Below are positions 1-64,000 of a stretch of 64,000 nucleotides of DNA, piece after piece (within the stretch, counting starts at the first letter, position 1; every line of letters starts with the position of its first letter). Source of the stretch: a virus; the IMG/VR virus record IMGVR_UViG_3300011972_000003, positions 1 through 64,000 of that record. One strand, written 5' to 3'. The position numbers were made by a program, and so were the translations under genes. The notes under the pieces were generated by a model that had not been told where the DNA came from, did not search any database, and worked only from the letters and a program-made list of their open reading frames with translations.

Positions 1-435
1 AAAAAGTAGAAATAAAATAAGCTAAACTTTCTTGGTTGATTTTTTTTTAGTTATATATTCAATTTAGGAGCGAAGTGTAACGTAGCGACGCTATAATAAT
101 ATTAATATATCCTTATAACATGGGTAGGTTTTAGATACAACTGGGAATCAACTACTTACAGAAATAACTCTCAGAAACCTATCTAAAATCAATTAAAATC
201 CCTTCTCTAATACAATCATACCAGTTAAATAGAGAAAGTGTCTGAAATGAGCTAAAAAGTACCTTAAATCAAATGTTAGTATTTTTAGGTGATTGGAAAA
301 AGCTAACTAGAATAGTTGACCGGCAAAAGTTCTGTGGAAATCCTTATAGGTGTAAAAAGAAGATTTTGGCCCGGTTTTTGCTATATCTTCTTAGGAGTTA
401 AAAATTATGTATAACCACTAAATCACCAATATATT

Positions 436-1839
436 ATGATAGCCATTTCTAATGATTTATTCAACAAGAAGCTAAGAGAAAATTCAGACAACATCCTAAA
501 CCAATTATTAGCTGGAGAAGGAATTAAAGATTTCACATTGGTATTCATCTCAAGTAATCCAGAAGAAGATGCTAAAAGATGTATGCCAGAAATCCTAAAA
601 CGTAACCCTAAGATTGTATATGAAAATTCTAAGGGGTACAGAAATCAAGACAAATTATCACCAAAAGGATTAGATCAGTTAGTTGACAAATATAACACAT
701 CTAACAACATTCTAATTTTTAAAGACTTCCTAGATTCAGTTAATGTTTATGATAGAGCTAAGTGTAGATTCCAAACATTGATGCACGAACTAAGAAGCAG
801 AAGATGTTCAGTTTTGGTTAATTATGATGTAGAAGAATTTAGAAGACAATCAGACAAAAACATAAACTGGTCATATAGAAAAGGAAAATCAGATGCAGCT
901 AAGAGGTTTCATATTGCCCTTAGAAATCCAGAGAATGCTTACATACTTAACTTGGAGACTGAGAGATACTTTAAAGGTTACGATCCAAGAAATTATAAAA
1001 GCAAGAGATTACCTGACATTAAGAAAGAAGCTGATGCGTATAGAGAAAAAGTTGTTCATTCAATAGAGGCACTTAAGTCGTTTATTAGAGATATGAGCTG
1101 CAACTTTACTATATTCGAACAACAAGACAAGGAGGGAATAGAGAAAGCTTATAACAAGAGACTAGGAACAGTTAATCTTAATATAGCAGGTCCTTGTGTT
1201 CAGTCAGATTTCTTTAAATATTCAAGTAGATCTAAAGCTGAGAAGTGGATGGATCCTAAGGAGTTTACTTTCAGGTCAGACGAAAATGGGAATATGATTG
1301 TACCTAAAGCTGTTCACTATAATTTAAGAAGTGCACCTAATTTTGACAGGAACAAAGTATGGATGGAAGAAGGCAAGACTTTCACTAGATACGCCTTTGA
1401 ACATGATGGGGTAACTCCTATTAACTTCCTCAAGACTCACATATACCTCTTTACTGGAATAATTACACCGAGTTTGCATGTAGATGTTGAACTAAACTTA
1501 GACCCTACCTGTGAATTATCTGGAAGGTATTACGAAAGGTATATCCAAATGCTCAACTATTATGAAGGAAGAGGTCATATCTATAGAACTCACGAAACAT
1601 CTAATATAGGATACGAGTTTATGGTTTTAGGTAAGATTTTTGACATGGGAGCTCAGTTAGATTTATCCTTCCAAACAATAGCTAGGTTAATCTTAGAGGA
1701 AGTAGGGGAAAAACCGCTTTTAGAGAGATTGAGAGAGGTTTTAGCAAATAAGAAAAAGAATCCAGAAAAGTTCCCTAGCTACGACATAAATGAACTTGTA
1801 GCAGCAAAACAAAAAGAACTAGAGAAATTAAAAAGATAA
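436..1839 (+). CDS. hypothetical protein (467 aa) upstream of the RNAP genes
   Basis: Long ORF in the same orientation and tightly packed with the following genes. No motif I recognise. Confidence 0.5.
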   Translation: MIAISNDLFNKKLRENSDNILNQLLAGEGIKDFTLVFISSNPEEDAKRCMPEILKRNPKIVYENSKGYRNQDKLSPKGLDQLVDKYNTSNNILIFKDFLDSVNVYDRAKCRFQTLMHELRSRRCSVLVNYDVEEFRRQSDKNINWSYRKGKSDAAKRFHIALRNPENAYILNLETERYFKGYDPRNYKSKRLPDIKKEADAYREKVVHSIEALKSFIRDMSCNFTIFEQQDKEGIEKAYNKRLGTVNLNIAGPCVQSDFFKYSSRSKAEKWMDPKEFTFRSDENGNMIVPKAVHYNLRSAPNFDRNKVWMEEGKTFTRYAFEHDGVTPINFLKTHIYLFTGIITPSLHVDVELNLDPTCELSGRYYERYIQMLNYYEGRGHIYRTHETSNIGYEFMVLGKIFDMGAQLDLSFQTIARLILEEVGEKPLLERLREVLANKKKNPEKFPSYDINELVAAKQKELEKLKR

Positions 1840-1851
1840 CATTATAAATAT

Positions 1852-2700
1852 ATGGAAGACACACAACAGGGCTCCTCAGGGGTGGATATAAGGTCTACTC
1901 GCTTGATGGAGGTGTACCAGCAGATTAGTTCAGAAGACTCAATTAACTCGATGACGCTGATCTTATCCTCATTTCAGCGGAATACGTCTTACAACAAAGT
2001 ACTCCGGGATATCGAATCTGTACTAAACATTAACGGGAAGAACAGAACGATTATCAAAGAGTGGGAAGAAGATCAGAATCAGGAAGTTGATGAGGAAGGG
2101 TTAGAAATTGAATCAAGAAACTCAGCTATTAAAATGGTAGAGTCAACAGATGATATTATAACCAGAATCTTAGTCGAGGAGGTCAATGAGTTTATTAAGG
2201 AAGTAGAACAAGTGAATACGCGACCAAATCTATTAAAAGCCCTCGTAGCTAAATTCCTGCAGTCTAACTTCTATTACAAGGAGAGTACACTGTATAAGCC
2301 TAAGGAGTATGAGCAGATTATTTTAGAGTTTAACAATTACCCTTCACAGTTTACCGATTTTTGGCAGACAGTTATAGAAAGGTTTGAAGCTAAATTCCCT
2401 AAATCAAAACTTATCACACTACTTAAGAGACAGAATAACTTAGCTTTAATTAGGATAACTCACAATATCACAGAGTACATATCCGCACCACCAGCTGAGA
2501 GAAAATTATTCAGTGAGATTAGGAAGGAGTATCAGAAAATAATAAACCCACCTCTTCCAATCATTCTCAAGGCTTTAAATATGAACAAAGGGACTTACGA
2601 GGATAATATTAATATAGTTACAGGGAAGTTAGTTGATAAATTAAATGACCCAGAATTGACTAAGAAGTTTAACCAGATAATTTTGAACTATGGGATATAA
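1852..2700 (+). CDS. hypothetical protein (282 aa)
   Basis: ORF whose end overlaps the start of the beta-prime-like gene by 11 nt. No recognisable motif. Confidence 0.5.
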   Translation: MEDTQQGSSGVDIRSTRLMEVYQQISSEDSINSMTLILSSFQRNTSYNKVLRDIESVLNINGKNRTIIKEWEEDQNQEVDEEGLEIESRNSAIKMVESTDDIITRILVEEVNEFIKEVEQVNTRPNLLKALVAKFLQSNFYYKESTLYKPKEYEQIILEFNNYPSQFTDFWQTVIERFEAKFPKSKLITLLKRQNNLALIRITHNITEYISAPPAERKLFSEIRKEYQKIINPPLPIILKALNMNKGTYEDNINIVTGKLVDKLNDPELTKKFNQIILNYGI

Positions 2701-5700
2701 GGCGGTATCAGACCAGCGAATATTAGAGTTAGCAAGAGGACAGCAAGTTACAACCTATAATGACTTTAACCTCAAGATAGGAGAAGCTAACTCAACAAAA
2801 CTTTCACCGATTAATGGAGGGCTTTATGACAAGAACTTTTTCGGCTCGGTTTTTAGAGATAGATGTAATTGTGGTAACTTAAAGAATAGAATTAATATCA
2901 CTTGTAACATCTGCTCTTCAACTGTACTGCCTTCTGATGATGAGGTTTACCGTTACGCTTACATAGATACAACGGTTTACTATTTACTCAGATACAAGGA
3001 GAAGAAATTTTTAGCCTTAGTTCAAGATATATTAGAAATCCCAAAAGGTACAAGAAATAAAATCGACTACCTCTGTTTGTGTAATTATAAGTATGACAAG
3101 AAGGAGAATAGTATAGTATCTTCACTTGAGTATGTTGGGAGCGAGATTTATACTTCACTAGAGGGTCTTATGGCTTTACTAGAGAAACACTACCCAGATA
3201 AATTCAAGGAAGCTCAGAACTATATCAACAAGTATATCATCGTATCTCCTATTTCTCAAAGACCTGTAGCAATTAGAACGGTTAATGGAAAGAAGGAGCT
3301 TGCGGTATCAGGAGAATCTGTCATTTATAAGAGTATCATCTATATGGTTGAAATGGTGAATACTGAGATGAATGCTAGAGGTATCCCACTGGTAGATAAA
3401 GTGATGTATAGAAACTTGCTTAGAAAATTCGTTGTATCTCAGATTATGGCAATGAGTAAGCTAAACAATCCATCTAAACAGAACTTTGCAAGAACCCAGC
3501 TGAAGAAGAGAATAACAAACTCAGCTAGGAACTACATTGTACCAGATATAACTTTAAAGGCTGACGAGGTTTCTATTCCAATTAAAGTAGCTTATGAGAT
3601 GTTTAAGACGGATTTCATAGAGTATCTTAGGGAGAAATACCAGATTAGTCCTTTAGATGCAGAAATGAGGTATATTGACTTTACAACTTACAAGACTTTA
3701 GATGACTTTAGAGGTTGGGTCACAGATAGAAGAGTTATTATCAACAGGGCTCCATCTCTACATAAAGGATCTATTGGCTGTTATAAGGTTGTACTGAACG
3801 ATAACTTTACAATGGGTCTTAATCCTCTTATTATTGAACCTTATGGAGCTGATTTTGACGGGGACTCTCTTTCAATAACAGCTGTACCTAAGGATTATAC
3901 AGAATATGTTGAACAGAGGATAGGACCAGAAGCTTTATACTATCAGGAGTCAAATCTTAAAACCCTGCTTACACCTTCTCACGAGTTTCTTTTAGGGCTT
4001 AACCTTGGAAGTAGAATTGAGATGGGACCTAAGCCTATTAAGATTACAGATTCCTCACAGATAGAAGAGCTTTTAAATGCGAACAAAATTAACTATAACA
4101 CACCTTTAGAGTATAACGGAAAGCTTACTTGTTATGGTAGGCTGCTTCTCTCAACATACATAAAGGGAAATATAGATGACTTAATAGGAGAAGGTATGCC
4201 AATCAATGCAAAGAATATTCTGGTTATTATGGAGTACATCTCAGTTAAGTCAGACAGGTTAGATATCATTCATAAACTAGCTTCTTTTGGTTCAGAGGTT
4301 GTTAGATTTAAAGGAGTAACTTCCCTGACACTTAACGAATTATACCTCGATCTGGATACTAGTTTACATAAGGAAATGGTGAGAATTAAGAATGATGAAA
4401 GCCTATCTCCACAGCTGAAACTAATTAGAATATCGGAGGCTTATAAGAACTTTACTGAACAAGCCAAGGATTCACTTACACCAGCTATTAAAGACAGATT
4501 AGAGAGTTCAAACAGGATTAAGATGAAGCAGGTTCTCGATCTATCTATCCCTAAAATTACTATATCAAATGAGGGGGTTATAGATGTGATGGAAACGAAT
4601 CTCTTGAATGGACTCTCACCCGATGATTACTACTCTGATGCAATAACAAACCGTAAAGTAGTAGGAATTAAGCAAGGAGGTGTAGGGGGTTCAGGATATT
4701 TAACTAGACAGCTGGTAACTATTGGTAAAGGATTTAAGTTTCAAGATAAAGATGCTCCTGGGAATAGTTACTTAGAGGCCCAGGCTTCGCCATACTATAA
4801 AGGAAGACTTACAATAGAAGGGTATGAAGTAACAGAGAAAGATTACGGGAAAACTGTTAAGCTGCCATCTTGTATATTTAATAAGGACACTAACCTATAT
4901 AGAAATCAAGTGTCACAATTATTAGACTATTATCAAGACAGTAACATTGGATTCTCATTCTCTACAACCTTAACAGAAGCGATGACCCAGTCTGTACTCT
5001 CCATTAAACACAACGCTACATTTAAGATGATTAACGAAGGGTTTATACATAGGGCTAAGGCAGATGGAGAACTAGTAGAAGTAACAGATACAACCTATAC
5101 AATTAAGTACGGGGAGGTAACAGAGACTTATCCAAAAAGCAAGGAGTTTATCGTGAATTTGTATAAGTTTAAGAAAGGTGAAGTTATTGGGTATATTCAT
5201 AAGCTTCTCTCTCCGACATATAAGTTTGAGGCGATTTCTAAGCTTATTGATACTTTCCTGATTTCACTAGGTAATAAGAACGCTAATAACAATATACAAC
5301 CATCCGTGAGTTATTCGCCGTATGAAGGTATTATTAGTTATCAATTCTTGCCTCGTAATAAAATCGGTGTGTATATAGGAGATGTCATGATTAATTCTCA
5401 ACACTTAGATACACCTACTCTTTACTATTACCCAGAAGGAGCTAGAGTACCTCGGCACGCTAAGATCTCCTCTGATGTAGTAAGTATGAATAAGTACAGC
5501 AATCCAGAATTAACAGGAGATGAAGCAGTTAGAGATAGATATATGGTTTTCAGACAACAATTCCTAGAAGCTAATGGTAATGTAACTGAAGATTTAATTG
5601 AATTCCTATACCGTATTTGTTCAGTTAATTTAGGAGGACAACTTACATATTCAGGAGTTAAGGGTGCATTTAAAGAACTTCCGGCTCTATCTAAGATTGC

Positions 5701-5812
5701 CTTTGGTTACGCTAATAAGACCTTAGATAATCTACTGGAGAATGAGGGATCGGAAAGAGAAGACCCGCTTGACATTATATTTAGAAGCCAATTAGAATAC
5801 AACAATTTATAA
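2690..5812 (+). CDS. DNA-directed RNA polymerase beta-prime-like subunit (1040 aa)
   Basis: N-terminal Zn-ribbon CNCGNLKNRINITCNICSS resembles the RpoC motif CxCGK...CxxCG. NRAPSLHKGSIGCY resembles NRAPTLHRLGIQAF. EPYGADFDGDSLSI matches the catalytic NADFDGD Mg-binding motif. Confidence 0.8.
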   Translation: MGYKAVSDQRILELARGQQVTTYNDFNLKIGEANSTKLSPINGGLYDKNFFGSVFRDRCNCGNLKNRINITCNICSSTVLPSDDEVYRYAYIDTTVYYLLRYKEKKFLALVQDILEIPKGTRNKIDYLCLCNYKYDKKENSIVSSLEYVGSEIYTSLEGLMALLEKHYPDKFKEAQNYINKYIIVSPISQRPVAIRTVNGKKELAVSGESVIYKSIIYMVEMVNTEMNARGIPLVDKVMYRNLLRKFVVSQIMAMSKLNNPSKQNFARTQLKKRITNSARNYIVPDITLKADEVSIPIKVAYEMFKTDFIEYLREKYQISPLDAEMRYIDFTTYKTLDDFRGWVTDRRVIINRAPSLHKGSIGCYKVVLNDNFTMGLNPLIIEPYGADFDGDSLSITAVPKDYTEYVEQRIGPEALYYQESNLKTLLTPSHEFLLGLNLGSRIEMGPKPIKITDSSQIEELLNANKINYNTPLEYNGKLTCYGRLLLSTYIKGNIDDLIGEGMPINAKNILVIMEYISVKSDRLDIIHKLASFGSEVVRFKGVTSLTLNELYLDLDTSLHKEMVRIKNDESLSPQLKLIRISEAYKNFTEQAKDSLTPAIKDRLESSNRIKMKQVLDLSIPKITISNEGVIDVMETNLLNGLSPDDYYSDAITNRKVVGIKQGGVGGSGYLTRQLVTIGKGFKFQDKDAPGNSYLEAQASPYYKGRLTIEGYEVTEKDYGKTVKLPSCIFNKDTNLYRNQVSQLLDYYQDSNIGFSFSTTLTEAMTQSVLSIKHNATFKMINEGFIHRAKADGELVEVTDTTYTIKYGEVTETYPKSKEFIVNLYKFKKGEVIGYIHKLLSPTYKFEAISKLIDTFLISLGNKNANNNIQPSVSYSPYEGIISYQFLPRNKIGVYIGDVMINSQHLDTPTLYYYPEGARVPRHAKISSDVVSMNKYSNPELTGDEAVRDRYMVFRQQFLEANGNVTEDLIEFLYRICSVNLGGQLTYSGVKGAFKELPALSKIAFGYANKTLDNLLENEGSEREDPLDIIFRSQLEYNNL

Positions 5813-5814
5813 CC

Positions 5815-6279
5815 ATGATTTCACTTTTTATAACACGAGATAATTTAATAGTTAATCAGTTTACTTATGAGGACGATGCAGATTTAGAACTATCTTTACC
5901 TGACGTCGTATCCAGCATAATAAACATAGACTTTACGCCTTCACAGTGGGAGAATTTAGACATACCTGCTATCAACACTATCTTAGAATTTCAAGGTTAT
6001 CAAGACCGACTGCATAAAGTTAATCTTGGAGCTGAGAATATAGATGAGAAGGAGGTAATACTATACAAGGAGAATAACACTCTAGTAGTAACTAAAGATG
6101 AGCTTGTTAATCACGTAAACCTCCTCTCTAAAGTAATTCCAGTAACTAAGGATATTTTGGAGTACTTTATTGAGATGAAACCGGATTACAAGAGATCAAC
6201 TATGAGAGGTCTGCTTGATATACTAAATAAGAACTATGGAATGAACTATATAATCCTAAACAACTATGGAGGAGCATAG
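5815..6279 (+). CDS. hypothetical protein (154 aa) between the beta-prime and beta genes
   Basis: ORF in an operon-like arrangement. No motif recognised. Confidence 0.45.
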   Translation: MISLFITRDNLIVNQFTYEDDADLELSLPDVVSSIINIDFTPSQWENLDIPAINTILEFQGYQDRLHKVNLGAENIDEKEVILYKENNTLVVTKDELVNHVNLLSKVIPVTKDILEYFIEMKPDYKRSTMRGLLDILNKNYGMNYIILNNYGGA

Positions 6280-6505
6280 ATTTAGTGTATGCAGGTTCTT
6301 AAGATGGGATGGATTCAACGTAGATAATTTTATTGAGGAGCTTAAGGGGGAGATAAAACAAGACTCCCTCAAGGTTTCCCCAAATGAGAGTGACCCTACG
6401 ATGATGGACTTAGAGGTTTCAATCCCGCCAGAACTTAGGCATACAGTAGAAAATATATTAAAGAAGTACACAAAAATATACACGTGGATCAATGAACAGC
6501 TATAA
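6266..6505 (+). CDS. hypothetical small protein (79 aa)
   Basis: Short ORF filling the gap between neighbouring genes, with overlapping stop and start codons on both sides. Confidence 0.3.
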   Translation: MEEHRFSVCRFLRWDGFNVDNFIEELKGEIKQDSLKVSPNESDPTMMDLEVSIPPELRHTVENILKKYTKIYTWINEQL

Positions 6506-8720
6506 TTTTTTCATAGAGAACAGACTCCCGGAAATATTAACATCTTACTATAACAGCCCATTAAATAAGAGAGGTTTTGAGGTGGTTAATATATCAGTCG
6601 TTCACCCAAAAGTAGAGTTATCAAGAGCAATAGAACTCGAGCAAACTTATAATTACGAACTTCTGCTAAGCTACACGAATAGAGAGACAGGAGAGATGCC
6701 AGAGCCTATTGTGATTGAAGTTCCTAAGATGGTTAACGATTCCTTTATTATCTTCGGGAAATACAAAACACCTACTTTAATGCTGGATAACGATAGAAAT
6801 GCTAGGTTTTATGAGACTCAGTTCGTTATTGATCCAGATAAGACCTTTAACTACGAAACAGGACTCTTCAAATATATAGACAGTGAGGGGAATGAAGTAG
6901 TGATTGATGTTAATGCTATAGAGGAGTTACCGGAAGAGGCTAGAAAGGTTGATAAGAGTATACTAAAGAAGATTGAAATTAAGTTTAACCTGGATAAGCC
7001 TATAAATGAACTAACTAAAGATCTACTCATTCAAGCTAAGGAGAGGTTCGCAGGTTATAATGACAAAGTCGAAGACCATATCCTAGACAAGAAGGTTTTA
7101 ACGGTTCAAGCTGGTTTAGTTAATTTCATAAAGAGTCACAAGAAAGAGATCTACACAAGAATAGCTTCAGATTTACCAAGGAGAGGGAAGATTTATGCTA
7201 GTGAGATGAACAAATATATCCGTAAGTTCTTTTCACATGGAGGTATGATCGATAATCCTTCTAAAGTAAACTCTCTGACATTCTCTGCGTTATCTAGAAG
7301 GATTAAACTTTCAGAGTACACAGAGTATAACAGAAGCTTAGTAGACATCATAGACCCAATTAGAACTCCAGAAAATGCCAATGCGAATATCGTGAATGAG
7401 CTTAATGTTTGTTCTGTTATAGATGAGGATGGTGGGATTTCAATAAGAGTTCACGAGTTAGATTTTAAACCAGTTGTCCTTTCGTATATTGATTATTTTG
7501 ATGCTTATATAATTGACAACCAGAGTGTAGACTACGTTAATAAGAAAATCAATCCTAAAGTTAAAGTAAGAAGGAGAGGAGAAGTAATTGGAGAGTATAA
7601 GTTATCTGAAGTGCCTAAACCGTGCTATATAGATGCTTCTGCTGATGATAAACTTTCTTATTCAACTAGAAGGATACCGATGATTAACTATACTGACTCA
7701 ATTAGGGTATCAATGGGAGGAAACATGAGTAACCAAGCTGTTGAACTTATAAACCCAGATGTACCAGCAGTTAGTTCAGGACATGATGATGGAGCTAAGT
7801 CTCACCCTTTAAATATCTATGCATTATCTTCAGGAGTAGTTGATTATAAGGATAGAAATGTAATTAAAATAAAGGATGAGAAGGGAAGGTCTGTTGAGTA
7901 TAGATCCCACTTAGTTAATTCTATGTATGACCTAAACGTTGTGGTAGATCCTAAGGTAGAAGTAGGTGATCATGTTAATATTGGGGATACGATCTTTGCA
8001 CCTAGGAATATAACCTCTGAGTTTAGATTAGGAAAGAACTGTAGAATAGCCTTCATGCTTCACGGTAATAACTATGAGGATGGGGTAATAATGGGTTCTC
8101 ACTTGATTCCTAAATTCGCTCACATTGCAGTTAAGGACTATATCTTCATTCTAAAACCTGAGTCTGAGCTTACTTCTATTATGGATCTAGGAAAGGCTGT
8201 AGAGGAAGATGAGCAGATACTTGGAGTTAATGAAAGGATGTCTACTGAGGATTTAGATTTCTTGGCTGGAGCTGTGGATTATGGTAGAGTAAGTAAGCTA
8301 AAGGGATTCTTCATGACGGAGGGTCTAAGAGTGCCTAAGGATTTTGGGAGGGGTTACTTTACAGATATTATAGTTCAGAAAGGGAATGTAGAATCAGATC
8401 CAAATACAGAGCAAGTTATTAATGAAGTATTTAAGAGGTATAAGGCAGCTAGAAAGGAGGTAGCAAATATTGGTGAAATTCCAGAGAGCTACTTAAACTT
8501 GCCAATGGAACAACCAGAACCTCCTCAAATAGATTACAAATACATGATTAAAGTTCGCTTATTACAGGTCAATGAACTCAAGGTAGGGAATAAGATAACA
8601 AATAGGTATGGAAGTAAAGGTCTATGCTCACAAATTATTCCTGAAGATGAGATGCCAAGAACAAAAGATGGGCAGTTGATTGATGTGATAATGAATGCGG
8701 ACAGCACCGTAAAGTCGACT
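6492..8720 (+). CDS. DNA-directed RNA polymerase beta-like subunit, exon 1
   Basis: EVPKMVNDSFIIFGKYKTPTLMLDNDRNARF resembles the beta N-terminal region [51 protein letters not shown] resembles GQNVLVAFMPWNGYNYEDS. The C-terminal NRYGSKGLCSQIIPEDEMPRTKDGQLIDVIMNADSTVKS resembles [36 protein letters not shown]. The reading frame then hits a stop while the homology continues in exon 2. Confidence 0.75.
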
Positions 8721-8974
8721 TGTTGCGGTGGGTAAACCTTGTGAATTGCTGGGATATCCTACATGTGGTGGTGAGGACAATCAGCAGCCCTTATGGGTTC
8801 AACGACTATCGAAACTGTAGTAAAGGAGTAGAGTACACTTAAGCGAGTGGAAGCGCAAGGATAGAGGGTTAAACCTTTATGTGATATAGTCTGAACGTCC
8901 TTAGAAATAGGGAGCTGGAGTAATTTCCGGGATAAGAAGTAGCGAGCTTATCTGAACATAATTGAGCAAGAAAG
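8721..8974 (+). ncRNA. group I self-splicing intron, no ORF, interrupting the RNAP beta gene (boundaries approximate, within about 10 nt)
   Basis: The coding homology of beta breaks at ..STVKST and resumes in frame at [11 protein letters not shown] (cf. MNIGQILETHLG). The intervening 254 nt contain P7/R-like GGGTTCAACGACTATCGAAA (8795..8814) and S-like GATATAGTCT (8883..8892). A U precedes the proposed 5' splice site and a G ends the intron. The element is homologous to the intron in the topoisomerase gene. Confidence 0.6.
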
Positions 8975-9589
8975 ATAGTTTCTCAGCTACTTGAACTAGG
9001 ATTATCTAACTTATCAAGAGCGATGTATGCCAAGTTTGATAAAGATAGAAACCCTAAAGTAATGAGAGATGAACTAAGTGACATAATAAACCCTAAACTA
9101 GCATCTTACAGTGATAAACAAATCTTAGAGTACCATGACAGCTTAAAAGATAAACAGATATACCCAATAGTAACAGGAAACTTTGCTAAGGATATATCGG
9201 CTAAGCTAAGAAAGTATTCAGATAAGTATAAAGTAAGTCTAGATGGGGAACACCTTTATACGAAATCAGGAAGACTCTACACAGAGAACAAGATTTTAGT
9301 AGGAGATATGTACCTTATGAAACTCTACCAACTACCAGAAAAAGGAGCTAAGGTAACTTCTGATAATATGAAAGGAAAGAGACCGGTACTTGGAGCTAAC
9401 TTTAGGAATGAGGGACAGAGTTTAGGAGAGATGGAGTTCTGGGCTTATTCAGCTAATGACCTCTCTGAACTTTTAACTTACAATAGAGATAGAACTAAAC
9501 TACAAGACTCGGCTAAATTCCTTACAGAGTTATTGAAGCTAGGGTTAGAGTTTGATGGGAATTTAAAGGACAAAAAACAGATTAAATAA
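8975..9589 (+). CDS. DNA-directed RNA polymerase beta-like subunit, exon 2
   Basis: [21 protein letters not shown] resembles [58 protein letters not shown] resembles [39 protein letters not shown]. The listed ORF starts at the Met at 9023, but the frame is open from 8966. Confidence 0.7.
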   Translation: [204 protein letters not shown]

Positions 9590-9590
9590 A

Positions 9591-9875
9591 ATGAGAGTAT
9601 TAAAATTTGGAGCTATGTGGTGTGATAAGTGCTCCGTATTGTCTAAGTTAATTAAAGAGTCAGACTTAGATTTACCTGAGATTGAAGAAATAGATTTGGA
9701 TGAAGAACCTGAACTAGCTGAGAAATATGGGGTTCAGACTTTACCTACTATTTGTTTTGTGGATGATCTAGGTAAACTCCTTAAGAAATCGGCAAGAGCA
9801 GCTGAGACTAAACAACCACTTACACCAGAGATCATTTTAAAGGAATATACTAAACTAAGAGAAGAACATGAGTAA
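9591..9875 (+). CDS. thioredoxin-like protein (94 aa)
   Basis: WCDKC (CxxC) active-site motif near the N-terminus. A cis-Pro region is seen at GVQTLPTICF. The size matches the Trx fold. Confidence 0.65.
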   Translation: MRVLKFGAMWCDKCSVLSKLIKESDLDLPEIEEIDLDEEPELAEKYGVQTLPTICFVDDLGKLLKKSARAAETKQPLTPEIILKEYTKLREEHE

Positions 9876-10116
9876 TCTAGAGTTAACAAGAATAAAGGTG
9901 CTGGTTAAGAGAGATACGATGGATACAACTTTCTTAACTGTAGAGGGGAATATAAAGGAAACTGGTACGATATTTGCAGTAGGAAAAGACTGTGAGCACT
10001 TACAACCTGGAGATAGAGTATGGCTAGGACACAGAACTGGAGTAAAGTTAAATTACGAAGGGGAAGAGGTAGAGCTTATGGATGAAGATGAGGTTTTAGG
10101 AAAGATATTAAGTTAG
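9868..10116 (+). CDS. co-chaperonin GroES/Cpn10 homologue (82 aa)
   Basis: RIKVLVKRDTMDT..TIFAVGKD..LQPGDRVWLGHRTGVKLNYEGEEVELMDEDEVLGKI aligns along the whole length with GroES [58 protein letters not shown]. Confidence 0.7.
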   Translation: MSNLELTRIKVLVKRDTMDTTFLTVEGNIKETGTIFAVGKDCEHLQPGDRVWLGHRTGVKLNYEGEEVELMDEDEVLGKILS

Positions 10117-10382
10117 TGATGATTCAGGTAGCATTAGTAGTAGCAGATTGGTGTAATGGTTGTCATAAAGTCCTTGAGAAAATAGAGGCATCCGACATCA
10201 ATCTTGACTACCTGAAAATAGCGGTCTTTGAGGAGAACTTAGAGCTGTGTAACCAAGCTGGAGTCAAATCAATCCCTACAGTCCTGTTTTTAAGCCATTC
10301 TGGGACACTTCTCGATCGGATTGACAGTGACATAACCCCAGAGAAAATAGAAGAAAAGTATAACAAATTAAAAGAAGAATAA
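10116..10382 (+). CDS. thioredoxin-like protein (88 aa)
   Basis: WCNGC CxxC motif. GVKSIPTVLFL matches the Trx cis-Pro region. Second Trx-fold gene, flanking GroES. Confidence 0.6.
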   Translation: MMIQVALVVADWCNGCHKVLEKIEASDINLDYLKIAVFEENLELCNQAGVKSIPTVLFLSHSGTLLDRIDSDITPEKIEEKYNKLKEE

Positions 10383-10383
10383 A

Positions 10384-10608
10384 ATGAAAAAAGGAATTAT
10401 CGCTACAGCATTTGCATTATTTGTACTAGTAAGCTGTAAAGACGAACAAAAAGAAACATTAATAACAGAAGAAGTAACGATTGAAGCTATTAAAAATGAC
10501 TCAGCTTACTTCTCTAATGGAACGTCTGCACCTCTTGAATTAGCAGGAACAGATGTAGCAGAAGGGGATGTGGTAGAGCTGAAGTATATTGTAAAGAAAA
10601 AGAAATAA
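10384..10608 (+). CDS. small lipoprotein (74 aa)
   Basis: Signal peptide with lipobox MKKGIIATAFALFVLVSC. Confidence 0.5.
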   Translation: MKKGIIATAFALFVLVSCKDEQKETLITEEVTIEAIKNDSAYFSNGTSAPLELAGTDVAEGDVVELKYIVKKKK

Positions 10609-10611
10609 TTT

Positions 10612-10959
10612 ATGAGGAAGGTAATTGCAGTTTTAGGGATCACTCTTAGTTCACTGGCTTATTCACAACAACAATATGCTTCTTACTATGGTGACAACTT
10701 TCATAACAGGAATACAGCATCAGGTAAAAGGTTAAATATTTATGGAGACCACTGTGCACATAAGACATACCCTTTTGGAACTAAACTTTTAATAACAAAC
10801 ACAAATACTGGAGCTACTGCCGTTTGTACTGTAATTGATAGAGGTCCGTTTGTAAAGAATAGAGTACTAGATCTTACAACGACAACTTTTAAGCAATTAG
10901 GTGGAAAACTCAGAGACGGCTTAATTCCAGTAACAGTTAAAGTTCATGAGCAAAGCTAA
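10612..10959 (+). CDS. RlpA-like double-psi beta-barrel (DPBB) protein with signal peptide
   Basis: ASYYGDNFHNRNTASGKRLN...AHKTYPFGTKLLITNTNTGATAVCTVIDRGPF matches the RlpA/DPBB signature ASWYG..FHG..TASGE...AAHKTLPFGT.V.VTN..NG.SV.VRVNDRGPF. Confidence 0.6.
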   Translation: MRKVIAVLGITLSSLAYSQQQYASYYGDNFHNRNTASGKRLNIYGDHCAHKTYPFGTKLLITNTNTGATAVCTVIDRGPFVKNRVLDLTTTTFKQLGGKLRDGLIPVTVKVHEQS

Positions 10960-11303
10960 CAAAATAGATATTCAAACCCTCTCTTGGAACCAGCATATTA
11001 GACACAGACCAGGCATGTACGTCTCGAATGTGGATAACCCGACTGTGATTCTAAGGGAGGTTATTGATAATGGAATAGATGAAGTTTTAGGAGGTTACGC
11101 TTCAAAGTTAGGATTTAAACAAGTAGGGGATTTCTTAATGGTATATGATAATGGTAGAGGTATGCCGATTAACCTTAAGAATGACCCAACTAATCCTAAA
11201 GTAAAAATAACCTCTGCCGAAATAGCCACCTCTCGTATGAATTCAGGTAGTAAGTATGAGAAGAATGAGGTCGCAACTGGCATGAATGGTGTGTCATTGA
11301 TTT
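10946..11303 (+). CDS. type II topoisomerase ATPase subunit (GyrB / T4 gp39-like), exon 1 (GHKL domain)
   Basis: HIRHRPGMYV resembles VRKRPGMYIG. REVIDNGIDE resembles YEVVDNSIDE. DNGRGMP resembles DNGRGIP. GMNGVSLI resembles GLHGVGVSVV. The frame hits a stop at 11309 while the NALS motif continues in the downstream exon frame. Confidence 0.7.
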
Positions 11304-11634
11304 TCAGTTAGTTACGCACTCCTCTAGGGAAACTTAGGGGTAATAAAGTCCAAGAACTGCTGGGATAAACTCGTTAAGTAGTAAGTACCAAAGTGTGACA
11401 ATCTTACTAATAGAGACAATCAGCAGCCTTTAGATTAACTAGGGGTTCAACGACTATCGAAAGGTTCGCCGAGTAGAGTACGCTATAAGTCAATAATGAT
11501 AGTGGAAGCATGGACTACCCTAACGTAAAGCCGAGGGTAAAGATATAGTCTAGCCTTAGTGGAGACACTGAGAAGTTCATAGGAGAACTGCATAGGTTTG
11601 ACGAGCCTGTGTGACTAAAAGCGAGGAACAAAAG
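11304..11634 (+). ncRNA. group I self-splicing intron, no ORF, in the topoisomerase II gene (boundaries approximate)
   Basis: Joining 11303 to 11635 reconstitutes GMNGVSLISSNALS (cf. GLHGVGVSVVNALS), with a U before the 5' splice site and a terminal G. The core contains GACAATCAGCAGCC (11415..11428), GGGGTTCAACGACTATCGAAA (11442..11462) and AAGATATAGTCT (11540..11551). These are the same blocks as in the RNAP beta intron. Confidence 0.6.
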
Positions 11635-13133
11635 CATCTAACGCTCTATCTTCAACTTATGTATTATGTTCAAAGGTTACAAAGGATAACTATAAAACCA
11701 GCATAAAGAAAGTAGAAGAAGCGTATAATAAGAATAAAGATGTTTACTACCTGATAGAGTTTAAAGAAGGGAATAAGGTTCGTGAAGATGTACTTAGTTT
11801 GGAGGAGATATTTAAAAAGTACAAGTTGAAAGTGAAGTTGGAGTTTAAACCTTCTACCCTCGTATTCTTTAAACCAGATTATACACTTATCCAATCACCT
11901 AACTATGAATTACCGCTTACAAACCTAGCTCTTGTTAAGTTAATTGTTAAGGAGACTACGAAGAAAGAGGTAGAGTATTTTATAGAAGGTAAGGAGGTTG
12001 AATATGAACTCTTTAAGTGCCCTCTAAATATGACAATAGGGAAAACCAGACTCTTAACAACCTTTGATTTTGATACAGATTTAACTAAGGGAGTATCTAA
12101 GGGATCAGTTAACTCACTTGTTGTTAATAGAGGTCTACATATAAGAGAGATGGAGAATGCTTTAAAGGAAGGGCTTAGAGTGACTTATAATTTAGATGAT
12201 GTTTATGTTCAGTTTGTTTTGAAAGGACTTAACTTATCTATAATACTCTTAGCTAATGAAGTAGGGTTCTCATCTCAAACTAAGGAAAATCTCACTCAAA
12301 TAGATGGTTGGGATAAAAGTTGTAGAGAGAAGTTAATTGAAGAGGTTACTAAGTTTTTAAAGAAGAATAAGGCTGAGTTTGAAGAGCATATTGAGAGAGT
12401 TAAGGAGTTTACCGCCTCTATGAACAAACTTAAAAATATGGACTTCATTAAATCTAAGGTTATCCTCTCTTCTGATATTCGTAAAAGTAAAGGAGGTAAA
12501 GAGATTAGTAAGCTTAGGGATTGCAGCACCAGTAATCGAGCGGATGCAGAACTTTATATCGTAGAGGGAGATTCGGCAGCAGGTTCAATTACATCAGCGA
12601 GAGATTCTAAAGTGCATGGAGTTTATCCGCTCAGAGGTAAGGTGCTGAACTGCCAGAATAAGTCTTTAGAGCAAGTATTAGAAAACAAAGAGATAAGAGA
12701 TTTAATTAACGCTATAGGTGCAGGGATTAAAGGGTATGAACTAAAAGAGAAGCCGAGATTTGGAAAGATTATAGTGGCTACTGATGCTGATGATGACGGT
12801 TATTCTATTCAAGCTTTAGTTCTAGGAGTATTTGGAGAGTATATGCCGCACTTAATTGAGAAAGGATATGTTTACTGTTTAGTTCCACCTCTATATAAGC
12901 AAGAAGGGAAGTATTATTATGACGGAGAGGAGAAAGGATTAAATAGGAATAAGAAGTTCACTCGATATAAAGGGCTTGGTACAATGAACTCTGAAGATGT
13001 AGAAGAAACGTTAATTAAGAATAAGAGGCTGAAACAAGTTACTTTGGATGACCTAGATTATGCTAAAGAAATCCTCGGTACAACTTCAGCTAAGTATGAC
13101 CTAATGAAAGAAGCTGGGATAATTTATGGCTAA
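11635..13133 (+). CDS. type II topoisomerase subunit, exon 2 (transducer + Toprim)
   Basis: Toprim motifs YIVEGDSAAGS (cf. EGDSAGGS) and IIVATDADDDGYSIQ (cf. IMTDADVDGSHI). The listed ORF starts at TTG at 11799, but the frame is open from 11619. Confidence 0.7.
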
Positions 13134-14445
13134 GAAGAATAATAAAGTAGTAACCGAGTCTATTGGAGATATAGTTTCATTCGGGTATACAGAGTTTGGG
13201 AAATACATTAATACATCAAGAGTGTTTCCTAGGCTTCTCGATGGACTTAAACCTTCCTATAGACGTGGTATTTATGCATCTTATTTAGGAGGAAAGGATT
13301 ATGCAAAGTCAGCTGAGGTTTTAGGTAATATGATGAAGTTCCACCCTCACTCTACAGATGGGACGTATGAATCACTGGCAAAGTTTACGCTCTGTGGTAT
13401 TTTAGAAGGAGAAGGGAGTTTTGGTAGAGCTGATATTCTAGGAGATTCTGATGGTCCAGCTGCTGCTCGTTATACCGCTATTAAAGTATCAAAGAAACTC
13501 AGAGCGATGATAGAGCCAGTGTTAGACCTCGTCCCATGGCAAGATAGTGAGGTGAATGGAAATATAAAAGAACCGTCATACCTTCCTACACCATTTCCGT
13601 TATCCTTCTTAGTTGATAGGGTTTCTGGATTAGGGATTGGAGTTTCAGCTATCTTACCAACGTTTTCTATGGAGAGTATGTATGAAGCTTATATAACTAA
13701 TGACCCTAAGAAGCTGAAGTATAGAACTAAGGGACTTAAGATTATAGCAAAAGATTCAGACTTAGATGCACTATGGAAAACAGGGAAAGGATATCTAACT
13801 TACCAGTATGCCAAAATAACAAAGGGAGATAGGGAAGTTCTTATAGAGGGTGACCCAAGTAGATTTCCTATTCAGTTAGATAAAGGTGGTAAGGGAGATG
13901 ACAAACTATTTATGCAGTATAGAGAAGAGGGAAGAATATTAATTGACAACCTCTCCGACAAAACAAAACCAGGACTTCTAAGAGTTTACCTTTCACCGGG
14001 AACTAGAGGAGTGGATATAGACTGGCTGCATAAATACCTAACAGAAAAAGCTACCCACAAGGAAACGTATATGATTAATGTTACTGATGGAGAGACTGTT
14101 AGAACTATAGGGATTAGAGAGTGGATAGATATAACTTACAATAATTACATAAACCTACTGAACTTAAACCGGGATAACAAATTAAAGAGCCTAGAGTTTA
14201 GTAAGAAAGTTTACCTAGCTATGCCTGAAGTGGTTAAAGTATTTCTAAAGGATACGAGTGTCACAAATGAGCAGCTGGCAAAGAAGACCAAAGTAGATTT
14301 AGAGATTATTAAAGTTATTATGTCTAAGCCTATAGGTACACTGAGAAAGACTGATTCAGAAGCTAAGATTAAAGAAATAGAAAAAGAAATAAAAGCACTG
14401 AAGAAGTTTAAAGCGGAAGAATTTATCAAAGAACACATATTTTAA
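13126..14445 (+). CDS. type II topoisomerase DNA breakage-reunion subunit (GyrA / T4 gp52-like)
   Basis: SRVFPRLLDGLKPSYRRGIY resembles RALPDVRDGLKPVHRRVLY. HPHSTDGTYESLAKFT...GSFGRADILGDSDGPAAARYTAIKVSK resembles [40 protein letters not shown], including the catalytic Tyr region. Confidence 0.7.
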   Translation: MAKKNNKVVTESIGDIVSFGYTEFGKYINTSRVFPRLLDGLKPSYRRGIYASYLGGKDYAKSAEVLGNMMKFHPHSTDGTYESLAKFTLCGILEGEGSFGRADILGDSDGPAAARYTAIKVSKKLRAMIEPVLDLVPWQDSEVNGNIKEPSYLPTPFPLSFLVDRVSGLGIGVSAILPTFSMESMYEAYITNDPKKLKYRTKGLKIIAKDSDLDALWKTGKGYLTYQYAKITKGDREVLIEGDPSRFPIQLDKGGKGDDKLFMQYREEGRILIDNLSDKTKPGLLRVYLSPGTRGVDIDWLHKYLTEKATHKETYMINVTDGETVRTIGIREWIDITYNNYINLLNLNRDNKLKSLEFSKKVYLAMPEVVKVFLKDTSVTNEQLAKKTKVDLEIIKVIMSKPIGTLRKTDSEAKIKEIEKEIKALKKFKAEEFIKEHIF

Positions 14446-14457
14446 TACACAACAATT

Positions 14458-14694
14458 ATGAGAGCATTACTTGAGGACATCTTATTAGAGAACGGTTGGA
14501 ACAAAGCAGATGGAGTAGTTAACAAATCAATCCGAATCAATGGAGTAGAAATTTGGGAAGCTGAATGGTTAGGAGGAGAGTTACTGGGAAGAGTGAATGG
14601 GAAGATTAGAAATATTGTTACACTGTTTGAAGAAATGAAGTTGAATAAGACTGTAGCAAGAGCCGCTTTTCTTAGTATATTGAGACCGGCTTAG
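14458..14694 (+). CDS. hypothetical small protein (78 aa)
   Basis: ORF only. Confidence 0.35.
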   Translation: MRALLEDILLENGWNKADGVVNKSIRINGVEIWEAEWLGGELLGRVNGKIRNIVTLFEEMKLNKTVARAAFLSILRPA

Positions 14695-14814
14695 GCTGTG
14701 GGGAAAACCTTATATATGAGAAGAGAACTACAGGAGAGTGTATTTGGCGGCATTTTCCTGTTCTTCTAATCTCACGTGTAAATCAAATAAGTATAACAAA
14801 AAAAAAACAACATT

Positions 14815-15231
14815 ATGAGCACAAACAGAAACAAAACAGGAAAATTAAACTTGAACGTACAAATGAAACAAGCTATCGATTTAAGTTTAGCTTCAGGAGT
14901 ACCAGTTTTATTCCTGTCAAATCCCGGATGTTTCACTGAGGATACCAAAGTTATAACTGACAAAGGGGAATTAACTTTTGGAGAACTTTTAGAGAGACAT
15001 AATCAAGGGGAAAAATTTAGTGTAGTTTCTTGGGATACAGAAGCTCAGCAAGAAATTAACCCAGCTATGAAGTCAGCGTTTATCACAAAAGAGGTGGATG
15101 AGCTTATTGAAGTAGAGTTAAGTAATGGAGAAGTTTATAGATGTACTCCTGATCACTTACACCTACTTGCTGACGGAAAGACTTGGGTAGCTGCTGAGGA
15201 ATTAACAGTAGGACAAGAAGTAAAGGGGTAG
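14815..15231 (+). CDS. MoxR-like AAA+ ATPase N-extein (38 aa) fused to a split-intein N-fragment (IntN, about 100 aa)
   Basis: GVPVLFLSNPG is the start of the Walker A motif. It is immediately followed by CFTEDTKVITDKGE (intein block A, Cys1 at 14929..14931) and ...YRCTPDHLHLL (block B, TxxH). The protein ends at a stop after about 100 intein residues, as split-intein IntN fragments do. Confidence 0.7.
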   Translation: MSTNRNKTGKLNLNVQMKQAIDLSLASGVPVLFLSNPGCFTEDTKVITDKGELTFGELLERHNQGEKFSVVSWDTEAQQEINPAMKSAFITKEVDELIEVELSNGEVYRCTPDHLHLLADGKTWVAAEELTVGQEVKG

Positions 15232-15237
15232 AAAATT

Positions 15238-16257
15238 ATGGAAGAGATTAGCAGACTTTTTTATGTGAATTTCAGTGTTAAAGATTTAGTAGAGTATACC
15301 GGTGGAGATCAGTTTATAGATTTATTTCTCCAAGCTAAAGGGTATAAAATCTACAACTTCTTTAATAACCTGACAAACCAGCACTACGTAGGGGATAATT
15401 CATCAACTATGCAGGAGCGTCTGTTTAACTCTCTATTCGGACATTTTACCTACTTAAGAGAACAAAGGGACTATGGTGTAGATGGGAAGTACTTAGATAT
15501 ATTAGAGTACGGGCCAGAGAACTTTTACATTAGAATCTTACCACCTATTAATGGACATACTTACGATCAAGAAAAAGATGAAGAAGTGTGGATTAGTAGG
15601 CTTAATGCTTTTGTAGGGGATTTAAATGAGCTTAACCTTCCGGGATACAATAGAAGTAGAACTGGAAAGGGAATTTATTTAAATGAACCTATAAGACATG
15701 AAAAGATTTGTGTAAAGGGTAAAGACGGGTGTTATAAATTCATTTTTCCAAGCGAGCTAACTGAAGAGTTTATAGAGGTTGATTCAAAGGAATTTTATTC
15801 AGAGATGGGGAAACGGGGTATGCAGACTCACAGGGAAAATGGAACACACGTATTTAACAAAGCTCACCAAGTAAAACTACAGAAAGCTGGACTTAAATCT
15901 CAAAAGGAAAATGGTACAGGAATCTACAGCCCAGAAGTTAGAGAGAAGGCTTTTTATAATAGTCGTAAATCTCTAAGGGAAAGGAAAGTAGGTAGCTGTC
16001 ACGATCCAGAGCTTCAGAAAAAGATTAGAGAGTATGCCACTAAGGTATCATTCTTTAATAGGCTCAATGAAAGTATCCAGTTAATCTATGATATGTTTTA
16101 CAGAGGGACGCCAATTAATGAGCAGAGTTATAATTACGTGAAAACAAACAAACACTTCTCGTATAAAAAACTTCTGGTAATCCCTAAAATTATACCCCTC
16201 ATCATAGTCAATAACTTAATAAATAATAACAACAGTACACATTATGGAATCAACTAA
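15238..16257 (+). CDS. free-standing ORF (339 aa) between the split-intein halves; candidate homing endonuclease (family not recognised)
   Basis: It lies exactly between the IntN and IntC genes. Its end overlaps the IntC start by 14 nt. No LAGLIDADG, HNH or GIY-YIG motif was recognised with confidence. Confidence 0.4.
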   Translation: MEEISRLFYVNFSVKDLVEYTGGDQFIDLFLQAKGYKIYNFFNNLTNQHYVGDNSSTMQERLFNSLFGHFTYLREQRDYGVDGKYLDILEYGPENFYIRILPPINGHTYDQEKDEEVWISRLNAFVGDLNELNLPGYNRSRTGKGIYLNEPIRHEKICVKGKDGCYKFIFPSELTEEFIEVDSKEFYSEMGKRGMQTHRENGTHVFNKAHQVKLQKAGLKSQKENGTGIYSPEVREKAFYNSRKSLRERKVGSCHDPELQKKIREYATKVSFFNRLNESIQLIYDMFYRGTPINEQSYNYVKTNKHFSYKKLLVIPKIIPLIIVNNLINNNNSTHYGIN

Positions 16258-17566
16258 AATAACAGTAAAAAGCATAAAAAGAATTAAATTAGAAGCACCA
16301 GTAAAAGTATATGATTTGGAAGTAGATCACCCGAGTCATAACTTTAAATTAGCCGCTGGGAACTTCGTGCATAACTGTGGGAAAACTACGATTGTGCAAA
16401 AATACGCCAAGGCTAATGGATATGGATATGTAGGAATTAACGGGGGTGAGTATTCTCCTGAAGATATCCTAGGTTTCCCAGTGAATCAGAATGGTGAAGC
16501 AGTAAACCTAAAGCCGGACTGGTTCAAGAAAGTGGAGGAAGAATCTGCTACTCATGAAAAGGTAATCTTATTTATTGACGAGTTAACTACCGCTTCTGAG
16601 TATGTACAGTCTCCGCTATTGAAGGTGATCTTTGATAGAATGGTGGGTCAGAGAAAGTTACCATCAAATGTAGAGATTATTTCTGCAGGTAACTATCAGG
16701 AGAATCTAGGGCAGAACTTTGACCTTATCTCTCCAATTATTAACAGATTCATGGTGTATAACTTAATATCTGTGACAAAGGAGGACTTCCAGTTGTTCCT
16801 AGACGCTGACTTCGCCGCTACAATAGACTTTAGAGAGTCACCAGATGAAGTAGAGGTTGATGAGAAAGTTATCCAAGAGGCACTTATGGACTTCATCGCG
16901 GCGAAAGGGCTTAGTCTAGATGTAATGAATAATACTGAGCTTTCTGATTTATATAGAGGGAGAAGTAGAGTATTCAACCCGCCAACATGGAGATCTGTAG
17001 GTAGACTTAAACCACTCCTACACGCCGCTGCTAAGAAAGGTCTATTAGGGTCTATGGTAACTAAAACTCTAGTAAATGGTCTAATTGGATTCCTACCTGA
17101 TAAAGAGCTTCAAGGTTCATTCAACGGAGATGTGGGAGAAACTCTAATAAATCTTCTAAAACAAAATCCAGCTCTATCTAATTTAATGAAGACTGCGGTA
17201 ACGTTTAAAGATGTTGAGTGGTTCTTAGATTCAAACATAGAGAAAGGAATTGATGAGGCTAAACTTCAAGAATTCTTAGAGATGTTTGATAAGGATAGTA
17301 AGATCTTAACCTTTGGTGAGGCTGAGAAACTGATTGATAACTTCTCCTCTAAACTATGGTCAATCAAGACTACTTACCTTAAACCTAAATTAGAGAACAA
17401 AGAGATTAAGCCAGCGGACAGTAAAGCTTATATTAGCAAGTTCTCAGAAGGTATTAACAAGGTGATTGATGTACTTGAGAAATTAGCCAAGAAAGATGAT
17501 ATTCACGAGCACAACATAGTTAAGAATAAGAGAAAGTCTGTTGAATCAGTTAATAGAATCGGGTAA
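16244..17566 (+). CDS. split-intein C-fragment (IntC, 44 aa) fused to the MoxR-like AAA+ ATPase C-extein
   Basis: KVYDLEVDHPSHNFKLAAGNFVHN matches intein blocks F and G (VYDLxV..HNF...hVHN), followed by the +1 Cys. CGKTT then completes the Walker A motif begun in the N-extein (SNPG|CGKTT). Walker B is at ILFIDELTTAS. IISAGNYQEN...LISPIINRF resembles the MoxR sensor and Arg-finger region. Confidence 0.75.
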   Translation: MESTKITVKSIKRIKLEAPVKVYDLEVDHPSHNFKLAAGNFVHNCGKTTIVQKYAKANGYGYVGINGGEYSPEDILGFPVNQNGEAVNLKPDWFKKVEEESATHEKVILFIDELTTASEYVQSPLLKVIFDRMVGQRKLPSNVEIISAGNYQENLGQNFDLISPIINRFMVYNLISVTKEDFQLFLDADFAATIDFRESPDEVEVDEKVIQEALMDFIAAKGLSLDVMNNTELSDLYRGRSRVFNPPTWRSVGRLKPLLHAAAKKGLLGSMVTKTLVNGLIGFLPDKELQGSFNGDVGETLINLLKQNPALSNLMKTAVTFKDVEWFLDSNIEKGIDEAKLQEFLEMFDKDSKILTFGEAEKLIDNFSSKLWSIKTTYLKPKLENKEIKPADSKAYISKFSEGINKVIDVLEKLAKKDDIHEHNIVKNKRKSVESVNRIG

Positions 17567-17568
17567 AC

Positions 17569-19101
17569 ATGAGAAAGGATTATGTAAAGAAAGTAGATGA
17601 GTTTAACAGCAAATACTACGTTAACTACATCTACGAAGACATCTCAGACAATTTAGATCCGAGTCACATGGGAGTTCCTATTGCTGGGTTAATTCAAAAG
17701 GATATAACTCACTGGAAACTTCTGATGAGGGAGAGCGTGTTTGAAGATAAGGAGAGTAAAATAAGAGAGAGTGTTATATATCATGAGTATGGACACGCTT
17801 TCTTTGCTCACCACCTCCTAGCTTATAAGGGTTTAAAGACTCTGGAGGGGATTATTAACAAACCGGATTATGTAGAAAGGATGGCCAAAATAAGCGGTCG
17901 TCCTAAAATCTACATAAAGGCTCTTCTATCTAACCAGCAGTTTATATTCAACCTTCTTAACATTGCTGCAGATTGTGAGATTAACTCTAAGATCTTAACT
18001 CTGGAGGATGTAGAAGCTATAGACCAGGCCTTTGAAGCTGACTCTATCCACCCATCTAAGTATGCATTCCTTGAGGGTAAAACTTATCTTGAGTACGTAG
18101 AAATGGTAGCTGAGTATCTAAACTTATTCCTACCACCAAAACAACAAGATCAACAGGGAGGCGGAGACGGACAACAGGGAGAAGGAGAAGGCGAAGGTGA
18201 TGGTCAAGGTGGAGGTTCTGGAGAATGGGATTTATCTGGAATGCCTGGCTCTGGTACTGGATCTAACTTTATTACACCTGACATGATCGAGAAAATGGTT
18301 GATGAAGGTTTGATAGATGAAGATGGGAACTTGACAGATAAAGGTAAGGAGCAGATGAAGGAGCTTAAGAGTTCTGGAGGTGAATCTAAAGAAGGTCAGG
18401 GAGAGTCTAGTGGAAATAATGGTGAAGATGGAGAACAAGAAGGTGGAGCAGGAAAGCCAGACCCTAGATTCCAAGATAATGGTAGAGGGAACTCAGGAGG
18501 AGCAGTACTAACTAGGAATACTCAGAATATCTTAAAGTCTATGGATGATTTGTTTAGAGACTTGAGAAATAAAGAGGTAACTAAAATGACTACTACAAGA
18601 AACCTATTTAAGAATCAATTAAGGGGTCGTAGTGGTAATATGTACGTTCCAGCTCTTAAGATGAACCCAGCTAAGGTAAAGGTTGAACAAATGACCTTCC
18701 TTGTTGATGTCTCCGGGTCTATGGATGAGCGTTCTATTTTCGGTATTATAAACGATATCGCAACTAGAGTGAAGAAGATAGGTCTAGATAGGGTTAGGCT
18801 TATTACATGGAATACTGGATTTGTACAAGACTTGATGATAAGAGATTTTGAGCCTAAGAGAGGTATGCTTCGTATTGGAGGTGGTACTGATCTAGCTAAA
18901 GGTTTAAAACATATCAGAGAGCTTGACGAAGGTGTTCCTATTGTAGTAATATCTGACCTTTGTGATGACATGAAAGCTTGGAATAGAGAGTTTGACAAAA
19001 TAAAAGATCCCAAGTATGTTGTTACTCTAGGACATGTAAATAAAAGTGACGTAAAAGCGATAAACAAGGATGTGAAAATCTTTGAGAGCGATTACGATTA
19101 A
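17569..19101 (+). CDS. von Willebrand factor A protein with N-terminal HExxH metallopeptidase-like domain (MoxR partner, DUF2201-like architecture)
   Basis: VIYHEYGHAFFAHH carries an HExxH motif. A Gly/Glu/Gln-rich low-complexity linker follows. FLVDVSGSMDERS is the MIDAS DxSGS motif, and ..GGGTDLAKGL matches vWA. Confidence 0.7.
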   Translation: MRKDYVKKVDEFNSKYYVNYIYEDISDNLDPSHMGVPIAGLIQKDITHWKLLMRESVFEDKESKIRESVIYHEYGHAFFAHHLLAYKGLKTLEGIINKPDYVERMAKISGRPKIYIKALLSNQQFIFNLLNIAADCEINSKILTLEDVEAIDQAFEADSIHPSKYAFLEGKTYLEYVEMVAEYLNLFLPPKQQDQQGGGDGQQGEGEGEGDGQGGGSGEWDLSGMPGSGTGSNFITPDMIEKMVDEGLIDEDGNLTDKGKEQMKELKSSGGESKEGQGESSGNNGEDGEQEGGAGKPDPRFQDNGRGNSGGAVLTRNTQNILKSMDDLFRDLRNKEVTKMTTTRNLFKNQLRGRSGNMYVPALKMNPAKVKVEQMTFLVDVSGSMDERSIFGIINDIATRVKKIGLDRVRLITWNTGFVQDLMIRDFEPKRGMLRIGGGTDLAKGLKHIRELDEGVPIVVISDLCDDMKAWNREFDKIKDPKYVVTLGHVNKSDVKAINKDVKIFESDYD

Positions 19102-19138
19102 ACAATAACTAACAAATCTTTAACTAACTATATAATTT

Positions 19139-20137
19139 ATGATTTTAAGTATCGACTGTGGGTACGGACACTTTAAGTACTGTATCTACGATGAAAAAAC
19201 AAGTAAAATTATTAAGTTAGATAAAGAGGTTACAGGTGTGATAGAGGTGCCAGAAGGAGATTCATCCATGGTTACCTCTGTTGCAACCTACCACCACTTC
19301 GATGGAAAAAGGTATTTAGTGGGTGAGCTGGCGACAAAACTAGACCGGCTCCCTATTGATACTTTAACTTACGAAGGATTCAAGGAGGTAGGACCAATAC
19401 TAATCTCTTATCTACTTAACAAATTCCAATCAGAAGGTATTGAAAAGATCGCTTTGGGGTTGACCCCCGTGATCTGGGATAAGCGTGAAGATTACAAAAG
19501 CTATATCTTAGAGAAACTTAATTTGCCTTCCGAAAAGATAGATATTCATGTTCAAGGTCTTTCAGGTCACGCTACTTATTCACAGTACGGACTAGATATA
19601 AACCCTGATGGAAAAATCTCTATGGAAGCTAAATCTGCTAACTATTTTGGACTGGACGTTGGGTTTAATACAATAGACACTTACCTTGTTTTAAATAACT
19701 CTCTCCTCGATTATGGGATTAAAGGGTTTGCAAATAAAGGTGTAGTTCTTGTAGCAAATAAAATTAAAACCCATATCTTTGAACACCTTGGAATCTCTAT
19801 AAATGATGTTGAAGCTAAGGAAGTGGTAACGATGGGAGGTTATAAGAAGAGAGGTAAGTTCCACGATTTATCAGACAAGATCACTGAGTTTATCGTAGAG
19901 TACCTAACTTCAACCTTCAATATGTTAGAGGAGGAGTATGGAGATCAGTTTAACAAAGTAGATAATATTCTTCTATTTGGTGGAGGAGCTGAGATAATTA
20001 AGATCTACATGGAGAAGTCAGACGTTATTAGAAAAACAATAGCTGACCTTTATGGAGATGAGTTCCTATTACTACCAAAAGATAAAGCAGAGTATTACAA
20101 CACAATCGGATATTCACTATTAAGCAGCAAGAAATAA
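19139..20137 (+). CDS. actin-like ATPase (ParM/Alp family)
   Basis: Phosphate-1 motif ILSIDCGYGHFKY. Phosphate-2 motif YFGLDVGFNTIDTYLV. Adenosine motif ILLFGGGAEII. C-terminal connect-2 motif IGYSLL. Confidence 0.6.
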   Translation: MILSIDCGYGHFKYCIYDEKTSKIIKLDKEVTGVIEVPEGDSSMVTSVATYHHFDGKRYLVGELATKLDRLPIDTLTYEGFKEVGPILISYLLNKFQSEGIEKIALGLTPVIWDKREDYKSYILEKLNLPSEKIDIHVQGLSGHATYSQYGLDINPDGKISMEAKSANYFGLDVGFNTIDTYLVLNNSLLDYGIKGFANKGVVLVANKIKTHIFEHLGISINDVEAKEVVTMGGYKKRGKFHDLSDKITEFIVEYLTSTFNMLEEEYGDQFNKVDNILLFGGGAEIIKIYMEKSDVIRKTIADLYGDEFLLLPKDKAEYYNTIGYSLLSSKK

Positions 20138-20138
20138 G

Positions 20139-20702
20139 ATGAAGACAGTAACATTTGTACACACCTCAGATGAATTAGTTTTAGAGGCAGTAAAGAAAGC
20201 ACTATCAGAAGGGTATGGTAAGGAGTTTGACAATATACTAATCACATCCGAAGAACTACCTGAACCTGAAGAGAATTTCCTAAAGACCCAGTGCATCCAG
20301 TTTCAAGTTAAGAGAGATGTAGAGGCTATGATTTCAGCTGATACTATTATAATTGACACAAACGACTGGAACCCTTATACTTGGTTTACTTTAGGAATGG
20401 CTTATAGAGTGGCTTGGCTTAAGAATAGAAAAGAGCTGATTACTGTTGGAGAGCATAGCATAAGTGAAATCCAAAAGTACCTAGAAGAGTGGAATGATGT
20501 ATATAAGAACTGGGTAAATGGAAATCCTGTAGAGTTTAAGTTTGATGTTAATAGAGCTTCAGATGTTCTTGCTTGGGTTAGACTTGGATACCTTTGGGGA
20601 GATGTAAATAATAACTACCATATTGTATCTAAACTTGTAGGAGACCCTCAGCCTAGTGACTATATTATTAAGTTCTTATCAACCGATGTAGCTTATGAAT
20701 AA
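20139..20702 (+). CDS. hypothetical protein (187 aa)
   Basis: ORF immediately downstream of the actin-like gene. A weak Rossmann-like pattern is present (ADTIIIDTNDW..TLGMAY). Confidence 0.45.
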   Translation: MKTVTFVHTSDELVLEAVKKALSEGYGKEFDNILITSEELPEPEENFLKTQCIQFQVKRDVEAMISADTIIIDTNDWNPYTWFTLGMAYRVAWLKNRKELITVGEHSISEIQKYLEEWNDVYKNWVNGNPVEFKFDVNRASDVLAWVRLGYLWGDVNNNYHIVSKLVGDPQPSDYIIKFLSTDVAYE

Positions 20703-21534
20703 TATGTTTGAGTTTCTGATTAAAAAGTTACATGTCATTAAGTTAGTTGTTTTAGCTCTCATTATTGCAGTAGTGTGGTATGGGTATAGGAGTATGGTGA
20801 GAGTAGAGCCTAACTATGAAGGTGTAATGATGTCTAACTTTGGAAGGAACGGGAAATCTGATTTTAATGTGGTAACAGGGAGACAATGGACTCTACTGCC
20901 TGGAACAAGATTATACCAAGTGCCTATGTTTGAGACTTCAGGGGATCCAGATCAGGTTACTATTTCAGCTAAAGATGCAGGAGTATTTACAGTTGACCCT
21001 TCTTACCAGTATCAGCCAATTAGAGGTAGAGGTGTAGATATTGTATTTAGTTATAAGCATCTTGGAGTGGAGGACCCTAAAGTTATGCTGGATAATGTAG
21101 AGGTCTCAATCTTAAACAAACTCGTAGTAAATGCCTATAGAGAAGAAGCTAGAGAGTATACTACAGATGGGCTGATGAATAACCTGAATGAGTTTGAAAA
21201 GAAAGTAGAGAATAGACTTAAGAAGGACTTTGAGGCTAAACACTTTCAACTAACCAATCTAACTTCTGGACTTAAACCTCCTAAATCAATGGAAGACGCT
21301 ATCGAAAGGAGAAACAACATGATCCTAGAGAAAGAGAAAGTTCAGAACGAGTTGGAGGTTTCTAAAATGAATCTGGAGAAAGCTAGGATAGAAGCTGAAA
21401 CAAATAAGGTTAAATCCAAAGGCCTAGATGAAAAGCTACTACAAGAAAAATGGATAGACGCTATTAGAGAGACTGAAAATAAGGTGATCATTACAGACGG
21501 AAAAGTCCCTGCACCTATAATTATAAAAGAGTAA
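20695..21534 (+). CDS. SPFH/Band-7 (prohibitin/HflK-like) membrane protein
   Basis: N-terminal TM segment LVVLALIIAVVWYGY. The SPFH-like core runs from GVMMSNFGR to HFQLTNLTSGLKPPKSMEDAIERRNN, which resembles GITLLDVNFQAARPPEEVKAAFDDAI. A C-terminal coiled coil follows. Confidence 0.6.
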   Translation: MNNMFEFLIKKLHVIKLVVLALIIAVVWYGYRSMVRVEPNYEGVMMSNFGRNGKSDFNVVTGRQWTLLPGTRLYQVPMFETSGDPDQVTISAKDAGVFTVDPSYQYQPIRGRGVDIVFSYKHLGVEDPKVMLDNVEVSILNKLVVNAYREEAREYTTDGLMNNLNEFEKKVENRLKKDFEAKHFQLTNLTSGLKPPKSMEDAIERRNNMILEKEKVQNELEVSKMNLEKARIEAETNKVKSKGLDEKLLQEKWIDAIRETENKVIITDGKVPAPIIIKE

Positions 21535-21542
21535 AGAAAAAG

Positions 21543-21728
21543 ATGAACAACCAGACTAAAATATATCTCCTACTGTTTGCCATAATCCTGAATATACTTC
21601 TCATTGGTTACGGTTTTAATTATCGGCCAGCAGTAGGAATGGTTGTCTTCGTTTTAGCAATATTAATCTGGAGTTATTTCCCTTATGACAAATATTTTAA
21701 CGAATGGAACAAACGGAAAGAAGAATAG
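21543..21728 (+). CDS. small two-TM membrane protein (61 aa)
   Basis: Two hydrophobic helices. It overlaps the next gene. Confidence 0.4.
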   Translation: MNNQTKIYLLLFAIILNILLIGYGFNYRPAVGMVVFVLAILIWSYFPYDKYFNEWNKRKEE

Positions 21729-22768
21729 TTGATCATTACGAGGATATAAAGTTTGACTTACACTACCCTCACTACTTCAGCTATAGTTACGTCGGTACCC
21801 CCATTACAGTTAGGTATAAGGAGGGACAGTTAATTAAATCCTCACCTATGGACAAAGAACTCACAGAAAGTTTACCTAAAGAAGTCAATCCCGCTATTAC
21901 AAGGTTAAAGTGTATGTTAGTGGAAAATAGGCTTGTTACAGGAGATTTTAGGGTTATTGTCTATGATATATCTGTGAACTCAAAATTAGGGGTTAAATAC
22001 GGATTCCTTGAGAGCCTAAGACCTATGAGTAATGATAAGTTTTGTGTAGGTGAAATATTTGGATTCCTCACTGACACACTTATAAAACCCACCATAGTTA
22101 AGATAAGAGATTGGGAAGGATTTGAAGCTCGTATAGATGGGTTATGGCACTTTGGAGAGGAAGAGTTTATTTACAGTCTTAAGGAGAGAAAACTATTAGA
22201 TGTAGAAGTAGAAGGACTTAGCGTAACTCTCCAGTACGACCACGAGAAAGATATGCTTATTCCTCACTTAAATATAGCTGGGGATAGGATTGGTGGTAAG
22301 TGGACTAGATTGGTAGAAGTTAAAGCGAATGACGTAGCTAAGAAAGGAGTAACCAAAGGGTGTAAGCTTATAGTAGATTGTAACGCTGACATTGTGAACA
22401 TACTAGAAAAGGGTGAACCTGAAGATATAGTATGTAAATGTGGAACTAAGCTTGGTAAAGAAGATGTTATAGGTAATTATTTCAAGTGTAGTAATGAAGA
22501 GTGTCAGCAAAGTTGTAACTCTCTTATGTCGATGTATATGGGGAGAACAATAGACTCTGAGTACTTCTTTAAGCTTCTAAGGCTGCCTAACTTTAAGTTC
22601 AAAACCCGAGTAAAAGAAACTTGGTGCCTCTCAGATCAATTAGCTATAAAAGATTTCGAGAGTTACCTTAGATATTTGAAACAAGGAACGAACTTAACAA
22701 AGGCACAAGAGAAAGCAATAGAAATAAACGCACTTAGATTGTATAACTTGCTAAATGATGATGATTAA
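21704..22768 (+). CDS. hypothetical protein with C-terminal Cys-rich zinc-ribbon-like motif
   Basis: CKCGTKLGK...CSNEECQQSC. Confidence 0.45.
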   Translation: MEQTERRIVDHYEDIKFDLHYPHYFSYSYVGTPITVRYKEGQLIKSSPMDKELTESLPKEVNPAITRLKCMLVENRLVTGDFRVIVYDISVNSKLGVKYGFLESLRPMSNDKFCVGEIFGFLTDTLIKPTIVKIRDWEGFEARIDGLWHFGEEEFIYSLKERKLLDVEVEGLSVTLQYDHEKDMLIPHLNIAGDRIGGKWTRLVEVKANDVAKKGVTKGCKLIVDCNADIVNILEKGEPEDIVCKCGTKLGKEDVIGNYFKCSNEECQQSCNSLMSMYMGRTIDSEYFFKLLRLPNFKFKTRVKETWCLSDQLAIKDFESYLRYLKQGTNLTKAQEKAIEINALRLYNLLNDDD

Positions 22769-23267
22769 ATTACCAGACATAGAACTTCCAGATAAGAATA
22801 TAGAACCGAGGGAGCTTGTAGATTACGCAATACACAAAGGTTTTAAAGTAGAGGTAGATGAGGATTCTTTTGAGGTTAAGTTAGTGTGTAATAAGGTAAC
22901 AGAAGTATATCTCCTAAACCCAATAATTAATAGATACAGCAAGATATATGTAGAGGGAGATGGGAAGCAGAGAGTTAGGTTTGCAAGTTTGTTTTACCTA
23001 GTAGATGCTCCTGTTATAGTCCTGTCTCATATGCTGTCTATTTTAATCTTAGGGATCTCTATCTTCTTATCAGGTAATATAGCAGGATTTAGTTTGATAG
23101 GGGTGGTGGTGATACTAGTTACTTTGGCAGATTACGGCTGGAGAAACCACAAGATGACTAGGGTAACTAAACCTCTATGGATCTATAAAAATTTGATGAT
23201 AAGTATTTCCCTGACATTAATTTGGATGAGTATACTTTTTAGAGCTGTAACAATAATAGAAATGTGA
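22755..23267 (+). CDS. membrane protein (C-terminal multi-TM)
   Basis: Hydrophobic segments LSHMLSILILGISIFLSG and LIGVVVILVTLADY. Confidence 0.45.
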   Translation: MMMIKLPDIELPDKNIEPRELVDYAIHKGFKVEVDEDSFEVKLVCNKVTEVYLLNPIINRYSKIYVEGDGKQRVRFASLFYLVDAPVIVLSHMLSILILGISIFLSGNIAGFSLIGVVVILVTLADYGWRNHKMTRVTKPLWIYKNLMISISLTLIWMSILFRAVTIIEM

Positions 23268-23268
23268 A

Positions 23269-23766
23269 ATGACAAAGATAATAATCAAAAAGAGGGAGGT
23301 ATTGCTTGGAGTAGTGAGCGTATCTTCAGAGGATTTTAGAGATGCTGATAAAGTTGATGCTCTAATTAAAAACAAACTACTCGATAAAATAAGTAAACAG
23401 ACTCCAACTTTTAGTACAATTCAGGAGTTATTCTTACACTATTGGAATGCTTATGGACTTGAAGTATTCCCGTTAGACATTGAAGGAGAATTAGAGCTTG
23501 TAGATGATATGACTTATGGGCTTGTTAGATTTCCACTAGATAATAACGGTATACAGAAAGGAATAATAAGACCATACCAAGCAGGAGGAGTAGCTGAATT
23601 AGGGAAAGTAGTATTAGATTATATGTATATCCCTTCAGAAGACTTTTTATCAGGTATTTCAGAGATGAGCTTAGATTTACCACTGAGAACTGCTGAGGTT
23701 GAGAATATGACTGAGTACTTAAGAACAAGAGGAGTAAATATAGAAATTGTGAACTACCATGAATAA
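23269..23766 (+). CDS. hypothetical protein (165 aa)
   Basis: ORF only. Confidence 0.4.
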   Translation: MTKIIIKKREVLLGVVSVSSEDFRDADKVDALIKNKLLDKISKQTPTFSTIQELFLHYWNAYGLEVFPLDIEGELELVDDMTYGLVRFPLDNNGIQKGIIRPYQAGGVAELGKVVLDYMYIPSEDFLSGISEMSLDLPLRTAEVENMTEYLRTRGVNIEIVNYHE

Positions 23767-24283
23767 GTATCTAATAATAAGCCACTATAACGGACTAGAA
23801 TCTGATGGGGCTATAATAAAGATTGAAGAAGGAGAATCTACATTAAACCACCTTATAGAGTACATTTCAGACAGGGAGGATTTAATGGGACAGACGAGAC
23901 CTTATATCGATGCATTCAAACTTAAGGAACTAGACGAGAGCGGAGCGTTTAACTCTATAACTCTTGCAATGGCTCCTTATGGTTTTCAAGTAGTATCTGT
24001 TAATTATGAAGGAGAGATTGAAGATGACAGAGAAGACAAATGGGTAGTAATCGATAATGAGAATAACGTAAAATTCATAACTACAGATAACATTGACCAA
24101 GAAGAGTTAGTGAAATTTGTTACTGTTATGTTGAGTTCTCTAAAGGTTTCTAAGACTATACTGAACAAAGAGGTGGAGAGAGTGAGAGCTAATAGTGACA
24201 TTCTTAACATCGATACACTTTCAGGATTAGGTATTATTAACTCTTTATTGTTTACTCATGGTTTTAGATCATTCTTTTGTTAG
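23759..24283 (+). CDS. hypothetical protein (174 aa)
   Basis: ORF only. Confidence 0.4.
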   Translation: MNKYLIISHYNGLESDGAIIKIEEGESTLNHLIEYISDREDLMGQTRPYIDAFKLKELDESGAFNSITLAMAPYGFQVVSVNYEGEIEDDREDKWVVIDNENNVKFITTDNIDQEELVKFVTVMLSSLKVSKTILNKEVERVRANSDILNIDTLSGLGIINSLLFTHGFRSFFC

Positions 24284-24674
24284 TGCAGCAGCCAAGATAG
24301 GAGATGGGTTATATGGTAAAGGGTTTTTGAGATTAGAGATTATAAATGGGCAGTATATGCTTGTAGGGGAAGGGGTTATAAACGTAGATCATCTTATCAG
24401 GAGGTTTACAAGAGTTAAGACAAGTAAAGCTGTTTTAGCTCCTAGTGATACCTTTGCTTTATATACAGGTCTTAAGAATCTCATTGACTATTATAACCTA
24501 AGCATGACAGACGGTAAATTCTCTAATGACCTACTGATAAATCCAACAGAAAAGGGAATGGAGGTTTATGCGTTCATGAAAGATAGAGTGGAATTAGTAT
24601 GCAAATTAGAGTTCTTTTCTTCGGAGAGTTCTTTTATGATGTGGTTACTAAAGAAGCTAGGTAAACTTGATTAA
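24258..24674 (+). CDS. hypothetical protein (138 aa)
   Basis: ORF only. Last gene of the plus-strand block. Confidence 0.4.
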   Translation: MVLDHSFVSAAAKIGDGLYGKGFLRLEIINGQYMLVGEGVINVDHLIRRFTRVKTSKAVLAPSDTFALYTGLKNLIDYYNLSMTDGKFSNDLLINPTEKGMEVYAFMKDRVELVCKLEFFSSESSFMMWLLKKLGKLD

Positions 24675-24689
24675 ATTAAAGACAAAAAT

Positions 24690-24748
24690 AGGGAGCAGCC
24701 CGGGGTTAAATTTCCTCAGGTTGCTCCCTTTAACTTTATTTTTTTTTT
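24690..24748. terminator. bidirectional intrinsic terminator between convergent gene blocks
   Basis: Hairpin AGGGAGCAgcc-[loop]-ggTTGCTCCCT (24690..24729) followed by TTAACTTTATTTTTTTTTT. It sits between the last plus-strand gene (ends 24674) and the endolysin stop (24753). Confidence 0.5.
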
Positions 24749-24752
24749 CGCC

Positions 24753-25235
24753 TTAGATGCTCACGTACGGCGTCTTTTGAACTTTATATTTGCTTTGTAG
24801 AGATGAAATAGTCTGTCCAAAAGTCTTCTGAAAGTGCGGCATATCTCTGAATCTCCAGTTTCCTCCCCATTCCCATCCATACTTCTTAAATATAGCAACA
24901 ATCTCTAGCCAATCAGCCACACCATCTTTATCTGAATCCATATTAGCGTCCCAACTTACCTTTGTTCCGTCTTTTGATAGTAAGCAGATATCGATAGCAA
25001 GACCGTAGTTATGATATGATTGACCTCCTCTTGCATTAGTTACGATAGATCCTTTTACAGTTCTGCCTTGTGCATAAAGTTTGTCTTGTTCTGCGTGCGT
25101 TCTAAGTGTATGAGTAAATCTTAAAGTGTAGTCACCAGTAAGTTTAGCTGATGCTTCTTCTAAGATTTGTTTTGCTTCTGTTCTCAATTTAGGATGTAGA
25201 AGCTCTATTCTTTGTAGTGATACTTTGTCTAACAT
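24753..25235 (-). CDS. endolysin, peptidase M15 (VanY / L-alanyl-D-glutamate peptidase-like)
   Basis: SYHNYGLAIDI matches SxHxxGxAxD, and DMPHFQ matches the zinc-ligand motifs of the LAS/M15 family. Confidence 0.75.
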   Translation of the reverse strand: MLDKVSLQRIELLHPKLRTEAKQILEEASAKLTGDYTLRFTHTLRTHAEQDKLYAQGRTVKGSIVTNARGGQSYHNYGLAIDICLLSKDGTKVSWDANMDSDKDGVADWLEIVAIFKKYGWEWGGNWRFRDMPHFQKTFGQTISSLQSKYKVQKTPYVSI

Positions 25236-25238
25236 TGA

Positions 25239-25820
25239 TTATAGGTATTTTTTGAATTTAGTCCTTATAACCCAGATACTTCCAGCAATAAGGATAAGTA
25301 TAATAAGAATCCACCAAGGGAAAGACCGATTATCTGCATCTACCTTCTTGACTCGCTCGTGGGATTTATTTTCCGTATCTTTCTTAATTTTAACTTCTCC
25401 TTGAGCCTTCTTATTTACTTTATTTAGGCTGTCTATTTTTCTTTCTTCTTTTGTCTCTACTGCTTTATCTGTGGTTTTATTAGAGTTTACATTAGAGATA
25501 GTTCCATTCTTTACTTTACCTTTATAGAGCTTATCATTAACATATACTTCAAATTCAGCTTCCTCATTCTCGTTAATTGGAGTAAAGTAGAATTCGTCCG
25601 TGTTAATAAGTTCTTTTAGGTTCACCACTTCTTTCTTCTCCTCTACAACTTTATTTTTAACTACTGCTGCAGAGTCTACTTTCATCGAGGATACTGAATC
25701 AACCTTTTCTACGATTTCTTCTTTCTTCTCCTCCTTAAGCACCTTACGAGTTCCACATGATGTTAGGGCTAAAAGTAAGGCTACCATTAAACTAAGATAA
25801 GTACACTTTTTCATTGTCAA
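25239..25820 (-). CDS. candidate unimolecular spanin (N-terminal lipoprotein signal + C-terminal TMD)
   Basis: Lipobox MTMKKCTYLSLMVALLLALTSC. C-terminal TM segment FPWWILIILILIAGSIWVI. Directly upstream of the endolysin. Confidence 0.5.
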   Translation of the reverse strand: MTMKKCTYLSLMVALLLALTSCGTRKVLKEEKKEEIVEKVDSVSSMKVDSAAVVKNKVVEEKKEVVNLKELINTDEFYFTPINENEEAEFEVYVNDKLYKGKVKNGTISNVNSNKTTDKAVETKEERKIDSLNKVNKKAQGEVKIKKDTENKSHERVKKVDADNRSFPWWILIILILIAGSIWVIRTKFKKYL

Positions 25821-26295
25821 CTATTATAAATTTTCGTATATGACCTAAATAATACTCCTCTAAGACTAAAATGTATCTAGAGTGTGTAGCTCCTGCAGTA
25901 AGATTATCTACCCCTTGTTTATGCTGATCTGGTAAATTGCTCTGTCTGTGGTCGTCTTTTTTAGGTATTTTATTTTTCACCATCTCCAGAGCCTTAAGAA
26001 ACTTTGAGAAATCTTGGTTAGCCAGCTTAGTTAGTTTCTGTTCTATTCCGGCTACGATTTTCTTTTGTTTGTAATGCTCCTTTTTGATTTCCTTGTTTAG
26101 TGAGTCGATCTTTGCTTGGTTATCTAGAATCTGCAAAACATCGTCTCTTACTTCCTTAGGTACTATTAGAGAGTCTCCATCTTTCATCACTAATACTACC
26201 TTGTCACCTTCTTTAACTTCTAATTCTTTGCTCGTATCTTGTGCACTGCTAGTAAACGGTAAACACATAAGTAGAGCCATTATATTTTTCCACAT
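25792..26295 (-). CDS. secreted or periplasmic protein (167 aa)
   Basis: Cleavable signal peptide MWKNIMALLMCLPFTSSAQD. Confidence 0.45.
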   Translation of the reverse strand: MWKNIMALLMCLPFTSSAQDTSKELEVKEGDKVVLVMKDGDSLIVPKEVRDDVLQILDNQAKIDSLNKEIKKEHYKQKKIVAGIEQKLTKLANQDFSKFLKALEMVKNKIPKKDDHRQSNLPDQHKQGVDNLTAGATHSRYILVLEEYYLGHIRKFIIVDNEKVYLS

Positions 26296-26299
26296 AAGC

Positions 26300-26710
26300 C
26301 TATTTAATTAATTTATTCACGTTAGTATCCACCTGTTCGTATTGATCTGTTATTTCTTTACTTTTCTCGAGTCCACCTTGTACATTCTCTATTTGGGTTG
26401 TTTGAGCTTGTTGTAGTCGGTGGATAAGTTTGATGTAGACCTCTAGCTCCTCGGCACAATCCTTCTTATCTAATTCTGCTATATGTTTATCCTTCTCTTT
26501 AAGTCTGTCTTCGTAGGTACCTTTGCCCCAAACTATAATACCTATGAGACAGATTACGAGAACAACTAGAAGCCACTTTTGAATATTGTCCGGAAGATCG
26601 ATACCACCTAAACCTTGATTGCTTAGTTCACCACCAGAAGATCTTTCATCTCCGTTTTCCTCTGGTATTTGGTATTCTTCTTCCATCATGTCGTTTTTAT
26701 ATTCTTTCAT
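26300..26710 (-). CDS. single-TM protein with periplasmic coiled coil (i-spanin-like or holin-associated)
   Basis: Acidic N-terminus. TM segment WLLVVLVICLIGIIVW. Coiled-coil C-terminal region. Confidence 0.4.
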   Translation of the reverse strand: MKEYKNDMMEEEYQIPEENGDERSSGGELSNQGLGGIDLPDNIQKWLLVVLVICLIGIIVWGKGTYEDRLKEKDKHIAELDKKDCAEELEVYIKLIHRLQQAQTTQIENVQGGLEKSKEITDQYEQVDTNVNKLIK

Positions 26711-26713
26711 TTC

Positions 26714-27271
26714 CTAATCTCTTACTTCTTTAGATTCATTTTCCTCACATATATTCTTTACGTCTAATCCTGCAACTCCTATGACTAAACTACCAGCTTT
26801 TCGTTTCCACTTATAGGTTACCTTCCCCTCCATCTCGTCTGTAAAAATCATATAATCCCTGTCAGAGCTTAGGAGTAATTTATCGTGAGCCACATACTTC
26901 TTTGCTGCCTCTTCCCCAAAAAGGTCAACATCAGATTTGTCTATTACGTCTGTTACGCCATACTCATGCTCAAAAGATTTATTAACGTAGATGTAGTAAC
27001 CTTGTTTATCCTTAAGCCAGTAAGAAAAGGGTGAGTCCCAAGATGAAGATTCTAAGAGGGTTAATAGTTTCTCCTTCTCAGACATCTCTTCCCTTAGACG
27101 TTCTACCTTATTGTTGAGCTTAGTGATATCGTGTCGTTGCATATTGATGATGTTGATATACTCGTTACTCTTACTTTGTTTAGTCTGTATGAGGTATTTA
27201 AATATATAACCTAAGAGTATACCTCCCCCTCCCGTTATTAAAATATTCACTAAGTCCATTTCGTTATTCAT
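26714..27271 (-). CDS. membrane protein with N-terminal TMD and large C-terminal domain (holin candidate, T4 T-like topology)
   Basis: TM segment LVNILITGGGGILLGYIFKYLI at residues about 8–30. Located in the lysis cassette. Confidence 0.35.
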   Translation of the reverse strand: MNNEMDLVNILITGGGGILLGYIFKYLIQTKQSKSNEYINIINMQRHDITKLNNKVERLREEMSEKEKLLTLLESSSWDSPFSYWLKDKQGYYIYVNKSFEHEYGVTDVIDKSDVDLFGEEAAKKYVAHDKLLLSSDRDYMIFTDEMEGKVTYKWKRKAGSLVIGVAGLDVKNICEENESKEVRD

Positions 27272-27324
27272 ATTTGGTTAGACAGGAGAGAGATTTTTGT
27301 TCTCCCTCTCGCTGTGCTTGTTGT

Positions 27325-30300
27325 TTATATTAGATCATCGTATTGGTTATCTAGTGGTCTACTTAGTTGTCTAAATCTAGCACCAATATTACTATCTCTA
27401 AAACTTGCATCTCCTCGACCAATTGGCCAAGAAATTCTTAAGTCGGCATTACTATATTGATTAGAGTCAGACCTAGGTGTACCAATCATAGTGAACGATC
27501 CATTAGGGTTAACTACATAAATACCTCCAAGAACTATATTTTCTTCGAAGTACTGAACAGGGGTTGAATTTAATCTCCACTCATTTACGTTAACAGTCTT
27601 GTAGTAACCACCGCCACCACCGATTCTATGGGATGGGTCTTTATATCCACCTCGGCCTGAACCTATTTCATCATACTCAGGTCGGTGAGGGGTTAAGCCA
27701 TCATCTTCACTATATCCTTCCCAAACTTTCTCCCAATCAACCCATACATGAGCTCGATGCAGAATATTCGTCAACTCTTCTAGGTAATCCGTACTAGATG
27801 TAATATCTTTAGTTAACTTCAGCTTACCGGTCTGAGGATCTCTTGTTAGGAACTTCTTGAATGCTTTAACGTGATCAAATTCCTCATCTTTCCAAGGCCA
27901 TCTTCCACTAATATTTAAGTAAGTGTCGTATTGAGCCCAATGTTGAGACGGCAATTTTAGAGGATTCGGAGTTCTACTGTAGTCATTTTCGTAATCCTTT
28001 AATGCGTTTTGGTAAGTAGTATAATCACTTCCGCCATTTATTCCAGAGTAGCTTAAGTCACCAGCTATTCTAGGGATTTCATCAGCTTCAACTGCAAAGT
28101 CTAAGAACTGTTTAAATCCAGACACATTTCTAAGTATCCACAGTTTTCCTGAACTCACCACTTGATTAGTTAATGGATTACTTAGAACAATCTCTGCCTT
28201 ACCATTCACTCTCTCATTAGTATCTGGATAACTCAAGTAAATAAGTCTATCATTAGGTCTAGATCCATTAATAACTCCCGCTATCTTACCTAAATAAGTT
28301 CCATCAGGCTGCTTAGTTAAAACTACATCCTTGAGGGTAGTTCTATTAGTTAAGTTAGCTAATTTAACTCCTACATCAGTTGTACCAGATATTGCATTAG
28401 TATTTGGAAGCGAAATTACATTCATCACGAACTTAATAGAGTCTGAATTAAACGGTGTGGATGGTTTAAATTTGAGAACTAAGTCCATTGAAGTAGTAAG
28501 AACTCTATTATCAAACAAGAACCAAGAACCTCTAGTACCTACTCCACTTCTGTTGGCTGGGACAGGTCTTACTTTTGTATCACCACCACCATAATGAATT
28601 TCTCTGTAAGTTAATCCGTAAGATCTTTCTGCAGGAATAAGGTCATATCTGAAGTCTCTCATATTAGTTAAGTCTAAGTATATTATATCCGTATACCTAA
28701 CATTCTTAACTCCATTAACTTCAACAGTATACATACCCCTAATTGCTAAGTTATTTGGATTAGATCTTCTAGTGATTAAGTAGTTCATGGTCATATCCTT
28801 AAGCTTAATACCTCCATCACTGCCGTATCTAAGGCTCCAAGGTACTAAAGCAGGGTTTTTACCATTCCACTGATTATCGAGATTGTTTCGGTCATCCATG
28901 TGAATAATCTCAAACCCAACGTCTTTAATTAATCCATTAGGGTCAACTGAATCATCATAAGATAATCCAAATCTAACTAAATTATTTTCCCCAATAACTT
29001 TAAATAGCGCGTTTCTATCTCTCCATTCCTGTTCATTTACCTTACCATTCGGCATTATATATCCCATCATGTTGGTTTGAAGTTGCTCCCACTCTTCTGA
29101 TGAACTTCCTGCACTTAAGTCATACGTCCACTCGGTCTTTTTAACGTCTTCATTGCTTGAGAATACTTTGAATCTCGCTTTAAATATCTTCGTAGCTCCA
29201 AAGAACAATAGACCTGCAGCATCCTCATTACCCATCAAGTTAACCAAGCTAATAACAAGTACCGCATTAGAATGTATCTTCAATTTAAACGACTTAATAG
29301 CAAGTAGAGGTACATTATTATAGTAAACATCTCCTCCTTGTGCATCTTTAGCTCTAGCTCTTACATCAAATCTAATCTCCTCAATATCTTTAGCATTATT
29401 AAGTTGAGCTGCTAATCCTACATAGTCAACTTTAACTTTATCTCCCTCAATCGTTATAAATGGTGCAAACTTTTGAGAGTCAGCTGGAAGGTTAACTATA
29501 GAATACTGAATCTTACTCTTATCAACTGCTCCCTGTACTTTTGGTTTTAACTCGTAAAGAACTGGAGCTGTAGGGTAAGCTTTGTACTCTTTATATGCTT
29601 TAGTGTAGTTTATATATTTATCTTCAACTGAGCTACTATCTTCCCAACTAATAGATTTAAACAAGTCCTTAAGGTTAATATTAGTTGTATAAGGGTCTGA
29701 CCAAGAGTTACTATCAAAGCCTATCTGGTCTGTATATATCCCTACTAATCTAATTGCTTGGTCTCCTGATAACTTCTTAAGGTCTACCAGCGAACTAATC
29801 CTCATCTTAATTGGAGTACCTACAGGATAAGCTTTATTAACTTGTAGCATCTCCTTAAGCTCTTTCGGTACTGTAGTAAACTTAACATGACTCGGAGTAA
29901 ACTTAAGATGTGCCCCTACGTAAAGAGTGTTAGGAGTTATTGTCATCTCGTAGTTATGGTTATTAGAGTCGTAGTTAAGGTCTATGGTATGCGCTACGTC
30001 TAAGATTTCAGGTTTTAAGATTCGTTTAAGGGTCACCTCTGTAGTTACAACGTTTGATGGTAATTCCTCTCCGTTATAGTCAGCAAAACCTTGAACCTTA
30101 ACCTCCATTGTCTCATTATCCTTAGCCTCTATATCCTGTTCAATGTGGTAGATTTTAGGGTTTTGAGCATCTTGAGTGAATCTTGGTGCACCTACTGCTG
30201 TCGCTCCAGTTACCACTAGTTTTTGCTTAAGTGTACCTGAATTGAATCTAATAGTCCCTGTTAAAGTTACGTTCTTATTAGGGTCAGTTGTTCTTCTTCC

Positions 30301-31605
30301 AATTACGAGTTTATCCATCTTAAGTAATGGTGGTATTCCTGCTAAAGCTACTGCATTCTTATCGATAACTATAGTGATACGCCCTCTCTTCTCTGAGTTT
30401 GCATTATATAGTTTAGAGTTAGGCTCATCTGTTGTATCTTTAAATATCGCAGGGAGCTTAGACTTATCGATTGTAGCTATTATATTTGTTGCATCTACTG
30501 TTACATTTATAGCGGTCTCAGGGATTTCTTTCCACTTACTATCATCCTCAGAGACAAACGCATTAGTGATAGAAGATATACCATGCCATTTTGAACCTAA
30601 GTTATGCGGAATCGTTACTGTAGTGTCTGAGAAGTTATTGATAGTGTAGATTCTAGTTATACTTCTATTATCCAAAACCTCCATCAATACCTCGTAGAAC
30701 TCCCTTAAAGATTTTGGTGTAACTACTGTCCCGTTTGTTCTTCTAAAAATTGGTATATCATTCTGGTTAACTGTACTCCAATCTGAGAAGTCCCCTATAT
30801 CCAGTTTCTTTAAATTCAGTACTCGCCCTTGTGTTGCAGCTAAGGCATCTCTAGAGTTTGTACTATTAAGGTGATCTACTACATTCCCAAACGACTTAAT
30901 AGAGGTAGTGAACGTAGCCATCATTTTCTCCATAATCCCTCTATAATCGTAAGGGTTACCACCTAAAACTTTCATATGGACTAGCTTGTTGGAATCCTCA
31001 AAGTAAGTCCCATTTCGATAAGCAGGTAAATTTTGAGCTACAGTGTCTAAGTAAGTATCTAGTGTAACTATAGTTGTAAGCTGCTCATCATCATAAGTTA
31101 TAGCAGCTCTATCCTCAGGTAGTAAGAATTTAGAGACGTCAACTGTTGGAGTATAGTACCCTTCCATTACAGCATCAGGAATATTAGCGTAAATACAAAT
31201 CTTAGCTACACTCCTTTCTGTAAATAGTTTACCTCCTGTTAATTCTTTGGATAGGAAAGCTGGTACATAATTACTAACTCCACTAGCTTTATATTTTATC
31301 AGAAACCCAACGAAGGACTTATTATAGAATCGATTAATGAACTCTAATTTGTAGTAGTCTCTGTCAATTCTATAAGCTGTAACTATATCTCCCGTCTCTC
31401 TAATTATATCGTTAAAAGACCCAGAAACTAACCTAAACTCATTCTCTACTTGTGCTGGTGTAGTTGATGAAGTTAAAGGTGTTCTGTTGGATGTTATATA
31501 GTCTACTTCAAGCCCTGTTAGTTTTATTTGGTTACCACTCTCCCTGTCTCGTTTAAATTGTAAGAAGGAAGAGGATGGTATTAATTTAATTTTATACTCG
31601 GTCAT
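27325..31605 (-). CDS. large distal tail or tail-fibre protein (1426 aa)
   Basis: Its size and its position at the distal end of the tail module. No catalytic motif seen. Confidence 0.5.
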   Translation of the reverse strand: MTEYKIKLIPSSSFLQFKRDRESGNQIKLTGLEVDYITSNRTPLTSSTTPAQVENEFRLVSGSFNDIIRETGDIVTAYRIDRDYYKLEFINRFYNKSFVGFLIKYKASGVSNYVPAFLSKELTGGKLFTERSVAKICIYANIPDAVMEGYYTPTVDVSKFLLPEDRAAITYDDEQLTTIVTLDTYLDTVAQNLPAYRNGTYFEDSNKLVHMKVLGGNPYDYRGIMEKMMATFTTSIKSFGNVVDHLNSTNSRDALAATQGRVLNLKKLDIGDFSDWSTVNQNDIPIFRRTNGTVVTPKSLREFYEVLMEVLDNRSITRIYTINNFSDTTVTIPHNLGSKWHGISSITNAFVSEDDSKWKEIPETAINVTVDATNIIATIDKSKLPAIFKDTTDEPNSKLYNANSEKRGRITIVIDKNAVALAGIPPLLKMDKLVIGRRTTDPNKNVTLTGTIRFNSGTLKQKLVVTGATAVGAPRFTQDAQNPKIYHIEQDIEAKDNETMEVKVQGFADYNGEELPSNVVTTEVTLKRILKPEILDVAHTIDLNYDSNNHNYEMTITPNTLYVGAHLKFTPSHVKFTTVPKELKEMLQVNKAYPVGTPIKMRISSLVDLKKLSGDQAIRLVGIYTDQIGFDSNSWSDPYTTNINLKDLFKSISWEDSSSVEDKYINYTKAYKEYKAYPTAPVLYELKPKVQGAVDKSKIQYSIVNLPADSQKFAPFITIEGDKVKVDYVGLAAQLNNAKDIEEIRFDVRARAKDAQGGDVYYNNVPLLAIKSFKLKIHSNAVLVISLVNLMGNEDAAGLLFFGATKIFKARFKVFSSNEDVKKTEWTYDLSAGSSSEEWEQLQTNMMGYIMPNGKVNEQEWRDRNALFKVIGENNLVRFGLSYDDSVDPNGLIKDVGFEIIHMDDRNNLDNQWNGKNPALVPWSLRYGSDGGIKLKDMTMNYLITRRSNPNNLAIRGMYTVEVNGVKNVRYTDIIYLDLTNMRDFRYDLIPAERSYGLTYREIHYGGGDTKVRPVPANRSGVGTRGSWFLFDNRVLTTSMDLVLKFKPSTPFNSDSIKFVMNVISLPNTNAISGTTDVGVKLANLTNRTTLKDVVLTKQPDGTYLGKIAGVINGSRPNDRLIYLSYPDTNERVNGKAEIVLSNPLTNQVVSSGKLWILRNVSGFKQFLDFAVEADEIPRIAGDLSYSGINGGSDYTTYQNALKDYENDYSRTPNPLKLPSQHWAQYDTYLNISGRWPWKDEEFDHVKAFKKFLTRDPQTGKLKLTKDITSSTDYLEELTNILHRAHVWVDWEKVWEGYSEDDGLTPHRPEYDEIGSGRGGYKDPSHRIGGGGGYYKTVNVNEWRLNSTPVQYFEENIVLGGIYVVNPNGSFTMIGTPRSDSNQYSNADLRISWPIGRGDASFRDSNIGARFRQLSRPLDNQYDDLI

Positions 31606-32948
31606 AACAGTTCTAATTTTATTTTACCATTAAGTTCGTCTCCTGTTTGTAAATAAAGTCTATGCCCTACTACTACAGGATTCTTTATGCTTTGATTTTC
31701 TTTTAATCTACTATGGGTGAATGGATCAGTATGTCCTAATTTTTCTACCAGCTGTTTCTTTTCTAGTATATACATCTGGTCAAAGTTAGGGTTGTCTATA
31801 TCAAAATAATCCACCATATCCTCATTCACTCTTAATATTATACTCTGGTCTAGGAACTTAAGCGTATCGTAATCATTCTTTGAAAATACCCTATAATTAT
31901 TAAACCCATTAATTACTAGTCTTAAGGTTTCTCTCCTATCTCCAAATATAAAAAATCCATTACAAATATCTACAAGTCTATAATCTTTTCCTAATTTGTG
32001 AGCGATTATCCTTGTATCTAGTTGTTCGTATATAGGAGTTAGTGAGCAGTTATATAATTGGTTTCCTTTGAATGATAAGATTTCTGACTGGTGGAGAACG
32101 TGCTTAACTTGAGGGTCATCCATTACTCCAATAAGCTTATGATCCAGTGTATATAGTTCCCGTCCTTTTGGGTAGAATCTAGAAGTTATAAGTTTTCTAT
32201 CTCCGGCTCCTAAAGTTACCTCTACAGACCCTCTACCTGAAGTTGTATCAATAGTTTCAAGGTCATCATACACACCAACAGTTATCCCAATATTCCCATT
32301 ACTTAATTCACTTACTGCATATACCTTCTGGTTGACAAAATCATACATCACCTCAGAGTTTTTATCTTTAAGTATGTATCTAGGGTATGGGTTATAACTA
32401 GCAATCATATCTTTATTTCTTAAGTGCAGCCCGTCAAAGTGTGTAGGCTTGTTCTTCTGATAGTAAAGGTCTAGGTCGTTATTGGTTACATCACTTCCAT
32501 AATAATACCTTTCAAATCTCTCTTTAGTTTCTCGTATTGTTAGTGATTTATATGGAGACTCTCTTTTATCATCAATTAAACTCTTATCAAACTCTAAACC
32601 TGAAAACAAAGGGAATAAATCCAGCTTAACTTCTCTCTTATCCGAAATCTTAGTTATTAGGACGTACTTCTCAACTTTGTATATCTTCAGTGGTGGGTTA
32701 ATGTAAATCCTAGAGAGAAATGAAGAAGTTTGGTCAGCGTAGTATTCTATAGCCGTTAAGTTTCTAATTCTCTCAGGATAAGGGATTTCTATGGTTGAGG
32801 TTATGATTAGAGTTTTATTCTCCCACCTCGTTTCTATATGCTCTTCAGTCCAAATATCCCCCTCCTCAAAAACCAACCTAGCAAATCTAAGGCTCCTGTT
32901 TAAGTCTTCTAAGGTCGTTGATGAACCTACTATCAGATTGTATATCAT
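31602..32948 (-). CDS. tail/baseplate structural protein (448 aa)
   Basis: ORF in the tail module with overlapping stop and start codons. Confidence 0.45.
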   Translation of the reverse strand: MIYNLIVGSSTTLEDLNRSLRFARLVFEEGDIWTEEHIETRWENKTLIITSTIEIPYPERIRNLTAIEYYADQTSSFLSRIYINPPLKIYKVEKYVLITKISDKREVKLDLFPLFSGLEFDKSLIDDKRESPYKSLTIRETKERFERYYYGSDVTNNDLDLYYQKNKPTHFDGLHLRNKDMIASYNPYPRYILKDKNSEVMYDFVNQKVYAVSELSNGNIGITVGVYDDLETIDTTSGRGSVEVTLGAGDRKLITSRFYPKGRELYTLDHKLIGVMDDPQVKHVLHQSEILSFKGNQLYNCSLTPIYEQLDTRIIAHKLGKDYRLVDICNGFFIFGDRRETLRLVINGFNNYRVFSKNDYDTLKFLDQSIILRVNEDMVDYFDIDNPNFDQMYILEKKQLVEKLGHTDPFTHSRLKENQSIKNPVVVGHRLYLQTGDELNGKIKLELL

Positions 32949-32955
32949 GTTCTTC

Positions 32956-33465
32956 TTAGTTCAAAATGTAAGCGTCTGTAATAAATATCTTCTTCTTAGG
33001 GTCTCTTGATTTAATATGCAACACTCCCTCAACAATAACAGCATCTACCCCAAAATCCTCAGGTAAGTCTATTATAATATTCTCTGTTTCCTCTGGGTGG
33101 TAGTAAATGTATATCGGTCTTGTTTCAGTAAGTTTAAATAAGTATAACCCCTCTCCTAGTCTAAATGTAGTAAAGTTGAAGTAAGTATTTTTTATATTAT
33201 TTAGCACTATTCTTGTTACATGCCCTAGTCTATTCAAGTAGTATTCAGCAGTTCTTAGAGTTTCTCCCACCCCGTAAAAAGTATTCTCCCACAAAGGTTT
33301 TAAAGTATCGTAATCTGAGTTCTCTATCTTCTGAATCTTTGTATCGTCTATAGGCTTAATTTTTGTCTTCTCTAGCTCTGGAAAATTAACTTTAGTAACA
33401 TAAGTGCCATAAACGTAAGGTCTTCTTGTAGGGTATATTAATTGTTCAAAATCTCGGTTAGCCAT
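32956..33465 (-). CDS. tail/baseplate protein (169 aa)
   Basis: ORF in the tail module. Confidence 0.4.
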   Translation of the reverse strand: MANRDFEQLIYPTRRPYVYGTYVTKVNFPELEKTKIKPIDDTKIQKIENSDYDTLKPLWENTFYGVGETLRTAEYYLNRLGHVTRIVLNNIKNTYFNFTTFRLGEGLYLFKLTETRPIYIYYHPEETENIIIDLPEDFGVDAVIVEGVLHIKSRDPKKKIFITDAYILN

Positions 33466-34291
33466 ATACTAAAATCTTCTTAATGTTCTCAGGTAGGGTT
33501 GTTATATCTTTTCTCGTTCCTGTTATAGACTTTTGAGTTGTCCCTTCCATGTAGATTAGGGTTATAAAATCATTAGGCTCTACATTCTCTATTCTGTCAT
33601 ACACTTTAAACCCTTTCTCTTTGGACATTATCGAGTTGGTGGTAGTATTCATAAAGTGTGCCATCTCGACTATAGAGTTTATCATGTAGTTTATTCTATT
33701 CGCCACCGGTAACACATTTGCTGCATTTAAGTGTACAACCTTCCATGGAGTCCAACCTGATACTACTCTATTAATAACTGGTGAATTGGATGTTCTTATT
33801 GCAAGGTATTCATCTGTTATAAGCTCCTGTACAATATAATCATCACTCCCTTCAATAACTCTTAAGTAACAAGTCTCACCTACCGGATTCTCTACTATAT
33901 TCAGCGGCATCTTTGGGTTTCTATATATCCCTGGGCTTGTTATTACCTCTAAATCAACTGAAGAAATATCTAAGCTGTCTCCTAGTTTTGTGTAGTGGTT
34001 AATTACCTGCCTTAGTATTCCTGCATTAAGTGGTCGCATGTCAGAGTAAGAGGAGGTCAAATATTCATCAAAAGTGTTTATCATTCCATCTGCTTCTCCT
34101 GTTAAATCATGCAAAGGTCTAAAATGCAGGAGGTTGTTTGGCAGGATAGTACCTAAGTCTTCTCTTGCCATATCTGAGTGACACCTGTAGGCTAATTCAT
34201 CATAGATCACAATATCCCCAATTTCATAGATGTGTTCAGGGTTGTAATCAAATAGTCCATAGTATCTTTTCTCACTTGTCTTTAATCTCAT
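33458..34291 (-). CDS. tail/baseplate protein (277 aa)
   Basis: ORF in the tail module. Confidence 0.4.
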   Translation of the reverse strand: MRLKTSEKRYYGLFDYNPEHIYEIGDIVIYDELAYRCHSDMAREDLGTILPNNLLHFRPLHDLTGEADGMINTFDEYLTSSYSDMRPLNAGILRQVINHYTKLGDSLDISSVDLEVITSPGIYRNPKMPLNIVENPVGETCYLRVIEGSDDYIVQELITDEYLAIRTSNSPVINRVVSGWTPWKVVHLNAANVLPVANRINYMINSIVEMAHFMNTTTNSIMSKEKGFKVYDRIENVEPNDFITLIYMEGTTQKSITGTRKDITTLPENIKKILVYG

Positions 34292-35135
34292 AGCTTCCTA
34301 TTTGTAGTGGGTGGTAAATGTTATTGTCAATTAGAGAGGTGATTTTAAGTTTTCCATATGTGAGAGTTATACCTTTAGGATACGATACCCCCCATCTCCA
34401 CTTATCATCAATCTTCTCTGTATTTTCTCTAGCTTCTACCGTTAATTTAAGTTCATTTCGTTTATCATAAAATCCCTGCTTGCTTGCCTTTATGTGATTA
34501 GCCTCTACTATCTTCTCTCTAAGGTAAGCTGATGACACCACTTCTTTCTTTAAAATTTCATCTCTACCTACTTTTACTACCGATGCAGATTTTAGAGCTT
34601 TATGGTAGTCTATTATATTATCATCATTCTGGAAGTTAGCGGATTGGATTCTTACTACTTTATAACTCTTCAGCTCCTCTCTCGCTCCCTTTGAATAATC
34701 CTCTATAACATACCTAAATAGTGGCTCATCCTTAGTTACCTCCTCTTCTTTGGTTGATTCTATTTCGTAAAGGGTAACTGTATGCTCATCGTTCTTTAAG
34801 TAGAGGTTTAGGATATAGTAGAACTTGTTAGGATCTGTAGAATGTGGAACTTGTATAAACTCAAAGCTCTCCTCCATAGAATCAGCTATATCTTGAGGGT
34901 TATCTAAAATTACTCCTTCTATATAACTCCCTTTTGTTTGGTCTAATGCTACTCTATCTAGTACACTTCTCCCTTCTAATCCGTATCTCGTTAAGTAAGT
35001 GTGGTAATCGATGAAGTAAGAAGTATCAACCCTCCTAAGTATTCTCGAAGTACCATCTGAAGCTGCAATGTGAATATAGTTAGCTCCGTGTAAGGGTTTG
35101 TCTGATTTTACGCTATAGTCTACTCCGTCTGCCAT
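34272..35135 (-). CDS. tail/baseplate protein (287 aa)
   Basis: ORF in the tail module. Confidence 0.4.
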   Translation of the reverse strand: MADGVDYSVKSDKPLHGANYIHIAASDGTSRILRRVDTSYFIDYHTYLTRYGLEGRSVLDRVALDQTKGSYIEGVILDNPQDIADSMEESFEFIQVPHSTDPNKFYYILNLYLKNDEHTVTLYEIESTKEEEVTKDEPLFRYVIEDYSKGAREELKSYKVVRIQSANFQNDDNIIDYHKALKSASVVKVGRDEILKKEVVSSAYLREKIVEANHIKASKQGFYDKRNELKLTVEARENTEKIDDKWRWGVSYPKGITLTYGKLKITSLIDNNIYHPLQIGSYEIKDK

Positions 35136-35668
35136 TGTATATTTGCTTCTATTCGTGTAAATTTATCTAGTAAAACTCTCGCTGTAGTATTATTCTCAAC
35201 CTCCAGTATATGTCTAAGCTCTTTAATAAGCATGTCTAAACTCGTAAAGTAAAGCTCAAAGTTAAGAAGGTCAGAGATAAGAGTAAGCAAGAGATCTAGG
35301 TTTGTTCCTTTGTATGTTACCTTGAAGTGAGCTTTTAGTTTCAACTGTTCTGGACTATATTCAAATCCATCAGGCTCAGTAAACTCAATGTGTAAATACT
35401 TCTCTATAATCTCTTTAACTCTATATGTCCCTTTTGAAGCTAAGAAGTCTGCCAGTATATAGTTAGTTGTTGGTTTGTCGTATTCTCCTAAAAGATCTAA
35501 ACACTCCATTAACTTTTGTACAGCAGGAACCTCAAAGCTCTTATCTATCGGTAGTTTACTTAGGGATAATAATAGTGACTCCCCTTCTTTAGTAAACCCA
35601 CCATATAACTTCAAAAAATCTTGGTAGAGCTTATAGTTCAGCAGTTCATTATCTAGTGGTAAAAGCAT
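35120..35668 (-). CDS. baseplate protein (182 aa, gpI-like by position)
   Basis: Position downstream of the J-like candidate. Confidence 0.35.
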   Translation of the reverse strand: MLLPLDNELLNYKLYQDFLKLYGGFTKEGESLLLSLSKLPIDKSFEVPAVQKLMECLDLLGEYDKPTTNYILADFLASKGTYRVKEIIEKYLHIEFTEPDGFEYSPEQLKLKAHFKVTYKGTNLDLLLTLISDLLNFELYFTSLDMLIKELRHILEVENNTTARVLLDKFTRIEANIQWQTE

Positions 35669-36998
35669 CTTGTTCTACGTTAATATTATGGTTAAATCTT
35701 ACAAACTTAGGTACAGCATTAGAAGTAAGGTCATTCAACTGTTCCATCTGTGCTCTAATTGCAGGGTCTATTGTTAAGGTTACATATTTTACACCCTCAA
35801 GTTTAGAAAGAGCAGAGTGTATATCATCTTGTCTTACTCCCTTTACAATCTTTCTCTCATAGGTCTTAAGTACTTCTCTAATCGATTCTTTTGTAATATG
35901 CTCAACTGAAAGGTAAGTCTTAACATCAATAAGTATAGGTACAACAAGTTCAATAGCAGGTGAAGCTGAAGGTATCTCTCCTAAGTAATAACTCCTATCT
36001 ATCTCAGTTTTAAAGTTATCCATCTCTACTCCAGAAACCTCTCCCACACCTTCTGATAATACGTAATAAATGTGTAGTCTGTTATTTGCTGCATTCCAAG
36101 TGTGTGAGGCGTCTGCTACTGAGGTTACTAAGGTTGCTCTAAATAAATCTACTATATCGGTATTACTCTTCATCACCCCATTTGAAAAGATCTGAGCCTT
36201 AGCATTGTATTCTATATCTCTGGCAACTTCTTTAGGTATAATAGGCTCAACTAATCTACAAGACTCAAACCTCATACCGTTAATCTGAATTGAAGCTGAT
36301 GAGTTAAGGATGGTTGATTCAAGGAGTTTAAAATCGTCAAAGAAAGGATAAGACTCTACCTCATATTTCTCTGCTGACTTAAACTGGTCTCTCTTATAAA
36401 TCCTAACCCCATAATCCTGAGTAGTAAGTGTAAAGAGTATATTGGAGTCCTTTCTGTCTATGTGGTTTTTAAAGACTCTTGTTGTGTCATAGTAAGTACT
36501 CGCTAAAGCATCTACCCTTCTAACTCTAATGTCTTCCGATAAACCTGTCTGTCCTAATTCAATATAAAAACCAGTCTCTCCTGAAAACTCCTCTACTTTC
36601 TTTCTCCCTCCAGCTACCATTACCTTAAGAGTCGTCAAATTATTTAAGTCTTCTATAACCTCCTTGTCTTCAGCTGAATATAAGTAGTAATCGCCACTCT
36701 CATATACAACATCCCCTATCTCGTAATTTTTAGCTTTAGTGGCATAGAATTTAACCTCAACAACTGGATTCTTCCCTCTATAAACTGAGTACATTCTATC
36801 CATTGCGTGTTGTATCTTAGAGGAGAGGAAGTTAGAGTTTGTAAGTGACTGTTCTTTTGTGTATTTAAGTAAGTTTAGTTCGCTTGTGTAAAGGGCATAA
36901 GCTATCATATTAGTAAGGATCGTAACGTGGTCTCCCTGTATTTGTAAATCTGATGCTAACTTCCCGATACTTGCTTTATAATCATCGATCGATCTCAT
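35649..36998 (-). CDS. baseplate wedge protein candidate (449 aa, gpJ/gp6-like by position and size)
   Basis: Position after the gpW-sized ORF. No motif confirmed. Confidence 0.4.
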   Translation of the reverse strand: MRSIDDYKASIGKLASDLQIQGDHVTILTNMIAYALYTSELNLLKYTKEQSLTNSNFLSSKIQHAMDRMYSVYRGKNPVVEVKFYATKAKNYEIGDVVYESGDYYLYSAEDKEVIEDLNNLTTLKVMVAGGRKKVEEFSGETGFYIELGQTGLSEDIRVRRVDALASTYYDTTRVFKNHIDRKDSNILFTLTTQDYGVRIYKRDQFKSAEKYEVESYPFFDDFKLLESTILNSSASIQINGMRFESCRLVEPIIPKEVARDIEYNAKAQIFSNGVMKSNTDIVDLFRATLVTSVADASHTWNAANNRLHIYYVLSEGVGEVSGVEMDNFKTEIDRSYYLGEIPSASPAIELVVPILIDVKTYLSVEHITKESIREVLKTYERKIVKGVRQDDIHSALSKLEGVKYVTLTIDPAIRAQMEQLNDLTSNAVPKFVRFNHNINVEQDAFTTR

Positions 36999-37299
36999 GT
37001 GTCTCTATATTATCTCCATTTGTTAAGGTTACTATAATTGTGCTCTCAGTCATATCTATTCCATCTACACTTAGGTTACATCCATTACGCTCATTGAAAA
37101 TATCGATAAACCTAATAATCCTCTGACCAATAAACTCCCTAGATGAAGAAAGGTCTAACCCGTCTACTATCTTGTTAAATCCAAAGTCATTATCTAGAGG
37201 GACTGACCAGCTGTTAATTTTAAGCTCTACCTCCATTGCATCTCTAATATAACTGAGCTTACTTGGTGCAAATGAGCCGTCTGATTGTAAGTATTTCAT
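36982..37299 (-). CDS. small baseplate protein (105 aa, gpW/gp25-like by size and position)
   Basis: Size and synteny only. Confidence 0.3.
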   Translation of the reverse strand: MKYLQSDGSFAPSKLSYIRDAMEVELKINSWSVPLDNDFGFNKIVDGLDLSSSREFIGQRIIRFIDIFNERNGCNLSVDGIDMTESTIIVTLTNGDNIETHEIDR

Positions 37300-37307
37300 A
37301 AGTTGTT

Positions 37308-38933
37308 CTAAGTGTTAAGTGCTTGTGACATCTGAGCTCCACCAAAGGCTGTACCAGGAATCGCAGACATAGCTGTTACTTTTACTCTGGTTTGAATTGC
37401 TTGGTAGGCTGTCTCCATTTTCTCTTTTACTGCATTTGTTAGGGACGTGATTTTATTAACTAACCATTCTTTTAACTGATCCATTTTCTTAGCAAACCAG
37501 TCGTTAAATTGATTGAAGAGCTTATCTGTAATTCCAGGAACATACTCCATCTCAATCTCTAAATCCTCATCTATACTCTTATCAATCTCCATAGTTAGTT
37601 TTACCATATCATTTAAGAGTATTAGTGGGTTCTTTAGTCTAGCATTAACCCCATCTCTTATCTTGTTTACATTCCCTTCAAAGTTCTTAGCTATTTCAAG
37701 TCCTCTAGCAGCTGTATTTAAGTATCCTTTTACGTTCCCTAAGTGTTCTTTATATGGTGAATCTGCTTTTAATAGAGTACCTACTGAAGCGGACAAATCT
37801 GTAGCTGTTCTAACATAAGCCGCAACCTCTCCTAGTTTAGTTCTCTTCTCTATGTTAGGTCCCATTTCATTAATAGCCTCTCCAATAGCTTCTGCCTGAT
37901 CTCTAAGTCCTGCATCTTCTGGCTTGTCTGCTGAGGTGTAAGTCTGAATGTACATGTTAATCTTAGTCCTCAGCTGTCTCATCTCTTGGTATTGAACGTC
38001 ATCTGGAGTGTTATCTGCTTCTAAATCTCCTAGTTTCTTTGTAGCTTCTAACCAATCGTACTTATCCCAGAGTGGTTTATAGATTTCTCCACCAGCAGTA
38101 AGTTTAGCATAAGTAGTTGGATTGAAAGTATTAAAACCTGCTGTATCCATTATCTCCTTAAGCTTACCTAGAACCTCTCTCCCTAAAGTAAAGTCTCTTG
38201 TAGCCATTCTTACCCTATCCTCTACAAACTCCAATCTTCTAACTTGAGCTACTAGATTCCTTTTCATATCACTATACTTAATTATATCGTTGTTATCTAA
38301 GTAAGGTTTATTATGATCAGGGTGTCCCATAGGTGGATTTCGAGTAGATGTATAATTCTCAGCTATAAAACTATTCTCAGCAGCCTCTAGAAGTTTATTA
38401 TAAGGATCTTTCATAGGTATCCCGTTGTGCATTTGCTTAGAGAAAGTAGCTGTCATTACGTTTTGCATATCTGTAGTGTAGCTTCCTATTTCATCTTCTA
38501 AAGCCGCACTAAGGTCTCTCTTCTCTGCATCAACTGAAGGTACTAGTGAAAAGATGTCTCCAAGTTGTACTCCATCTCTAGCTGCATTCTTTACTTGTTT
38601 GTAGTAGTTAAGCACAATAGCAGCATCTCTCATGTAAGCCACCGTCTGTTTCATCTCTGTCTGGTACTTCCTCTTAGCCTCTTGTATTTGATTCTTATAG
38701 TCCTTGATCATTTTCATTACAGAAGACCTTTGACGAGAGAAAAACCCTTGTGAAGCCGGAGAAACCGAACCTATACTTTGAGCAGACTTTTGCATAACAT
38801 CAGTAACGATTTGAGTAGCCATCCTTGTAACATCCTCAGTCGTTGGTATTGCTATAAAGTCCTTAACATCTGGCTTAGAGAATTGCTTTATAACAACATC
38901 AGGTATTTCGTATTCTAAAAAAGGTGTTCGCAT
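37308..38933 (-). CDS. baseplate/tail structural protein (541 aa)
   Basis: ORF in the tail module. Confidence 0.45.
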   Translation of the reverse strand: MRTPFLEYEIPDVVIKQFSKPDVKDFIAIPTTEDVTRMATQIVTDVMQKSAQSIGSVSPASQGFFSRQRSSVMKMIKDYKNQIQEAKRKYQTEMKQTVAYMRDAAIVLNYYKQVKNAARDGVQLGDIFSLVPSVDAEKRDLSAALEDEIGSYTTDMQNVMTATFSKQMHNGIPMKDPYNKLLEAAENSFIAENYTSTRNPPMGHPDHNKPYLDNNDIIKYSDMKRNLVAQVRRLEFVEDRVRMATRDFTLGREVLGKLKEIMDTAGFNTFNPTTYAKLTAGGEIYKPLWDKYDWLEATKKLGDLEADNTPDDVQYQEMRQLRTKINMYIQTYTSADKPEDAGLRDQAEAIGEAINEMGPNIEKRTKLGEVAAYVRTATDLSASVGTLLKADSPYKEHLGNVKGYLNTAARGLEIAKNFEGNVNKIRDGVNARLKNPLILLNDMVKLTMEIDKSIDEDLEIEMEYVPGITDKLFNQFNDWFAKKMDQLKEWLVNKITSLTNAVKEKMETAYQAIQTRVKVTAMSAIPGTAFGGAQMSQALNT

Positions 38934-38935
38934 AA

Positions 38936-39394
38936 TTATCGTTCTCTCATTAATCGTTCTAATTTACTTGCTGCATTATTTAAAAGTACCCTAGTTCTAA
39001 TATCAAGCACCTCTCCTCCTACTGTCTTAAGGGATACTACTGCTTGGATTAGAGACTTTATAACATCATACAGACTATCTTTCTCGTTGCTTATTGATAC
39101 TTTTCCATCTGGGTGAATCTCTACCTTTGTCCCGTTAGATCTAAAGCCGTTAAAAGGATTCTCACCATTAAACTTCTTCAGTGGTAGGTAGAGGAATACA
39201 TTATCTAGATTAGGGTTCATATTAAAAAGCACAACCTCATCATCTATAACTGGTGCATCGGTATGGTATAGAGGAAAGGCTAGTAGGTTCTCGTTAATTT
39301 CAGGTATATCTACTTTAACTACCCACTCATCTTTCTTATACTCCTTATTGTTAACCAGTTCTCTTACTCGTCCTAAATATATTAAGTTTCCCAT
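38936..39394 (-). CDS. baseplate spike/hub OB-fold protein candidate (gpV/gp5 N-terminal-like)
   Basis: GRVRELVNNKEYKKDEWVVKVDIPEINENLLAFPLY...VVLF follows the spike N-terminal OB-fold pattern. Confidence 0.35.
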   Translation of the reverse strand: MGNLIYLGRVRELVNNKEYKKDEWVVKVDIPEINENLLAFPLYHTDAPVIDDEVVLFNMNPNLDNVFLYLPLKKFNGENPFNGFRSNGTKVEIHPDGKVSISNEKDSLYDVIKSLIQAVVSLKTVGGEVLDIRTRVLLNNAASKLERLMRER

Positions 39395-39396
39395 TG

Positions 39397-40320
39397 TTAA
39401 TCGTATTTGCTAAGCACCATTGTAGTAAAAGCTCCCTTAGAATCAAATGTAAAACCCCTAGAAGTAACAAAAAATTCAGTGGCATTAGTAGGGTTTGATT
39501 CTGGATCTGCTAGGTTTATTTTATCTCCAAGTTTATAAGGAGGGATATTCTCGTATGTTCTTTTTAGTGATAATTTCGGTTCCATTCTACTTTTATAATT
39601 AGCGGATATGTTTTCTTCAAATGGCGAACCGTCCTTAGCTGTGTAACTTATAGATTTATCATACGCAACAATCCTAAAATACCTAAATGCTTTCTTGGAT
39701 GTTCTAGGTGGGTCAAACTGTTCATACTTTATCTTATTCTCATTCAAATCATTAACCCCTAAATCAATCGTAAAAGGCTTATAGTGAGGGTAGCTAGCGG
39801 GCTGAGCAGAAAAGGTAGTTATAACCATCCCATCCATAGAGAAACCATATAACACATCTTTTCCATACCCTAACATAAGTCTCTTTAAGCAATTGTAATC
39901 TGTCTCCCTAGTCTGTCTAAGCTCCATCTGGTTAATTGAAGACTCTACTTTCTTAGTTACCTTACCGGGATATAACCTCTTAATTGCAGTATTCATATCA
40001 TTCGCTAACAACCTAGACTGTATCTCATTTGTAAAGTAAGGGTCAGTAATAAGAAAAGTAAACAAAGCCATAGTGGAGTTCTGTTGTACGTTTGTTATAA
40101 AGACCTTGAAGTTACCCCTATAAGATGGAGTTTGAATTGTCATCTCTAAAGTTTTCCCTAAGTATTTTGAAGATTGAGATTTAGAAGAGGTAAGCATAGT
40201 AATCATTCCTTGTGGTAATTCTCCTCCCATAACTTCAGAAATCTCCATAAGTCGGAACTCCATTGTAGGGTCTTCTGAAAATTCATCTAGTCTAATTTGA
40301 TAGCGTGTGTGTGATACCAT
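39397..40320 (-). CDS. baseplate/tail protein (307 aa)
   Basis: ORF. Confidence 0.45.
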   Translation of the reverse strand: MVSHTRYQIRLDEFSEDPTMEFRLMEISEVMGGELPQGMITMLTSSKSQSSKYLGKTLEMTIQTPSYRGNFKVFITNVQQNSTMALFTFLITDPYFTNEIQSRLLANDMNTAIKRLYPGKVTKKVESSINQMELRQTRETDYNCLKRLMLGYGKDVLYGFSMDGMVITTFSAQPASYPHYKPFTIDLGVNDLNENKIKYEQFDPPRTSKKAFRYFRIVAYDKSISYTAKDGSPFEENISANYKSRMEPKLSLKRTYENIPPYKLGDKINLADPESNPTNATEFFVTSRGFTFDSKGAFTTMVLSKYD

Positions 40321-40637
40321 TAGATATTATTTAAGTTGAGTGTAAGTCTGTCGTAGGAGTCCCGGTTGAATATATTAACAAAGCTCCCTAAGTGTAAGTC
40401 TCTAACTGATTTGTTGTTGTATAATAGTAAAGCTTCTCCGTAATCCTGACTACCATAAATCTCATCGGAAATAAGGTCTAATCTATAAGGGTATTTTGTT
40501 ATTTGATAAGTCCCCATAGAAGGCAGGAAAGGAATGAATTTTAAAAGCTTAGAGTTAAAGACATCATAATCATTCTCTATATAATCCCCGACTCTTTTTG
40601 TTAGTAATCCCGAGGAGTTGACGTCTGGTACATACAT
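40320..40637 (-). CDS. tail protein (105 aa)
   Basis: ORF. Confidence 0.4.
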   Translation of the reverse strand: MYVPDVNSSGLLTKRVGDYIENDYDVFNSKLLKFIPFLPSMGTYQITKYPYRLDLISDEIYGSQDYGEALLLYNNKSVRDLHLGSFVNIFNRDSYDRLTLNLNNI

Positions 40638-40640
40638 AAG

Positions 40641-40856
40641 TTATCCGTTTTTAAGTTTATCGTTATAGAGTTCAATATAAATGTCTCTGTAGTGTTTTAA
40701 AGCTGTAATTTCAAGCTGTAACTCAACTAGCCTGGTGTCATTATTTGTAGCATCTGCAAGTTGAGCCTCTAAGTACTTCATTCTAATTTCTTCATCATAG
40801 GGAGTACTAACATCTACAGCGGTGAACTCTACCTTATCTTTATTTTCTTCTGCCAT
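40641..40856 (-). CDS. small acidic coiled-coil protein (71 aa)
   Basis: ORF. Confidence 0.35.
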   Translation of the reverse strand: MAEENKDKVEFTAVDVSTPYDEEIRMKYLEAQLADATNNDTRLVELQLEITALKHYRDIYIELYNDKLKNG

Positions 40857-40860
40857 ATGT

Positions 40861-42798
40861 TTAGTTTTGTTTTTGACCTAAGAAGTTATATAAAGGAGCC
40901 TCTAGTGCAGTTCTCTTTAATTCAAACTTATCCATAAACCCTTTCATTTGATTTTGATTTAGACTCTTGAAACCTGGATTAGATCGTTGCGCACTGTTAA
41001 TAGCCTCCATAGCATTCTTAGCTACATCTGAACTTCTGTCTAGTGCTGCTCTAAATGTTGCTGAGTTTTGACTTGAATCTATATTATAACCTTTTGAATC
41101 GTTCTTTAGTTTAGTCTCAGCTTTAGATATTTCCTTATTAACTCTCTCCTGCTCCTCATTAACTATCACGACTCTGTAATTCTGGTTATCTGGGTTTTTC
41201 TTCTTTGACCAATCTGTGAACACTCCCTTTCTTTTACCCTCTGGATCGAAACCTAGATTAGCAAACCTCTGATTCTCATCTTTCTCATTATGTCCATCTC
41301 TTCTTACATTTGGTTCAGCTTCCCATAATCTCACTGCTTTAAAGTTTGACAGGTATTGCTTAGTTCCGCCTTTATTAGATGCATCAGCGTTAGCCAGAGA
41401 CTCATCCCATAGTCCATAGATTCTACCACTACCTCCTAATGATCTTGCTATATCTCTTGAAGTAAATAAGGCAGCTGGAACAAAGGATATATCAGCTCTA
41501 ACCCAAAGAGGATAACCTTCTACTGTAACAAATTGAGAAACATCTATATCTACGTTCGAAACCAGCAAGTTATGTACAACCATGTGATTAGAGATGAAGA
41601 GAGATATAGTTCCTGGATGTGATTTATTGTTTCTAGTAGCCTCAGGGTCATATAAGTAACCGCCTGGAGGACCCATAAATTCCCAGTTCCCTTGTGTTAG
41701 TAAGTTCTTAGTTGTTCCTATTAAATCTAAAACTTTACCTGCTATTGAATTTGCTACTCCATCAGTTGTAACGTTATCCCCAGTCTTTTCTCCTTTAATA
41801 CTTACATTCAGCTTTGCCTCTACAACCTTTAAATCTCCCGGACTTACCTTTAAACCTTTTTGTTTCTTTAGATTTTCGTTTAATTTTTTGTTATAGTCTT
41901 CGATAGATCTTTTAGCGTTGGCAATAGCTTGAGTATTATCTTGATCTGGGTCACCTCCTTGTACTGCCTGTGTTCTTTGGAATTGTATATTTGTAGGATC
42001 TTCTAAGTACTTTAGGTTATTCTTAGCTTGCTCTAGACTATTCCTCAATTGCCTCTCTTCCATCTTAACATCCCAATAGTTTTTAGCTCCTTGTGGCCAA
42101 CTTGCGTCAGCTTTTAGACTTCCATCAGCAGCTAATTGTTTAACCGCAGTATTCTCTACCTCTTTCGTTAAACTCGCTACTGGTACCCCTAAGAAGTCGC
42201 CGAGAACATTATGAATAGCTGCTCTAGGATCTTTACCATACTTATCTGCTATTAAAAGAACTGAGAGTGTATTAGGGAAGTTTACTGAGGTGCCTTGATA
42301 AGTCTTAGCTGCTTCTGCATAATTGACTAACTTGTAACTAAGGGCTTTTAATTCCTCTCGCATTGAGTTGTCTATATTTTCAGCAGTCTTATCCATACCT
42401 ACCATCTCGAAGAAACTCTTAGCTAATCCTCCAAGACCTCTAACAGCTGATTCAACCCAACCATTATCATTACCTATAGCTCCAGTATCGATTCCGGTTT
42501 GAGAAGCTACAGTATCCTTAACACTATCTTTAGCCTCCCCCCATTCGTTAGTAGCTGAGAAAGTAATATCCCTAGTTAAGAATCCTCTAAGAAGCTCTAT
42601 TCCTCCACTACCTTTTCCTGTATGAGTTAATAGTGGGTTAGGCTTATTTCCCATTACATCTTGGTGCTTGGCTATCCTTACTGTAACGTGGTCTTGATTC
42701 ATAAGAGAGTCCCAGAACCAAGTAACTTTACCTTTAACTAGAGTTCTTTCACCAACTCGGCTATTTACTCGCTTTCCTGGATTATATACATTTCCCAT
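40861..42798 (-). CDS. tail/baseplate hub protein (645 aa)
   Basis: Position downstream of the tape-measure gene and the tail lysin. Confidence 0.5.
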   Translation of the reverse strand: MGNVYNPGKRVNSRVGERTLVKGKVTWFWDSLMNQDHVTVRIAKHQDVMGNKPNPLLTHTGKGSGGIELLRGFLTRDITFSATNEWGEAKDSVKDTVASQTGIDTGAIGNDNGWVESAVRGLGGLAKSFFEMVGMDKTAENIDNSMREELKALSYKLVNYAEAAKTYQGTSVNFPNTLSVLLIADKYGKDPRAAIHNVLGDFLGVPVASLTKEVENTAVKQLAADGSLKADASWPQGAKNYWDVKMEERQLRNSLEQAKNNLKYLEDPTNIQFQRTQAVQGGDPDQDNTQAIANAKRSIEDYNKKLNENLKKQKGLKVSPGDLKVVEAKLNVSIKGEKTGDNVTTDGVANSIAGKVLDLIGTTKNLLTQGNWEFMGPPGGYLYDPEATRNNKSHPGTISLFISNHMVVHNLLVSNVDIDVSQFVTVEGYPLWVRADISFVPAALFTSRDIARSLGGSGRIYGLWDESLANADASNKGGTKQYLSNFKAVRLWEAEPNVRRDGHNEKDENQRFANLGFDPEGKRKGVFTDWSKKKNPDNQNYRVVIVNEEQERVNKEISKAETKLKNDSKGYNIDSSQNSATFRAALDRSSDVAKNAMEAINSAQRSNPGFKSLNQNQMKGFMDKFELKRTALEAPLYNFLGQKQN

Positions 42799-42800
42799 AT

Positions 42801-44600
42801 CTATCTATAACTTGTTTGTGTTTTGAATGAATTAGTTTGAGTCACGGTGTTAATAGGTATATACTGATTTGGCATAGGCGGTAGTGGATTATAAGACTGT
42901 GGTGCATAAGATCTAGATATAGCTACAGGTTTCTTAGGTCCAAATCTAGGGTCAAGGTTTATGTAGTTTAATCGGTTATTTGCAGCTGAACTATCTTTAC
43001 CTACGTGATATGCTCCTGATGCACTTTTTACTGTAGCAGCATTAACGGCAGGGATAGTCTCATCAATAAAGTTTAATCCGTATTTTCTAAGTAGTGATTG
43101 TCCTTGAGATGAGTATAAAAACTCCTTAACTCCCGATGTAGAATTTGAATTAACTCCGTAGTCTATCGCTTCACCTGATCCGTGTCTAGATAGTTTTCCT
43201 CCTTTAGTAATTGAACCGGGCCTATAAGCGGAAGTAATCTTAGCCTCAGGTACATAGGATAATAACTCTTGGTGGAAATTAAGTAAGTCAGGTTTTAATC
43301 CATCTATTCTTGCTCCGCCTATTATACTACCCTTAAATTGAGGTGAATTCGTATCTACAGCAGCACCTTGAGAAAATTGAACATTGTCTATACCCATCTG
43401 AGCTTGCATAGGGTTTAGTGTAGGTTGTACCCCAAAGTCCATCTTAGAGAGTATTTCGTGTCTAGTTGTTTGTCTCATAGCCGCCCTTAGAATTGGATCT
43501 TTCAAATCTCTCTCCTTCCATTCATCTAACTTCTTAACTGTCACCTTCATGTTCTTGTCCATTAGGTTGTAGTTAGTGTTGAAGGTACTATAAAACATGC
43601 TAGGATACTTCTTTAATATCTTCATAGCATCTTCCTTAGGTAAATCTTGTACTACACCTGGAAGATTCTTTAAAGTTTCTACGTCTGAATATCTAGCTTC
43701 ATCTGCTCCTATACTTGAGATACTCTTCTTCCAATCTGCATTTCTAACTTTCATGAGGTTTCTATAGATTGTCTCGTAATTCTCATCTGTCTCCTCTGCT
43801 AGTTTCTGCTCCTGAACCGTTCTATACTGCTTTTTACTCTTATCGTTTAATCCTTTCTCTCTTTCTAATTCTTTATATCTTTTATCTAACGCTTCTGCTT
43901 CTGGGTCTACTTGTTTCTCAGGCTTTACTTGTTTCACTAAACCTAACTCGCCTGGTACTATTGGATCTGGAACTTTAGGCACTTCTAACTTCTCCAAATC
44001 GCTCATCGCTTCTCCTACTAGCGCTTTCTTTTCTCTAACTTCATGAACTGTCTTAGCCGTACCGATGAATCCTGAAAGCTCCTCATACGCTCCTTTAAGT
44101 AGACCAAAACCTTCAGTAACTCCAGTCTTAGTCATATCCCAAAGTTTCTCTGCTCCAAACATAAGAATCTCAGTCCCTACAATTGGAATAGCGTATAAGT
44201 ACTTGACAATTTTTAGTAGGAAGGGGTCTGAGGATTTAACTGAAGTAGCTTTGTCATATATCTTATATAACGACTTCAACTTCTTCCACGCCCCTTTATT
44301 TGTTGTATCCCATTCTATGTACATTGCAGCTATCTTCGCTCTAGTAACTCTCATTTGTCCCCAGAAAGTTTTATGAGCGTCAATAGGTGCACTAAAAGAG
44401 TCCTCAGGGTTAGTTGCTTTATACTCTGCATCAGCTAACTCTTGGTCTCCCTCAGCTTGAACCCTCCCCCAATCAACTGACTCTACTGGTTCACTTGAAA
44501 GGGCTGCCTGTTGCATTCTCTTAATTGAAGCATCAGACTCGGCTAGTTTATTTAAAATACTCGACATGGAAATGAGGATAATTATAAAAAGTTTTTGCAT
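42801..44600 (-). CDS. tail-associated peptidoglycan hydrolase with C-terminal M15-like (LAS) peptidase domain
   Basis: ITSAYRPGSITKGGKLSRHGSGEAIDYGV matches the M15_3 signature TSGYRS...SxHxxGxAxD. N-terminal signal-like segment. Confidence 0.55.
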   Translation of the reverse strand: MQKLFIIILISMSSILNKLAESDASIKRMQQAALSSEPVESVDWGRVQAEGDQELADAEYKATNPEDSFSAPIDAHKTFWGQMRVTRAKIAAMYIEWDTTNKGAWKKLKSLYKIYDKATSVKSSDPFLLKIVKYLYAIPIVGTEILMFGAEKLWDMTKTGVTEGFGLLKGAYEELSGFIGTAKTVHEVREKKALVGEAMSDLEKLEVPKVPDPIVPGELGLVKQVKPEKQVDPEAEALDKRYKELEREKGLNDKSKKQYRTVQEQKLAEETDENYETIYRNLMKVRNADWKKSISSIGADEARYSDVETLKNLPGVVQDLPKEDAMKILKKYPSMFYSTFNTNYNLMDKNMKVTVKKLDEWKERDLKDPILRAAMRQTTRHEILSKMDFGVQPTLNPMQAQMGIDNVQFSQGAAVDTNSPQFKGSIIGGARIDGLKPDLLNFHQELLSYVPEAKITSAYRPGSITKGGKLSRHGSGEAIDYGVNSNSTSGVKEFLYSSQGQSLLRKYGLNFIDETIPAVNAATVKSASGAYHVGKDSSAANNRLNYINLDPRFGPKKPVAISRSYAPQSYNPLPPMPNQYIPINTVTQTNSFKTQTSYR

Positions 44601-44611
44601 TTGATTAGTTT

Positions 44612-47575
44612 TTAGGCAGTAGCAGTCCTATTAGCTCTCTGACCTTTTTGTACTCCCTGACTATTTTTATCTTTTGGTTTTATGACATTATTGATTTCTG
44701 TTCTCTTCTCAACGTGGGTGGTGTTATTAGATACAATAGTGTTCCCTCCAGTTAAGCTTGGTGATACTCCTTTATTTTTAGATCCACCAGAAGCTGCCCT
44801 TTGAGCCGCCATAGTTCCAACATTAGCTATATCTTGAACTGCCTTAGCTATGAATCCTTTATGCGCACTCTTATCCATTTGAGGTTGTGACTGCCCCGCT
44901 GAATTAAGAGCTGTCTGAATAAAGTTAGTAGGACTAGGTATGCCAGCTATTCCAGCAAATCCACCACCTCCACCCAAAGGCTCAACTACTCCAAAATCTC
45001 TACCTTTCTTATCTAATATTCTATCTAGGTTTTGGTAAGTTTCAGCTACAGACAAAATTCTACCTTTCCCTCCTTCTCTTGCTAGTGCTTGGTTTAAGGT
45101 GAATTCATTTCCAACAAGAGCACCATTAGTTACAATCTCTCCCGGTGAAGTCTTAAGTTTAGAGAAGAATCTATTAGCTCCAGCTTCCCCTAACCAGTGG
45201 TCTAAGTAAGCCATTGCAGGTGAAGGTGGTAATCCCTCTCTAGCACTTCTTCTCTCTAGGTTATCCTTTACGAACTGAGCACCTATCAAAGCATTAGCCC
45301 TAGCATCTGACTGGTGAGCATTAGGTGGTATTCCGAATTTAGGTCCGTATTTCTTAAGTTGAGCTCTCCATGTAGCATCAATGAACTGGAATAAACCTGC
45401 AGCTGTAGCCTTAGCGTGTTTTACTGATGGTTTAAATCCTGATTCTGAAGCTGCCAATCTCATCATTAATCCCGGGTCAACTCCTACTGCTTGAGATGCT
45501 GCTAAGATTGTATTTCTATTTGCTTGGTATCCATCTCCGTTTGAAATTGGTATAGATGAATAACTCCCACCAGATCCCGGAAACAACAAATTCCCTGACA
45601 CATTACTAAACCCTCCAAAAGAACCATCATAGTATCCTCCCTGTGGTTGAGCATTAGGGTTATATCCAGAAGAGTAAGTAGAACTAAATCCTTGAGCTTG
45701 AGCCTTCTTATGATTCATTATCTGTTGAGACTCTGTAATTTCTCCTGGTGCAAATAATCTAACTCCAAAATCAGCAACCTTAGTAAAGAACCCTCTCGTA
45801 TCTCCACCTCCTTCATGTGCCTTTATCTGGTCATCTATATCATCAAGGGCTGTCATATCTATTGGTTTAGTAAGTTCTTTAATCTCATCCACCCCAATAT
45901 ACATAATAAACATATACCCTTCTTTCTTATCGACTTCTTTTATAACATCTGGAAGCTCTCTAATCAAAGTAAGTTCGTCAGGTCCCCACTCTTTTTCTTT
46001 AACTAATTCAGGTGTAAGGTTCTTGTTAACTAGGGATGCCCATAACCTCTTGTCCATTTTATTACCTTTGAACCTAGCTATAATCATCTCAATATCAATA
46101 ATCCCTGAACCTATAGACCATAAATCATAAGCAAGCATACCTACGTTAATCGCTAGACCTACTGGACCTGTTGCCATTACTGCTAACTTTTGTCCAGCCT
46201 TTACTGCAATCTTCTTAGCGATTCTACCTAGTACTCCAAGACCTAACTTTTGACCAATCTTTCCTATAATCTTAGTACCTGCTGATCTTAGTCCTGCTTG
46301 AGCCACTTTCTTACCTGCAATCTCAACGGCTTCTTCTGCGACTTCTTTAGTAACTCTCCCTGCTACTTTTCTACCTACAGCTGTCTTAACTCCACTTTGA
46401 ATAGCTTTCTCTGCCGCCTCCCTTGCTCCAGTTCTTCCTACTCCTTTAGCGGCTTGTTTTACGGATTGTTCCACAGCCTCAGCGGTTCCTTTAGCTGCAG
46501 CAGAAGTCATACCCTTAGCTGTACCTTTAGCAACTGCCTTAGCTCCTTCTTCCCCTAATTCTTCAGCAGCCTCTTTAGTTCCTTTACCTATGAGTTTATT
46601 GAGACCAGTAGCATTCTTAAGTTTTGTCCATTGATTCTTAGCCCATCCAGTTACACCAGCTTTCTCCAAGAGTTTTCCCCCTAGAGTCATAGCTCCTTCC
46701 ATCATTAAACCGGACACTATAGAACCCATAATACCCGATAAGAAGCCACCTCCGCCTCCACCTCCTCCAGAACCCCCTCGACCTCCAGCTCCACCGGCAT
46801 ACCCTTGATTTTGAAGAGCAGCCTGCATGTTTACTATGGTCTCAGCTTGTTTGATTCTTAGGAGTTCGAGTTCTTTGTTCATTACTTTAAACCCTCGGAC
46901 TGTAGCTTCATCATTATACCCAAGCTTAACTCCAGGTATCATATCAGCAGCTGCACTCTTAAGTTTATCCCCTCTATTAAGTAAGTATTTGGATCTGTAT
47001 TCTTGGTCTAACTTATCAACTTTAGATTCCAGCTTACTTATCCTAGCTCCATTTACATCAGGGTCGCTATATGCTTTCTGTTGGTTCTTAGCCGCATTTA
47101 ACTCCCCTACCGCATTACTTAGGTTAGTTACATCATTTAGTTGATCTTCATAACCTGTTTTACTTTGAGAGCTTGGAGGGTTTACATGGTTTATATCTAT
47201 TTCAGCTACATTACTATCACTATTAGAACTATCACTATCATTAGGAAAAGGCTCATTAGTGTGTTTGTTAGCCATTATCTTAGTCTCAACGAGGTTTAGC
47301 TTTCTAAGTTCTCTATCCCTCTCTGACTTAGTATTTAGGTATTGAGCATTTACTTCTCTTAACCTTTTTCGCATAACTGAAGGGTCTTGGGCTGGTCCTG
47401 CTTGTATCGTAGCTTGCATCTCTGCTCCGCCTCCTCCACCTGAATCACCTCCACCACCAAAGAGAGAACCTAAAGCCCTTTCTATGAGCGTATCTTTAAT
47501 GACATTAGGGAGAGCGCTCTTGATCCAGTTTCCAAATCCCTTAAGAGCTCCTTTTCCAAATAATCCTTTAAGCAT
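44612..47575 (-). CDS. tape measure protein with lytic transglycosylase (SLT) domain
   Basis: 987 aa with Gly-rich and Ala/Lys-rich repeats. SLT motif LAASESGFKPS...AAGLFQFIDATW. Position after the tube and chaperone genes. Confidence 0.7.
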   Translation of the reverse strand: MLKGLFGKGALKGFGNWIKSALPNVIKDTLIERALGSLFGGGGDSGGGGGAEMQATIQAGPAQDPSVMRKRLREVNAQYLNTKSERDRELRKLNLVETKIMANKHTNEPFPNDSDSSNSDSNVAEIDINHVNPPSSQSKTGYEDQLNDVTNLSNAVGELNAAKNQQKAYSDPDVNGARISKLESKVDKLDQEYRSKYLLNRGDKLKSAAADMIPGVKLGYNDEATVRGFKVMNKELELLRIKQAETIVNMQAALQNQGYAGGAGGRGGSGGGGGGGGFLSGIMGSIVSGLMMEGAMTLGGKLLEKAGVTGWAKNQWTKLKNATGLNKLIGKGTKEAAEELGEEGAKAVAKGTAKGMTSAAAKGTAEAVEQSVKQAAKGVGRTGAREAAEKAIQSGVKTAVGRKVAGRVTKEVAEEAVEIAGKKVAQAGLRSAGTKIIGKIGQKLGLGVLGRIAKKIAVKAGQKLAVMATGPVGLAINVGMLAYDLWSIGSGIIDIEMIIARFKGNKMDKRLWASLVNKNLTPELVKEKEWGPDELTLIRELPDVIKEVDKKEGYMFIMYIGVDEIKELTKPIDMTALDDIDDQIKAHEGGGDTRGFFTKVADFGVRLFAPGEITESQQIMNHKKAQAQGFSSTYSSGYNPNAQPQGGYYDGSFGGFSNVSGNLLFPGSGGSYSSIPISNGDGYQANRNTILAASQAVGVDPGLMMRLAASESGFKPSVKHAKATAAGLFQFIDATWRAQLKKYGPKFGIPPNAHQSDARANALIGAQFVKDNLERRSAREGLPPSPAMAYLDHWLGEAGANRFFSKLKTSPGEIVTNGALVGNEFTLNQALAREGGKGRILSVAETYQNLDRILDKKGRDFGVVEPLGGGGGFAGIAGIPSPTNFIQTALNSAGQSQPQMDKSAHKGFIAKAVQDIANVGTMAAQRAASGGSKNKGVSPSLTGGNTIVSNNTTHVEKRTEINNVIKPKDKNSQGVQKGQRANRTATA

Positions 47576-47583
47576 AGTCTATT

Positions 47584-47742
47584 TTACATATTAATCTTGA
47601 ATTGAGGGTAACTTAAATCCACCCCATCCGATTCTTTTAATCTCTTCTTATAGTCCTCATAAAATTTAACACAAGTAGAATAAAGGTAATCCTCTATGTT
47701 ATCGTACCTGGCTATCTTATTCAAAAAGTACTTGAGATTCAT
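47584..47742 (-). CDS. small ORF (52 aa) in the +1 frame overlapping the 3' end of the upstream gene; either an independent gene or the frameshift extension of an assembly chaperone
   Basis: An ATG at 47742..47740 opens a 52-codon frame that ends 8 nt before the tape-measure start. The frame is open a further 22 codons upstream, inside the 260-aa gene. Confidence 0.3.
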   Translation of the reverse strand: MNLKYFLNKIARYDNIEDYLYSTCVKFYEDYKKRLKESDGVDLSYPQFKINM

Positions 47743-48499
47743 TAGGTCGGAAGTGCCTGAGAAAGTCGGTAAAGAAGTTTTCAGTTATGGTTAGTACATC
47801 TATATTCGTTAGCTGTACTTGACCACAATTTACACACTTACACTCTACCGGTTCTATTCTACCAAAACACTTATCATCCAAATATATTAAGTTAGCAGCA
47901 CTCTCTCTACTTGCGTTATCCACCATATTTTGAACACCAGTAGGATTTGCAAACCATTCATCAAAGAGGCTGTATAATTTAATTTGTGCGAGTTTTATCT
48001 CTGGGTTGAATTTATATATCGTATCTAACACTGACAAAAATTCACCTATCGAAGGAACTCTGATTTTTCTCATCTCTCCCCCTATATTAATTTTACTTGG
48101 GATTCTATTCTCCTCACTATCAAAATCCTTAAAGTGAATCTGAGATAAGTTAAATGAGAATTGAGTTATTTGATCACAGCTATAACACTTAGTACTTGAA
48201 TTAAACTTTATGTCATCTGAGATCGTTATTGATTTTAGCATGAAGATTAAGTAGTCCATATCTAGCAAACTCACTTTATACAAATCTACTCCTGTACTAG
48301 CTAATAGATTAAGGTCTTTTCTGAGTTTAGCTATTGGGTTTATCTCCACGTTTTCGATATAATCCAGCAGTTGTTTAAAGGTTAGTGGTTTAATTTCTAT
48401 ATTTGTTCCACCTTCCCTTGAAAATAATCCTTTGCTGGGTAATTCTTGATTGCTTATATACATGATTTGTTGTGCTTTGAAAAATAAAAGGGCACTCAA
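47717..48499 (-). CDS. putative tail assembly protein (260 aa) with two CxxC pairs
   Basis: Position between the tube and tape-measure genes. CYSCDQ and CKCVNCGQ motifs. Confidence 0.4.
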   Translation of the reverse strand: MSALLFFKAQQIMYISNQELPSKGLFSREGGTNIEIKPLTFKQLLDYIENVEINPIAKLRKDLNLLASTGVDLYKVSLLDMDYLIFMLKSITISDDIKFNSSTKCYSCDQITQFSFNLSQIHFKDFDSEENRIPSKINIGGEMRKIRVPSIGEFLSVLDTIYKFNPEIKLAQIKLYSLFDEWFANPTGVQNMVDNASRESAANLIYLDDKCFGRIEPVECKCVNCGQVQLTNIDVLTITENFFTDFLRHFRPNESQVLFE

Positions 48500-48549
48500 C
48501 TAAGCTCTCACCCAATCAAGTACCCTCTGTATTAACTCTTAAATTCTAA

Positions 48550-49128
48550 TTATGAAGCAGTTCCGTCAGTAATTGGAACACTATTTCTTTGTCTTTCATA
48601 GTACTCGAACTGGAATTCTATGTCATACTCTCCACCGTTTGTTGTTGCATCCTGTCCAAAACTAGATTCCCCCATTTCTGAAGCAGTTGTCGGGAAGGCG
48701 TTATAGAATACTAGAGTCTTGATAACTTGTCTGTGAGTGTTATACTGTTTAAGCATTACCGTACAAGTTAAGTCTAGTTTTCTTCCAGTCTTCTTAGTTT
48801 CTTTCTCCATGATCTTGTCAGCCCAGTCGTTAAACATATACTGAATTGACATATCTTCTCTATCTATAAATCTCATGGAAAACGAACCATCTGCCTTATT
48901 AGAAGTAACTGGCTGGTAGATAGTGAACCCTCTAATTTGAGCTTCCATTCTATCTATTGAGTTATCTATTGACACATTGAAGTCAGTACATCTAATCAAT
49001 AGGTTCTCATCTGGCGGCATGTAAACCCCGGTAGGTCTATCAACAAAAGAAAACTCCCAAATATCTGTTCTAAGGAATTCTCTCCCGTTCTCTGCAATTT
49101 TCTGATACTTTAAAAAATCTAATGCCAT
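48550..49128 (-). CDS. tail tube protein (T4 gp19-like)
   Basis: GSFSMRFIDREDMSIQYMFNDW resembles FDDWTVTVMNDEAHDARQKFVDW. The C-terminal AFPTTASEMGESSFGQDATTNGGEYDIEFQFEYYE resembles GLWPTNVGELQLDWDSNNEIQTFEVTLALDYWE. Confidence 0.6.
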   Translation of the reverse strand: MALDFLKYQKIAENGREFLRTDIWEFSFVDRPTGVYMPPDENLLIRCTDFNVSIDNSIDRMEAQIRGFTIYQPVTSNKADGSFSMRFIDREDMSIQYMFNDWADKIMEKETKKTGRKLDLTCTVMLKQYNTHRQVIKTLVFYNAFPTTASEMGESSFGQDATTNGGEYDIEFQFEYYERQRNSVPITDGTAS

Positions 49129-49147
49129 CTCGTTATTTTGTTAATCT

Positions 49148-50881
49148 TTAGTTTCTATTTATTACCACATTTAAAAGCAAGACCTCGTTAATCATCTGAC
49201 TTAAAGTTACTTCTAGTTGAATCTCTGCTGAACCCATACGGTCATCATAGTTAAACCTATTAAGCACAATGTCATCTATTAAGTATATCTCGTCTCTTAG
49301 ATCTGTTGTCAGCTTTTGGATATATCTGTGAAGCTCTGTTTTCTTTGTTCCTAAAAATTGTTGCAGCCTTCTAAACTTTCTCTGTACCCTATTCATACTA
49401 AACCTGTAAGCTGGGTTCTCGTTTATTGTGCTGTAGTAATAGGAAATATAGTAGTTGTAACCATCGTATCTAATGTGGTTCATCCCTATTTCTTTAAACT
49501 TCTGGTATTCCTCTTCTGTGTATTGTTTTTCTATGTATATCTTCTCTTTTATAACTCCTGCATAGTCTGTTGTTAGTCTGTCGAAGAAAGCATAACTCGT
49601 AGGCAGCTCAACTCCATTCCTAACATAAGTCCCTATAGTATAAAAGATGTTGGTTGTATTTGAATAAGTCCTTGCTATATCCCTATTTAAAAGAACTAAG
49701 AACTGATTTTCCACAGAGACTTGGTGTAGCATGGATAAGATTCTAAGCTCAGGGTCAAAGAACTCGTCATAACTTAAGAAATCTATATCTATGTCCTCGT
49801 CTCCAAATAACTCTAAAGCTCTTAAATAGTCATCTGTAGTTTTCTCAGCTTCAATAAACCCTCCATCAAAAAAGTAAGTTCCGTCTGGTAAGGTTTTGTC
49901 TCTATCATGAAGAACTGGTAAGATGTGAGGGGAATCTTCTTTAAGCTGTAGAAATAAATCCTCTGTAGTTGTAAAGTTATATTCCTCTAATAGCTCATCA
50001 TCATAATAAACCTTACAATTACCTCCTTGAATCTGAATGTTTAATAAGTTTCCAAAGATTCCAGGTATAGTTGATGCAAAGTCCATAATCTTGTAAGGAG
50101 AAGCATAACTAGCTATAACATCCAGCTTATCATTGTAGTCTATATCAATCTCAATCGTTCCTGGAGTTAAGTTCCACTGTTCTATCTCATCTGAAAAGGT
50201 AAACTGGTAGAACATATCAAAATCCTCTTCCTCTTGTCCCGGCATTACTTTATACTGGGTGTAGGCTTCAATAACATTCTTTATACCTTCTCTAATTTGA
50301 GCTGTGGTTTTGTTTTGAATATTTACAGCTGTTCTAACTACATTAGGTCCAAAAGCTTCTGATCCTGTAATCCCATGTACTCCATCTTCAAAAGTAAGTA
50401 GAGTTATTGAGGCAGTCTCTGGGTTAAGTCCGGAAGGTATGAGTATATAGTCCTTAGCTGCGTTTAGTTTAGTTAAGTCTCCATAGTTAAGCCTGAACAC
50501 ATTAGTAAAATCTCTTATCTCAACATCCTCTAACTCCTTATCCTTATTTAAAGTTCGATCTACAGGCATTGAGTCTAGGTATTGAGGGTGAGTCTCCACT
50601 AAGTCTGTATAAACCGGGTCAGATATTCTTAAAGTAGCAAAGTTAGGTTCATCTTTATTTACCCTTACTGCTGCCACTTGATACCCCTTCTCAAACAAAA
50701 ACTTATACTTAGCTAAGCTCGTTACTCCATCATCAAACTCCCTCTTAAAAGTATCGTAATCAAAGTAAATTGTAGGATAGTCTCGACCTGATGAAGAGGG
50801 AACTACAACTCCTATAACTACTCCTAATTCTGGCTGTTGTGGTGGAGTTATACCTACTGAATTAATCTTTATAATACTCAT
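49148..50881 (-). CDS. tail sheath protein
   Basis: N-terminal INSVGITPPQQPELGVVIGVVVPSSSGRDYPTIYFDYDTFKREFDDG follows the sheath N-terminal pattern (PGV..E.D.S...VG.VG....P..ITS..EF...FG). It lies directly upstream of the tube gene. Confidence 0.6.
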   Translation of the reverse strand: MSIIKINSVGITPPQQPELGVVIGVVVPSSSGRDYPTIYFDYDTFKREFDDGVTSLAKYKFLFEKGYQVAAVRVNKDEPNFATLRISDPVYTDLVETHPQYLDSMPVDRTLNKDKELEDVEIRDFTNVFRLNYGDLTKLNAAKDYILIPSGLNPETASITLLTFEDGVHGITGSEAFGPNVVRTAVNIQNKTTAQIREGIKNVIEAYTQYKVMPGQEEEDFDMFYQFTFSDEIEQWNLTPGTIEIDIDYNDKLDVIASYASPYKIMDFASTIPGIFGNLLNIQIQGGNCKVYYDDELLEEYNFTTTEDLFLQLKEDSPHILPVLHDRDKTLPDGTYFFDGGFIEAEKTTDDYLRALELFGDEDIDIDFLSYDEFFDPELRILSMLHQVSVENQFLVLLNRDIARTYSNTTNIFYTIGTYVRNGVELPTSYAFFDRLTTDYAGVIKEKIYIEKQYTEEEYQKFKEIGMNHIRYDGYNYYISYYYSTINENPAYRFSMNRVQRKFRRLQQFLGTKKTELHRYIQKLTTDLRDEIYLIDDIVLNRFNYDDRMGSAEIQLEVTLSQMINEVLLLNVVINRN

Positions 50882-50885
50882 TTAA

Positions 50886-52628
50886 CTACTTTTTCTTTTT
50901 AGGCTTACTTACTGTTCCCTTCTTAGTTGGTTTCTTAGCTTTAGCGTTCTTATCTGTAGGCTTAGCTGCTTTCTTACTCTTACCTACAGGCTTTGGCTTA
51001 AATTTATCTTCAGTCTGTGGGTTTCCGTCCTTATCGTTAGTCTTTTTACGGAACTGTCTTGTGTATGCTTTAGATTGGTCGGACTCTTTTAATATAGATA
51101 CTACCTTGTCTTTGTTGAAATTAGTTATGAATCGGGTATTTAATTTATCTTTATCCCAGTGTCTTCCGTGTCCTTTACGCTGAATCTGCTCATAGAACTC
51201 ATCAGAACTTAATTGACCCACTATAGAGAATGTAACTGTCTTATTAATAGGAGAGTGAGATGATTCCCCTTCTAACCCTTCAGTCATATCTATTGGGTAT
51301 CCTATGTAAGCTTGATAGTATAACTCTTTTAAGTCCACATCAAGAAGCCATATCCCTATTATTGAGCAGCACTCTTTATAAGGTCTCACTCGGTTTTTGT
51401 AGAACATGAACTTTTTATACTTTGAGAGCCACGCCTTTACTGAATAAGTTGAATCCTCTACAAAGGTAGCCTCAAATCTCATATCTATCTTCTTGGTTGT
51501 AGGGATTGTAATTGAACTTCCCCCAAACATCTCCATTGAATCTGATAAGGTTTGTCCTGCATCTAATGACCAGTTTGTAATCGGAAGAACATCTATATCC
51601 CTCATCTCAAGTACTGGCACTCCTGTTCCCATTGGTTTTATCTGTACATCCCAAAGGTGAGTCGATGCAAGTTCCAATCTCCCTAGTCTTGATCTAAAAT
51701 AACCTTCGAATGGAGCTGGGTTGATTTCATTTATAGTAGCTTCTAATACTTTCTGGTTACTTGAATTAATACTATGCGCTACATCCTCATCATCAGTAAA
51801 AGGGTTATGGAATGTGTCAGTATCTTTGTTATACCCTAAAGCATCTACTGGAACCGGCGTATCGAAGTCTGTCTTTAAGTTAGAAGCATCAATTCCAGCC
51901 TGTTCTAGCATACTTTTATACTTGTCCACATTAGTTGCTGAGTTCCAAGTCGTACTGTTAGCTATCCCTGCTGATGGTTTCTTCTTAGGCATTTTAGGTC
52001 CACCATTCCAAGATTTTCCTTCTACTAAATTCTGTATTCCTTTTGATATCCCTAAAAACTCATCGGCAGTCTTATACGCACTGAGAAACTTGGGAGCAAA
52101 CTGAGCTAATAAATTCTGAGGTAAAAGTGATAGTATATTCCCTAGTCCCCATTTAGGATCATTCTCCCTTACTCTATCTAATATTTTTACTACATCTTTA
52201 AAGGCTGCACCTGAGATTAACATATTTTGAACCTCAGCAGCAACTCTAGCATCTCTTGTAGCTCTAATCCCATTGACTATCTGAACTACTTTATCTTTGT
52301 CATACTCAACATGTACTTTAGTTCTAGTGTCGATGTAAGGATTAAAGACTCCCACTATAGAGTTACCTACTGCATTCTCAAGTTTATTTAAAAAGTCTGA
52401 TATCTTACTATTCTTTAACACTTGATTTAGAGCCCTAAGAGTAGCCTTAACTTGAACCATGTCGGATTTAGTCCTTATCTGGTTAGGCAACATCTTTAAG
52501 GCCTGTGAAGCCCTCCCTATATCCCCAATGGTTCCACTAAGGTGTCTGAGAGGTGAAAGGAGCTTAGTTATAGTATCTTTTGCTCCACTATACCCCTTGC
52601 CTAATTGTAAATCACTAAGTAACGACAT
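50886..52628 (-). CDS. structural protein (580 aa) with Lys-rich C-terminal tail
   Basis: C-terminal KPKPVGKSKKAAKPTDKNAKAKKPTKKGTVSKPKKKK. Confidence 0.45.
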   Translation of the reverse strand: MSLLSDLQLGKGYSGAKDTITKLLSPLRHLSGTIGDIGRASQALKMLPNQIRTKSDMVQVKATLRALNQVLKNSKISDFLNKLENAVGNSIVGVFNPYIDTRTKVHVEYDKDKVVQIVNGIRATRDARVAAEVQNMLISGAAFKDVVKILDRVRENDPKWGLGNILSLLPQNLLAQFAPKFLSAYKTADEFLGISKGIQNLVEGKSWNGGPKMPKKKPSAGIANSTTWNSATNVDKYKSMLEQAGIDASNLKTDFDTPVPVDALGYNKDTDTFHNPFTDDEDVAHSINSSNQKVLEATINEINPAPFEGYFRSRLGRLELASTHLWDVQIKPMGTGVPVLEMRDIDVLPITNWSLDAGQTLSDSMEMFGGSSITIPTTKKIDMRFEATFVEDSTYSVKAWLSKYKKFMFYKNRVRPYKECCSIIGIWLLDVDLKELYYQAYIGYPIDMTEGLEGESSHSPINKTVTFSIVGQLSSDEFYEQIQRKGHGRHWDKDKLNTRFITNFNKDKVVSILKESDQSKAYTRQFRKKTNDKDGNPQTEDKFKPKPVGKSKKAAKPTDKNAKAKKPTKKGTVSKPKKKK

Positions 52629-52630
52629 AA

Positions 52631-53233
52631 TTATTTCCTGTTTTTGAATCCTCTAACTACCTTAACTGTTGGCGTATCTGTACCCTGCTCATTTGTCGGT
52701 AGTTCAAGTTTATCTTCTTTCTTTATTTCCTGCTCATTCATACTAGAGACGTGATCCTTTATTCCGATTAATCTATACTCAAAAATAACGTCCTCATAAG
52801 CTGTAACATCATTCACTATAAAGGAGTAAGTCTTTCCGAATCTATTAAAACTCACCTTATCCCCTAAATCAAGTATATTCTGGTTAAAGTAAATCATCAC
52901 CTCATCAGATTGGTTATTGTAGTATTTCTGAGCGTGTGACTTATTTATGATAAAGGTTTCTGTAAAAGTTTGCCATTCAGAATCCCTATCTAAATCATCA
53001 TGTGTAGCTACCTTTCCGTAAGTTTGGTTTATCATTTGGTCTCTGGAAGGAAGCTTTATTCTGTCTTTATTATCTTTATTTCTAAGTAAGCGTTCTACTG
53101 TGCAAAGAGTCCCGTAGAGTTTCATATAAAAAGGAAAGCTCTTGTACATTATCTTGAAGAACCTCCCTGTCATTTCATGGGCTCTATTTACAAAGTCATT
53201 ATTAACAACTGTCTCACTCATACTTTTATTCAT
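52631..53233 (-). CDS. hypothetical structural protein (200 aa)
   Basis: ORF preceded by the conserved upstream motif. Confidence 0.45.
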   Translation of the reverse strand: MNKSMSETVVNNDFVNRAHEMTGRFFKIMYKSFPFYMKLYGTLCTVERLLRNKDNKDRIKLPSRDQMINQTYGKVATHDDLDRDSEWQTFTETFIINKSHAQKYYNNQSDEVMIYFNQNILDLGDKVSFNRFGKTYSFIVNDVTAYEDVIFEYRLIGIKDHVSSMNEQEIKKEDKLELPTNEQGTDTPTVKVVRGFKNRK

Positions 53234-53246
53234 TTATGGGTTGGCC

Positions 53247-53271
53247 GAGGGAGATCTATTCAAAATCCCCC
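53247..53271 (-). promoter_or_regulatory. conserved late-gene upstream hairpin/promoter-like motif (instance 1)
   Basis: GAGGGAGATCTATTCAAAATCCCCC lies 13 nt upstream of the start of the 200-aa gene. Confidence 0.35.
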
Positions 53272-53319
53272 TGCGACACGAACTTAATAAAAAATCACAA
53301 CAATTATGAAAGCAACATG

Positions 53320-55212
53320 TTAGTTTGACGTTAGTGTAGATAATGGAAGCATCTTGGACACCACCGTAATCTTTCTAAGCGCTCTACCAACATATATATT
53401 TACTTCTACCATTAATTCACCATCACCCCAAACATTATTAGATTTATCCACTACAACGTCATATTTCTCAGGTGCATAAGTCTGATTCATAATAGTAGTT
53501 TTCATGTAGTAATCGATAGTAGCCTTAACGTCAAAAGCTGTACTCTCAACATCGTATCTACCTAAGAATTGCTCAAGAAGGAAGTCTAAATCCCAACCTA
53601 TTCTATTAGCCATTCTTACAATCCATTCTTCATTAAACAAACTCTGACCACCCTCTCCAGTTCTACAGTCATTAATTGAAGATATACCTCTAAACTTGTC
53701 GAACTTGATGGTGTTTATTTGTCCAGCTAAGAATTTCTCTCTGTCAGTCTTCTTAAATTGAGCTACTAATTCACCCACAGATACTTGACCATTAACGATT
53801 CCAAATACCGGTGCGAACTCTGAATTAGCTGACTTATTTCTTACAATAGCTTCAACATACTCAATACAAGGAGAAAGCTCTAGTGTCTTAATCCCAAAGT
53901 TGTATTTCATGTATGGAGCTAGTTTATAAGAGTTGAATGAATTAGATTGCTTGTACTCATTTACTATAGCATCTACTGTTGAATGGTTTGTAGTTTTAAC
54001 TGAGTGTAGTGCAAGTGCTTTAAGTTCTGCTGCTACTGAGTTCATTACTGACTGTAGGCCAACCTCACCTTCACCTGCATCCCATACAAAGTCAATTCTA
54101 TACCCTTCATCATACTCCAATAAATCTAGAATAGCTCTCTGTACTTTTGCACTTCTCTCTCCATCTACTGGTGCTGCATTTCCTCCTAATTTTTCGAACT
54201 CTGCTCTAACTGGGTCTGAAAATGCGAAAACTCTATCTGGATTACTTACAAGGACTTTCTCATCAGTCTGTGGATCTCCTTCTAGTTTTAGTCCGTTACT
54301 TATTGCGCTTACCCCTACTGGAGCTGGAGCAAGTTTAACCTCAGTTCTCGTTACATCTGCAATCGTGAACTCTGAACCTGCGTCTAACTGAGAATTAACT
54401 TTTAGAATGAATCTCTTGTTAGCCGGGTCTATAGAGTTAATTAAGAATTTAAGAGGTGTAGATGTAGTATTTGTAATTGCTGAACCTACCGGGGCTGTAG
54501 CCTTAAGTAACAATCTATATTTATCATCAATCGTCAACTTAGGTGCTGTAGGTAGTCCATCTGTATTAGCAAGACCTAGTGTAGTTTTAATGAATTCGTT
54601 TACATTTGCATGGTACTTATAAGCTAGGTAAAGAGTTAGTTCATTATTCTCTCCATACTTATATCCGTAAAGGTAAACTGATGAATCCTCTAATCCGTTA
54701 ATTAATTTGCTAATCTTCTCTTGGAAATCTAAACTTTGAACTGATACTGCTCCTACTTTAACTGCAGCTATCGTATCTAGTATTCTATCTTTTCCATCTA
54801 CTAAATAAGACTTCCCGTTATCTCCAACAGCAATAGAACCTTTATAATCTACTACCATTTTATTTCCGAAAAGCTTTGTATAACTGAACGCTCCTTGGTC
54901 TGCATTATACATTTTAGTTACAGCTTCCTCCATAGAACTACCTACTCTTGTTACTAATACTGAACTGTGAGCAAGCATAGCGTAAATATGGAAGAATGTA
55001 CTATCTAAATCTGAAACCAAATAATTCGCTCCATCTGGTCTATATTTTCTGAGGAGTTCTCTTTGGTTGTTTATCATTGTTATGCCGTAAGGGCCGTGGT
55101 CAGAAACTAAGGGAGCAGCTACTACTATCTTCCCGTTCTGATATCCTGATGTATCTGTAGTTGTCGCAGCTTGAATTCTGGACTCTACAAACGGTTCATA
55201 TATCTGACTCAT
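53320..55212 (-). CDS. major virion protein (630 aa; capsid or second sheath-like protein)
   Basis: Size and position. The N-terminus is loosely sheath-like. No decisive motif. Confidence 0.45.
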   Translation of the reverse strand: MSQIYEPFVESRIQAATTTDTSGYQNGKIVVAAPLVSDHGPYGITMINNQRELLRKYRPDGANYLVSDLDSTFFHIYAMLAHSSVLVTRVGSSMEEAVTKMYNADQGAFSYTKLFGNKMVVDYKGSIAVGDNGKSYLVDGKDRILDTIAAVKVGAVSVQSLDFQEKISKLINGLEDSSVYLYGYKYGENNELTLYLAYKYHANVNEFIKTTLGLANTDGLPTAPKLTIDDKYRLLLKATAPVGSAITNTTSTPLKFLINSIDPANKRFILKVNSQLDAGSEFTIADVTRTEVKLAPAPVGVSAISNGLKLEGDPQTDEKVLVSNPDRVFAFSDPVRAEFEKLGGNAAPVDGERSAKVQRAILDLLEYDEGYRIDFVWDAGEGEVGLQSVMNSVAAELKALALHSVKTTNHSTVDAIVNEYKQSNSFNSYKLAPYMKYNFGIKTLELSPCIEYVEAIVRNKSANSEFAPVFGIVNGQVSVGELVAQFKKTDREKFLAGQINTIKFDKFRGISSINDCRTGEGGQSLFNEEWIVRMANRIGWDLDFLLEQFLGRYDVESTAFDVKATIDYYMKTTIMNQTYAPEKYDVVVDKSNNVWGDGELMVEVNIYVGRALRKITVVSKMLPLSTLTSN

Positions 55213-55215
55213 ATT

Positions 55216-56391
55216 TTATTTAATTTCTTTTATCTCTGGTTGTTTACTCAATATTTTAACAATTTGGTCATAATCCTTATACTTTAAACTGAAGACATTG
55301 TCACTATCTACAGCATTCATTTCTTTTAGGTTTACTTCCTTGAATTTTACTAGATTGGTTATTTTCGAGATTACTACATCAGAGGGTTTGCAGTTATCCA
55401 TTATAATATCAAAGTGGACTCTACAATTAAAGTATAGCTGATGATAGTAATTATTCTCCTCGTCAGTAACCGCACTTTTATCTCCTAATTGACCTGATAT
55501 ATCTTCCCAAACTATAGCTACCTTAAATGGATTGTTGTTATAGTCAAATACATTAATAGAAGTCAAGTTGGAAATAATCTCTAAGTTTCTATACCGGTTC
55601 TTTATATCCATAGCTTTAGAGAGGGTTGTTGATTTTAATTTCCACTCTATAGATAAGTTTGCATCTGTGTGTCGCTTTAGTAGTGGAGTAACTCTTTTAG
55701 CTATAGGGTTATAATCGGCATTTTGAATAGAGTAACTTAGTACGTCAGGAACCTCTACTAATTCATCCTGGTCATCTAACTTTAAGGACTCGAAACCATG
55801 ATCATATAATTGCTCTAGAACTACCTTTTTAACTTGATACATAACTAAAGGCTCATCTATAACATAATTAGTATAGGTGTCTTTGTACTTAAATGCTCTA
55901 TGGTTTGGGAAGATATAATTAAGCCTCCTTCTACCCATTAAGCAGTTTGTTATATTAGCGAGTACTACGTCATCTTCCCCTTCAGTTATCTCTAAGAAAG
56001 GTATTGATTTAAGTAGTGTTATATAATCTTTGTACTCTATATTCTGGTTTATAAATAAGTCACACCTCTCTTCATTATAAAGGGCATAACTCTTATCCAA
56101 ATCGGTAAAAATAGTCTGGTTTAATATATACTCATTAACTACCAGCTTCTTTATATTTAGGTTGTTTATTTTATTTTGTGGATTATAGGTTGAAAGTAAG
56201 TCAGACTCTACAAGATCCTCTTCTGTAATCACTTCAAAAGGTAACTCAGTGTTTTTAGCTCCTTTAGTGAAGAAAATAACTAGTACTGAATTTGGTATAT
56301 CCTCTTCAACTTGAGTGACACCCGCCTCTATAAACTTAATGTAAGAGAGTGAAGTGGTTATCTTTAATCCGTTTACTACTAGTGTGTTCAT
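55216..56391 (-). CDS. head-region protein (391 aa)
   Basis: ORF preceded by the conserved upstream motif. Confidence 0.45.
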   Translation of the reverse strand: MNTLVVNGLKITTSLSYIKFIEAGVTQVEEDIPNSVLVIFFTKGAKNTELPFEVITEEDLVESDLLSTYNPQNKINNLNIKKLVVNEYILNQTIFTDLDKSYALYNEERCDLFINQNIEYKDYITLLKSIPFLEITEGEDDVVLANITNCLMGRRRLNYIFPNHRAFKYKDTYTNYVIDEPLVMYQVKKVVLEQLYDHGFESLKLDDQDELVEVPDVLSYSIQNADYNPIAKRVTPLLKRHTDANLSIEWKLKSTTLSKAMDIKNRYRNLEIISNLTSINVFDYNNNPFKVAIVWEDISGQLGDKSAVTDEENNYYHQLYFNCRVHFDIIMDNCKPSDVVISKITNLVKFKEVNLKEMNAVDSDNVFSLKYKDYDQIVKILSKQPEIKEIK

Positions 56392-56407
56392 ATATTCATT
56401 TTCATTT

Positions 56408-56433
56408 AGGGAGGGCTATCTTTCAAACCTCTC
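56408..56433 (-). promoter_or_regulatory. conserved late-gene upstream motif (instance 2)
   Basis: GGGAGGGCTATCTTTCAAACCTCTCC lies 17 nt upstream of the start of the 391-aa gene. Confidence 0.35.
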
Positions 56434-56448
56434 CACTTATATTTAAAA

Positions 56449-56880
56449 TCATGACCAGTCTTCGTCCGTGTAATTTGGTTGTTGAGTCTGGTGGTGTAAG
56501 TCAGTAATTCTAGAACCAGGGTGTTGTCTTTGGAAGAGTTGAGCATCTTGTATATAGTCAAATCTTCTGTGCCTCTCTAGTCCATTTTTAGGGTCAGAAT
56601 AAGTAACTTCAAATCTCTTGTTCTCAGTGGTTTTGCTTAATTGACTCCCTGCTTTTCCTCCTAATTTTCTACCTCCAATAAAACCACCTATTCCACCAAC
56701 TAAACCACCTGCTAATGCCCCTATCGCTTGACCTTTAAGAGATTTACCTCCTAATTGTCTTCCTATCGCCGCACCTGCACCAGCTCCAATCATTGCGCCA
56801 TAATTACCTCCTGTTTTTCTTCCGTAATATGCATGCTCTGATCTATATGCGTTAAATTTTTTTGTTATAATTATTCCCAT
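56449..56880 (-). CDS. glycine-zipper family protein (143 aa)
   Basis: N-terminus MGIIITKKF. GAMIGAGAGAAIG..ALAGGLVGGIGGFIGG repeats. Confidence 0.5.
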   Translation of the reverse strand: MGIIITKKFNAYRSEHAYYGRKTGGNYGAMIGAGAGAAIGRQLGGKSLKGQAIGALAGGLVGGIGGFIGGRKLGGKAGSQLSKTTENKRFEVTYSDPKNGLERHRRFDYIQDAQLFQRQHPGSRITDLHHQTQQPNYTDEDWS

Positions 56881-56886
56881 GAGTTT

Positions 56887-57132
56887 TTAATCTATTTGTT
56901 CAACGACTACATTACTATAACCCACCCTTTGAGATAATTCATTTGCTACCTCGTGGGCTCTCTTTCGTGTTCTAAAAAGCATATGGTAGACGTAATTATG
57001 ACCTCTCTTATCGAACCTTATTTGAAATCTATATCTATCTGGTTCTTCTTTTCTTGTGAGTCTGTCCAAAATCTTACTAGCCGCTACGCCAATTAGAATA
57101 GCTTTCAAATCACTACTCATAGGATATATCAA
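56887..57132 (-). CDS. hypothetical protein (81 aa)
   Basis: ORF. Confidence 0.4.
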   Translation of the reverse strand: MIYPMSSDLKAILIGVAASKILDRLTRKEEPDRYRFQIRFDKRGHNYVYHMLFRTRKRAHEVANELSQRVGYSNVVVEQID

Positions 57133-57631
57133 CTATACTTGCCTTATTATAACCTGGTGAAAGAGTAAAGTCAAATCCTAAAATATCCTTAATTCTAACA
57201 GCTATATCATTTTTCCATACTGCTGAGATAACTACTGATACTGGAAGCTGAACCCCTCTTCTAAGTAGTCGTGTAAGTGTTTTAATTAACTCCTTACTTT
57301 TCCCTTCATACTCCTCTGGGTCATCCATTACTTCTGCTGTAGCGTGGACATATTCAATCCCATCCGAGTGTCTTCTAATAAAGTAATCGTCTATGATGTG
57401 AGTGATGTTTCCAGAGTATAATAGTTCATCTCCTTCTCCAACAACTCCTCCTGTAGATTCTTTTCTGGATTGGTTTCTATTTAAATGTGTACTCCCTCCG
57501 TAAAAGTTTCTATTCTGTTTTCTTTCTTTATATCTCGGTGTGTTCTGATACTCTAGAAAACTCTGCTTAGGTATAATAGAACCATCTGCTGCAGGAGTAT
57601 CTAGAGGAAACAATCTTACTTCTATTTTCAT
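57113..57631 (-). CDS. hypothetical protein (172 aa)
   Basis: ORF. Confidence 0.4.
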   Translation of the reverse strand: MKIEVRLFPLDTPAADGSIIPKQSFLEYQNTPRYKERKQNRNFYGGSTHLNRNQSRKESTGGVVGEGDELLYSGNITHIIDDYFIRRHSDGIEYVHATAEVMDDPEEYEGKSKELIKTLTRLLRRGVQLPVSVVISAVWKNDIAVRIKDILGFDFTLSPGYNKASIVDISYE

Positions 57632-57632
57632 C

Positions 57633-58100
57633 TTAATTATTGCTTTTTATGGCGTTTAGTATTATTTCAGGTACTCTTTGGTAATCTTTTTGGAAGAACT
57701 TATTTACACTCTTAAGAACTCTGGTACCATCCTCTGACTTACTTAAATAATCCCAATAACCTGCTGATTTAAATTCACTAATCCAGTTATCCGGAGTAAG
57801 TCCATGTAGAGCTGTTTCTGAATCTCCTAACCACCATGAATCTTTTACTAAACTAATTTTCCCTGACTCTGAGTTTACTTTATATAATAGGCTTACGTTC
57901 AAAATATTATCAAACATCAGTAGCGCCTTAACGGCTGTAACGTCTCCAATAGTCTTCTGAATTATCTTAAAAACCCCATAATCAAGAATAACCTCACTGA
58001 ACGCTTCTGATACTGATTGAGGTTCATTTGGTGTATTTTTAAGTTCAGCTACACTATCCCAAAGTAAGCCGAACTGTCTAGTATCTATAATTAATCCCAT
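57633..58100 (-). CDS. MGLIIxTRQFGL-leader family protein (155 aa)
   Basis: N-terminus MGLIIDTRQFGLLW shared with 60041..60331. The C-terminus is homologous to the out-of-frame segment 59782..60039. Confidence 0.5.
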   Translation of the reverse strand: MGLIIDTRQFGLLWDSVAELKNTPNEPQSVSEAFSEVILDYGVFKIIQKTIGDVTAVKALLMFDNILNVSLLYKVNSESGKISLVKDSWWLGDSETALHGLTPDNWISEFKSAGYWDYLSKSEDGTRVLKSVNKFFQKDYQRVPEIILNAIKSNN

Positions 58101-58102
58101 GT

Positions 58103-58633
58103 TTATTTTCGTTTTCCAGGTTTTACAATTAATAGACCTCTAACAAATTTTCCAGCCTGATAATTATCTAGATCGTCTCCCATTTCTCTTAAAGTTCCAA
58201 TTGCGTAGGTATTATCAGAAATGTAAGTATCTTTGTGGAATTTTTTAGGTAGTATATTTCTAGTTTCTGCATTAACAACCCCCTCTCTCATTATTGTTGG
58301 AGTGTTTAAAAGAAGTCGATGTTTCATTACCTTAGCTTCACTCCCTCCGTTAAGCCCTTCTAAAAATGCTAATGTTGGCGCTACTTTCTTGAGTTTATCA
58401 TTTAATTGGCTAAGTCGCTTATTATGAAGTACATCGCCTTTTAATACCTTATCTCTGTGTCTTCCTTCATGTACAACTACGAATGGAATTTTAGCTCCCT
58501 TCTTAGTTAAGTATACATTTCCGTCATAATCCACCAGATCACTATTATTTGATTTTATATATTGGTAATCCCTTAGTTTGTCAGCTAATTCCTTATCTTC
58601 TAAGTTCTCCCAACTAGTTAATTTCTTAAACAT
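58103..58633 (-). CDS. hypothetical protein (176 aa)
   Basis: ORF. Confidence 0.45.
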   Translation of the reverse strand: MFKKLTSWENLEDKELADKLRDYQYIKSNNSDLVDYDGNVYLTKKGAKIPFVVVHEGRHRDKVLKGDVLHNKRLSQLNDKLKKVAPTLAFLEGLNGGSEAKVMKHRLLLNTPTIMREGVVNAETRNILPKKFHKDTYISDNTYAIGTLREMGDDLDNYQAGKFVRGLLIVKPGKRK

Positions 58634-59297
58634 AAATCTTACCGTGTGTTAGTCCCATATAAAACTGATCTAAACTTGTCTGTATCATTGAACTAGCCTC
58701 ATCTATACCATTAAACATTTGAACAGGTACGTCTGGGTATTCGAAGTTCTTCCTTAGTTGAGATATGAATTGTAAAGTCTCCATAAGGCAAGCATCTACA
58801 AACTTACTTACATGTCTTTCCTCTATAAAACCAATACAACTCTTAGGATCTAATTCTCCAGTTGGTTGTAAATAGTTAACATACATCGGTCTCATATAGG
58901 TAGCATTCATTAGGTATTCTCCCTCTGAAACTCCTGATAAGAAACCATCCTGATATATCCAATTACGAGATGAACCTAAAATACCATTAAGTGACCATAC
59001 TCTAGTCGGTATAAGTTCAACCTCTGAAATGCACATAGTATTCGGATTCCTAGCATATGTGTTAAAAGTGTTTATAAATTTATGTGGGTCGTTATTAATT
59101 TTTATTTTATTTAATCTGATGAGAGGTACTTGATAATGCCACTTCTCTAAAGCTACTGAATACAGCTCCACCCTCTGCTCATCTGGATTCTGGGTTCCTA
59201 CGATAGACAATAACTCATCCACAGAAGGTAGCATTAGAAGAGATGATCTCAAGTCTATTTTTCTCTTAAGTTCCGATAATAGTAGTACTTCTCCCAT
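58626..59297 (-). CDS. hypothetical protein (223 aa)
   Basis: ORF. Confidence 0.45.
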   Translation of the reverse strand: MGEVLLLSELKRKIDLRSSLLMLPSVDELLSIVGTQNPDEQRVELYSVALEKWHYQVPLIRLNKIKINNDPHKFINTFNTYARNPNTMCISEVELIPTRVWSLNGILGSSRNWIYQDGFLSGVSEGEYLMNATYMRPMYVNYLQPTGELDPKSCIGFIEERHVSKFVDACLMETLQFISQLRKNFEYPDVPVQMFNGIDEASSMIQTSLDQFYMGLTHGKIYV

Positions 59298-59301
59298 TTC
59301 T

Positions 59302-59763
59302 TTATTTCTTGTTTTTATTATTTCCTATAAGTAATCCCTTTTTATTAATCCTCTCATACTTCCATTTATACATAGTAGCCTCAAAGTCTTTTGTTCTGTA
59401 CTTATATTCTTTATCGTGATAGCCTGTTACTTTGATGGAATATTGATAATTTAACTTGACTGGCTCTAAGCTCCAAACCTCATCTGTTATTTCGCAATCT
59501 GGAACTTCTTCTGTAGTAGGTTTGTATATGTTAGCAGTTACCTTATATACATTATAGACTCTACCTAAGATATTCGCACTCATAGCAGCTAAACATCCCA
59601 TTATTGAAGTTGAAAGGCATACTCTCTTAGTTACATTATCTTCATATCCCCGCTCTGTTAGAAAGTTTTTAGGGACTCTTGGAATTAAAGTTTGTCCATC
59701 TAAATCCTCAGTTGATATGAAAAATACTTCCTTTCTAGTTGTAGGTCTTTTCACTTTATTCAT
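59302..59763 (-). CDS. hypothetical protein (153 aa)
   Basis: ORF. The conserved hairpin motif lies 9 nt upstream. Confidence 0.45.
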   Translation of the reverse strand: MNKVKRPTTRKEVFFISTEDLDGQTLIPRVPKNFLTERGYEDNVTKRVCLSTSIMGCLAAMSANILGRVYNVYKVTANIYKPTTEEVPDCEITDEVWSLEPVKLNYQYSIKVTGYHDKEYKYRTKDFEATMYKWKYERINKKGLLIGNNKNKK

Positions 59764-59772
59764 TTTAATTTA

Positions 59773-59799
59773 GGAGGAGATTTATTGTAGTCCCCTCTC
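59773..59799 (-). promoter_or_regulatory. conserved late-gene upstream motif (instance 3, inverted orientation)
   Basis: GGAGGAGATTTATTGTAGTCCCCTCTC lies 9 nt upstream of the start of the 153-aa gene. On the plus strand it resembles the reverse complement of the other instances. Confidence 0.3.
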
Positions 59800-60331
59800 T
59801 TGTTTGTATTGTTTGATTGTGTTTATTAAGAATATAGGCAAAGTTTTATTATAATCTTGCTTGAAAAACTTATCCATATCCTTTAAATCTTGCTTTCCGT
59901 ATTTATCTCCGTTTAGTGTCTGGTAGAGCGTAGTGTATTCATCGTACTCATTTGTAGCGTAACTATCTTCCTCTTCCTTCAGTCTATTTATCCAGTTTTG
60001 AGGAGTTACATTTTCTACAATATCTCCTTCAGCCCCAGCTTTAATACTTGCACTCTGTAACCCTGTATTGATAAGTTGAAGGGTTGATTAAGTAAGTAAC
60101 CCTAATATCAGTATAGTCAAATCCAGTTACTGTAGCTAAAACTATCTCATCGGCATTATATCTCTCCGCTATAACTCTATTTGTTGGACGTGGACCCTTA
60201 ATTGATTTAATCTTCTCGTCAAAATAAGTGTTAAGTAATCCTAATATATTGTGTGGCTTATCTTCTTTAGGCTTACTTGGAGAAAACCATGACATAAGCC
60301 CAAACTGTCTCGTACTAATTATTAATCCCAT
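59782..60331 (-). pseudogene. frameshifted paralogue of the 57633..58100 gene (pseudogene, sequencing error or recoding site)
   Basis: The 96-aa ORF 60041..60331 has the N-terminus MGLIISTRQFGL. In a different frame, 60087..59782 encodes ..VTPQNWINRLKEEEDSY..DMDKFFKQDYNKTLPIFLINTIKQY. This matches the C-terminus LTPDNWISEFKSAGYWDY..VNKFFQKDYQRVPEIILNAIKSNN of the intact paralogue. Confidence 0.45.
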
Positions 60332-60346
60332 TTTTGTTTTTTTTTG

Positions 60347-60682
60347 TTATAACTGTAGAGGTAGCTCATAATCATCAGGAGTCACTACAAAAGTTTTTCT
60401 CCCTTGACTATTTAAATACTCAGCTTGTTCCTCGGCTTCGGCTTTTGTATCAAATTCTTCTACTTCAGGTTTACCAGTTGCACTATCCGTTACAGTATAT
60501 GCTCCACCCAAAGCTTTAATCCATCCAATAGCTTCTTTGTGACTCTCCTTAACTGTTGTTCTAGGTTTCTTTAAGTATCCACCTACTCCACCTAGTATTG
60601 CACCGGCTACCATCCCTTTCTCGAAATGAGGTTCAACTCTGTATCTGGCTTTTGAAATTGCTGCATGAGCTAAGGATCCCAA
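60347..60682 (-). CDS. glycine-zipper family protein (111 aa from a TTG start; frame open to 60748)
   Basis: KGMVAGAILGGVGGYLKKP and FVVTPDDYE match the middle module of 60847..61797. No ATG is present, and the upstream in-frame extension also encodes GALGGAALG. Confidence 0.45.
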   Translation of the reverse strand: MGSLAHAAISKARYRVEPHFEKGMVAGAILGGVGGYLKKPRTTVKESHKEAIGWIKALGGAYTVTDSATGKPEVEEFDTKAEAEEQAEYLNSQGRKTFVVTPDDYELPLQL

Positions 60683-60807
60683 AGCAGCTCCACCTAAAGC
60701 TCCTTGTATTGAGTTTATTATTCGGTAGTCTTTTTCTTTGTTGGAGAATCAGTCTAGTAAATGTTCCTTACTTCTTATATTCATTATCTCTTATTCTTTT
60801 ATGAATA

Positions 60808-60830
60808 GGGAGACTATATTTCAAATCTCC
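60808..60830 (-). promoter_or_regulatory. conserved late-gene upstream motif (instance 4)
   Basis: GGGAGACTATATTTCAAATCTCC has a 5-bp stem (GGAGA/TCTCC) and a 12-nt loop. It lies between the stop of the 316-aa gene and the start of the 111-aa gene. Confidence 0.35.
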
Positions 60831-60846
60831 AATTTATTATTACATT

Positions 60847-61797
60847 CTAAGTAAGCATAGTTCTATTACTAGTTCTAGCTGCAATCTTAGCACCTTCTTT
60901 TAGTCCGTAGTTTCTACCGAGTTTTGAACCTCCATAAATACCAGCTGCACCTCCTAAAAGTCCTCCAATCGTTTGAAAAGATTTAACTCTCTTTGCGTAA
61001 GCCTCCTGTGCATCTCTTTCACTTGCTTCAGGGTGTTTAGATAAGTACTCTTTAATATAGGTGTCCTTGTTTTTCAATTTAGCAACTCCTTTTCCAGCTA
61101 AATATCCAACTCCAGTTCCAACAGCGGCTCCTCCAATAGAACCAACTCCTGCACCAAAATTCCCATAATGTTGCTTAACTGCCTTCATTCCAGCAACTCT
61201 AGCGTTTCTGGCTACTTTCGCTAACTCAGCATCAGTTTTAGGAGCAGTCCCACCCTTACTTTTATATTCATCAACATAAGCTTTTGCACCTTTACCAAAT
61301 ACTTCTAAATTTTTCTTATGTCCTAGGTCGATCAATCCAAACTGTCTATTACTAGCACCGCTAAAATCCTCAGGAGCCACTATAAAAGCTTTAATTCCTT
61401 TCAATTTAAAATCTGCAGCATCTTGTTTAGCTTCTTGTAAATTTCTAAAGCCTTTGTGGTAAACTTCTCCAGATGGAAGTGAAGCTATTACAAAGTACTG
61501 TCCCATTCCAGACAAAACTCCAGCTCCTATATTTCGGTTATCCTCTGCACTCACTTTAGGTTTAATCATGTACCCACCTAAAGCACCTAAAGCACCTCCA
61601 ATCAACATACCTTTTTTCGCGGATCTATTGATTCCATAATTAGCACCTGCGCCTAGTCCAGCACCAAGTAGCCCCATAGCAACTGCTTGACCAATTCTAT
61701 TATTCCCCTCAGTAGGAGTCGCTTTGTTTAACAGCCAATTTCTAGCATCGTCTTGGCTTTTTATTATTACAACTTTATCCATTATTTTTTTTTTCAT
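60847..61797 (-). CDS. glycine-zipper family protein, mosaic of two modules (316 aa)
   Basis: The middle part (KGMLIGGALGALGGYMIKP..AFIVAPEDFSG) resembles 60347..60682. The C-terminal part (KEYLSKHPEASERDAQEAYAKR..GGLLGGAAGIYGG) resembles the C-terminus of 62337..62714. Confidence 0.5.
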   Translation of the reverse strand: MKKKIMDKVVIIKSQDDARNWLLNKATPTEGNNRIGQAVAMGLLGAGLGAGANYGINRSAKKGMLIGGALGALGGYMIKPKVSAEDNRNIGAGVLSGMGQYFVIASLPSGEVYHKGFRNLQEAKQDAADFKLKGIKAFIVAPEDFSGASNRQFGLIDLGHKKNLEVFGKGAKAYVDEYKSKGGTAPKTDAELAKVARNARVAGMKAVKQHYGNFGAGVGSIGGAAVGTGVGYLAGKGVAKLKNKDTYIKEYLSKHPEASERDAQEAYAKRVKSFQTIGGLLGGAAGIYGGSKLGRNYGLKEGAKIAARTSNRTMLT

Positions 61798-61806
61798 TTT
61801 CAGTTA

Positions 61807-61829
61807 GGAGAGCTATATTTCAAGCCCTC
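61807..61829 (-). promoter_or_regulatory. conserved late-gene upstream motif (instance 5)
   Basis: GGAGAGCTATATTTCAAGCCCTC lies 10 nt upstream of the start of the 316-aa gene. Confidence 0.35.
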
Positions 61830-61836
61830 ACTTATT

Positions 61837-62313
61837 TTATCCGTTGATACCTGGGTGGTAGTTTTGAGGATTACTAGACGGCGCAGGAAGAGCAGCAGTT
61901 GCATTACCCCCTTTACCTCTTTGGAAACCTCTATATCCAGCACCTACGCCACCAGCTACAGCTCCTAAAGCTCCACCGATAGCTAATCTCTTTCTTTTAA
62001 TCTTGTTGTACTCAGCATCAATCTTTTCATCTGACCAATCTGGGTGAGCATCTCTAAGTCTACCTTTCAAACCTTTAAGTGTGATTCCTGCAATTCCTGC
62101 ACCTAGACCACCACCAAGCAAAGCTCCTGCAGCTCCTAATGCATATTTACCTGCTCCCGCTTTTTTACCTTCAGCTTTGTCGTATAGCCAGCTTTCGGCT
62201 TGTTTAGGGTATTTAGCTGCTTTTCCACCCCACTCTTTTACTTTATTCTTTGTTTTAGACCATCTGCTTTCTTTTTCTTCAGCGAATAGTCTTGTTTTAA
62301 ATGTTAATCCCAT
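61837..62313 (-). CDS. MGLxFxTRLF-leader glycine-zipper protein (158 aa)
   Basis: MGLTFKTRLFA. LKGLKGRLRDAHPDWSDEKIDAEYNKIKRKRLAIGGALGAVAGG is about 80% identical to the equivalent segment of 62726..63169. Confidence 0.5.
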   Translation of the reverse strand: MGLTFKTRLFAEEKESRWSKTKNKVKEWGGKAAKYPKQAESWLYDKAEGKKAGAGKYALGAAGALLGGGLGAGIAGITLKGLKGRLRDAHPDWSDEKIDAEYNKIKRKRLAIGGALGAVAGGVGAGYRGFQRGKGGNATAALPAPSSNPQNYHPGING

Positions 62314-62336
62314 TTTGTTAATTCTTTATTTTATTT

Positions 62337-62714
62337 TTAAAGGATAGTCTTCTCTAAATATCGCTTAGTTTTTACGATCTTATCTCCAGTCCTACTCCCT
62401 AAATTATAACCCTTAACTCCCCCAACTAATGCTCCAACTATAGTCCCAGTCTTATTATATATCGACCTCCTATTTTTGTAAGCTTTGTATGCATCGTAAC
62501 TATTGGATTCTGGATTTTTTAGTAGGTATTCTGAAATAAAGTCTTCCTCAGATGGAGTTAGTATTTTACCTATAAGTCTTCCACCTAAGTAACCGACTCC
62601 AGACCCAACTAATCCACCACTTATTAATCCCACGTTTTTAGATCCTTTAAGTATTTGGGAGTCTCCTGGTATATATTTACTTGAGAATAATTTGGTTCTA
62701 AATACTAACCCCAT
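62337..62714 (-). CDS. MGLxFxTKLF-leader glycine-zipper protein (125 aa)
   Basis: MGLVFRTKLFS. GGLVGSGVGYLGG. SEYLLKNPESNSYDAYKAYKNR module. Confidence 0.5.
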   Translation of the reverse strand: MGLVFRTKLFSSKYIPGDSQILKGSKNVGLISGGLVGSGVGYLGGRLIGKILTPSEEDFISEYLLKNPESNSYDAYKAYKNRRSIYNKTGTIVGALVGGVKGYNLGSRTGDKIVKTKRYLEKTIL

Positions 62715-62725
62715 ATTGTTATTTA

Positions 62726-63169
62726 TTACTTTTTCTTATTATAGAAGTCCATTGCATTTGGTGTATAAGTCTTCTTGTATTCTCTACCTTTCATATAACC
62801 TAGTCCACCTCCTGCTACAGCCCCTAGAGCCGCACCAATAGCTAATCTTTTCTTCTTAATTTTGTCGTATTCAGCTTGTACTTTTTCATCAGACCATTGA
62901 GGATTAGCTTCTCTCAATCTACCTTTAAGACCTCTAAGTGAAATTCCAGCAACACCTGCTCCAAGTCCACCTCCAGCTAAAGCACCAATACCAGTAAGAC
63001 CTACAAGTCCTCCATGCTTTTGTTTTTCCTCTAGAGATTTATATAAGCTTCTTCCTTTTGCATTTGCTGAAGCTGAAACTTTAGCTCCTTTGATTTTAGC
63101 TTTTTCTACTAATCTTCCTACTGCTCCTTTTTTCTTAGCGAACAGTCTAGTTTTGAAATATAATGACAT
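62726..63169 (-). CDS. MxLxFKTRLF-leader glycine-zipper protein (147 aa)
   Basis: MSLYFKTRLFA. Paralogue of 61837..62313. Confidence 0.5.
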   Translation of the reverse strand: MSLYFKTRLFAKKKGAVGRLVEKAKIKGAKVSASANAKGRSLYKSLEEKQKHGGLVGLTGIGALAGGGLGAGVAGISLRGLKGRLREANPQWSDEKVQAEYDKIKKKRLAIGAALGAVAGGGLGYMKGREYKKTYTPNAMDFYNKKK

Positions 63170-63200
63170 ATCTGTATATTTGTTTTTGTTTAGTTAATAT

Positions 63201-64000
63201 TTATAATTCTTCATCTAATTCTCTCATTCGATTGTAAGCAACTCTAGCTAAATCTTTTGTAGAGAATCCTTTGTACTCCGGCTGTTTCTTAAGGAGCTTA
63301 GTTAAATACGCAATCTTCTCAACCTCAGTCATATTTTTGTACTTAGCTAATTCTGTTTCTTTAGTTAGTATTGAAGTAAGCCAACCTCCAGCAGTAGCAG
63401 CTAAAGCGCCAGTTAAATAAGTTGAGTATGCGGTTGCGGTTTTATTTCTATACCCCTTAAGATCCTTACCTCCAGCATTTTTGTATAACTTATATCCTCG
63501 AATAGTTGCATCAGCTTCGTTATAAAGAGTTGGAGCATTAGCTAATAAAAACCCTCCACCTCCTCGAAGTCTATTAAACCACGAAGATTTCTTTCCTAAT
63601 ATTTTATCCTTAGCTAGAGTATTTCCTGCATGTATAGCGTTTCCAAAAGCAAGGGTATTAGATCCAATAAGGACAGGCATGTTTCTAGATCTTTGCATCA
63701 ATCTTCCAAAACTATTACCTCCATTCTCGATATTTCTGTGACCCATTTCATGAGCTAAAACCTTACTATTGTTTAACCCTTTAATATCGGTCATAAAAAC
63801 TTTATCCACATCTGGTCGGTAGTTTGGACCTATTATATTATCACTGCCTCCATAATTTCCCTTACCGAGCTCATTCATTAAGTTTTTGTAAGTTTGAGTA
63901 TCTGTTCTATTTACTCGATCGCCTAATAGCTTTTTATTTTCAAAATTAACAGCTTCCTTGGCTAACTTTTCCGCGATACTGCCTATTATTAAATTCTTGG
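63201..64000 (-). CDS. HExxH zinc-metallopeptidase-like protein, N-terminally truncated by the window edge
   Basis: VLAHEMGHRN. The frame stays open upstream of the listed Met to position 64000. The C-terminal region shares the YLTKLLKKQPEY module with the glycine-zipper family. Confidence 0.5.
   Translation of the reverse strand, partial: KNLIIGSIAEKLAKEAVNFENKKLLGDRVNRTDTQTYKNLMNELGKGNYGGSDNIIGPNYRPDVDKVFMTDIKGLNNSKVLAHEMGHRNIENGGNSFGRLMQRSRNMPVLIGSNTLAFGNAIHAGNTLAKDKILGKKSSWFNRLRGGGGFLLANAPTLYNEADATIRGYKLYKNAGGKDLKGYRNKTATAYSTYLTGALAATAGGWLTSILTKETELAKYKNMTEVEKIAYLTKLLKKQPEYKGFSTKDLARVAYNRMRELDEEL

Follow-up and report, generated by a model that had tools for sequence, protein, structure and literature searches.

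In the window, i.e., the whole 64,000-nt stretch of viral DNA analysed here, we find five tightly packed genes on the minus strand: p185, p136, p167, p191 and the gene of a 160-aa M15 endolysin. Within this block, neighbouring genes are separated by gaps of 3-4 nt or share a 23-nt overlap. All five open reading frames are present at the coordinates listed here, together with the features that flank them:

27325..31605, minus strand: tail-fibre-like gene (1426 aa), directly upstream of the lysis cassette, with a Phage_fiber_rpt match (1.4e-5) below the cut-off
26714..27259, minus strand: p185, encoded first in the cassette, candidate holin or lysis regulator, translated from the ATG at 27259 into 181 aa
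26300..26710, minus strand: p136, bitopic membrane protein of 136 aa, i-spanin-like or holin candidate
25792..26295, minus strand: p167 (167 aa), predicted to be secreted into the periplasm via an SPI-type signal, overlapping the start of p191 by 23 nt
25239..25814, minus strand: p191, candidate unimolecular spanin of 191 aa, on the grounds of lipobox, C-terminal transmembrane domain (TMD), family and homology to 11b gp49
24753..25235, minus strand: endolysin of 160 aa, M15 (M15_4/VanY) zinc peptidase with Pfam, PHROG and PDB matches, last gene of the operon
24681..24729, no strand: bidirectional intrinsic-terminator-like hairpin between convergent transcription units, recognised by sequence and folding energy

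The passage from a tail protein to the lysis genes is also found in the Riemerella phage RAP44 and the Flavobacterium phage 11b. At the far end of the block, the terminator consists of a stem-loop (24690-24729) with a minus-strand U-run at 24681-24689 and an A-run on the opposite side. Its free energy is -26.1 kcal/mol (z = -3.8), and none of 200 shuffled sequences was as stable; a simple terminator scanner missed the hairpin because its loop is long. A diverged relative has all five genes in synteny, and its proteins are 64, 71, 59, 54 and 89% identical to those of the window (54% for p191). We consider it likely that a Bacteroidota phage of roughly 185 kb has its late lysis operon here, with p191 as its unimolecular spanin (u-spanin). 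The cassette is largely ordinary, i.e., it has an expected component at the expected place and is unsurprising to a specialist in phage lysis. The gain is one of annotation, as a gene listed as hypothetical everywhere can now be annotated on good grounds, and this in human-associated phages of roughly 185 kb that form a widespread group. Throughout, signal-peptide and topology calls are based on rule-based tests and not on SignalP, LipoP or TMHMM.

The endolysin matches Pfam Peptidase_M15_4 (PF13539; 2.4e-18, 66.9 bits at a cut-off of 25) and VanY (5e-9), as well as the PHROG endolysin families with E-values down to 4.6e-36. The closest solved structure is the L-alanyl-D-glutamate peptidase Ply500 of Listeria phage A500 (2VO9, 1.5e-26); LysB4 reached 4.9e-25. 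The M15/VanY-type domain aligns with the catalytic domain of Ply500 over about 97 residues, including the zinc-site motifs HNYG.A.D and PHF (H75-x6-D82 and H134). The enzyme is probably an L-alanoyl-D-glutamate endopeptidase. Unlike Ply500, it is a single-domain protein without a cell-wall-binding domain, which is usual for endolysins that act on Gram-negative hosts. It has no hydrophobic N-terminus or segment and no signal or SAR sequence. Having no export signal, the enzyme would therefore accumulate in the cytoplasm and need a holin lesion to reach the cell wall.

The gene of p191 lies 3 nt from the endolysin gene. In all homologues it starts at the ATG corresponding to 25814, which gives 191 aa, while a mechanical call of the TTG at 25820 gives 193 aa. 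The predicted signal peptide covers residues 1-19 and ends in the lipobox ALTS/C20, with the Cys codon at 25755-25757. The signal, MKKCTYLSLMVALLLALTS followed by C, agrees with the PROSITE PS51257-type rule, as it has K/R within the first seven residues, the Cys at position 20 and the lipobox LTSC; no other ORF in any minus-strand frame of 25200-27330 carries a lipobox. At the other end, the segment WWILIILILIAGSIWVI has a Kyte-Doolittle mean of 2.65 over 17 residues, which places a TMD at about residues 167-185 (nt 25260-25316), and is followed by the basic tail RTKFKKYL. An earlier note on this DNA had claimed an LTSC lipobox and a C-terminal TMD for the protein upstream of the endolysin, and both are borne out by these tests, with the length corrected from 193 to 191 aa. 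The periplasmic region in between (residues 21-166, 146 residues) contains no Cys; it is largely K/E-rich and, going by the structure model, probably disordered or helical. The AlphaFold model is poor overall (pLDDT 49) and shows only three short strands, at 86-108; its best-scored part is a helix at residues 168-187 with pLDDT up to 89. Cys20, G-T-R-K, FPWW and the TMD are conserved among homologues down to 54% identity, Cys20 being invariant. The u-spanins are a functional class whose members disrupt the outer membrane and so complement an Rz/Rz1 lysis defect. Of the features visible in sequence, the class has a lipobox, a C-terminal TMD, a place in the lysis cassette beside the endolysin and a periplasmic region devoid of Cys, and p191 shows each of these four by prediction or position. 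This is in line with the 58 catalogued u-spanins, all of which lack Cys in the periplasmic domain (PMC6139136).

A profile search in 1.84 billion representative proteins returned 35 matches with E<1e-3, all of them 154-246 aa long. Nearly all span almost the full length, except two fragments from close relatives. The search thus sets about 30 proteins of the same length beside p191, and they have three motifs in common: C-G-[ST]-R-K, "xPID..K..G" and GFPWW-TMD. Among 59 members checked, the lipobox rule applies to 52 and a C-terminal TMD is present in 55; 51 of the 52 members with a lipobox call have no periplasmic Cys. Kongari et al. 2018 list 11b (154 aa), RAP44 (192 aa) and FCL-2 (127 aa) as u-spanins (PMC6139136), and these lengths match 11b gp49, RAP44 gp03 and FCL-2 gp19, respectively. 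When the window clade was compared with 11b gp49 by hhalign, we obtained a probability of 96.7% and an E-value of 3.4e-10. An HMM of the periplasmic part only, built without the window clade, scored p191 with 38.0 bits (best of 500 shuffles 4.9) and 11b gp49 with 34.7 bits (best shuffle 8.4). On this profile evidence, and by the motifs C-G-[ST]-R-K and xPI(D/N) seen in the alignment, p191 belongs with the 11b gp49-type u-spanins of Bacteroidota phages, in a family defined here by profile; at the 40%-identity threshold of SpaninDB, p191 would be counted as a family of its own. In this way p191 and about 30 metagenomic proteins are tied to the catalogued u-spanin of phage 11b as one family that profiles can detect, in which the motifs near either membrane are conserved.

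The links to the u-spanins of RAP44 and FCL-2, which are also listed as unrelated singletons, are marginal. With the periplasm-only HMM, RAP44 gp03 obtained 10.0 bits against 8.5 for its best shuffle and FCL-2 gp19 obtained 12.8 against 12.8, neither of which is significant. On the full-length family HMM, RAP44 gp03 scores 59 bits and T1 gp11, our architecture-only control, 20.7 bits; part of the full-length score is thus due to architecture alone, because T1 gp11 attains it. The "singleton" u-spanins of 11b, RAP44 and FCL-2 may, together with about 30 metagenomic proteins, form one Bacteroidota-wide superfamily.

The genomic contexts agree with a role in lysis. Of 12 contexts examined, 10 have the family member beside an endolysin or in its vicinity, often behind a holin, and the endolysins belong to four enzyme types. 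These ten comprise RAP44 and PJA1 (both RAP44-type Riemerella phage records), 11b, FCL-2 and six metagenomic or prophage contexts; the other two (P0040 and P0038), both short contigs, showed no endolysin. The following gene orders were observed:

RAP44: holin, member, endolysin
11b: GH19, member
family context: holin_4_1, Amidase_2, member
family context: holin_4_1, M15_4, member
family context: GH108, member
family context in a prophage: M15_4, member
family context: GH19 at about 1.1 kb from the member

The closest counterpart among the catalogued proteins is 11b gp49 (YP_112525; '11b' singleton u-spanin family in SpaninDB, PMC6139136), which has the same architecture as p191. Besides the detectable homology, both carry the motif SCG[ST]RKV after the lipobox and the periplasmic motif 'FYxxPI(D/N)…K…(D/N)(G/K)K.YK', and both genes adjoin an endolysin downstream of a large tail protein. 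The 11b protein is shorter (154 versus 191 aa, with a periplasmic region of 117 versus 146 residues) and lacks FPWW before the TMD; its gene follows a GH19 endolysin, whereas that of p191 precedes an M15 endolysin, and the window cassette is larger by two genes, p136 and p167. RAP44 gp03 (YP_007003601; 'RAP44' singleton u-spanin in SpaninDB) is almost equal to p191 in size, with 192 aa and a periplasmic span of 149 residues. The gene order of RAP44 also resembles the window (tail protein, small genes, u-spanin, M15 endolysin), and the endolysins share about 67% nucleotide identity. A recognisable holin (phrog_14914, 1.7e-82) lies immediately upstream of the RAP44 spanin, however, where the window has p167, p136 and p185.

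The prototype u-spanin T1 gp11 resembles p191 in the absence of periplasmic Cys and in its endolysin neighbour, and it is the sole u-spanin validated by experiment, being the only one with complementation data (PMC6139136). With 133 aa it has an 85-residue beta-rich periplasmic domain, while the 146 residues of the p191 region are K/E-rich and only a short beta segment is predicted in them. T1 gp11 works with a SAR endolysin and a pinholin, in contrast to the predicted cytoplasmic endolysin of the window. The T1 gp11 family of SpaninDB has 28 members, the criterion being at least 40% identity over at least 40% of the length (PMC6139136). Membership of p191 in the sequence family of T1 gp11 was rejected: hhalign gave a probability of 2.6%, and T1 gp11 scored 2.3 bits with the periplasm HMM, below its own shuffles. 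The label "T1 gp11-type" given to p191 in the earlier note is thus appropriate for the architecture, i.e., lipobox and C-terminal TMD, and does not extend to the sequence. Its wider claim of a lysis cassette in which an M15 endolysin is preceded by a candidate u-spanin is supported, and it is strengthened by the homology to 11b gp49, the association of the family with endolysins of four enzyme classes and the synteny.

From the architecture, we infer that p191 would be exported via Sec, lipidated at Cys20 and cut by signal peptidase II, while its C-terminal helix would stop transfer and anchor the protein in the inner membrane, leaving the basic tail in the cytoplasm. The acidic LES motif, which directs lipoproteins of Bacteroidota to the cell surface (PMC5080379), is absent from p191, and the basic C-G-T-R-K is found instead; Bacteroidota do have Lol components (PMC11885536). 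As its lipid end would be on the outer-membrane side and its C-terminal helix anchored in the inner membrane, p191 would thread the peptidoglycan mesh. Once the cytoplasmic endolysin has been released to the cell wall via a holin lesion and has removed the wall, p191 would be free to collapse or oligomerise, and thereby disrupt the outer membrane, probably via fusion with the inner membrane, and finish lysis. If the superfamily is real, C-G-[ST]-R-K at the outer-membrane end and G-F-P-W-W at the inner-membrane end may be functional elements of the fusion step; these juxtamembrane motifs are obvious targets for mutagenesis.

Three proteins are encoded upstream of p191, which the earlier note had described as a signal-peptide protein, a single-TM protein with a coiled coil (i-spanin-like) and a protein with an N-terminal TMD (holin candidate), hedging these roles and allowing for a non-canonical scheme. 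The first description holds for p167, which carries an SPI-like signal, MWKNIMALLMCLPFTSSA before QD (…TSSA/QD). Sequence inspection showed that p167 does not conform to the lipobox rule, as its Cys is at position 11 and Met at -1. It has no match in Pfam, PHROG, NCBIfam or PDB and is conserved in the relative L001, including the overlap with p191; we propose p167 as a periplasmic accessory protein. The second description applies in part to p136, in which an acidic N-terminus of 45 residues precedes one TMD (residues 46-61), and the C-terminal domain is charged, helical and carries a conserved Cys85. Here the single TMD was found, and the coiled coil was not supported: a crude heptad test gave equally good scores for 38 of 300 shuffles, which is not significant. 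Across homologues that are 71-96% identical, the TMD of p136 and its flanks hardly vary; of the 16 TMD positions, 14 are the same throughout and the other two alternate only between I and V. All nine homologues show weak matches to Rz-like i-spanin PHROGs that cover the TMD and the C-terminal domain (five families, best E 6e-4). More K/R are located on the C-terminal side of the TMD, a charge distribution that favours N-out/C-in. Compared with lambda Rz/Rz1, p136 is similar in having one TMD and a charged helical domain with a conserved Cys, and differs in its long acidic N-terminus, in the opposite topology that the positive-inside rule favours, in its almost invariant TMD and the absence of an o-spanin partner gene.

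The third description fits p185. Its N-terminus is very short and leads into a single TMD (about residues 3-24), rich in Gly and weakly hydrophobic; behind it come a helix with heptad repeats and a C-terminal domain of PAS-like type. Translation probably begins at the ATG at 27259 (181 aa), while the mechanical call at 27271 gives 185 aa. The heptad periodicity of residues 29-75 was matched by 1 of 300 shuffles. The PAS matches in Pfam and NCBIfam are sub-threshold; all top Foldseek PDB matches of the structure model (pLDDT 55) are PAS domains with E-values of about 2e-3. None of the cassette proteins matches a holin family in Pfam, PHROG or NCBIfam, and no recognisable holin was found elsewhere in the 64-kb window. 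The most likely holin candidates are p185 and p136, the bitopic products of the first two genes of the operon, whose architecture and position are compatible with a holin. For p185, this choice is based on the canonical first position and on an architecture like that of 11b gp47, which is in the holin position in 11b and to which no homology was detected; for p136, it is based on the almost invariant TMD.

An i-spanin-like p136 would be redundant beside a u-spanin, and this is one of several points that stand against our reading of p191. The one u-spanin with complementation data, T1 gp11, is not a homologue of p191, the AlphaFold model is unlike the beta-rich gp11, a recognisable holin is missing from cassette and window, and two short contigs place a relative without an endolysin. 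A rival reading takes p136 as a genuine i-spanin (N-in TMD, periplasmic helical domain, dimer via Cys85) that acts with p191 and perhaps p167, so that p191 would not work alone. The Rz-like matches in all nine homologues would fit, as would the one conserved Cys in the C-terminal domain, a periplasmic Cys being near-universal among two-component spanins (PMC6139136); moreover, the genes of p136, p167 and p191 are neighbours with coupled translation and have been conserved together. The PHROG matches are individually insignificant, however, as is the heptad test, and the acidic N-terminus and the K/R on the C-terminal side disfavour the N-in/C-out orientation that an i-spanin needs. The three minus-strand frames of 25200-27330 contain no o-spanin partner, that is, no short TMD-less lipoprotein ORF in, overlapping or after p136; the sole lipobox ORF is p191, and it has a TMD of its own. 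Relatives of p191 in the RAP44, P0031, P0032, P0047 and P0055 loci have no i-spanin-like neighbour. The near-invariance of the p136 TMD is also unlike spanin anchors, which are described without a functional role beyond anchoring (PMC6139136). Altogether, we regard such a joint action of p136 and p191 as unlikely.

Two other roles for p191 would leave it outside lysis or without its inner-membrane anchor. Phage lipoproteins beside receptor-binding genes act in exclusion, e.g., T5 Llp and T1 Cor, and the cassette lies directly downstream of the 1426-aa tail-fibre-like gene, so that p191 could be a superinfection-exclusion or receptor-masking lipoprotein like T5 Llp with an incidental endolysin neighbour. 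This is very unlikely in view of a family that tracks endolysins of four enzyme classes across 10 contexts and of several members whose gene comes last, behind holin and endolysin, and has no fibre gene beside it; in addition, the conserved C-terminal TMD with its basic tail is foreign to exclusion lipoproteins and defining for u-spanins (PMC6139136). The GFPWW motif, hydrophobic helix and basic tail might instead form a cleavable sorting signal of the exosortase/rhombosortase type, leaving the mature protein held by its lipid only. A conserved short motif just before a terminal TMD and a basic cluster is indeed the usual form of such signals, and several members show C-terminal matches to the NCBIfam models PEF-CTERM, GlyGly-CTERM and Loki-CTERM with E-values of 0.01-0.1. 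All of these CTERM matches are below the curated cut-offs, no sortase-like gene occurs in the cassette or the other loci examined, and motif, TMD and tail recur in phage lysis cassettes across many hosts, which a self-sufficient anchor explains better than a host-specific sorting enzyme. A cleavable signal is therefore highly improbable.

With p191 kept as the u-spanin, the cassette could still be a non-canonical lysis system of more than three parts, in which i-spanin-like p136 and periplasmic p167 join p191 and a membrane-anchored PAS-domain protein, p185, serves as holin or timing sensor. We consider such a system rather unlikely; if it exists, the p185 sensor might couple hole formation to the energy or redox state of the cell. 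Recognisable holins are missing from the window cassette and from some related ones, and bitopic proteins with a TMD and a helix, one of them PAS-like, are found in the holin position. If their assignment is true, these proteins would represent an added type of holin or lysis regulator for Bacteroidota phages.

The reading of this region as a lysis cassette that combines a candidate unimolecular spanin (u-spanin) with an M15 endolysin, put forward in an earlier note, is supported by the present analysis. The base composition indicates a strand switch near 24.7 kb, and rightward of 24.7 kb every gene is encoded on the minus strand. Here, a tail-fibre-like gene directly precedes five packed ORFs, of which all except the endolysin are named after their length in amino acids:

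31605..27325, minus strand: tail-fibre-like gene, 1426 aa
27271/27259..26714, minus strand: p185, 185 or 181 aa
26710..26300, minus strand: p136, 136 aa
26295..25792, minus strand: p167, 167 aa
25820/25814..25239, minus strand: p191, 193 or 191 aa
25235..24753, minus strand: endolysin, 160 aa

The five ORFs are separated by gaps of 3-4 nt, except for p167 and p191, which overlap by 23 nt. The 78-nt spacer between the cassette and the convergent plus-strand genes carries a strong hairpin with A- and U-runs at its flanks (folding energy -26.1 kcal/mol, z = -3.8; none of 200 shuffles was as stable), which looks like a bidirectional terminator. Given the tight packing and the terminator-like hairpin, the five genes thus appear to form the 3' end of a late operon. 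The hairpin was missed by a simple terminator scanner, and a scan with the sigma-70 model, which is ill-suited to Bacteroidota promoters, returned fewer sites than in shuffles. In L001, the locus of a relative with a p191 of 54% identity, the block of fibre, 175, 141, 169, 196 and M15 genes is wholly syntenic with the window, and the 23-nt overlap is kept.

The endolysin matches Pfam Peptidase_M15_4 (2.4e-18, 66.9 bits, cut-off 25), VanY as well, and four endolysin families of PHROG (best 4.6e-36). Its nearest solved structures are the L-alanyl-D-glutamate peptidase Ply500 (2VO9, 1.5e-26) and LysB4, with which the H-x6-D and PHF zinc-site motifs align. As it has no hydrophobic N-terminus, it is most readily seen as a cytoplasmic, holin-dependent endolysin. 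On the DNA level, the nearest relatives of the gene are Riemerella phage endolysins with approximately 67% identity. GenBank OQ791282.1 ("Shigella phage Henu10") carries the same endolysin as the Riemerella phages and a u-spanin 100% identical to theirs, and looks like a Riemerella phage deposited under a wrong host name.

For p191, the mechanical start call is a TTG (193 aa), while all homologues begin at the ATG two codons on (191 aa). Its N-terminus, MKKCTYLSLMVALLLALTS|C20, satisfies a PROSITE PS51257-type lipoprotein rule, and it is the only ORF with a lipobox across the minus-strand frames of the cassette. Residues 21-166, predicted to be periplasmic, contain no Cys. A strongly hydrophobic stretch at residues ~167-185 (WWILIILILIAGSIWVI) precedes RTKFKKYL, an arrangement that would fit a stop-transfer anchor with a cytoplasmic tail. 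The AlphaFold model is poor (pLDDT 49) and shows terminal helices as well as three short strands at 86-108. Lipoprotein signal, Cys-free region, C-terminal anchor and sole lipobox ORF show that a lipobox protein with a C-terminal TMD directly upstream of the endolysin had been observed correctly. Judged by sequence, p191 is a new, diverged candidate u-spanin, whose class is already known computationally.

A word-indexed search yielded 29 homologues of p191 without functional names, mostly 79-95% identical and three at about 55%; the contigs that carry them reach 175-194 kb. The label DUF4969 on one nr record was not reproduced by a Pfam search and was discarded. Conserved among the homologues are Cys20, G-T-R-K, FPWW, the TMD and a central block, DEFYFTPI.E..AEFEV.VNDK.YKGKVKNG.ISN. 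A profile search of 1.84 billion representative proteins gave 35 family matches at E<1e-3, all of 154-246 aa and nearly all almost full-length, bar two fragments of close relatives. In the common plan, the lipoprotein signal leads to an invariant Cys and G-[ST]-R-K; next comes a region rich in S/T/K/E/N whose centre carries the motif 'x-P-[IV]-D..K…G…N', and the C-terminus consists of G-F-P-W-W, TMD and basic tail. Among 59 members checked, 52 satisfy the lipobox rule, the failures being mostly evident start-codon miscalls, and 55 have the C-terminal TMD; 51 of the 52 members with a lipobox call lack a periplasmic Cys. No family of Pfam, NCBIfam or PHROG covers these proteins. Neither did tblastn of p191 and of the distant member P0039 against 50,697 GenBank phages produce a match, probably because of the low-complexity filter and of divergence; the link to isolated phages came only from the family profile HMM, run on all ORFs of the fetched loci.

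In the family alignment, C-G-[ST]-R-K (25740-25757) stands directly after the lipidated Cys and G-F-P-W-W (25311-25325) directly before the TMD, in both cases family-wide. That the motifs are conserved at the two membrane interfaces suggests that they do more than anchor the protein; sorting is one possibility, juxtamembrane elements of the fusion step are another.

Three isolated-phage proteins were found with the family HMM. They derive from phages 11b, RAP44 and FCL-2, which represent singleton u-spanin families in the catalogue of Kongari et al. 2018 (PMC6139136), and their lengths match the 154, 192 and 127 aa given in its supplement (PMC6139136). Full-length scores have to be read against T1 gp11, an unrelated control of the same architecture, whose 20.7 bits mark the baseline from architecture alone. 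A periplasm-only HMM was also built without the window clade, and each protein was scored against 500 shuffles of itself.

Scores of p191 and u-spanins of isolated phages against the family HMM (full-length) and the periplasm-only HMM
p191: periplasm-only 38.0 bits, best shuffle 4.9, significant
Flavobacterium phage 11b gp49, 154 aa, right after its GH19 endolysin: full-length 64 bits; periplasm-only 34.7 bits, best shuffle 8.4, significant
Riemerella phage RAP44 gp03 / PJA1 orthologue, 192 aa, between holin and M15 endolysin: full-length 59 bits; periplasm-only (RAP44 gp03) 10.0 bits, best shuffle 8.5, marginal
Flavobacterium phage FCL-2 gp19, 127 aa: full-length 27 bits; periplasm-only 12.8 bits, best shuffle 12.8, not significant
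T1 gp11, control: full-length 20.7 bits; periplasm-only 2.3 bits, best shuffle 10.9, none

With hhalign, the window clade aligns to 11b gp49 at 96.7% probability (E 3.4e-10) over 76 columns including the periplasmic motif, and to T1 gp11 at 2.6%. From these HMM and hhalign scores, p191 is a true homologue of the predicted 11b-type u-spanin, and a wider Bacteroidota-phage group including RAP44 gp03 probably contains it. The designation "T1 gp11-type" holds for the architecture but not for sequence kinship, as the periplasm-only score of gp11 stays below its shuffles: what p191 and T1 gp11 have in common is architecture, not ancestry. Other flavobacterial phages also carry annotated unimolecular spanins (PMC8776804). 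Complementation data among u-spanins exist for T1 gp11 only (PMC6139136).

The genomic context of the family was inspected at seven further loci:

P0031: Phage_holin_4_1 / Amidase_2 / member
P0032: holin_4_1 / M15_4 / member / integrase
P0047: holin (phrog_14914) / GH108 + PG_binding_3 / member
P0055: M15_4 / member, prophage within an NCBI genome
P0037: GH19 endolysin ~1.1 kb upstream
P0040 and P0038: short contigs, uninformative

Together with the window, L001 and the three isolated phages, these make 12 contexts. An endolysin adjoins or is near the family gene in 10 of them, the enzymes coming from four unrelated classes, and the family gene is usually the last of its cassette. This is the position expected of a spanin. 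A Bacteroidota MAG contains a relative of P0055.

The mechanism that we infer for p191, in every one of its steps, would begin with export by Sec, lipidation of Cys20 and removal of the signal by signal peptidase II. The C-terminal helix would halt transfer and stay in the inner membrane, while the lipidated N-terminus would be carried to the outer membrane; Lol components are present in Bacteroidota (PMC11885536). Bacteroidota lipoproteins that carry an acidic export signal, K-(D/E)2 or SDDDD, are flipped to the cell surface (PMC5080379). In p191 such a signal is absent and the residues after Cys20 are basic (G-T-R-K), so the protein should face the periplasm. The 146-residue linker would then cross the periplasm through the peptidoglycan mesh. 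With the M15 endolysin freed by the holin and the cell wall broken down, the tethered p191 may collapse, and the outer membrane would either be disrupted or fuse with the inner membrane, as proposed for gp11 (PMC6139136).

Other roles for p191 fare less well. Relatives of p191 have no partners of the p136/p167 type, which makes a multi-part spanin formed by p136, p167 and p191 a possible but disfavoured reading. That p191 acts as a superinfection-exclusion lipoprotein is contradicted by the association of its family with endolysins and by the C-terminal TMD. The C-terminus could also be read as a cleavable sorting signal, for which sub-threshold NCBIfam matches to such signals are the sole support; we consider this highly improbable. 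A multi-part lysis system with a PAS-domain lysis protein would be the more novel reading; it is unlikely and finds little positive support.

The likely start of p185 is the ATG at 27259. A two-residue N-terminus precedes a weakly hydrophobic, Gly-rich TMD, and lysines after the TMD favour an N-out/C-in topology; for the same reason, the idea that the TMD is a SAR domain, as in the T4 antiholin RI, was rejected. A helix in p185 shows significant heptad periodicity, equalled by only 1 of 300 shuffles. For the C-terminal domain of p185, PAS matches stay below threshold, and a low-confidence AlphaFold model (pLDDT 55) retrieved only PAS domains from the PDB folds, at a marginal E of ~2e-3; T4 holin T and RI were not among the matches. 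Homologues of p185 occur within the phage clade of the window only. 11b gp47 resembles p185 in architecture and first-in-cassette position: it combines a Gly-rich TMD at its N-terminus with a basic stretch and a long coiled coil, and its gene overlaps that of the endolysin at the latter's start. Between gp47 and p185, hhalign detected no homology. Bitopic proteins in or near the holin position were seen in other cassettes with a member of this u-spanin family (L011 27215-27652, which is 11b gp47; L016 1985-2596; L007 2547-3287), with an N-terminal TMD followed by a long coiled coil or globular domain and no recognisable multi-TMD holin there. Such proteins may be a type of holin or lysis regulator of Bacteroidota phages that is still undescribed.

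In p136, an acidic N-terminus of 45 residues leads into a TMD which, with its flanks, is almost invariant among homologues otherwise only 71% identical; Cys85 is conserved. All nine homologues have weak matches to Rz-like i-spanin PHROGs (best E 6e-4), and the charge distribution disfavours the i-spanin topology. No o-spanin partner was found in the minus-strand frames of the cassette, where p191 alone has a lipobox. The coiled coil ascribed to p136 was not confirmed, its heptad test being not significant. p167 carries an SPI-type signal and is the signal-peptide protein noted earlier upstream of p191. A role as o-spanin was rejected: with Met at -1 of a conserved Cys at position 11, p167 fails the lipobox rule. 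Pfam, PHROG, NCBIfam and PDB revealed no relatives of p167 outside the clade, and among PDB sequences nothing meaningful turned up for p167 or for the profiles of p136 and p185.

Neither the cassette proteins nor small membrane ORFs elsewhere in the window match a holin family. When a canonical holin was looked for elsewhere in the window, only two ORFs emerged, one of 61 aa with two TMDs and one of 170 aa with multiple TMDs, and neither matches any family. As a rough split, a holin elsewhere in the ~185-kb genome is somewhat likelier than p185 or p136 taken singly, and these two are equally likely candidates.

The 61-aa protein (21543-21728, plus strand) directly follows a gene for an SPFH/Band_7-like membrane protein (20695-21534, plus strand; phrog_200, 1.7e-31; Band_7 in L001). 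The two resemble an SPFH-NfeD pair, and the 61-aa protein was considered briefly as a holin candidate. The 170-aa protein (22755-23267, plus strand) has a soluble N-terminal half and three hydrophobic helices in its C-terminal half, and is conserved in L001.

The window comes from a large phage; 15 near-identical loci in IMG/VR lie on contigs that reach 184.7-185.6 kb. No GenBank phage was matched when 25 kb of the window was searched with megablast. The affinities of spanin family and endolysin point to a Bacteroidota host. On the plus strand, 2690-5812, 6492-8735, 11799-14445 and 19139-20137 encode multisubunit-RNA-polymerase beta-like genes, a split topoisomerase II and an actin-like (ParM/Alp7A-type) partition protein; L001 has Alp7A/MreB-like Pfam matches. 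This set resembles jumbo phages with their own transcription and segregation machinery. Between 27325 and 64000 (minus strand), nine of ten large proteins scanned have no PHROG match at E<=1e-5; they are presumably structural, and for this phage group annotation of the virion module is essentially lacking. A 987-aa protein (44612-47575, minus strand) matches tail-fibre (8.9e-44) and transglycosylase (8.3e-28) PHROGs in its C-terminal half, and is probably a virion-associated peptidoglycan hydrolase for entry, separate from the M15 endolysin.

Follow-up and report, generated by a model that had tools for sequence, protein, structure and literature searches.

What is the function of the short hairpin-like sequence that recurs ahead of several late genes in this uncultured phage? 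The phage has a genome of ~185 kb and its own RNA polymerase. In the window, the whole 64,000-nt stretch that was analysed, genes were found for the multisubunit RNA polymerase subunits beta' (2690-5812; PF00623, E 4.5e-18) and beta (6492-8735; PF00562, E 5.2e-18), which bears out the phage-encoded polymerase of a preliminary description of this DNA. Its polymerase and that of phiKZ are only remotely related (best phage match ~23% identity). From 24753 to 63878, 100% of the genes lie on the minus strand, so the element of this late module must be read as the reverse complement. The preliminary description was right that the motif sits between genes, immediately upstream of late or structural genes, but it read the wrong strand; the sense form is GGAGA-TTTGAAATATAG-TCTCC. 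The five sequences it listed are all real, with GGGAGACTATATTTCAAATCTCC exact at 60808-60830 and variants at about 61806, 56408, 53247 and 59772. What it missed are an ~18-nt box and a sixth copy in the window (27266-27313); two further copies lie just upstream of the window. All copies are on the sense strand, intergenic and within the structural module, and among the copies scored there is no box match in the polymerase/replication module. Genes bearing the box are a minority: about 35 of the 41 called genes of the late module lack the element, and a 26-kb stretch (27.3-53.2 kb) has none. A canonical hairpin with a T-run closes the late module (24675-24752), and no canonical terminators were found inside it. 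A T-run is absent 3' of every copy inspected, so the earlier judgement that the copies are unlikely to be terminators holds for the canonical type.

The hairpin follows a fixed plan: A-U and G-C form the outer pairs, one nucleotide bulges out on the 5' side, and an inner stem of 5-9 pairs follows, whose 5' arm holds only purines and whose 3' arm only pyrimidines. G·U pairs are confined to the sense strand, and at five of the six sites the sense fold is more stable than the antisense fold by 2.8-7.5 kcal/mol. This better sense fold points to a role at the RNA level, in the upstream or a read-through transcript, and not to a DNA hairpin promoter. Between sites the arms differ by transitions only: at inner positions 2-5, G-C pairs give way to A-U by way of G·U intermediates, and A·C mismatches are absent from the arms compared. 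Pairing reaches 86.9%; shuffles give 80.9%, with none of 500 attaining the observed value, and sliding the partner lowers it to 39-70%. Within any single site there are no double compensatory changes, only one-sided ones. The region 5' of the hairpin is not conserved and different upstream genes adjoin the hairpin in different strains, indicating that the hairpin belongs to the 3' side of the preceding gene and that no promoter lies ahead of it.

The loop, given as CTATNTTTCAAA in the preliminary description, is the least conserved portion. Nucleotide diversity is 0.17-0.37 in the loops, 0.02-0.07 in the stems and 0.07-0.12 at third codon positions; thus, the stems are under purifying selection and the loops are not. 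Loops vary strongly between strains with ~99% identical proteins, and other family members carry unrelated loops (ACAAAAA, UUCG, TTTAT, CTACAATAAA). The repetition of the motif is indeed non-random, as exact CTATNTTTCAA occurs three times where 0.47 are expected (three are reached in one shuffle of 100), all three occurrences being intergenic and flanked by inverted repeats, but the loop core with one mismatch is not above chance (10 matches, 13.2 expected). The three similar loops, which have TTGAAANATAG in common (3 exact matches against 0.47 expected), stand after paralogous glycine-zipper genes or undergo recombination among themselves, and their resemblance is explained by this shared ancestry. 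The copy at 59773, formerly described as inverted, has a purine arm, pyrimidine arm and box of the same polarity as the others; its loop alone differs. The conserved unit is the architecture together with the box, not the loop.

The box, the second part of the element, is an ~18-nt AT-rich sequence, yCC-TAA-n-T-r-w-AAATGAAT, with an information content of ~23 bits, located 0-8 nt 3' of the hairpin. Most copies leave no space between hairpin base and box; overall the gap ranges between 0 and 8 nt (E27, E53 and the copy ahead of a terminase-like gene). The hairpin base keeps a fixed distance from the box AUG: all 22 variants have C at -10. Of these, 18 have the core AATG and the other 4 TATG, and AUG-AAU is invariant save for an AAG variant of E60 in two strains. 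The box ATG is non-coding, because the spacer to the true start codon, 2-20 nt beyond, differs in length and frame among strains, because an in-frame stop follows it in strains L003 and L004, and because paralogous genes in L183 start 8 nt past it. The 9-17 nt to a start codon reported earlier had been counted to this ATG and not to the real start. Boxes score 17.9-27.4 bits at five window sites, 14.6 bits at a degenerate sixth and 22.5-23.4 bits at the two sites upstream of the window, while the highest score in 1.07 Mb of unrelated viral DNA is 18.1 bits. The box matches no characterised promoter; a sigma-70-like reading (TTGAAA-N16/17-GAAAAT) fits three sites only, and such matches are not above chance.

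The window copies, all on the minus strand, vary around this plan. The E61 hairpin (61806-61832; AG-U-GAGGGCU / loop / AGCUCUC-CU; -10.8 kcal/mol sense, -6.1 antisense) lies 8 nt past the stop codon of gene 61837-62313. Its box (61792-61809; TCCTAACTGAAAATGAAA; 24.5 bits), with the ATG at 61797-61795, is followed by what is probably the true start, ATGGAT at 61782, across a poly-A spacer of 9, 10 or 17+ A by strain; the 9-A form places an in-frame TAA after the box ATG. E60, the index copy of the preliminary description, has a hairpin (60807-60833; GGAGAUU / AGUCUCC; -8.4 kcal/mol sense, -5.0 antisense) in which U replaces the outer G in this strain. The E60 box (60793-60810; TCCCTATTCATAAAAGAAT; 14.6 bits) is degenerate here, with ATG changed to AAG, a variant shared with L003; other strains have TAATTAAAAATGAAT, and the real start is ATGAAT at 60785. 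In E59 the hairpin (59772-59800; AG-A-GAGGGGA / UCUCCUC-CU) has an unrelated loop in which the upstream gene, here frameshifted, has its stop codon, and the box (59758-59775; TCCTAAATTAAAATGAAT; 24.1 bits) precedes gene 59302-59763. The E56 hairpin (56408-56437; AG-U-GGAG(N)GG / CCCUCC-CU; -10.9 kcal/mol sense, -8.1 antisense) has a second bulge whose base is A, C or U depending on strain; its box (56394-56411; CCCTAAATGAAAATGAAT; 27.4 bits) precedes a true start, ATGAAC at 56391, that lies in a different frame from the box ATG. Of all 32-nt hairpins in the 39-kb module, the two with the greatest stability are E53 and E27. E53, at rank 1 (53247-53276; CG-C-AGGGGGA / UCUCCCU-CG; -15.2 to -15.4 kcal/mol), stands 3' of a 630-aa gene, and its box (53228-53245; GCCAACCCATAAATGAAT; 19.0 bits) is probably followed by the true start ATGAGT at 53221. 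The spacer is AAAAGT, GAAAT or GAAAAT by strain, and in L004 the box ATG is followed in frame by TGA. The newly found E27, at rank 2 (27284-27313; AG-C-GAGAGGGA / UCUCUCUC-CU; -11.6 to -13.5 kcal/mol), lies 3' of a 1426-aa tail-fibre-like gene, and its box (27266-27283; GTCTAACCAAATATGAAT; 17.9 bits) precedes gene 26714-27271.

The element most likely marks the end of one transcript and the start of the next, judging from its sequence. In the preferred reading, to which a probability of roughly 0.42 is assigned, each copy would be a compact cassette of ~45-55 nt between cistrons, in which an RNA hairpin terminates, attenuates or protects the upstream transcript and the phage polymerase uses the box as a promoter or start signal. 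The stem-loop would form in the sense RNA as part of the upstream gene's transcript, its loop sequence being free, and may end or attenuate transcription by the multisubunit polymerase without a U-tract, shield the 3' end, or do both. The box would signal, in a sequence-specific way, where the downstream transcription unit begins, with RNA synthesis, or the mature 5' end, beginning inside or just past the invariant ATG. With the RNA 5' end there, translation would never begin at the box ATG; the real start would come 2-20 nt on, along a short A-rich leader. Several observations weigh against this reading. The T-run of the terminal hairpin may mean that the local polymerase needs a U-tract, in which case the internal U-less hairpins would be weak terminators. 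An 18-nt AT-rich box beside a hairpin suits an endoribonuclease site equally well, and the abutting hairpin base could mean that hairpin and box form a single unit recognised in RNA. With the box as the sole late promoter, the element-free 27.3-53.2 kb would have to be a single operon. The box is also unlike any characterised promoter, and only one-sided changes occur within single sites.

The main rival, although on the unlikely side, is that the element is an RNA processing or stability site, at which a host or phage endoribonuclease cuts the single-stranded AU-rich box in long polycistronic late RNAs; the upstream fragment would gain a protective 3' hairpin and the downstream fragment a short leader without the decoy AUG. 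A hairpin that is a sense-strand, RNA-level structure, an AU-rich box directly at its 3' base in most copies, and a module without internal canonical terminators, consistent with long primary transcripts, all agree with such a site, and an invariant AUG tolerated in any frame is explained if it is cut off the translated RNA. Intercistronic sites are processed in T7 and T4, and RNase E prefers AU-rich single strands beside stem-loops, which gives precedent. However, RNase III would need longer stems than these of 5-12 bp, the hairpin-box gap is not constant, and the known preferences of RNase E or RNase Y fall far short of the specificity of a box with ~23 bits in 18 nt. Cleavage would therefore call for a dedicated nuclease, and none was identified. 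More doubtful is a translational element, either the box as an optimised start independent of Shine-Dalgarno pairing (A-rich, AUG, AAU) or the bulged hairpin as a translational operator bound by a phage protein. The hairpin, 9-10 nt upstream, would keep the box unstructured or dock on the ribosome platform, and ribosomes would load at the box and stay in frame, or terminate and reinitiate nucleotides later at the real start. This fits the fixed hairpin-AUG distance, the invariant AUG-AAU and a conserved bulged hairpin of a type typical of protein-binding RNA operators. It also fits the scarcity of Shine-Dalgarno-like sequences, present at only 3 of 69 genes, which implies that initiation must depend on A-rich context, and the tiny upstream ORFs of some copies, which run up to or across the true start (MNI* in E56, with an ATGA overlap; MNKK* in L012). 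Yet the box AUG often opens an out-of-frame ORF into the real gene, which would hinder translation, the spacer length and frame vary among strains, two strains have a natural AAG in place of AUG, and most genes of the module do without the element.

It is quite improbable that the element is chiefly a dispersed repeat, selfish or neutral, which would link recombining segments or form a miniature mobile element and play no part in gene expression. The family is concentrated in a hyperplastic region and strain indel junctions coincide with elements, as such a repeat would predict, but the placement is strict, always on the sense strand, intergenic and immediately before a start codon. The stems and box are under purifying selection while the loops drift, and the element is kept after the 630-aa gene in a relative of 51% identity and is present at 42-50% terminase identity. 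The earlier promoter idea, read as a structured phage-polymerase promoter formed by the hairpin and its CTATNTTTCAAA loop that would be extruded in DNA like the N4 virion-polymerase promoters, is very improbable. The phage does have its own polymerase and three loops do carry the exact shared core, but that likeness is accounted for by ancestry, the loop is hypervariable in near-identical strains and unrelated in family members and relatives, a hairpin on the template strand would have C·A mismatches in place of the G·U pairs, and the antisense folds are weaker. In addition, the loops here, of 4-13 nt, are unlike those of N4 promoters, which have 3 nt. The preliminary list of candidates (promoter, processing or stability site, translational operator) still holds the likely answer, but the hairpin with this loop as the recognised signal is not supported.

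Comparison with known systems gives partial likenesses to the proposed end-and-start cassette. The hairpin resembles a canonical intrinsic (Rho-independent) terminator in being G+C-rich, on the sense strand and a few nt past a stop codon, but UAA and A-rich sequence follow it in place of the U-tract of the true terminator at 24675-24752. The terminator motif of phiKZ is a conserved-sequence hairpin followed by TTAT, BCCYCCCCHWWDGGGRRGGBYTTATKYYGT (PMC10914365). In both cases a phage with a non-canonical multisubunit polymerase has a sequence-conserved homopurine/homopyrimidine hairpin that recurs between genes, and a short conserved AT-rich tail replaces a long U-tract. The polarity is opposite, with a C-rich 5' arm and G-rich 3' arm in phiKZ and a G/A-rich 5' arm and C/U-rich 3' arm here, and the tail is TTAT in phiKZ but TAAnTnnAAATGAAT here; the phiKZ sites are mapped 3' ends, whereas the present element is known from sequence alone. 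The late promoter of phiKZ, 5'-T(-3)ATG(+1)-3', overlaps the transcription start site (PMC7598289). Like the box, it has a minimal invariant (A/T)ATG core; this core does not act as a start codon, and it lies directly upstream of late genes in a phage with its own beta/beta' polymerase. If shared, a start site of this TATG type would explain the untranslated box ATG. The box differs in that AATG predominates over TATG and the core is embedded in a much longer conserved sequence, and the polymerases are distant; the likeness is a lead and not a test.

A close parallel in organisation is offered by the PeSLs (promoter-early stem-loops) of T4-type phages (Arbiol et al. 2010, PMC2839356; Comeau et al. 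2014, PMC4122927), in which a promoter is coupled to a terminator of the G-rich/C-rich stem-loop type and through which gene cassettes are shuffled. Both are small composite intergenic units in many copies, with a G-rich/C-rich stem-loop containing G·T pairs and an AT-rich conserved signal before a start codon, and both cluster in hyperplastic regions of small ORFan genes. PeSLs have a strong sigma-70-type early promoter (-35, -10) and a Shine-Dalgarno sequence, read by the host polymerase, whereas the element described here has no convincing -35/-10 and no Shine-Dalgarno, belongs to the late structural module of a phage with its own multisubunit polymerase, and has a fixed bulged architecture, an invariant non-coding ATG and putative promoter and terminator activity. 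Strain indel and replacement junctions lie inside PeSLs and at or next to the elements here. Between 57600 and 62400 (minus strand), a hyperplastic region of small gene cassettes, strain-specific insertion, deletion and replacement junctions are of this kind. In L011 an E60-type hairpin is joined to gene 59302, and in L001, L003, L012 and L017 the element stands immediately before gene 58626. Since ~45 nt are common to all copies, the elements would serve as linkers for homologous recombination, by which small gene cassettes are swapped between strains. The small proteins encoded by the cassettes have an N-terminal motif in common, and analogous elements occur at the T-even internal-protein loci.

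The element extends to relatives scored with a box matrix trained on this species alone. In L023, whose neighbouring protein is 51% identical, a box of 23.5 bits accompanies a hairpin of -13.7 kcal/mol at the position homologous to E53, after the 630-aa gene. L187 (terminase 50% identical) has a box of 20.9 bits and a hairpin of -10.0 kcal/mol, and L188 (terminase 42% identical) a box of 15.7 bits. The element is present in relatives of 42-60% protein identity.

The repeated element between the late genes of this phage has sense-strand RNA character, is placed intergenically, and is under selection in its stems and in the AT-rich ~18-nt box just 3' of the hairpin, not in its loops. Its anatomy was derived from sense-oriented intergenic regions and every variant from ~60 related loci. 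The genes concerned are on the minus strand, and the motif that the preliminary description gave on the plus strand is therefore properly read as GGAGA-UUUGAAAUAUAG-UCUCC. All five motif sequences reported there (61807, 60808, 59773, 56408 and 53247) were found; the copy at 59773, described as inverted, in fact agrees with the others both in arm polarity and in its downstream sequence.

The source phage is uncultured, ~185 kb in length, and has been assembled many times at ~99% protein identity. Megablast gave no match for the region among cultured phages, and there is no close cultured relative. Gene calls place plus-strand genes at 436-24674 and minus-strand genes at 24753-63878 of the window. 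The plus module encodes type II topoisomerase subunits and a multisubunit RNA polymerase, with beta' at 2690-5812 (PF00623, E 4.5e-18; best protein-level relative only ~23% identical) and beta at 6492-8735 (PF00562, E 5.2e-18). The minus module has tail-fibre and transglycosylase matches, and a terminase-like gene, whose relatives bear TerL nuclease or intein domains, lies just upstream of the window; because of these matches, the label late/structural is reasonable for this module. Genes flanking the elements received almost no annotation from PHROGs and Pfam, and a PDB profile search of them was empty. The AlphaFold model of a 630-aa protein was unusable (pLDDT 34), and an exact-sequence look-up of the protein encoded at 63201-63878 gave no record. 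A Shine-Dalgarno-like sequence precedes only 3 of the 69 genes and pre-start regions are A-rich, which suggests an SD-independent host, such as a member of the Bacteroidota.

The architecture of the hairpin is fixed. Outer A-U and G-C pairs are followed by a single 5' bulged base (U, C or A, varying even at one site) and then by 5-9 inner pairs, giving stems of 7-12 bp counting the outer pairs. The 5' arm is all purine and the 3' arm all pyrimidine. Between sites, the inner pairs swap G-C for A-U, with G·U intermediates at positions 2-5 and A·C mismatches absent. MAFFT alignments of the elements are not structure-aware, so pairing was anchored by script at the hairpin base. Pairing between sites reaches 86.9%, compared to 80.9% in shuffles (0 of 500 reach the observed value) and 39-70% with slid partners, and both-sided changes occur at four pairs, in a test whose control is weakened by the homopurine/homopyrimidine arms. 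Within single sites, RNAalifold found one-sided, pair-preserving changes only, and the covariation is drawn from the between-site comparison. Sense folds have energies of -8.4 to -15.2 kcal/mol (z-scores -3.0 to -4.4) and beat the antisense fold by 2.8-7.5 kcal/mol at five of the six sites in the window. The hairpins at E53 and E27 (copies are named by their kb position) rank first and second in stability among the local hairpins of the 39-kb module, and those at E56 and E61 are within the top eleven. Intergenic DNA makes up only ~2% of this module, and the hairpins of the window lie 8-48 nt past stop codons. The flank upstream of the hairpin is not conserved, and the gene that ends there, 3-48 nt before the hairpin, differs between strains; therefore, the conserved unit begins exactly at the hairpin base, with the hairpin 3' of the preceding gene. 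A promoter upstream of the hairpin, which would make the hairpin a 5'-terminal stabiliser, was rejected because that flank is unconserved and strain-variable. A plus-strand hairpin at 6346-6370 is not a member, as it lacks a box and falls within what is plausibly a small ORF.

The loops, of 4-13 nt, are hypervariable. Their diversity is 0.17-0.37 including indels, compared to 0.02-0.07 for stems and 0.07-0.12 for third codon positions, among strains ~99% protein-identical. The earlier proposal that the loop-bearing hairpin is the signal does not survive this variability, and loops of other members (ACAAAAA, CUACAAUAAA, UUCG and UUUAU) are unrelated. The loop recurrence on which it drew holds for exact CTATNTTTCAA, which occurs three times against 0.47 expected, but the one-mismatch core occurs at chance level, and a degenerate loop pattern gave only chance matches in unrelated contigs of IMG/VR. 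All three TTGAAANATAG loops come after glycine-zipper genes that are paralogues, or else recombine among themselves, and their similarity is due to shared descent. The loop is not the signal.

The tail 3' of the hairpin is TAAnTnnAAATGAAT. The box reads yCC-TAA-n-T-r-w-AAATGAAT (~23 bits) and begins 0-8 nt past the hairpin base. All 22 aligned box variants have C at -10, A at -2, ATGAA and (A/T)ATG (AATG in 18, TATG in 4). A matrix scan of the window found six boxes, every one on the minus strand, with the A of the box ATG at 61797 (E61), 60798 (E60), 59763 (E59), 56399 (E56), 53233 (E53) and 27271 (E27). Five score 17.9-27.4 bits and the degenerate E60 box scores 14.6 bits; the window has no equally strong match elsewhere, and none in the polymerase module. 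The top score in 1.07 Mb of unrelated viral DNA was 18.1 bits. Two more copies of the element lie within 20 kb upstream of the window, one preceding a 552-aa gene and the other, with a UUCG-capped stem of ~11-12 bp, preceding the terminase-like gene.

Conservation extends beyond the species when relatives are scored with a box matrix trained on this species alone. In the related locus L023, where the neighbouring 638-aa protein has 51% identity, a full element occupies the homologous position (23.5 bits, -13.7 kcal/mol). In L187 (terminase 50% identical), the element precedes a gene of 392 aa (20.9 bits, -10.0 kcal/mol), and L188 (terminase 42% identical) has a box of 15.7 bits and a hairpin that is only weak. 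L022 (35%) has ordinary hairpin and T-run terminators instead.

The ATG of the box is non-coding and is not a start codon. A usable start codon is always found 2-20 nt past the box. The E53 spacer is AAAAGT, GAAAT or GAAAAT, with an in-frame TGA in the strain locus L004, and before the terminase-like gene the spacer is free in sequence and frame while TAAATGAAT is invariant. At two paralogous small genes of locus L183, the protein starts at an ATG 8 nt past the box ATG, and two strains carry a natural AAG variant of the box ATG. The E61 spacer is a run of A whose length differs between strains (9, 10 or at least 17), and the 9-A form brings a TAA in frame. This poly-A tract, at 61783-61794 (minus strand) and in homologous loci, extends from the E61 box to the start of gene 60847-61797 and resembles a homopolymer prone to slippage within a 5' leader. 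Gene callers are misled by the invariant box ATG and have probably placed several start codons of this phage 8-15 nt upstream of their true positions.

The region at 57.6-62.4 kb is hyperplastic, and its recombination junctions are at elements. In strain locus L011, an E60-type hairpin is joined to the gene, with its box, that comes after E59 in the window, and the intervening genes are deleted. An element lies directly before gene 58626 in four strain loci (L001, L003, L012 and L017), and extra cassettes follow E61 in other strains. Six small proteins encoded within 56449-63169 (minus strand), in the hyperplastic region, have the N-terminal motif MGL(I/V/T)(I/F)xT(R/K)xF in common, most with glycine-zipper segments, and include two clear paralogue pairs (E 2.8e-17 and 4.2e-8). 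Their N-termini recall the capsid-targeting N-termini common to T4 internal proteins. The neighbouring gene 60847-61797 gives weak Pfam Gly-zipper matches and is without the MGL motif. Two cassette genes are broken in this strain, at 60347-60785 and 59790-60331 (both minus strand). The former has an in-frame TGA; stop-codon recoding was rejected, as TGA serves as the stop in 5 of the 69 genes and L003 has AGA at that codon. The latter is a frameshifted paralogue of gene 57633-58100, with its N-terminal part at 60041-60331 and its C-terminal part in another frame, ending inside the E59 loop. One strain has a 1.24-kb insertion (L017 11904-13141) in the E53 intergenic gap, equivalent to window 53234-53319; it codes for a TnpB-like protein of 369 aa, on the opposite strand, and each of its ends has GCTTTCAT. 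Upstream of the window is a second transposase gene (L158 6148-7332, phrog_506, E 5.9e-50).

Since the hairpin must be in the 3' part of the upstream message, it would act as a terminator, an attenuator or a 3'-end protector. Like a canonical intrinsic terminator, it is a stable, G+C-rich sense RNA hairpin downstream of a gene; unlike one, it has no run of at least 4-5 U directly 3' of it at any of the six sites. The preliminary description had rightly pointed out that no T-run follows any copy, and none of the six sites was picked up by a terminator scan. The genome does use ordinary U-tract terminators as well, as at 24675-24752, where a canonical bidirectional hairpin (GGGAGCAGCC...GGTTGCTCCC) with A-run/T-run flanks lies between the convergent modules. 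For the box, the easiest explanation is that its ATG is missing from the translated RNA, because it is invariant, frame-tolerant and just before real starts. The 5' end would then be made within or after the ATG, either by initiation at a promoter or by cleavage. Cleavage in or after the box ATG would supply such an end directly, and RNA processing of this kind is a live but less likely alternative. RNase III sites of the T7 type comprise about two helical turns (~20 bp) of mostly double-stranded RNA, which the stems of 7-12 bp do not match, and the box is too specific for a generic nuclease or ribosome preference. A translational role, also a live alternative, is less probable still. It is unlikely that the element is purely a selfish repeat, with its stems and box under selection. 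Most unlikely is the earlier suggestion of a hairpin promoter for the phage polymerase. N4-type DNA hairpin promoters form on the template strand, with a 5-7-bp stem, a 3-nt loop, and conserved loop and flanks; the long, hypervariable loops here do not match, and the template-strand fold is weaker because G·U pairs become C·A mismatches. Against Rfam, the whole window had no match that reached the gathering threshold, and 52500-62500 had none at E<=1.

The reading we tentatively favour, at a probability of roughly 0.4, is that the hairpin is a terminator and the box a promoter. The variable hairpin-box gap suggests two separable signals, and very similar elements of T4-type phages have an established explanation as promoter/terminator cassettes (PMC2839356, PMC4122927). 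In phiKZ, which has its own multisubunit polymerase, a conserved hairpin terminator (CCYCCCC-loop-GGGRRGG, then TTAT; PMC10914365) and a late promoter TATG overlapping the transcription start site, T(-3)ATG(+1) (PMC7598289), also argue for this reading. The phiKZ terminator motif itself is not matched, the arms here being of opposite polarity and the tail different; a possible likeness of the box to the late promoter lies in its core, TATG in 4/22 variants and AATG in 18/22. The likeness to PeSL cassettes lies in a repeated intergenic stem-loop with G/C arms, a conserved AT-rich signal before the start codon, and hyperplastic regions with strain indel junctions inside elements. The elements here differ in lacking a strong sigma-70 -35/-10 promoter and a Shine-Dalgarno sequence and in sitting in the late module; for these reasons, the element is PeSL-like in its apparent working but is not a member of the PeSL family. 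A sigma-70 reading of TTGAAA (loop) and GAAAAT (box), 16-17 nt apart at E56 and E61, was rejected because it fails at other sites and because a scan gave 52 matches, below the 58.6 in shuffled sequence, and E56 and E61 themselves match at no more than 9 of 12 positions.

A more detailed form of the terminator-plus-promoter reading is itself rather improbable. The box would be the promoter of the uncharacterised phage multisubunit polymerase, initiating inside the non-coding (A/T)ATG, and the bulged GA/CU hairpin would be the U-tract-less terminator of this enzyme, the two together making a self-contained stop-restart unit which would, in addition, drive the shuffling of gene cassettes. The logic would be that of the phiKZ late promoter, though the enzymes are only ~23% identical. 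If this were true, the element would be a PeSL analogue for a phage independent of host transcription. The element also extends cassette shuffling at regulatory linkers, so far seen in T4-type phages, to late genes and to a lineage unrelated to those phages. Sequence analysis has difficulty in finding the late promoters of phages that have a multisubunit polymerase, and their prediction by bioinformatics fails, according to a review of jumbo-phage polymerases (PMC7598289). The compact ~23-bit element, shared by a clade of uncultured phages that are probably human-associated, offers a concrete and clonable candidate for the signals at which such a polymerase would stop and start.

A group I intron (RF00028, 11274-11572, plus strand, 63.3 bits, E 5.7e-15), missed by the whole-window gathering-threshold Rfam scan, splits a GyrB-like topoisomerase gene into 10946-11311 and 11799-13133. 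The polymerase beta gene is split into 6492-8735 and 9023-9589 by a 287-nt gap (8736-9022, plus strand), which has no Rfam match and has the conserved blocks GACAATCAGCAGCC and GGTTCAACGACTATCGAAA in common with the RF00028 intron; it is probably a second intron. The terminase-like protein of this phage (L162 7800-9707) is without an intein/Hint domain, and such domains (PF14890, PF07591) are present in several of its distant homologues (P0013, P0015-P0017, P0021 and P0025).
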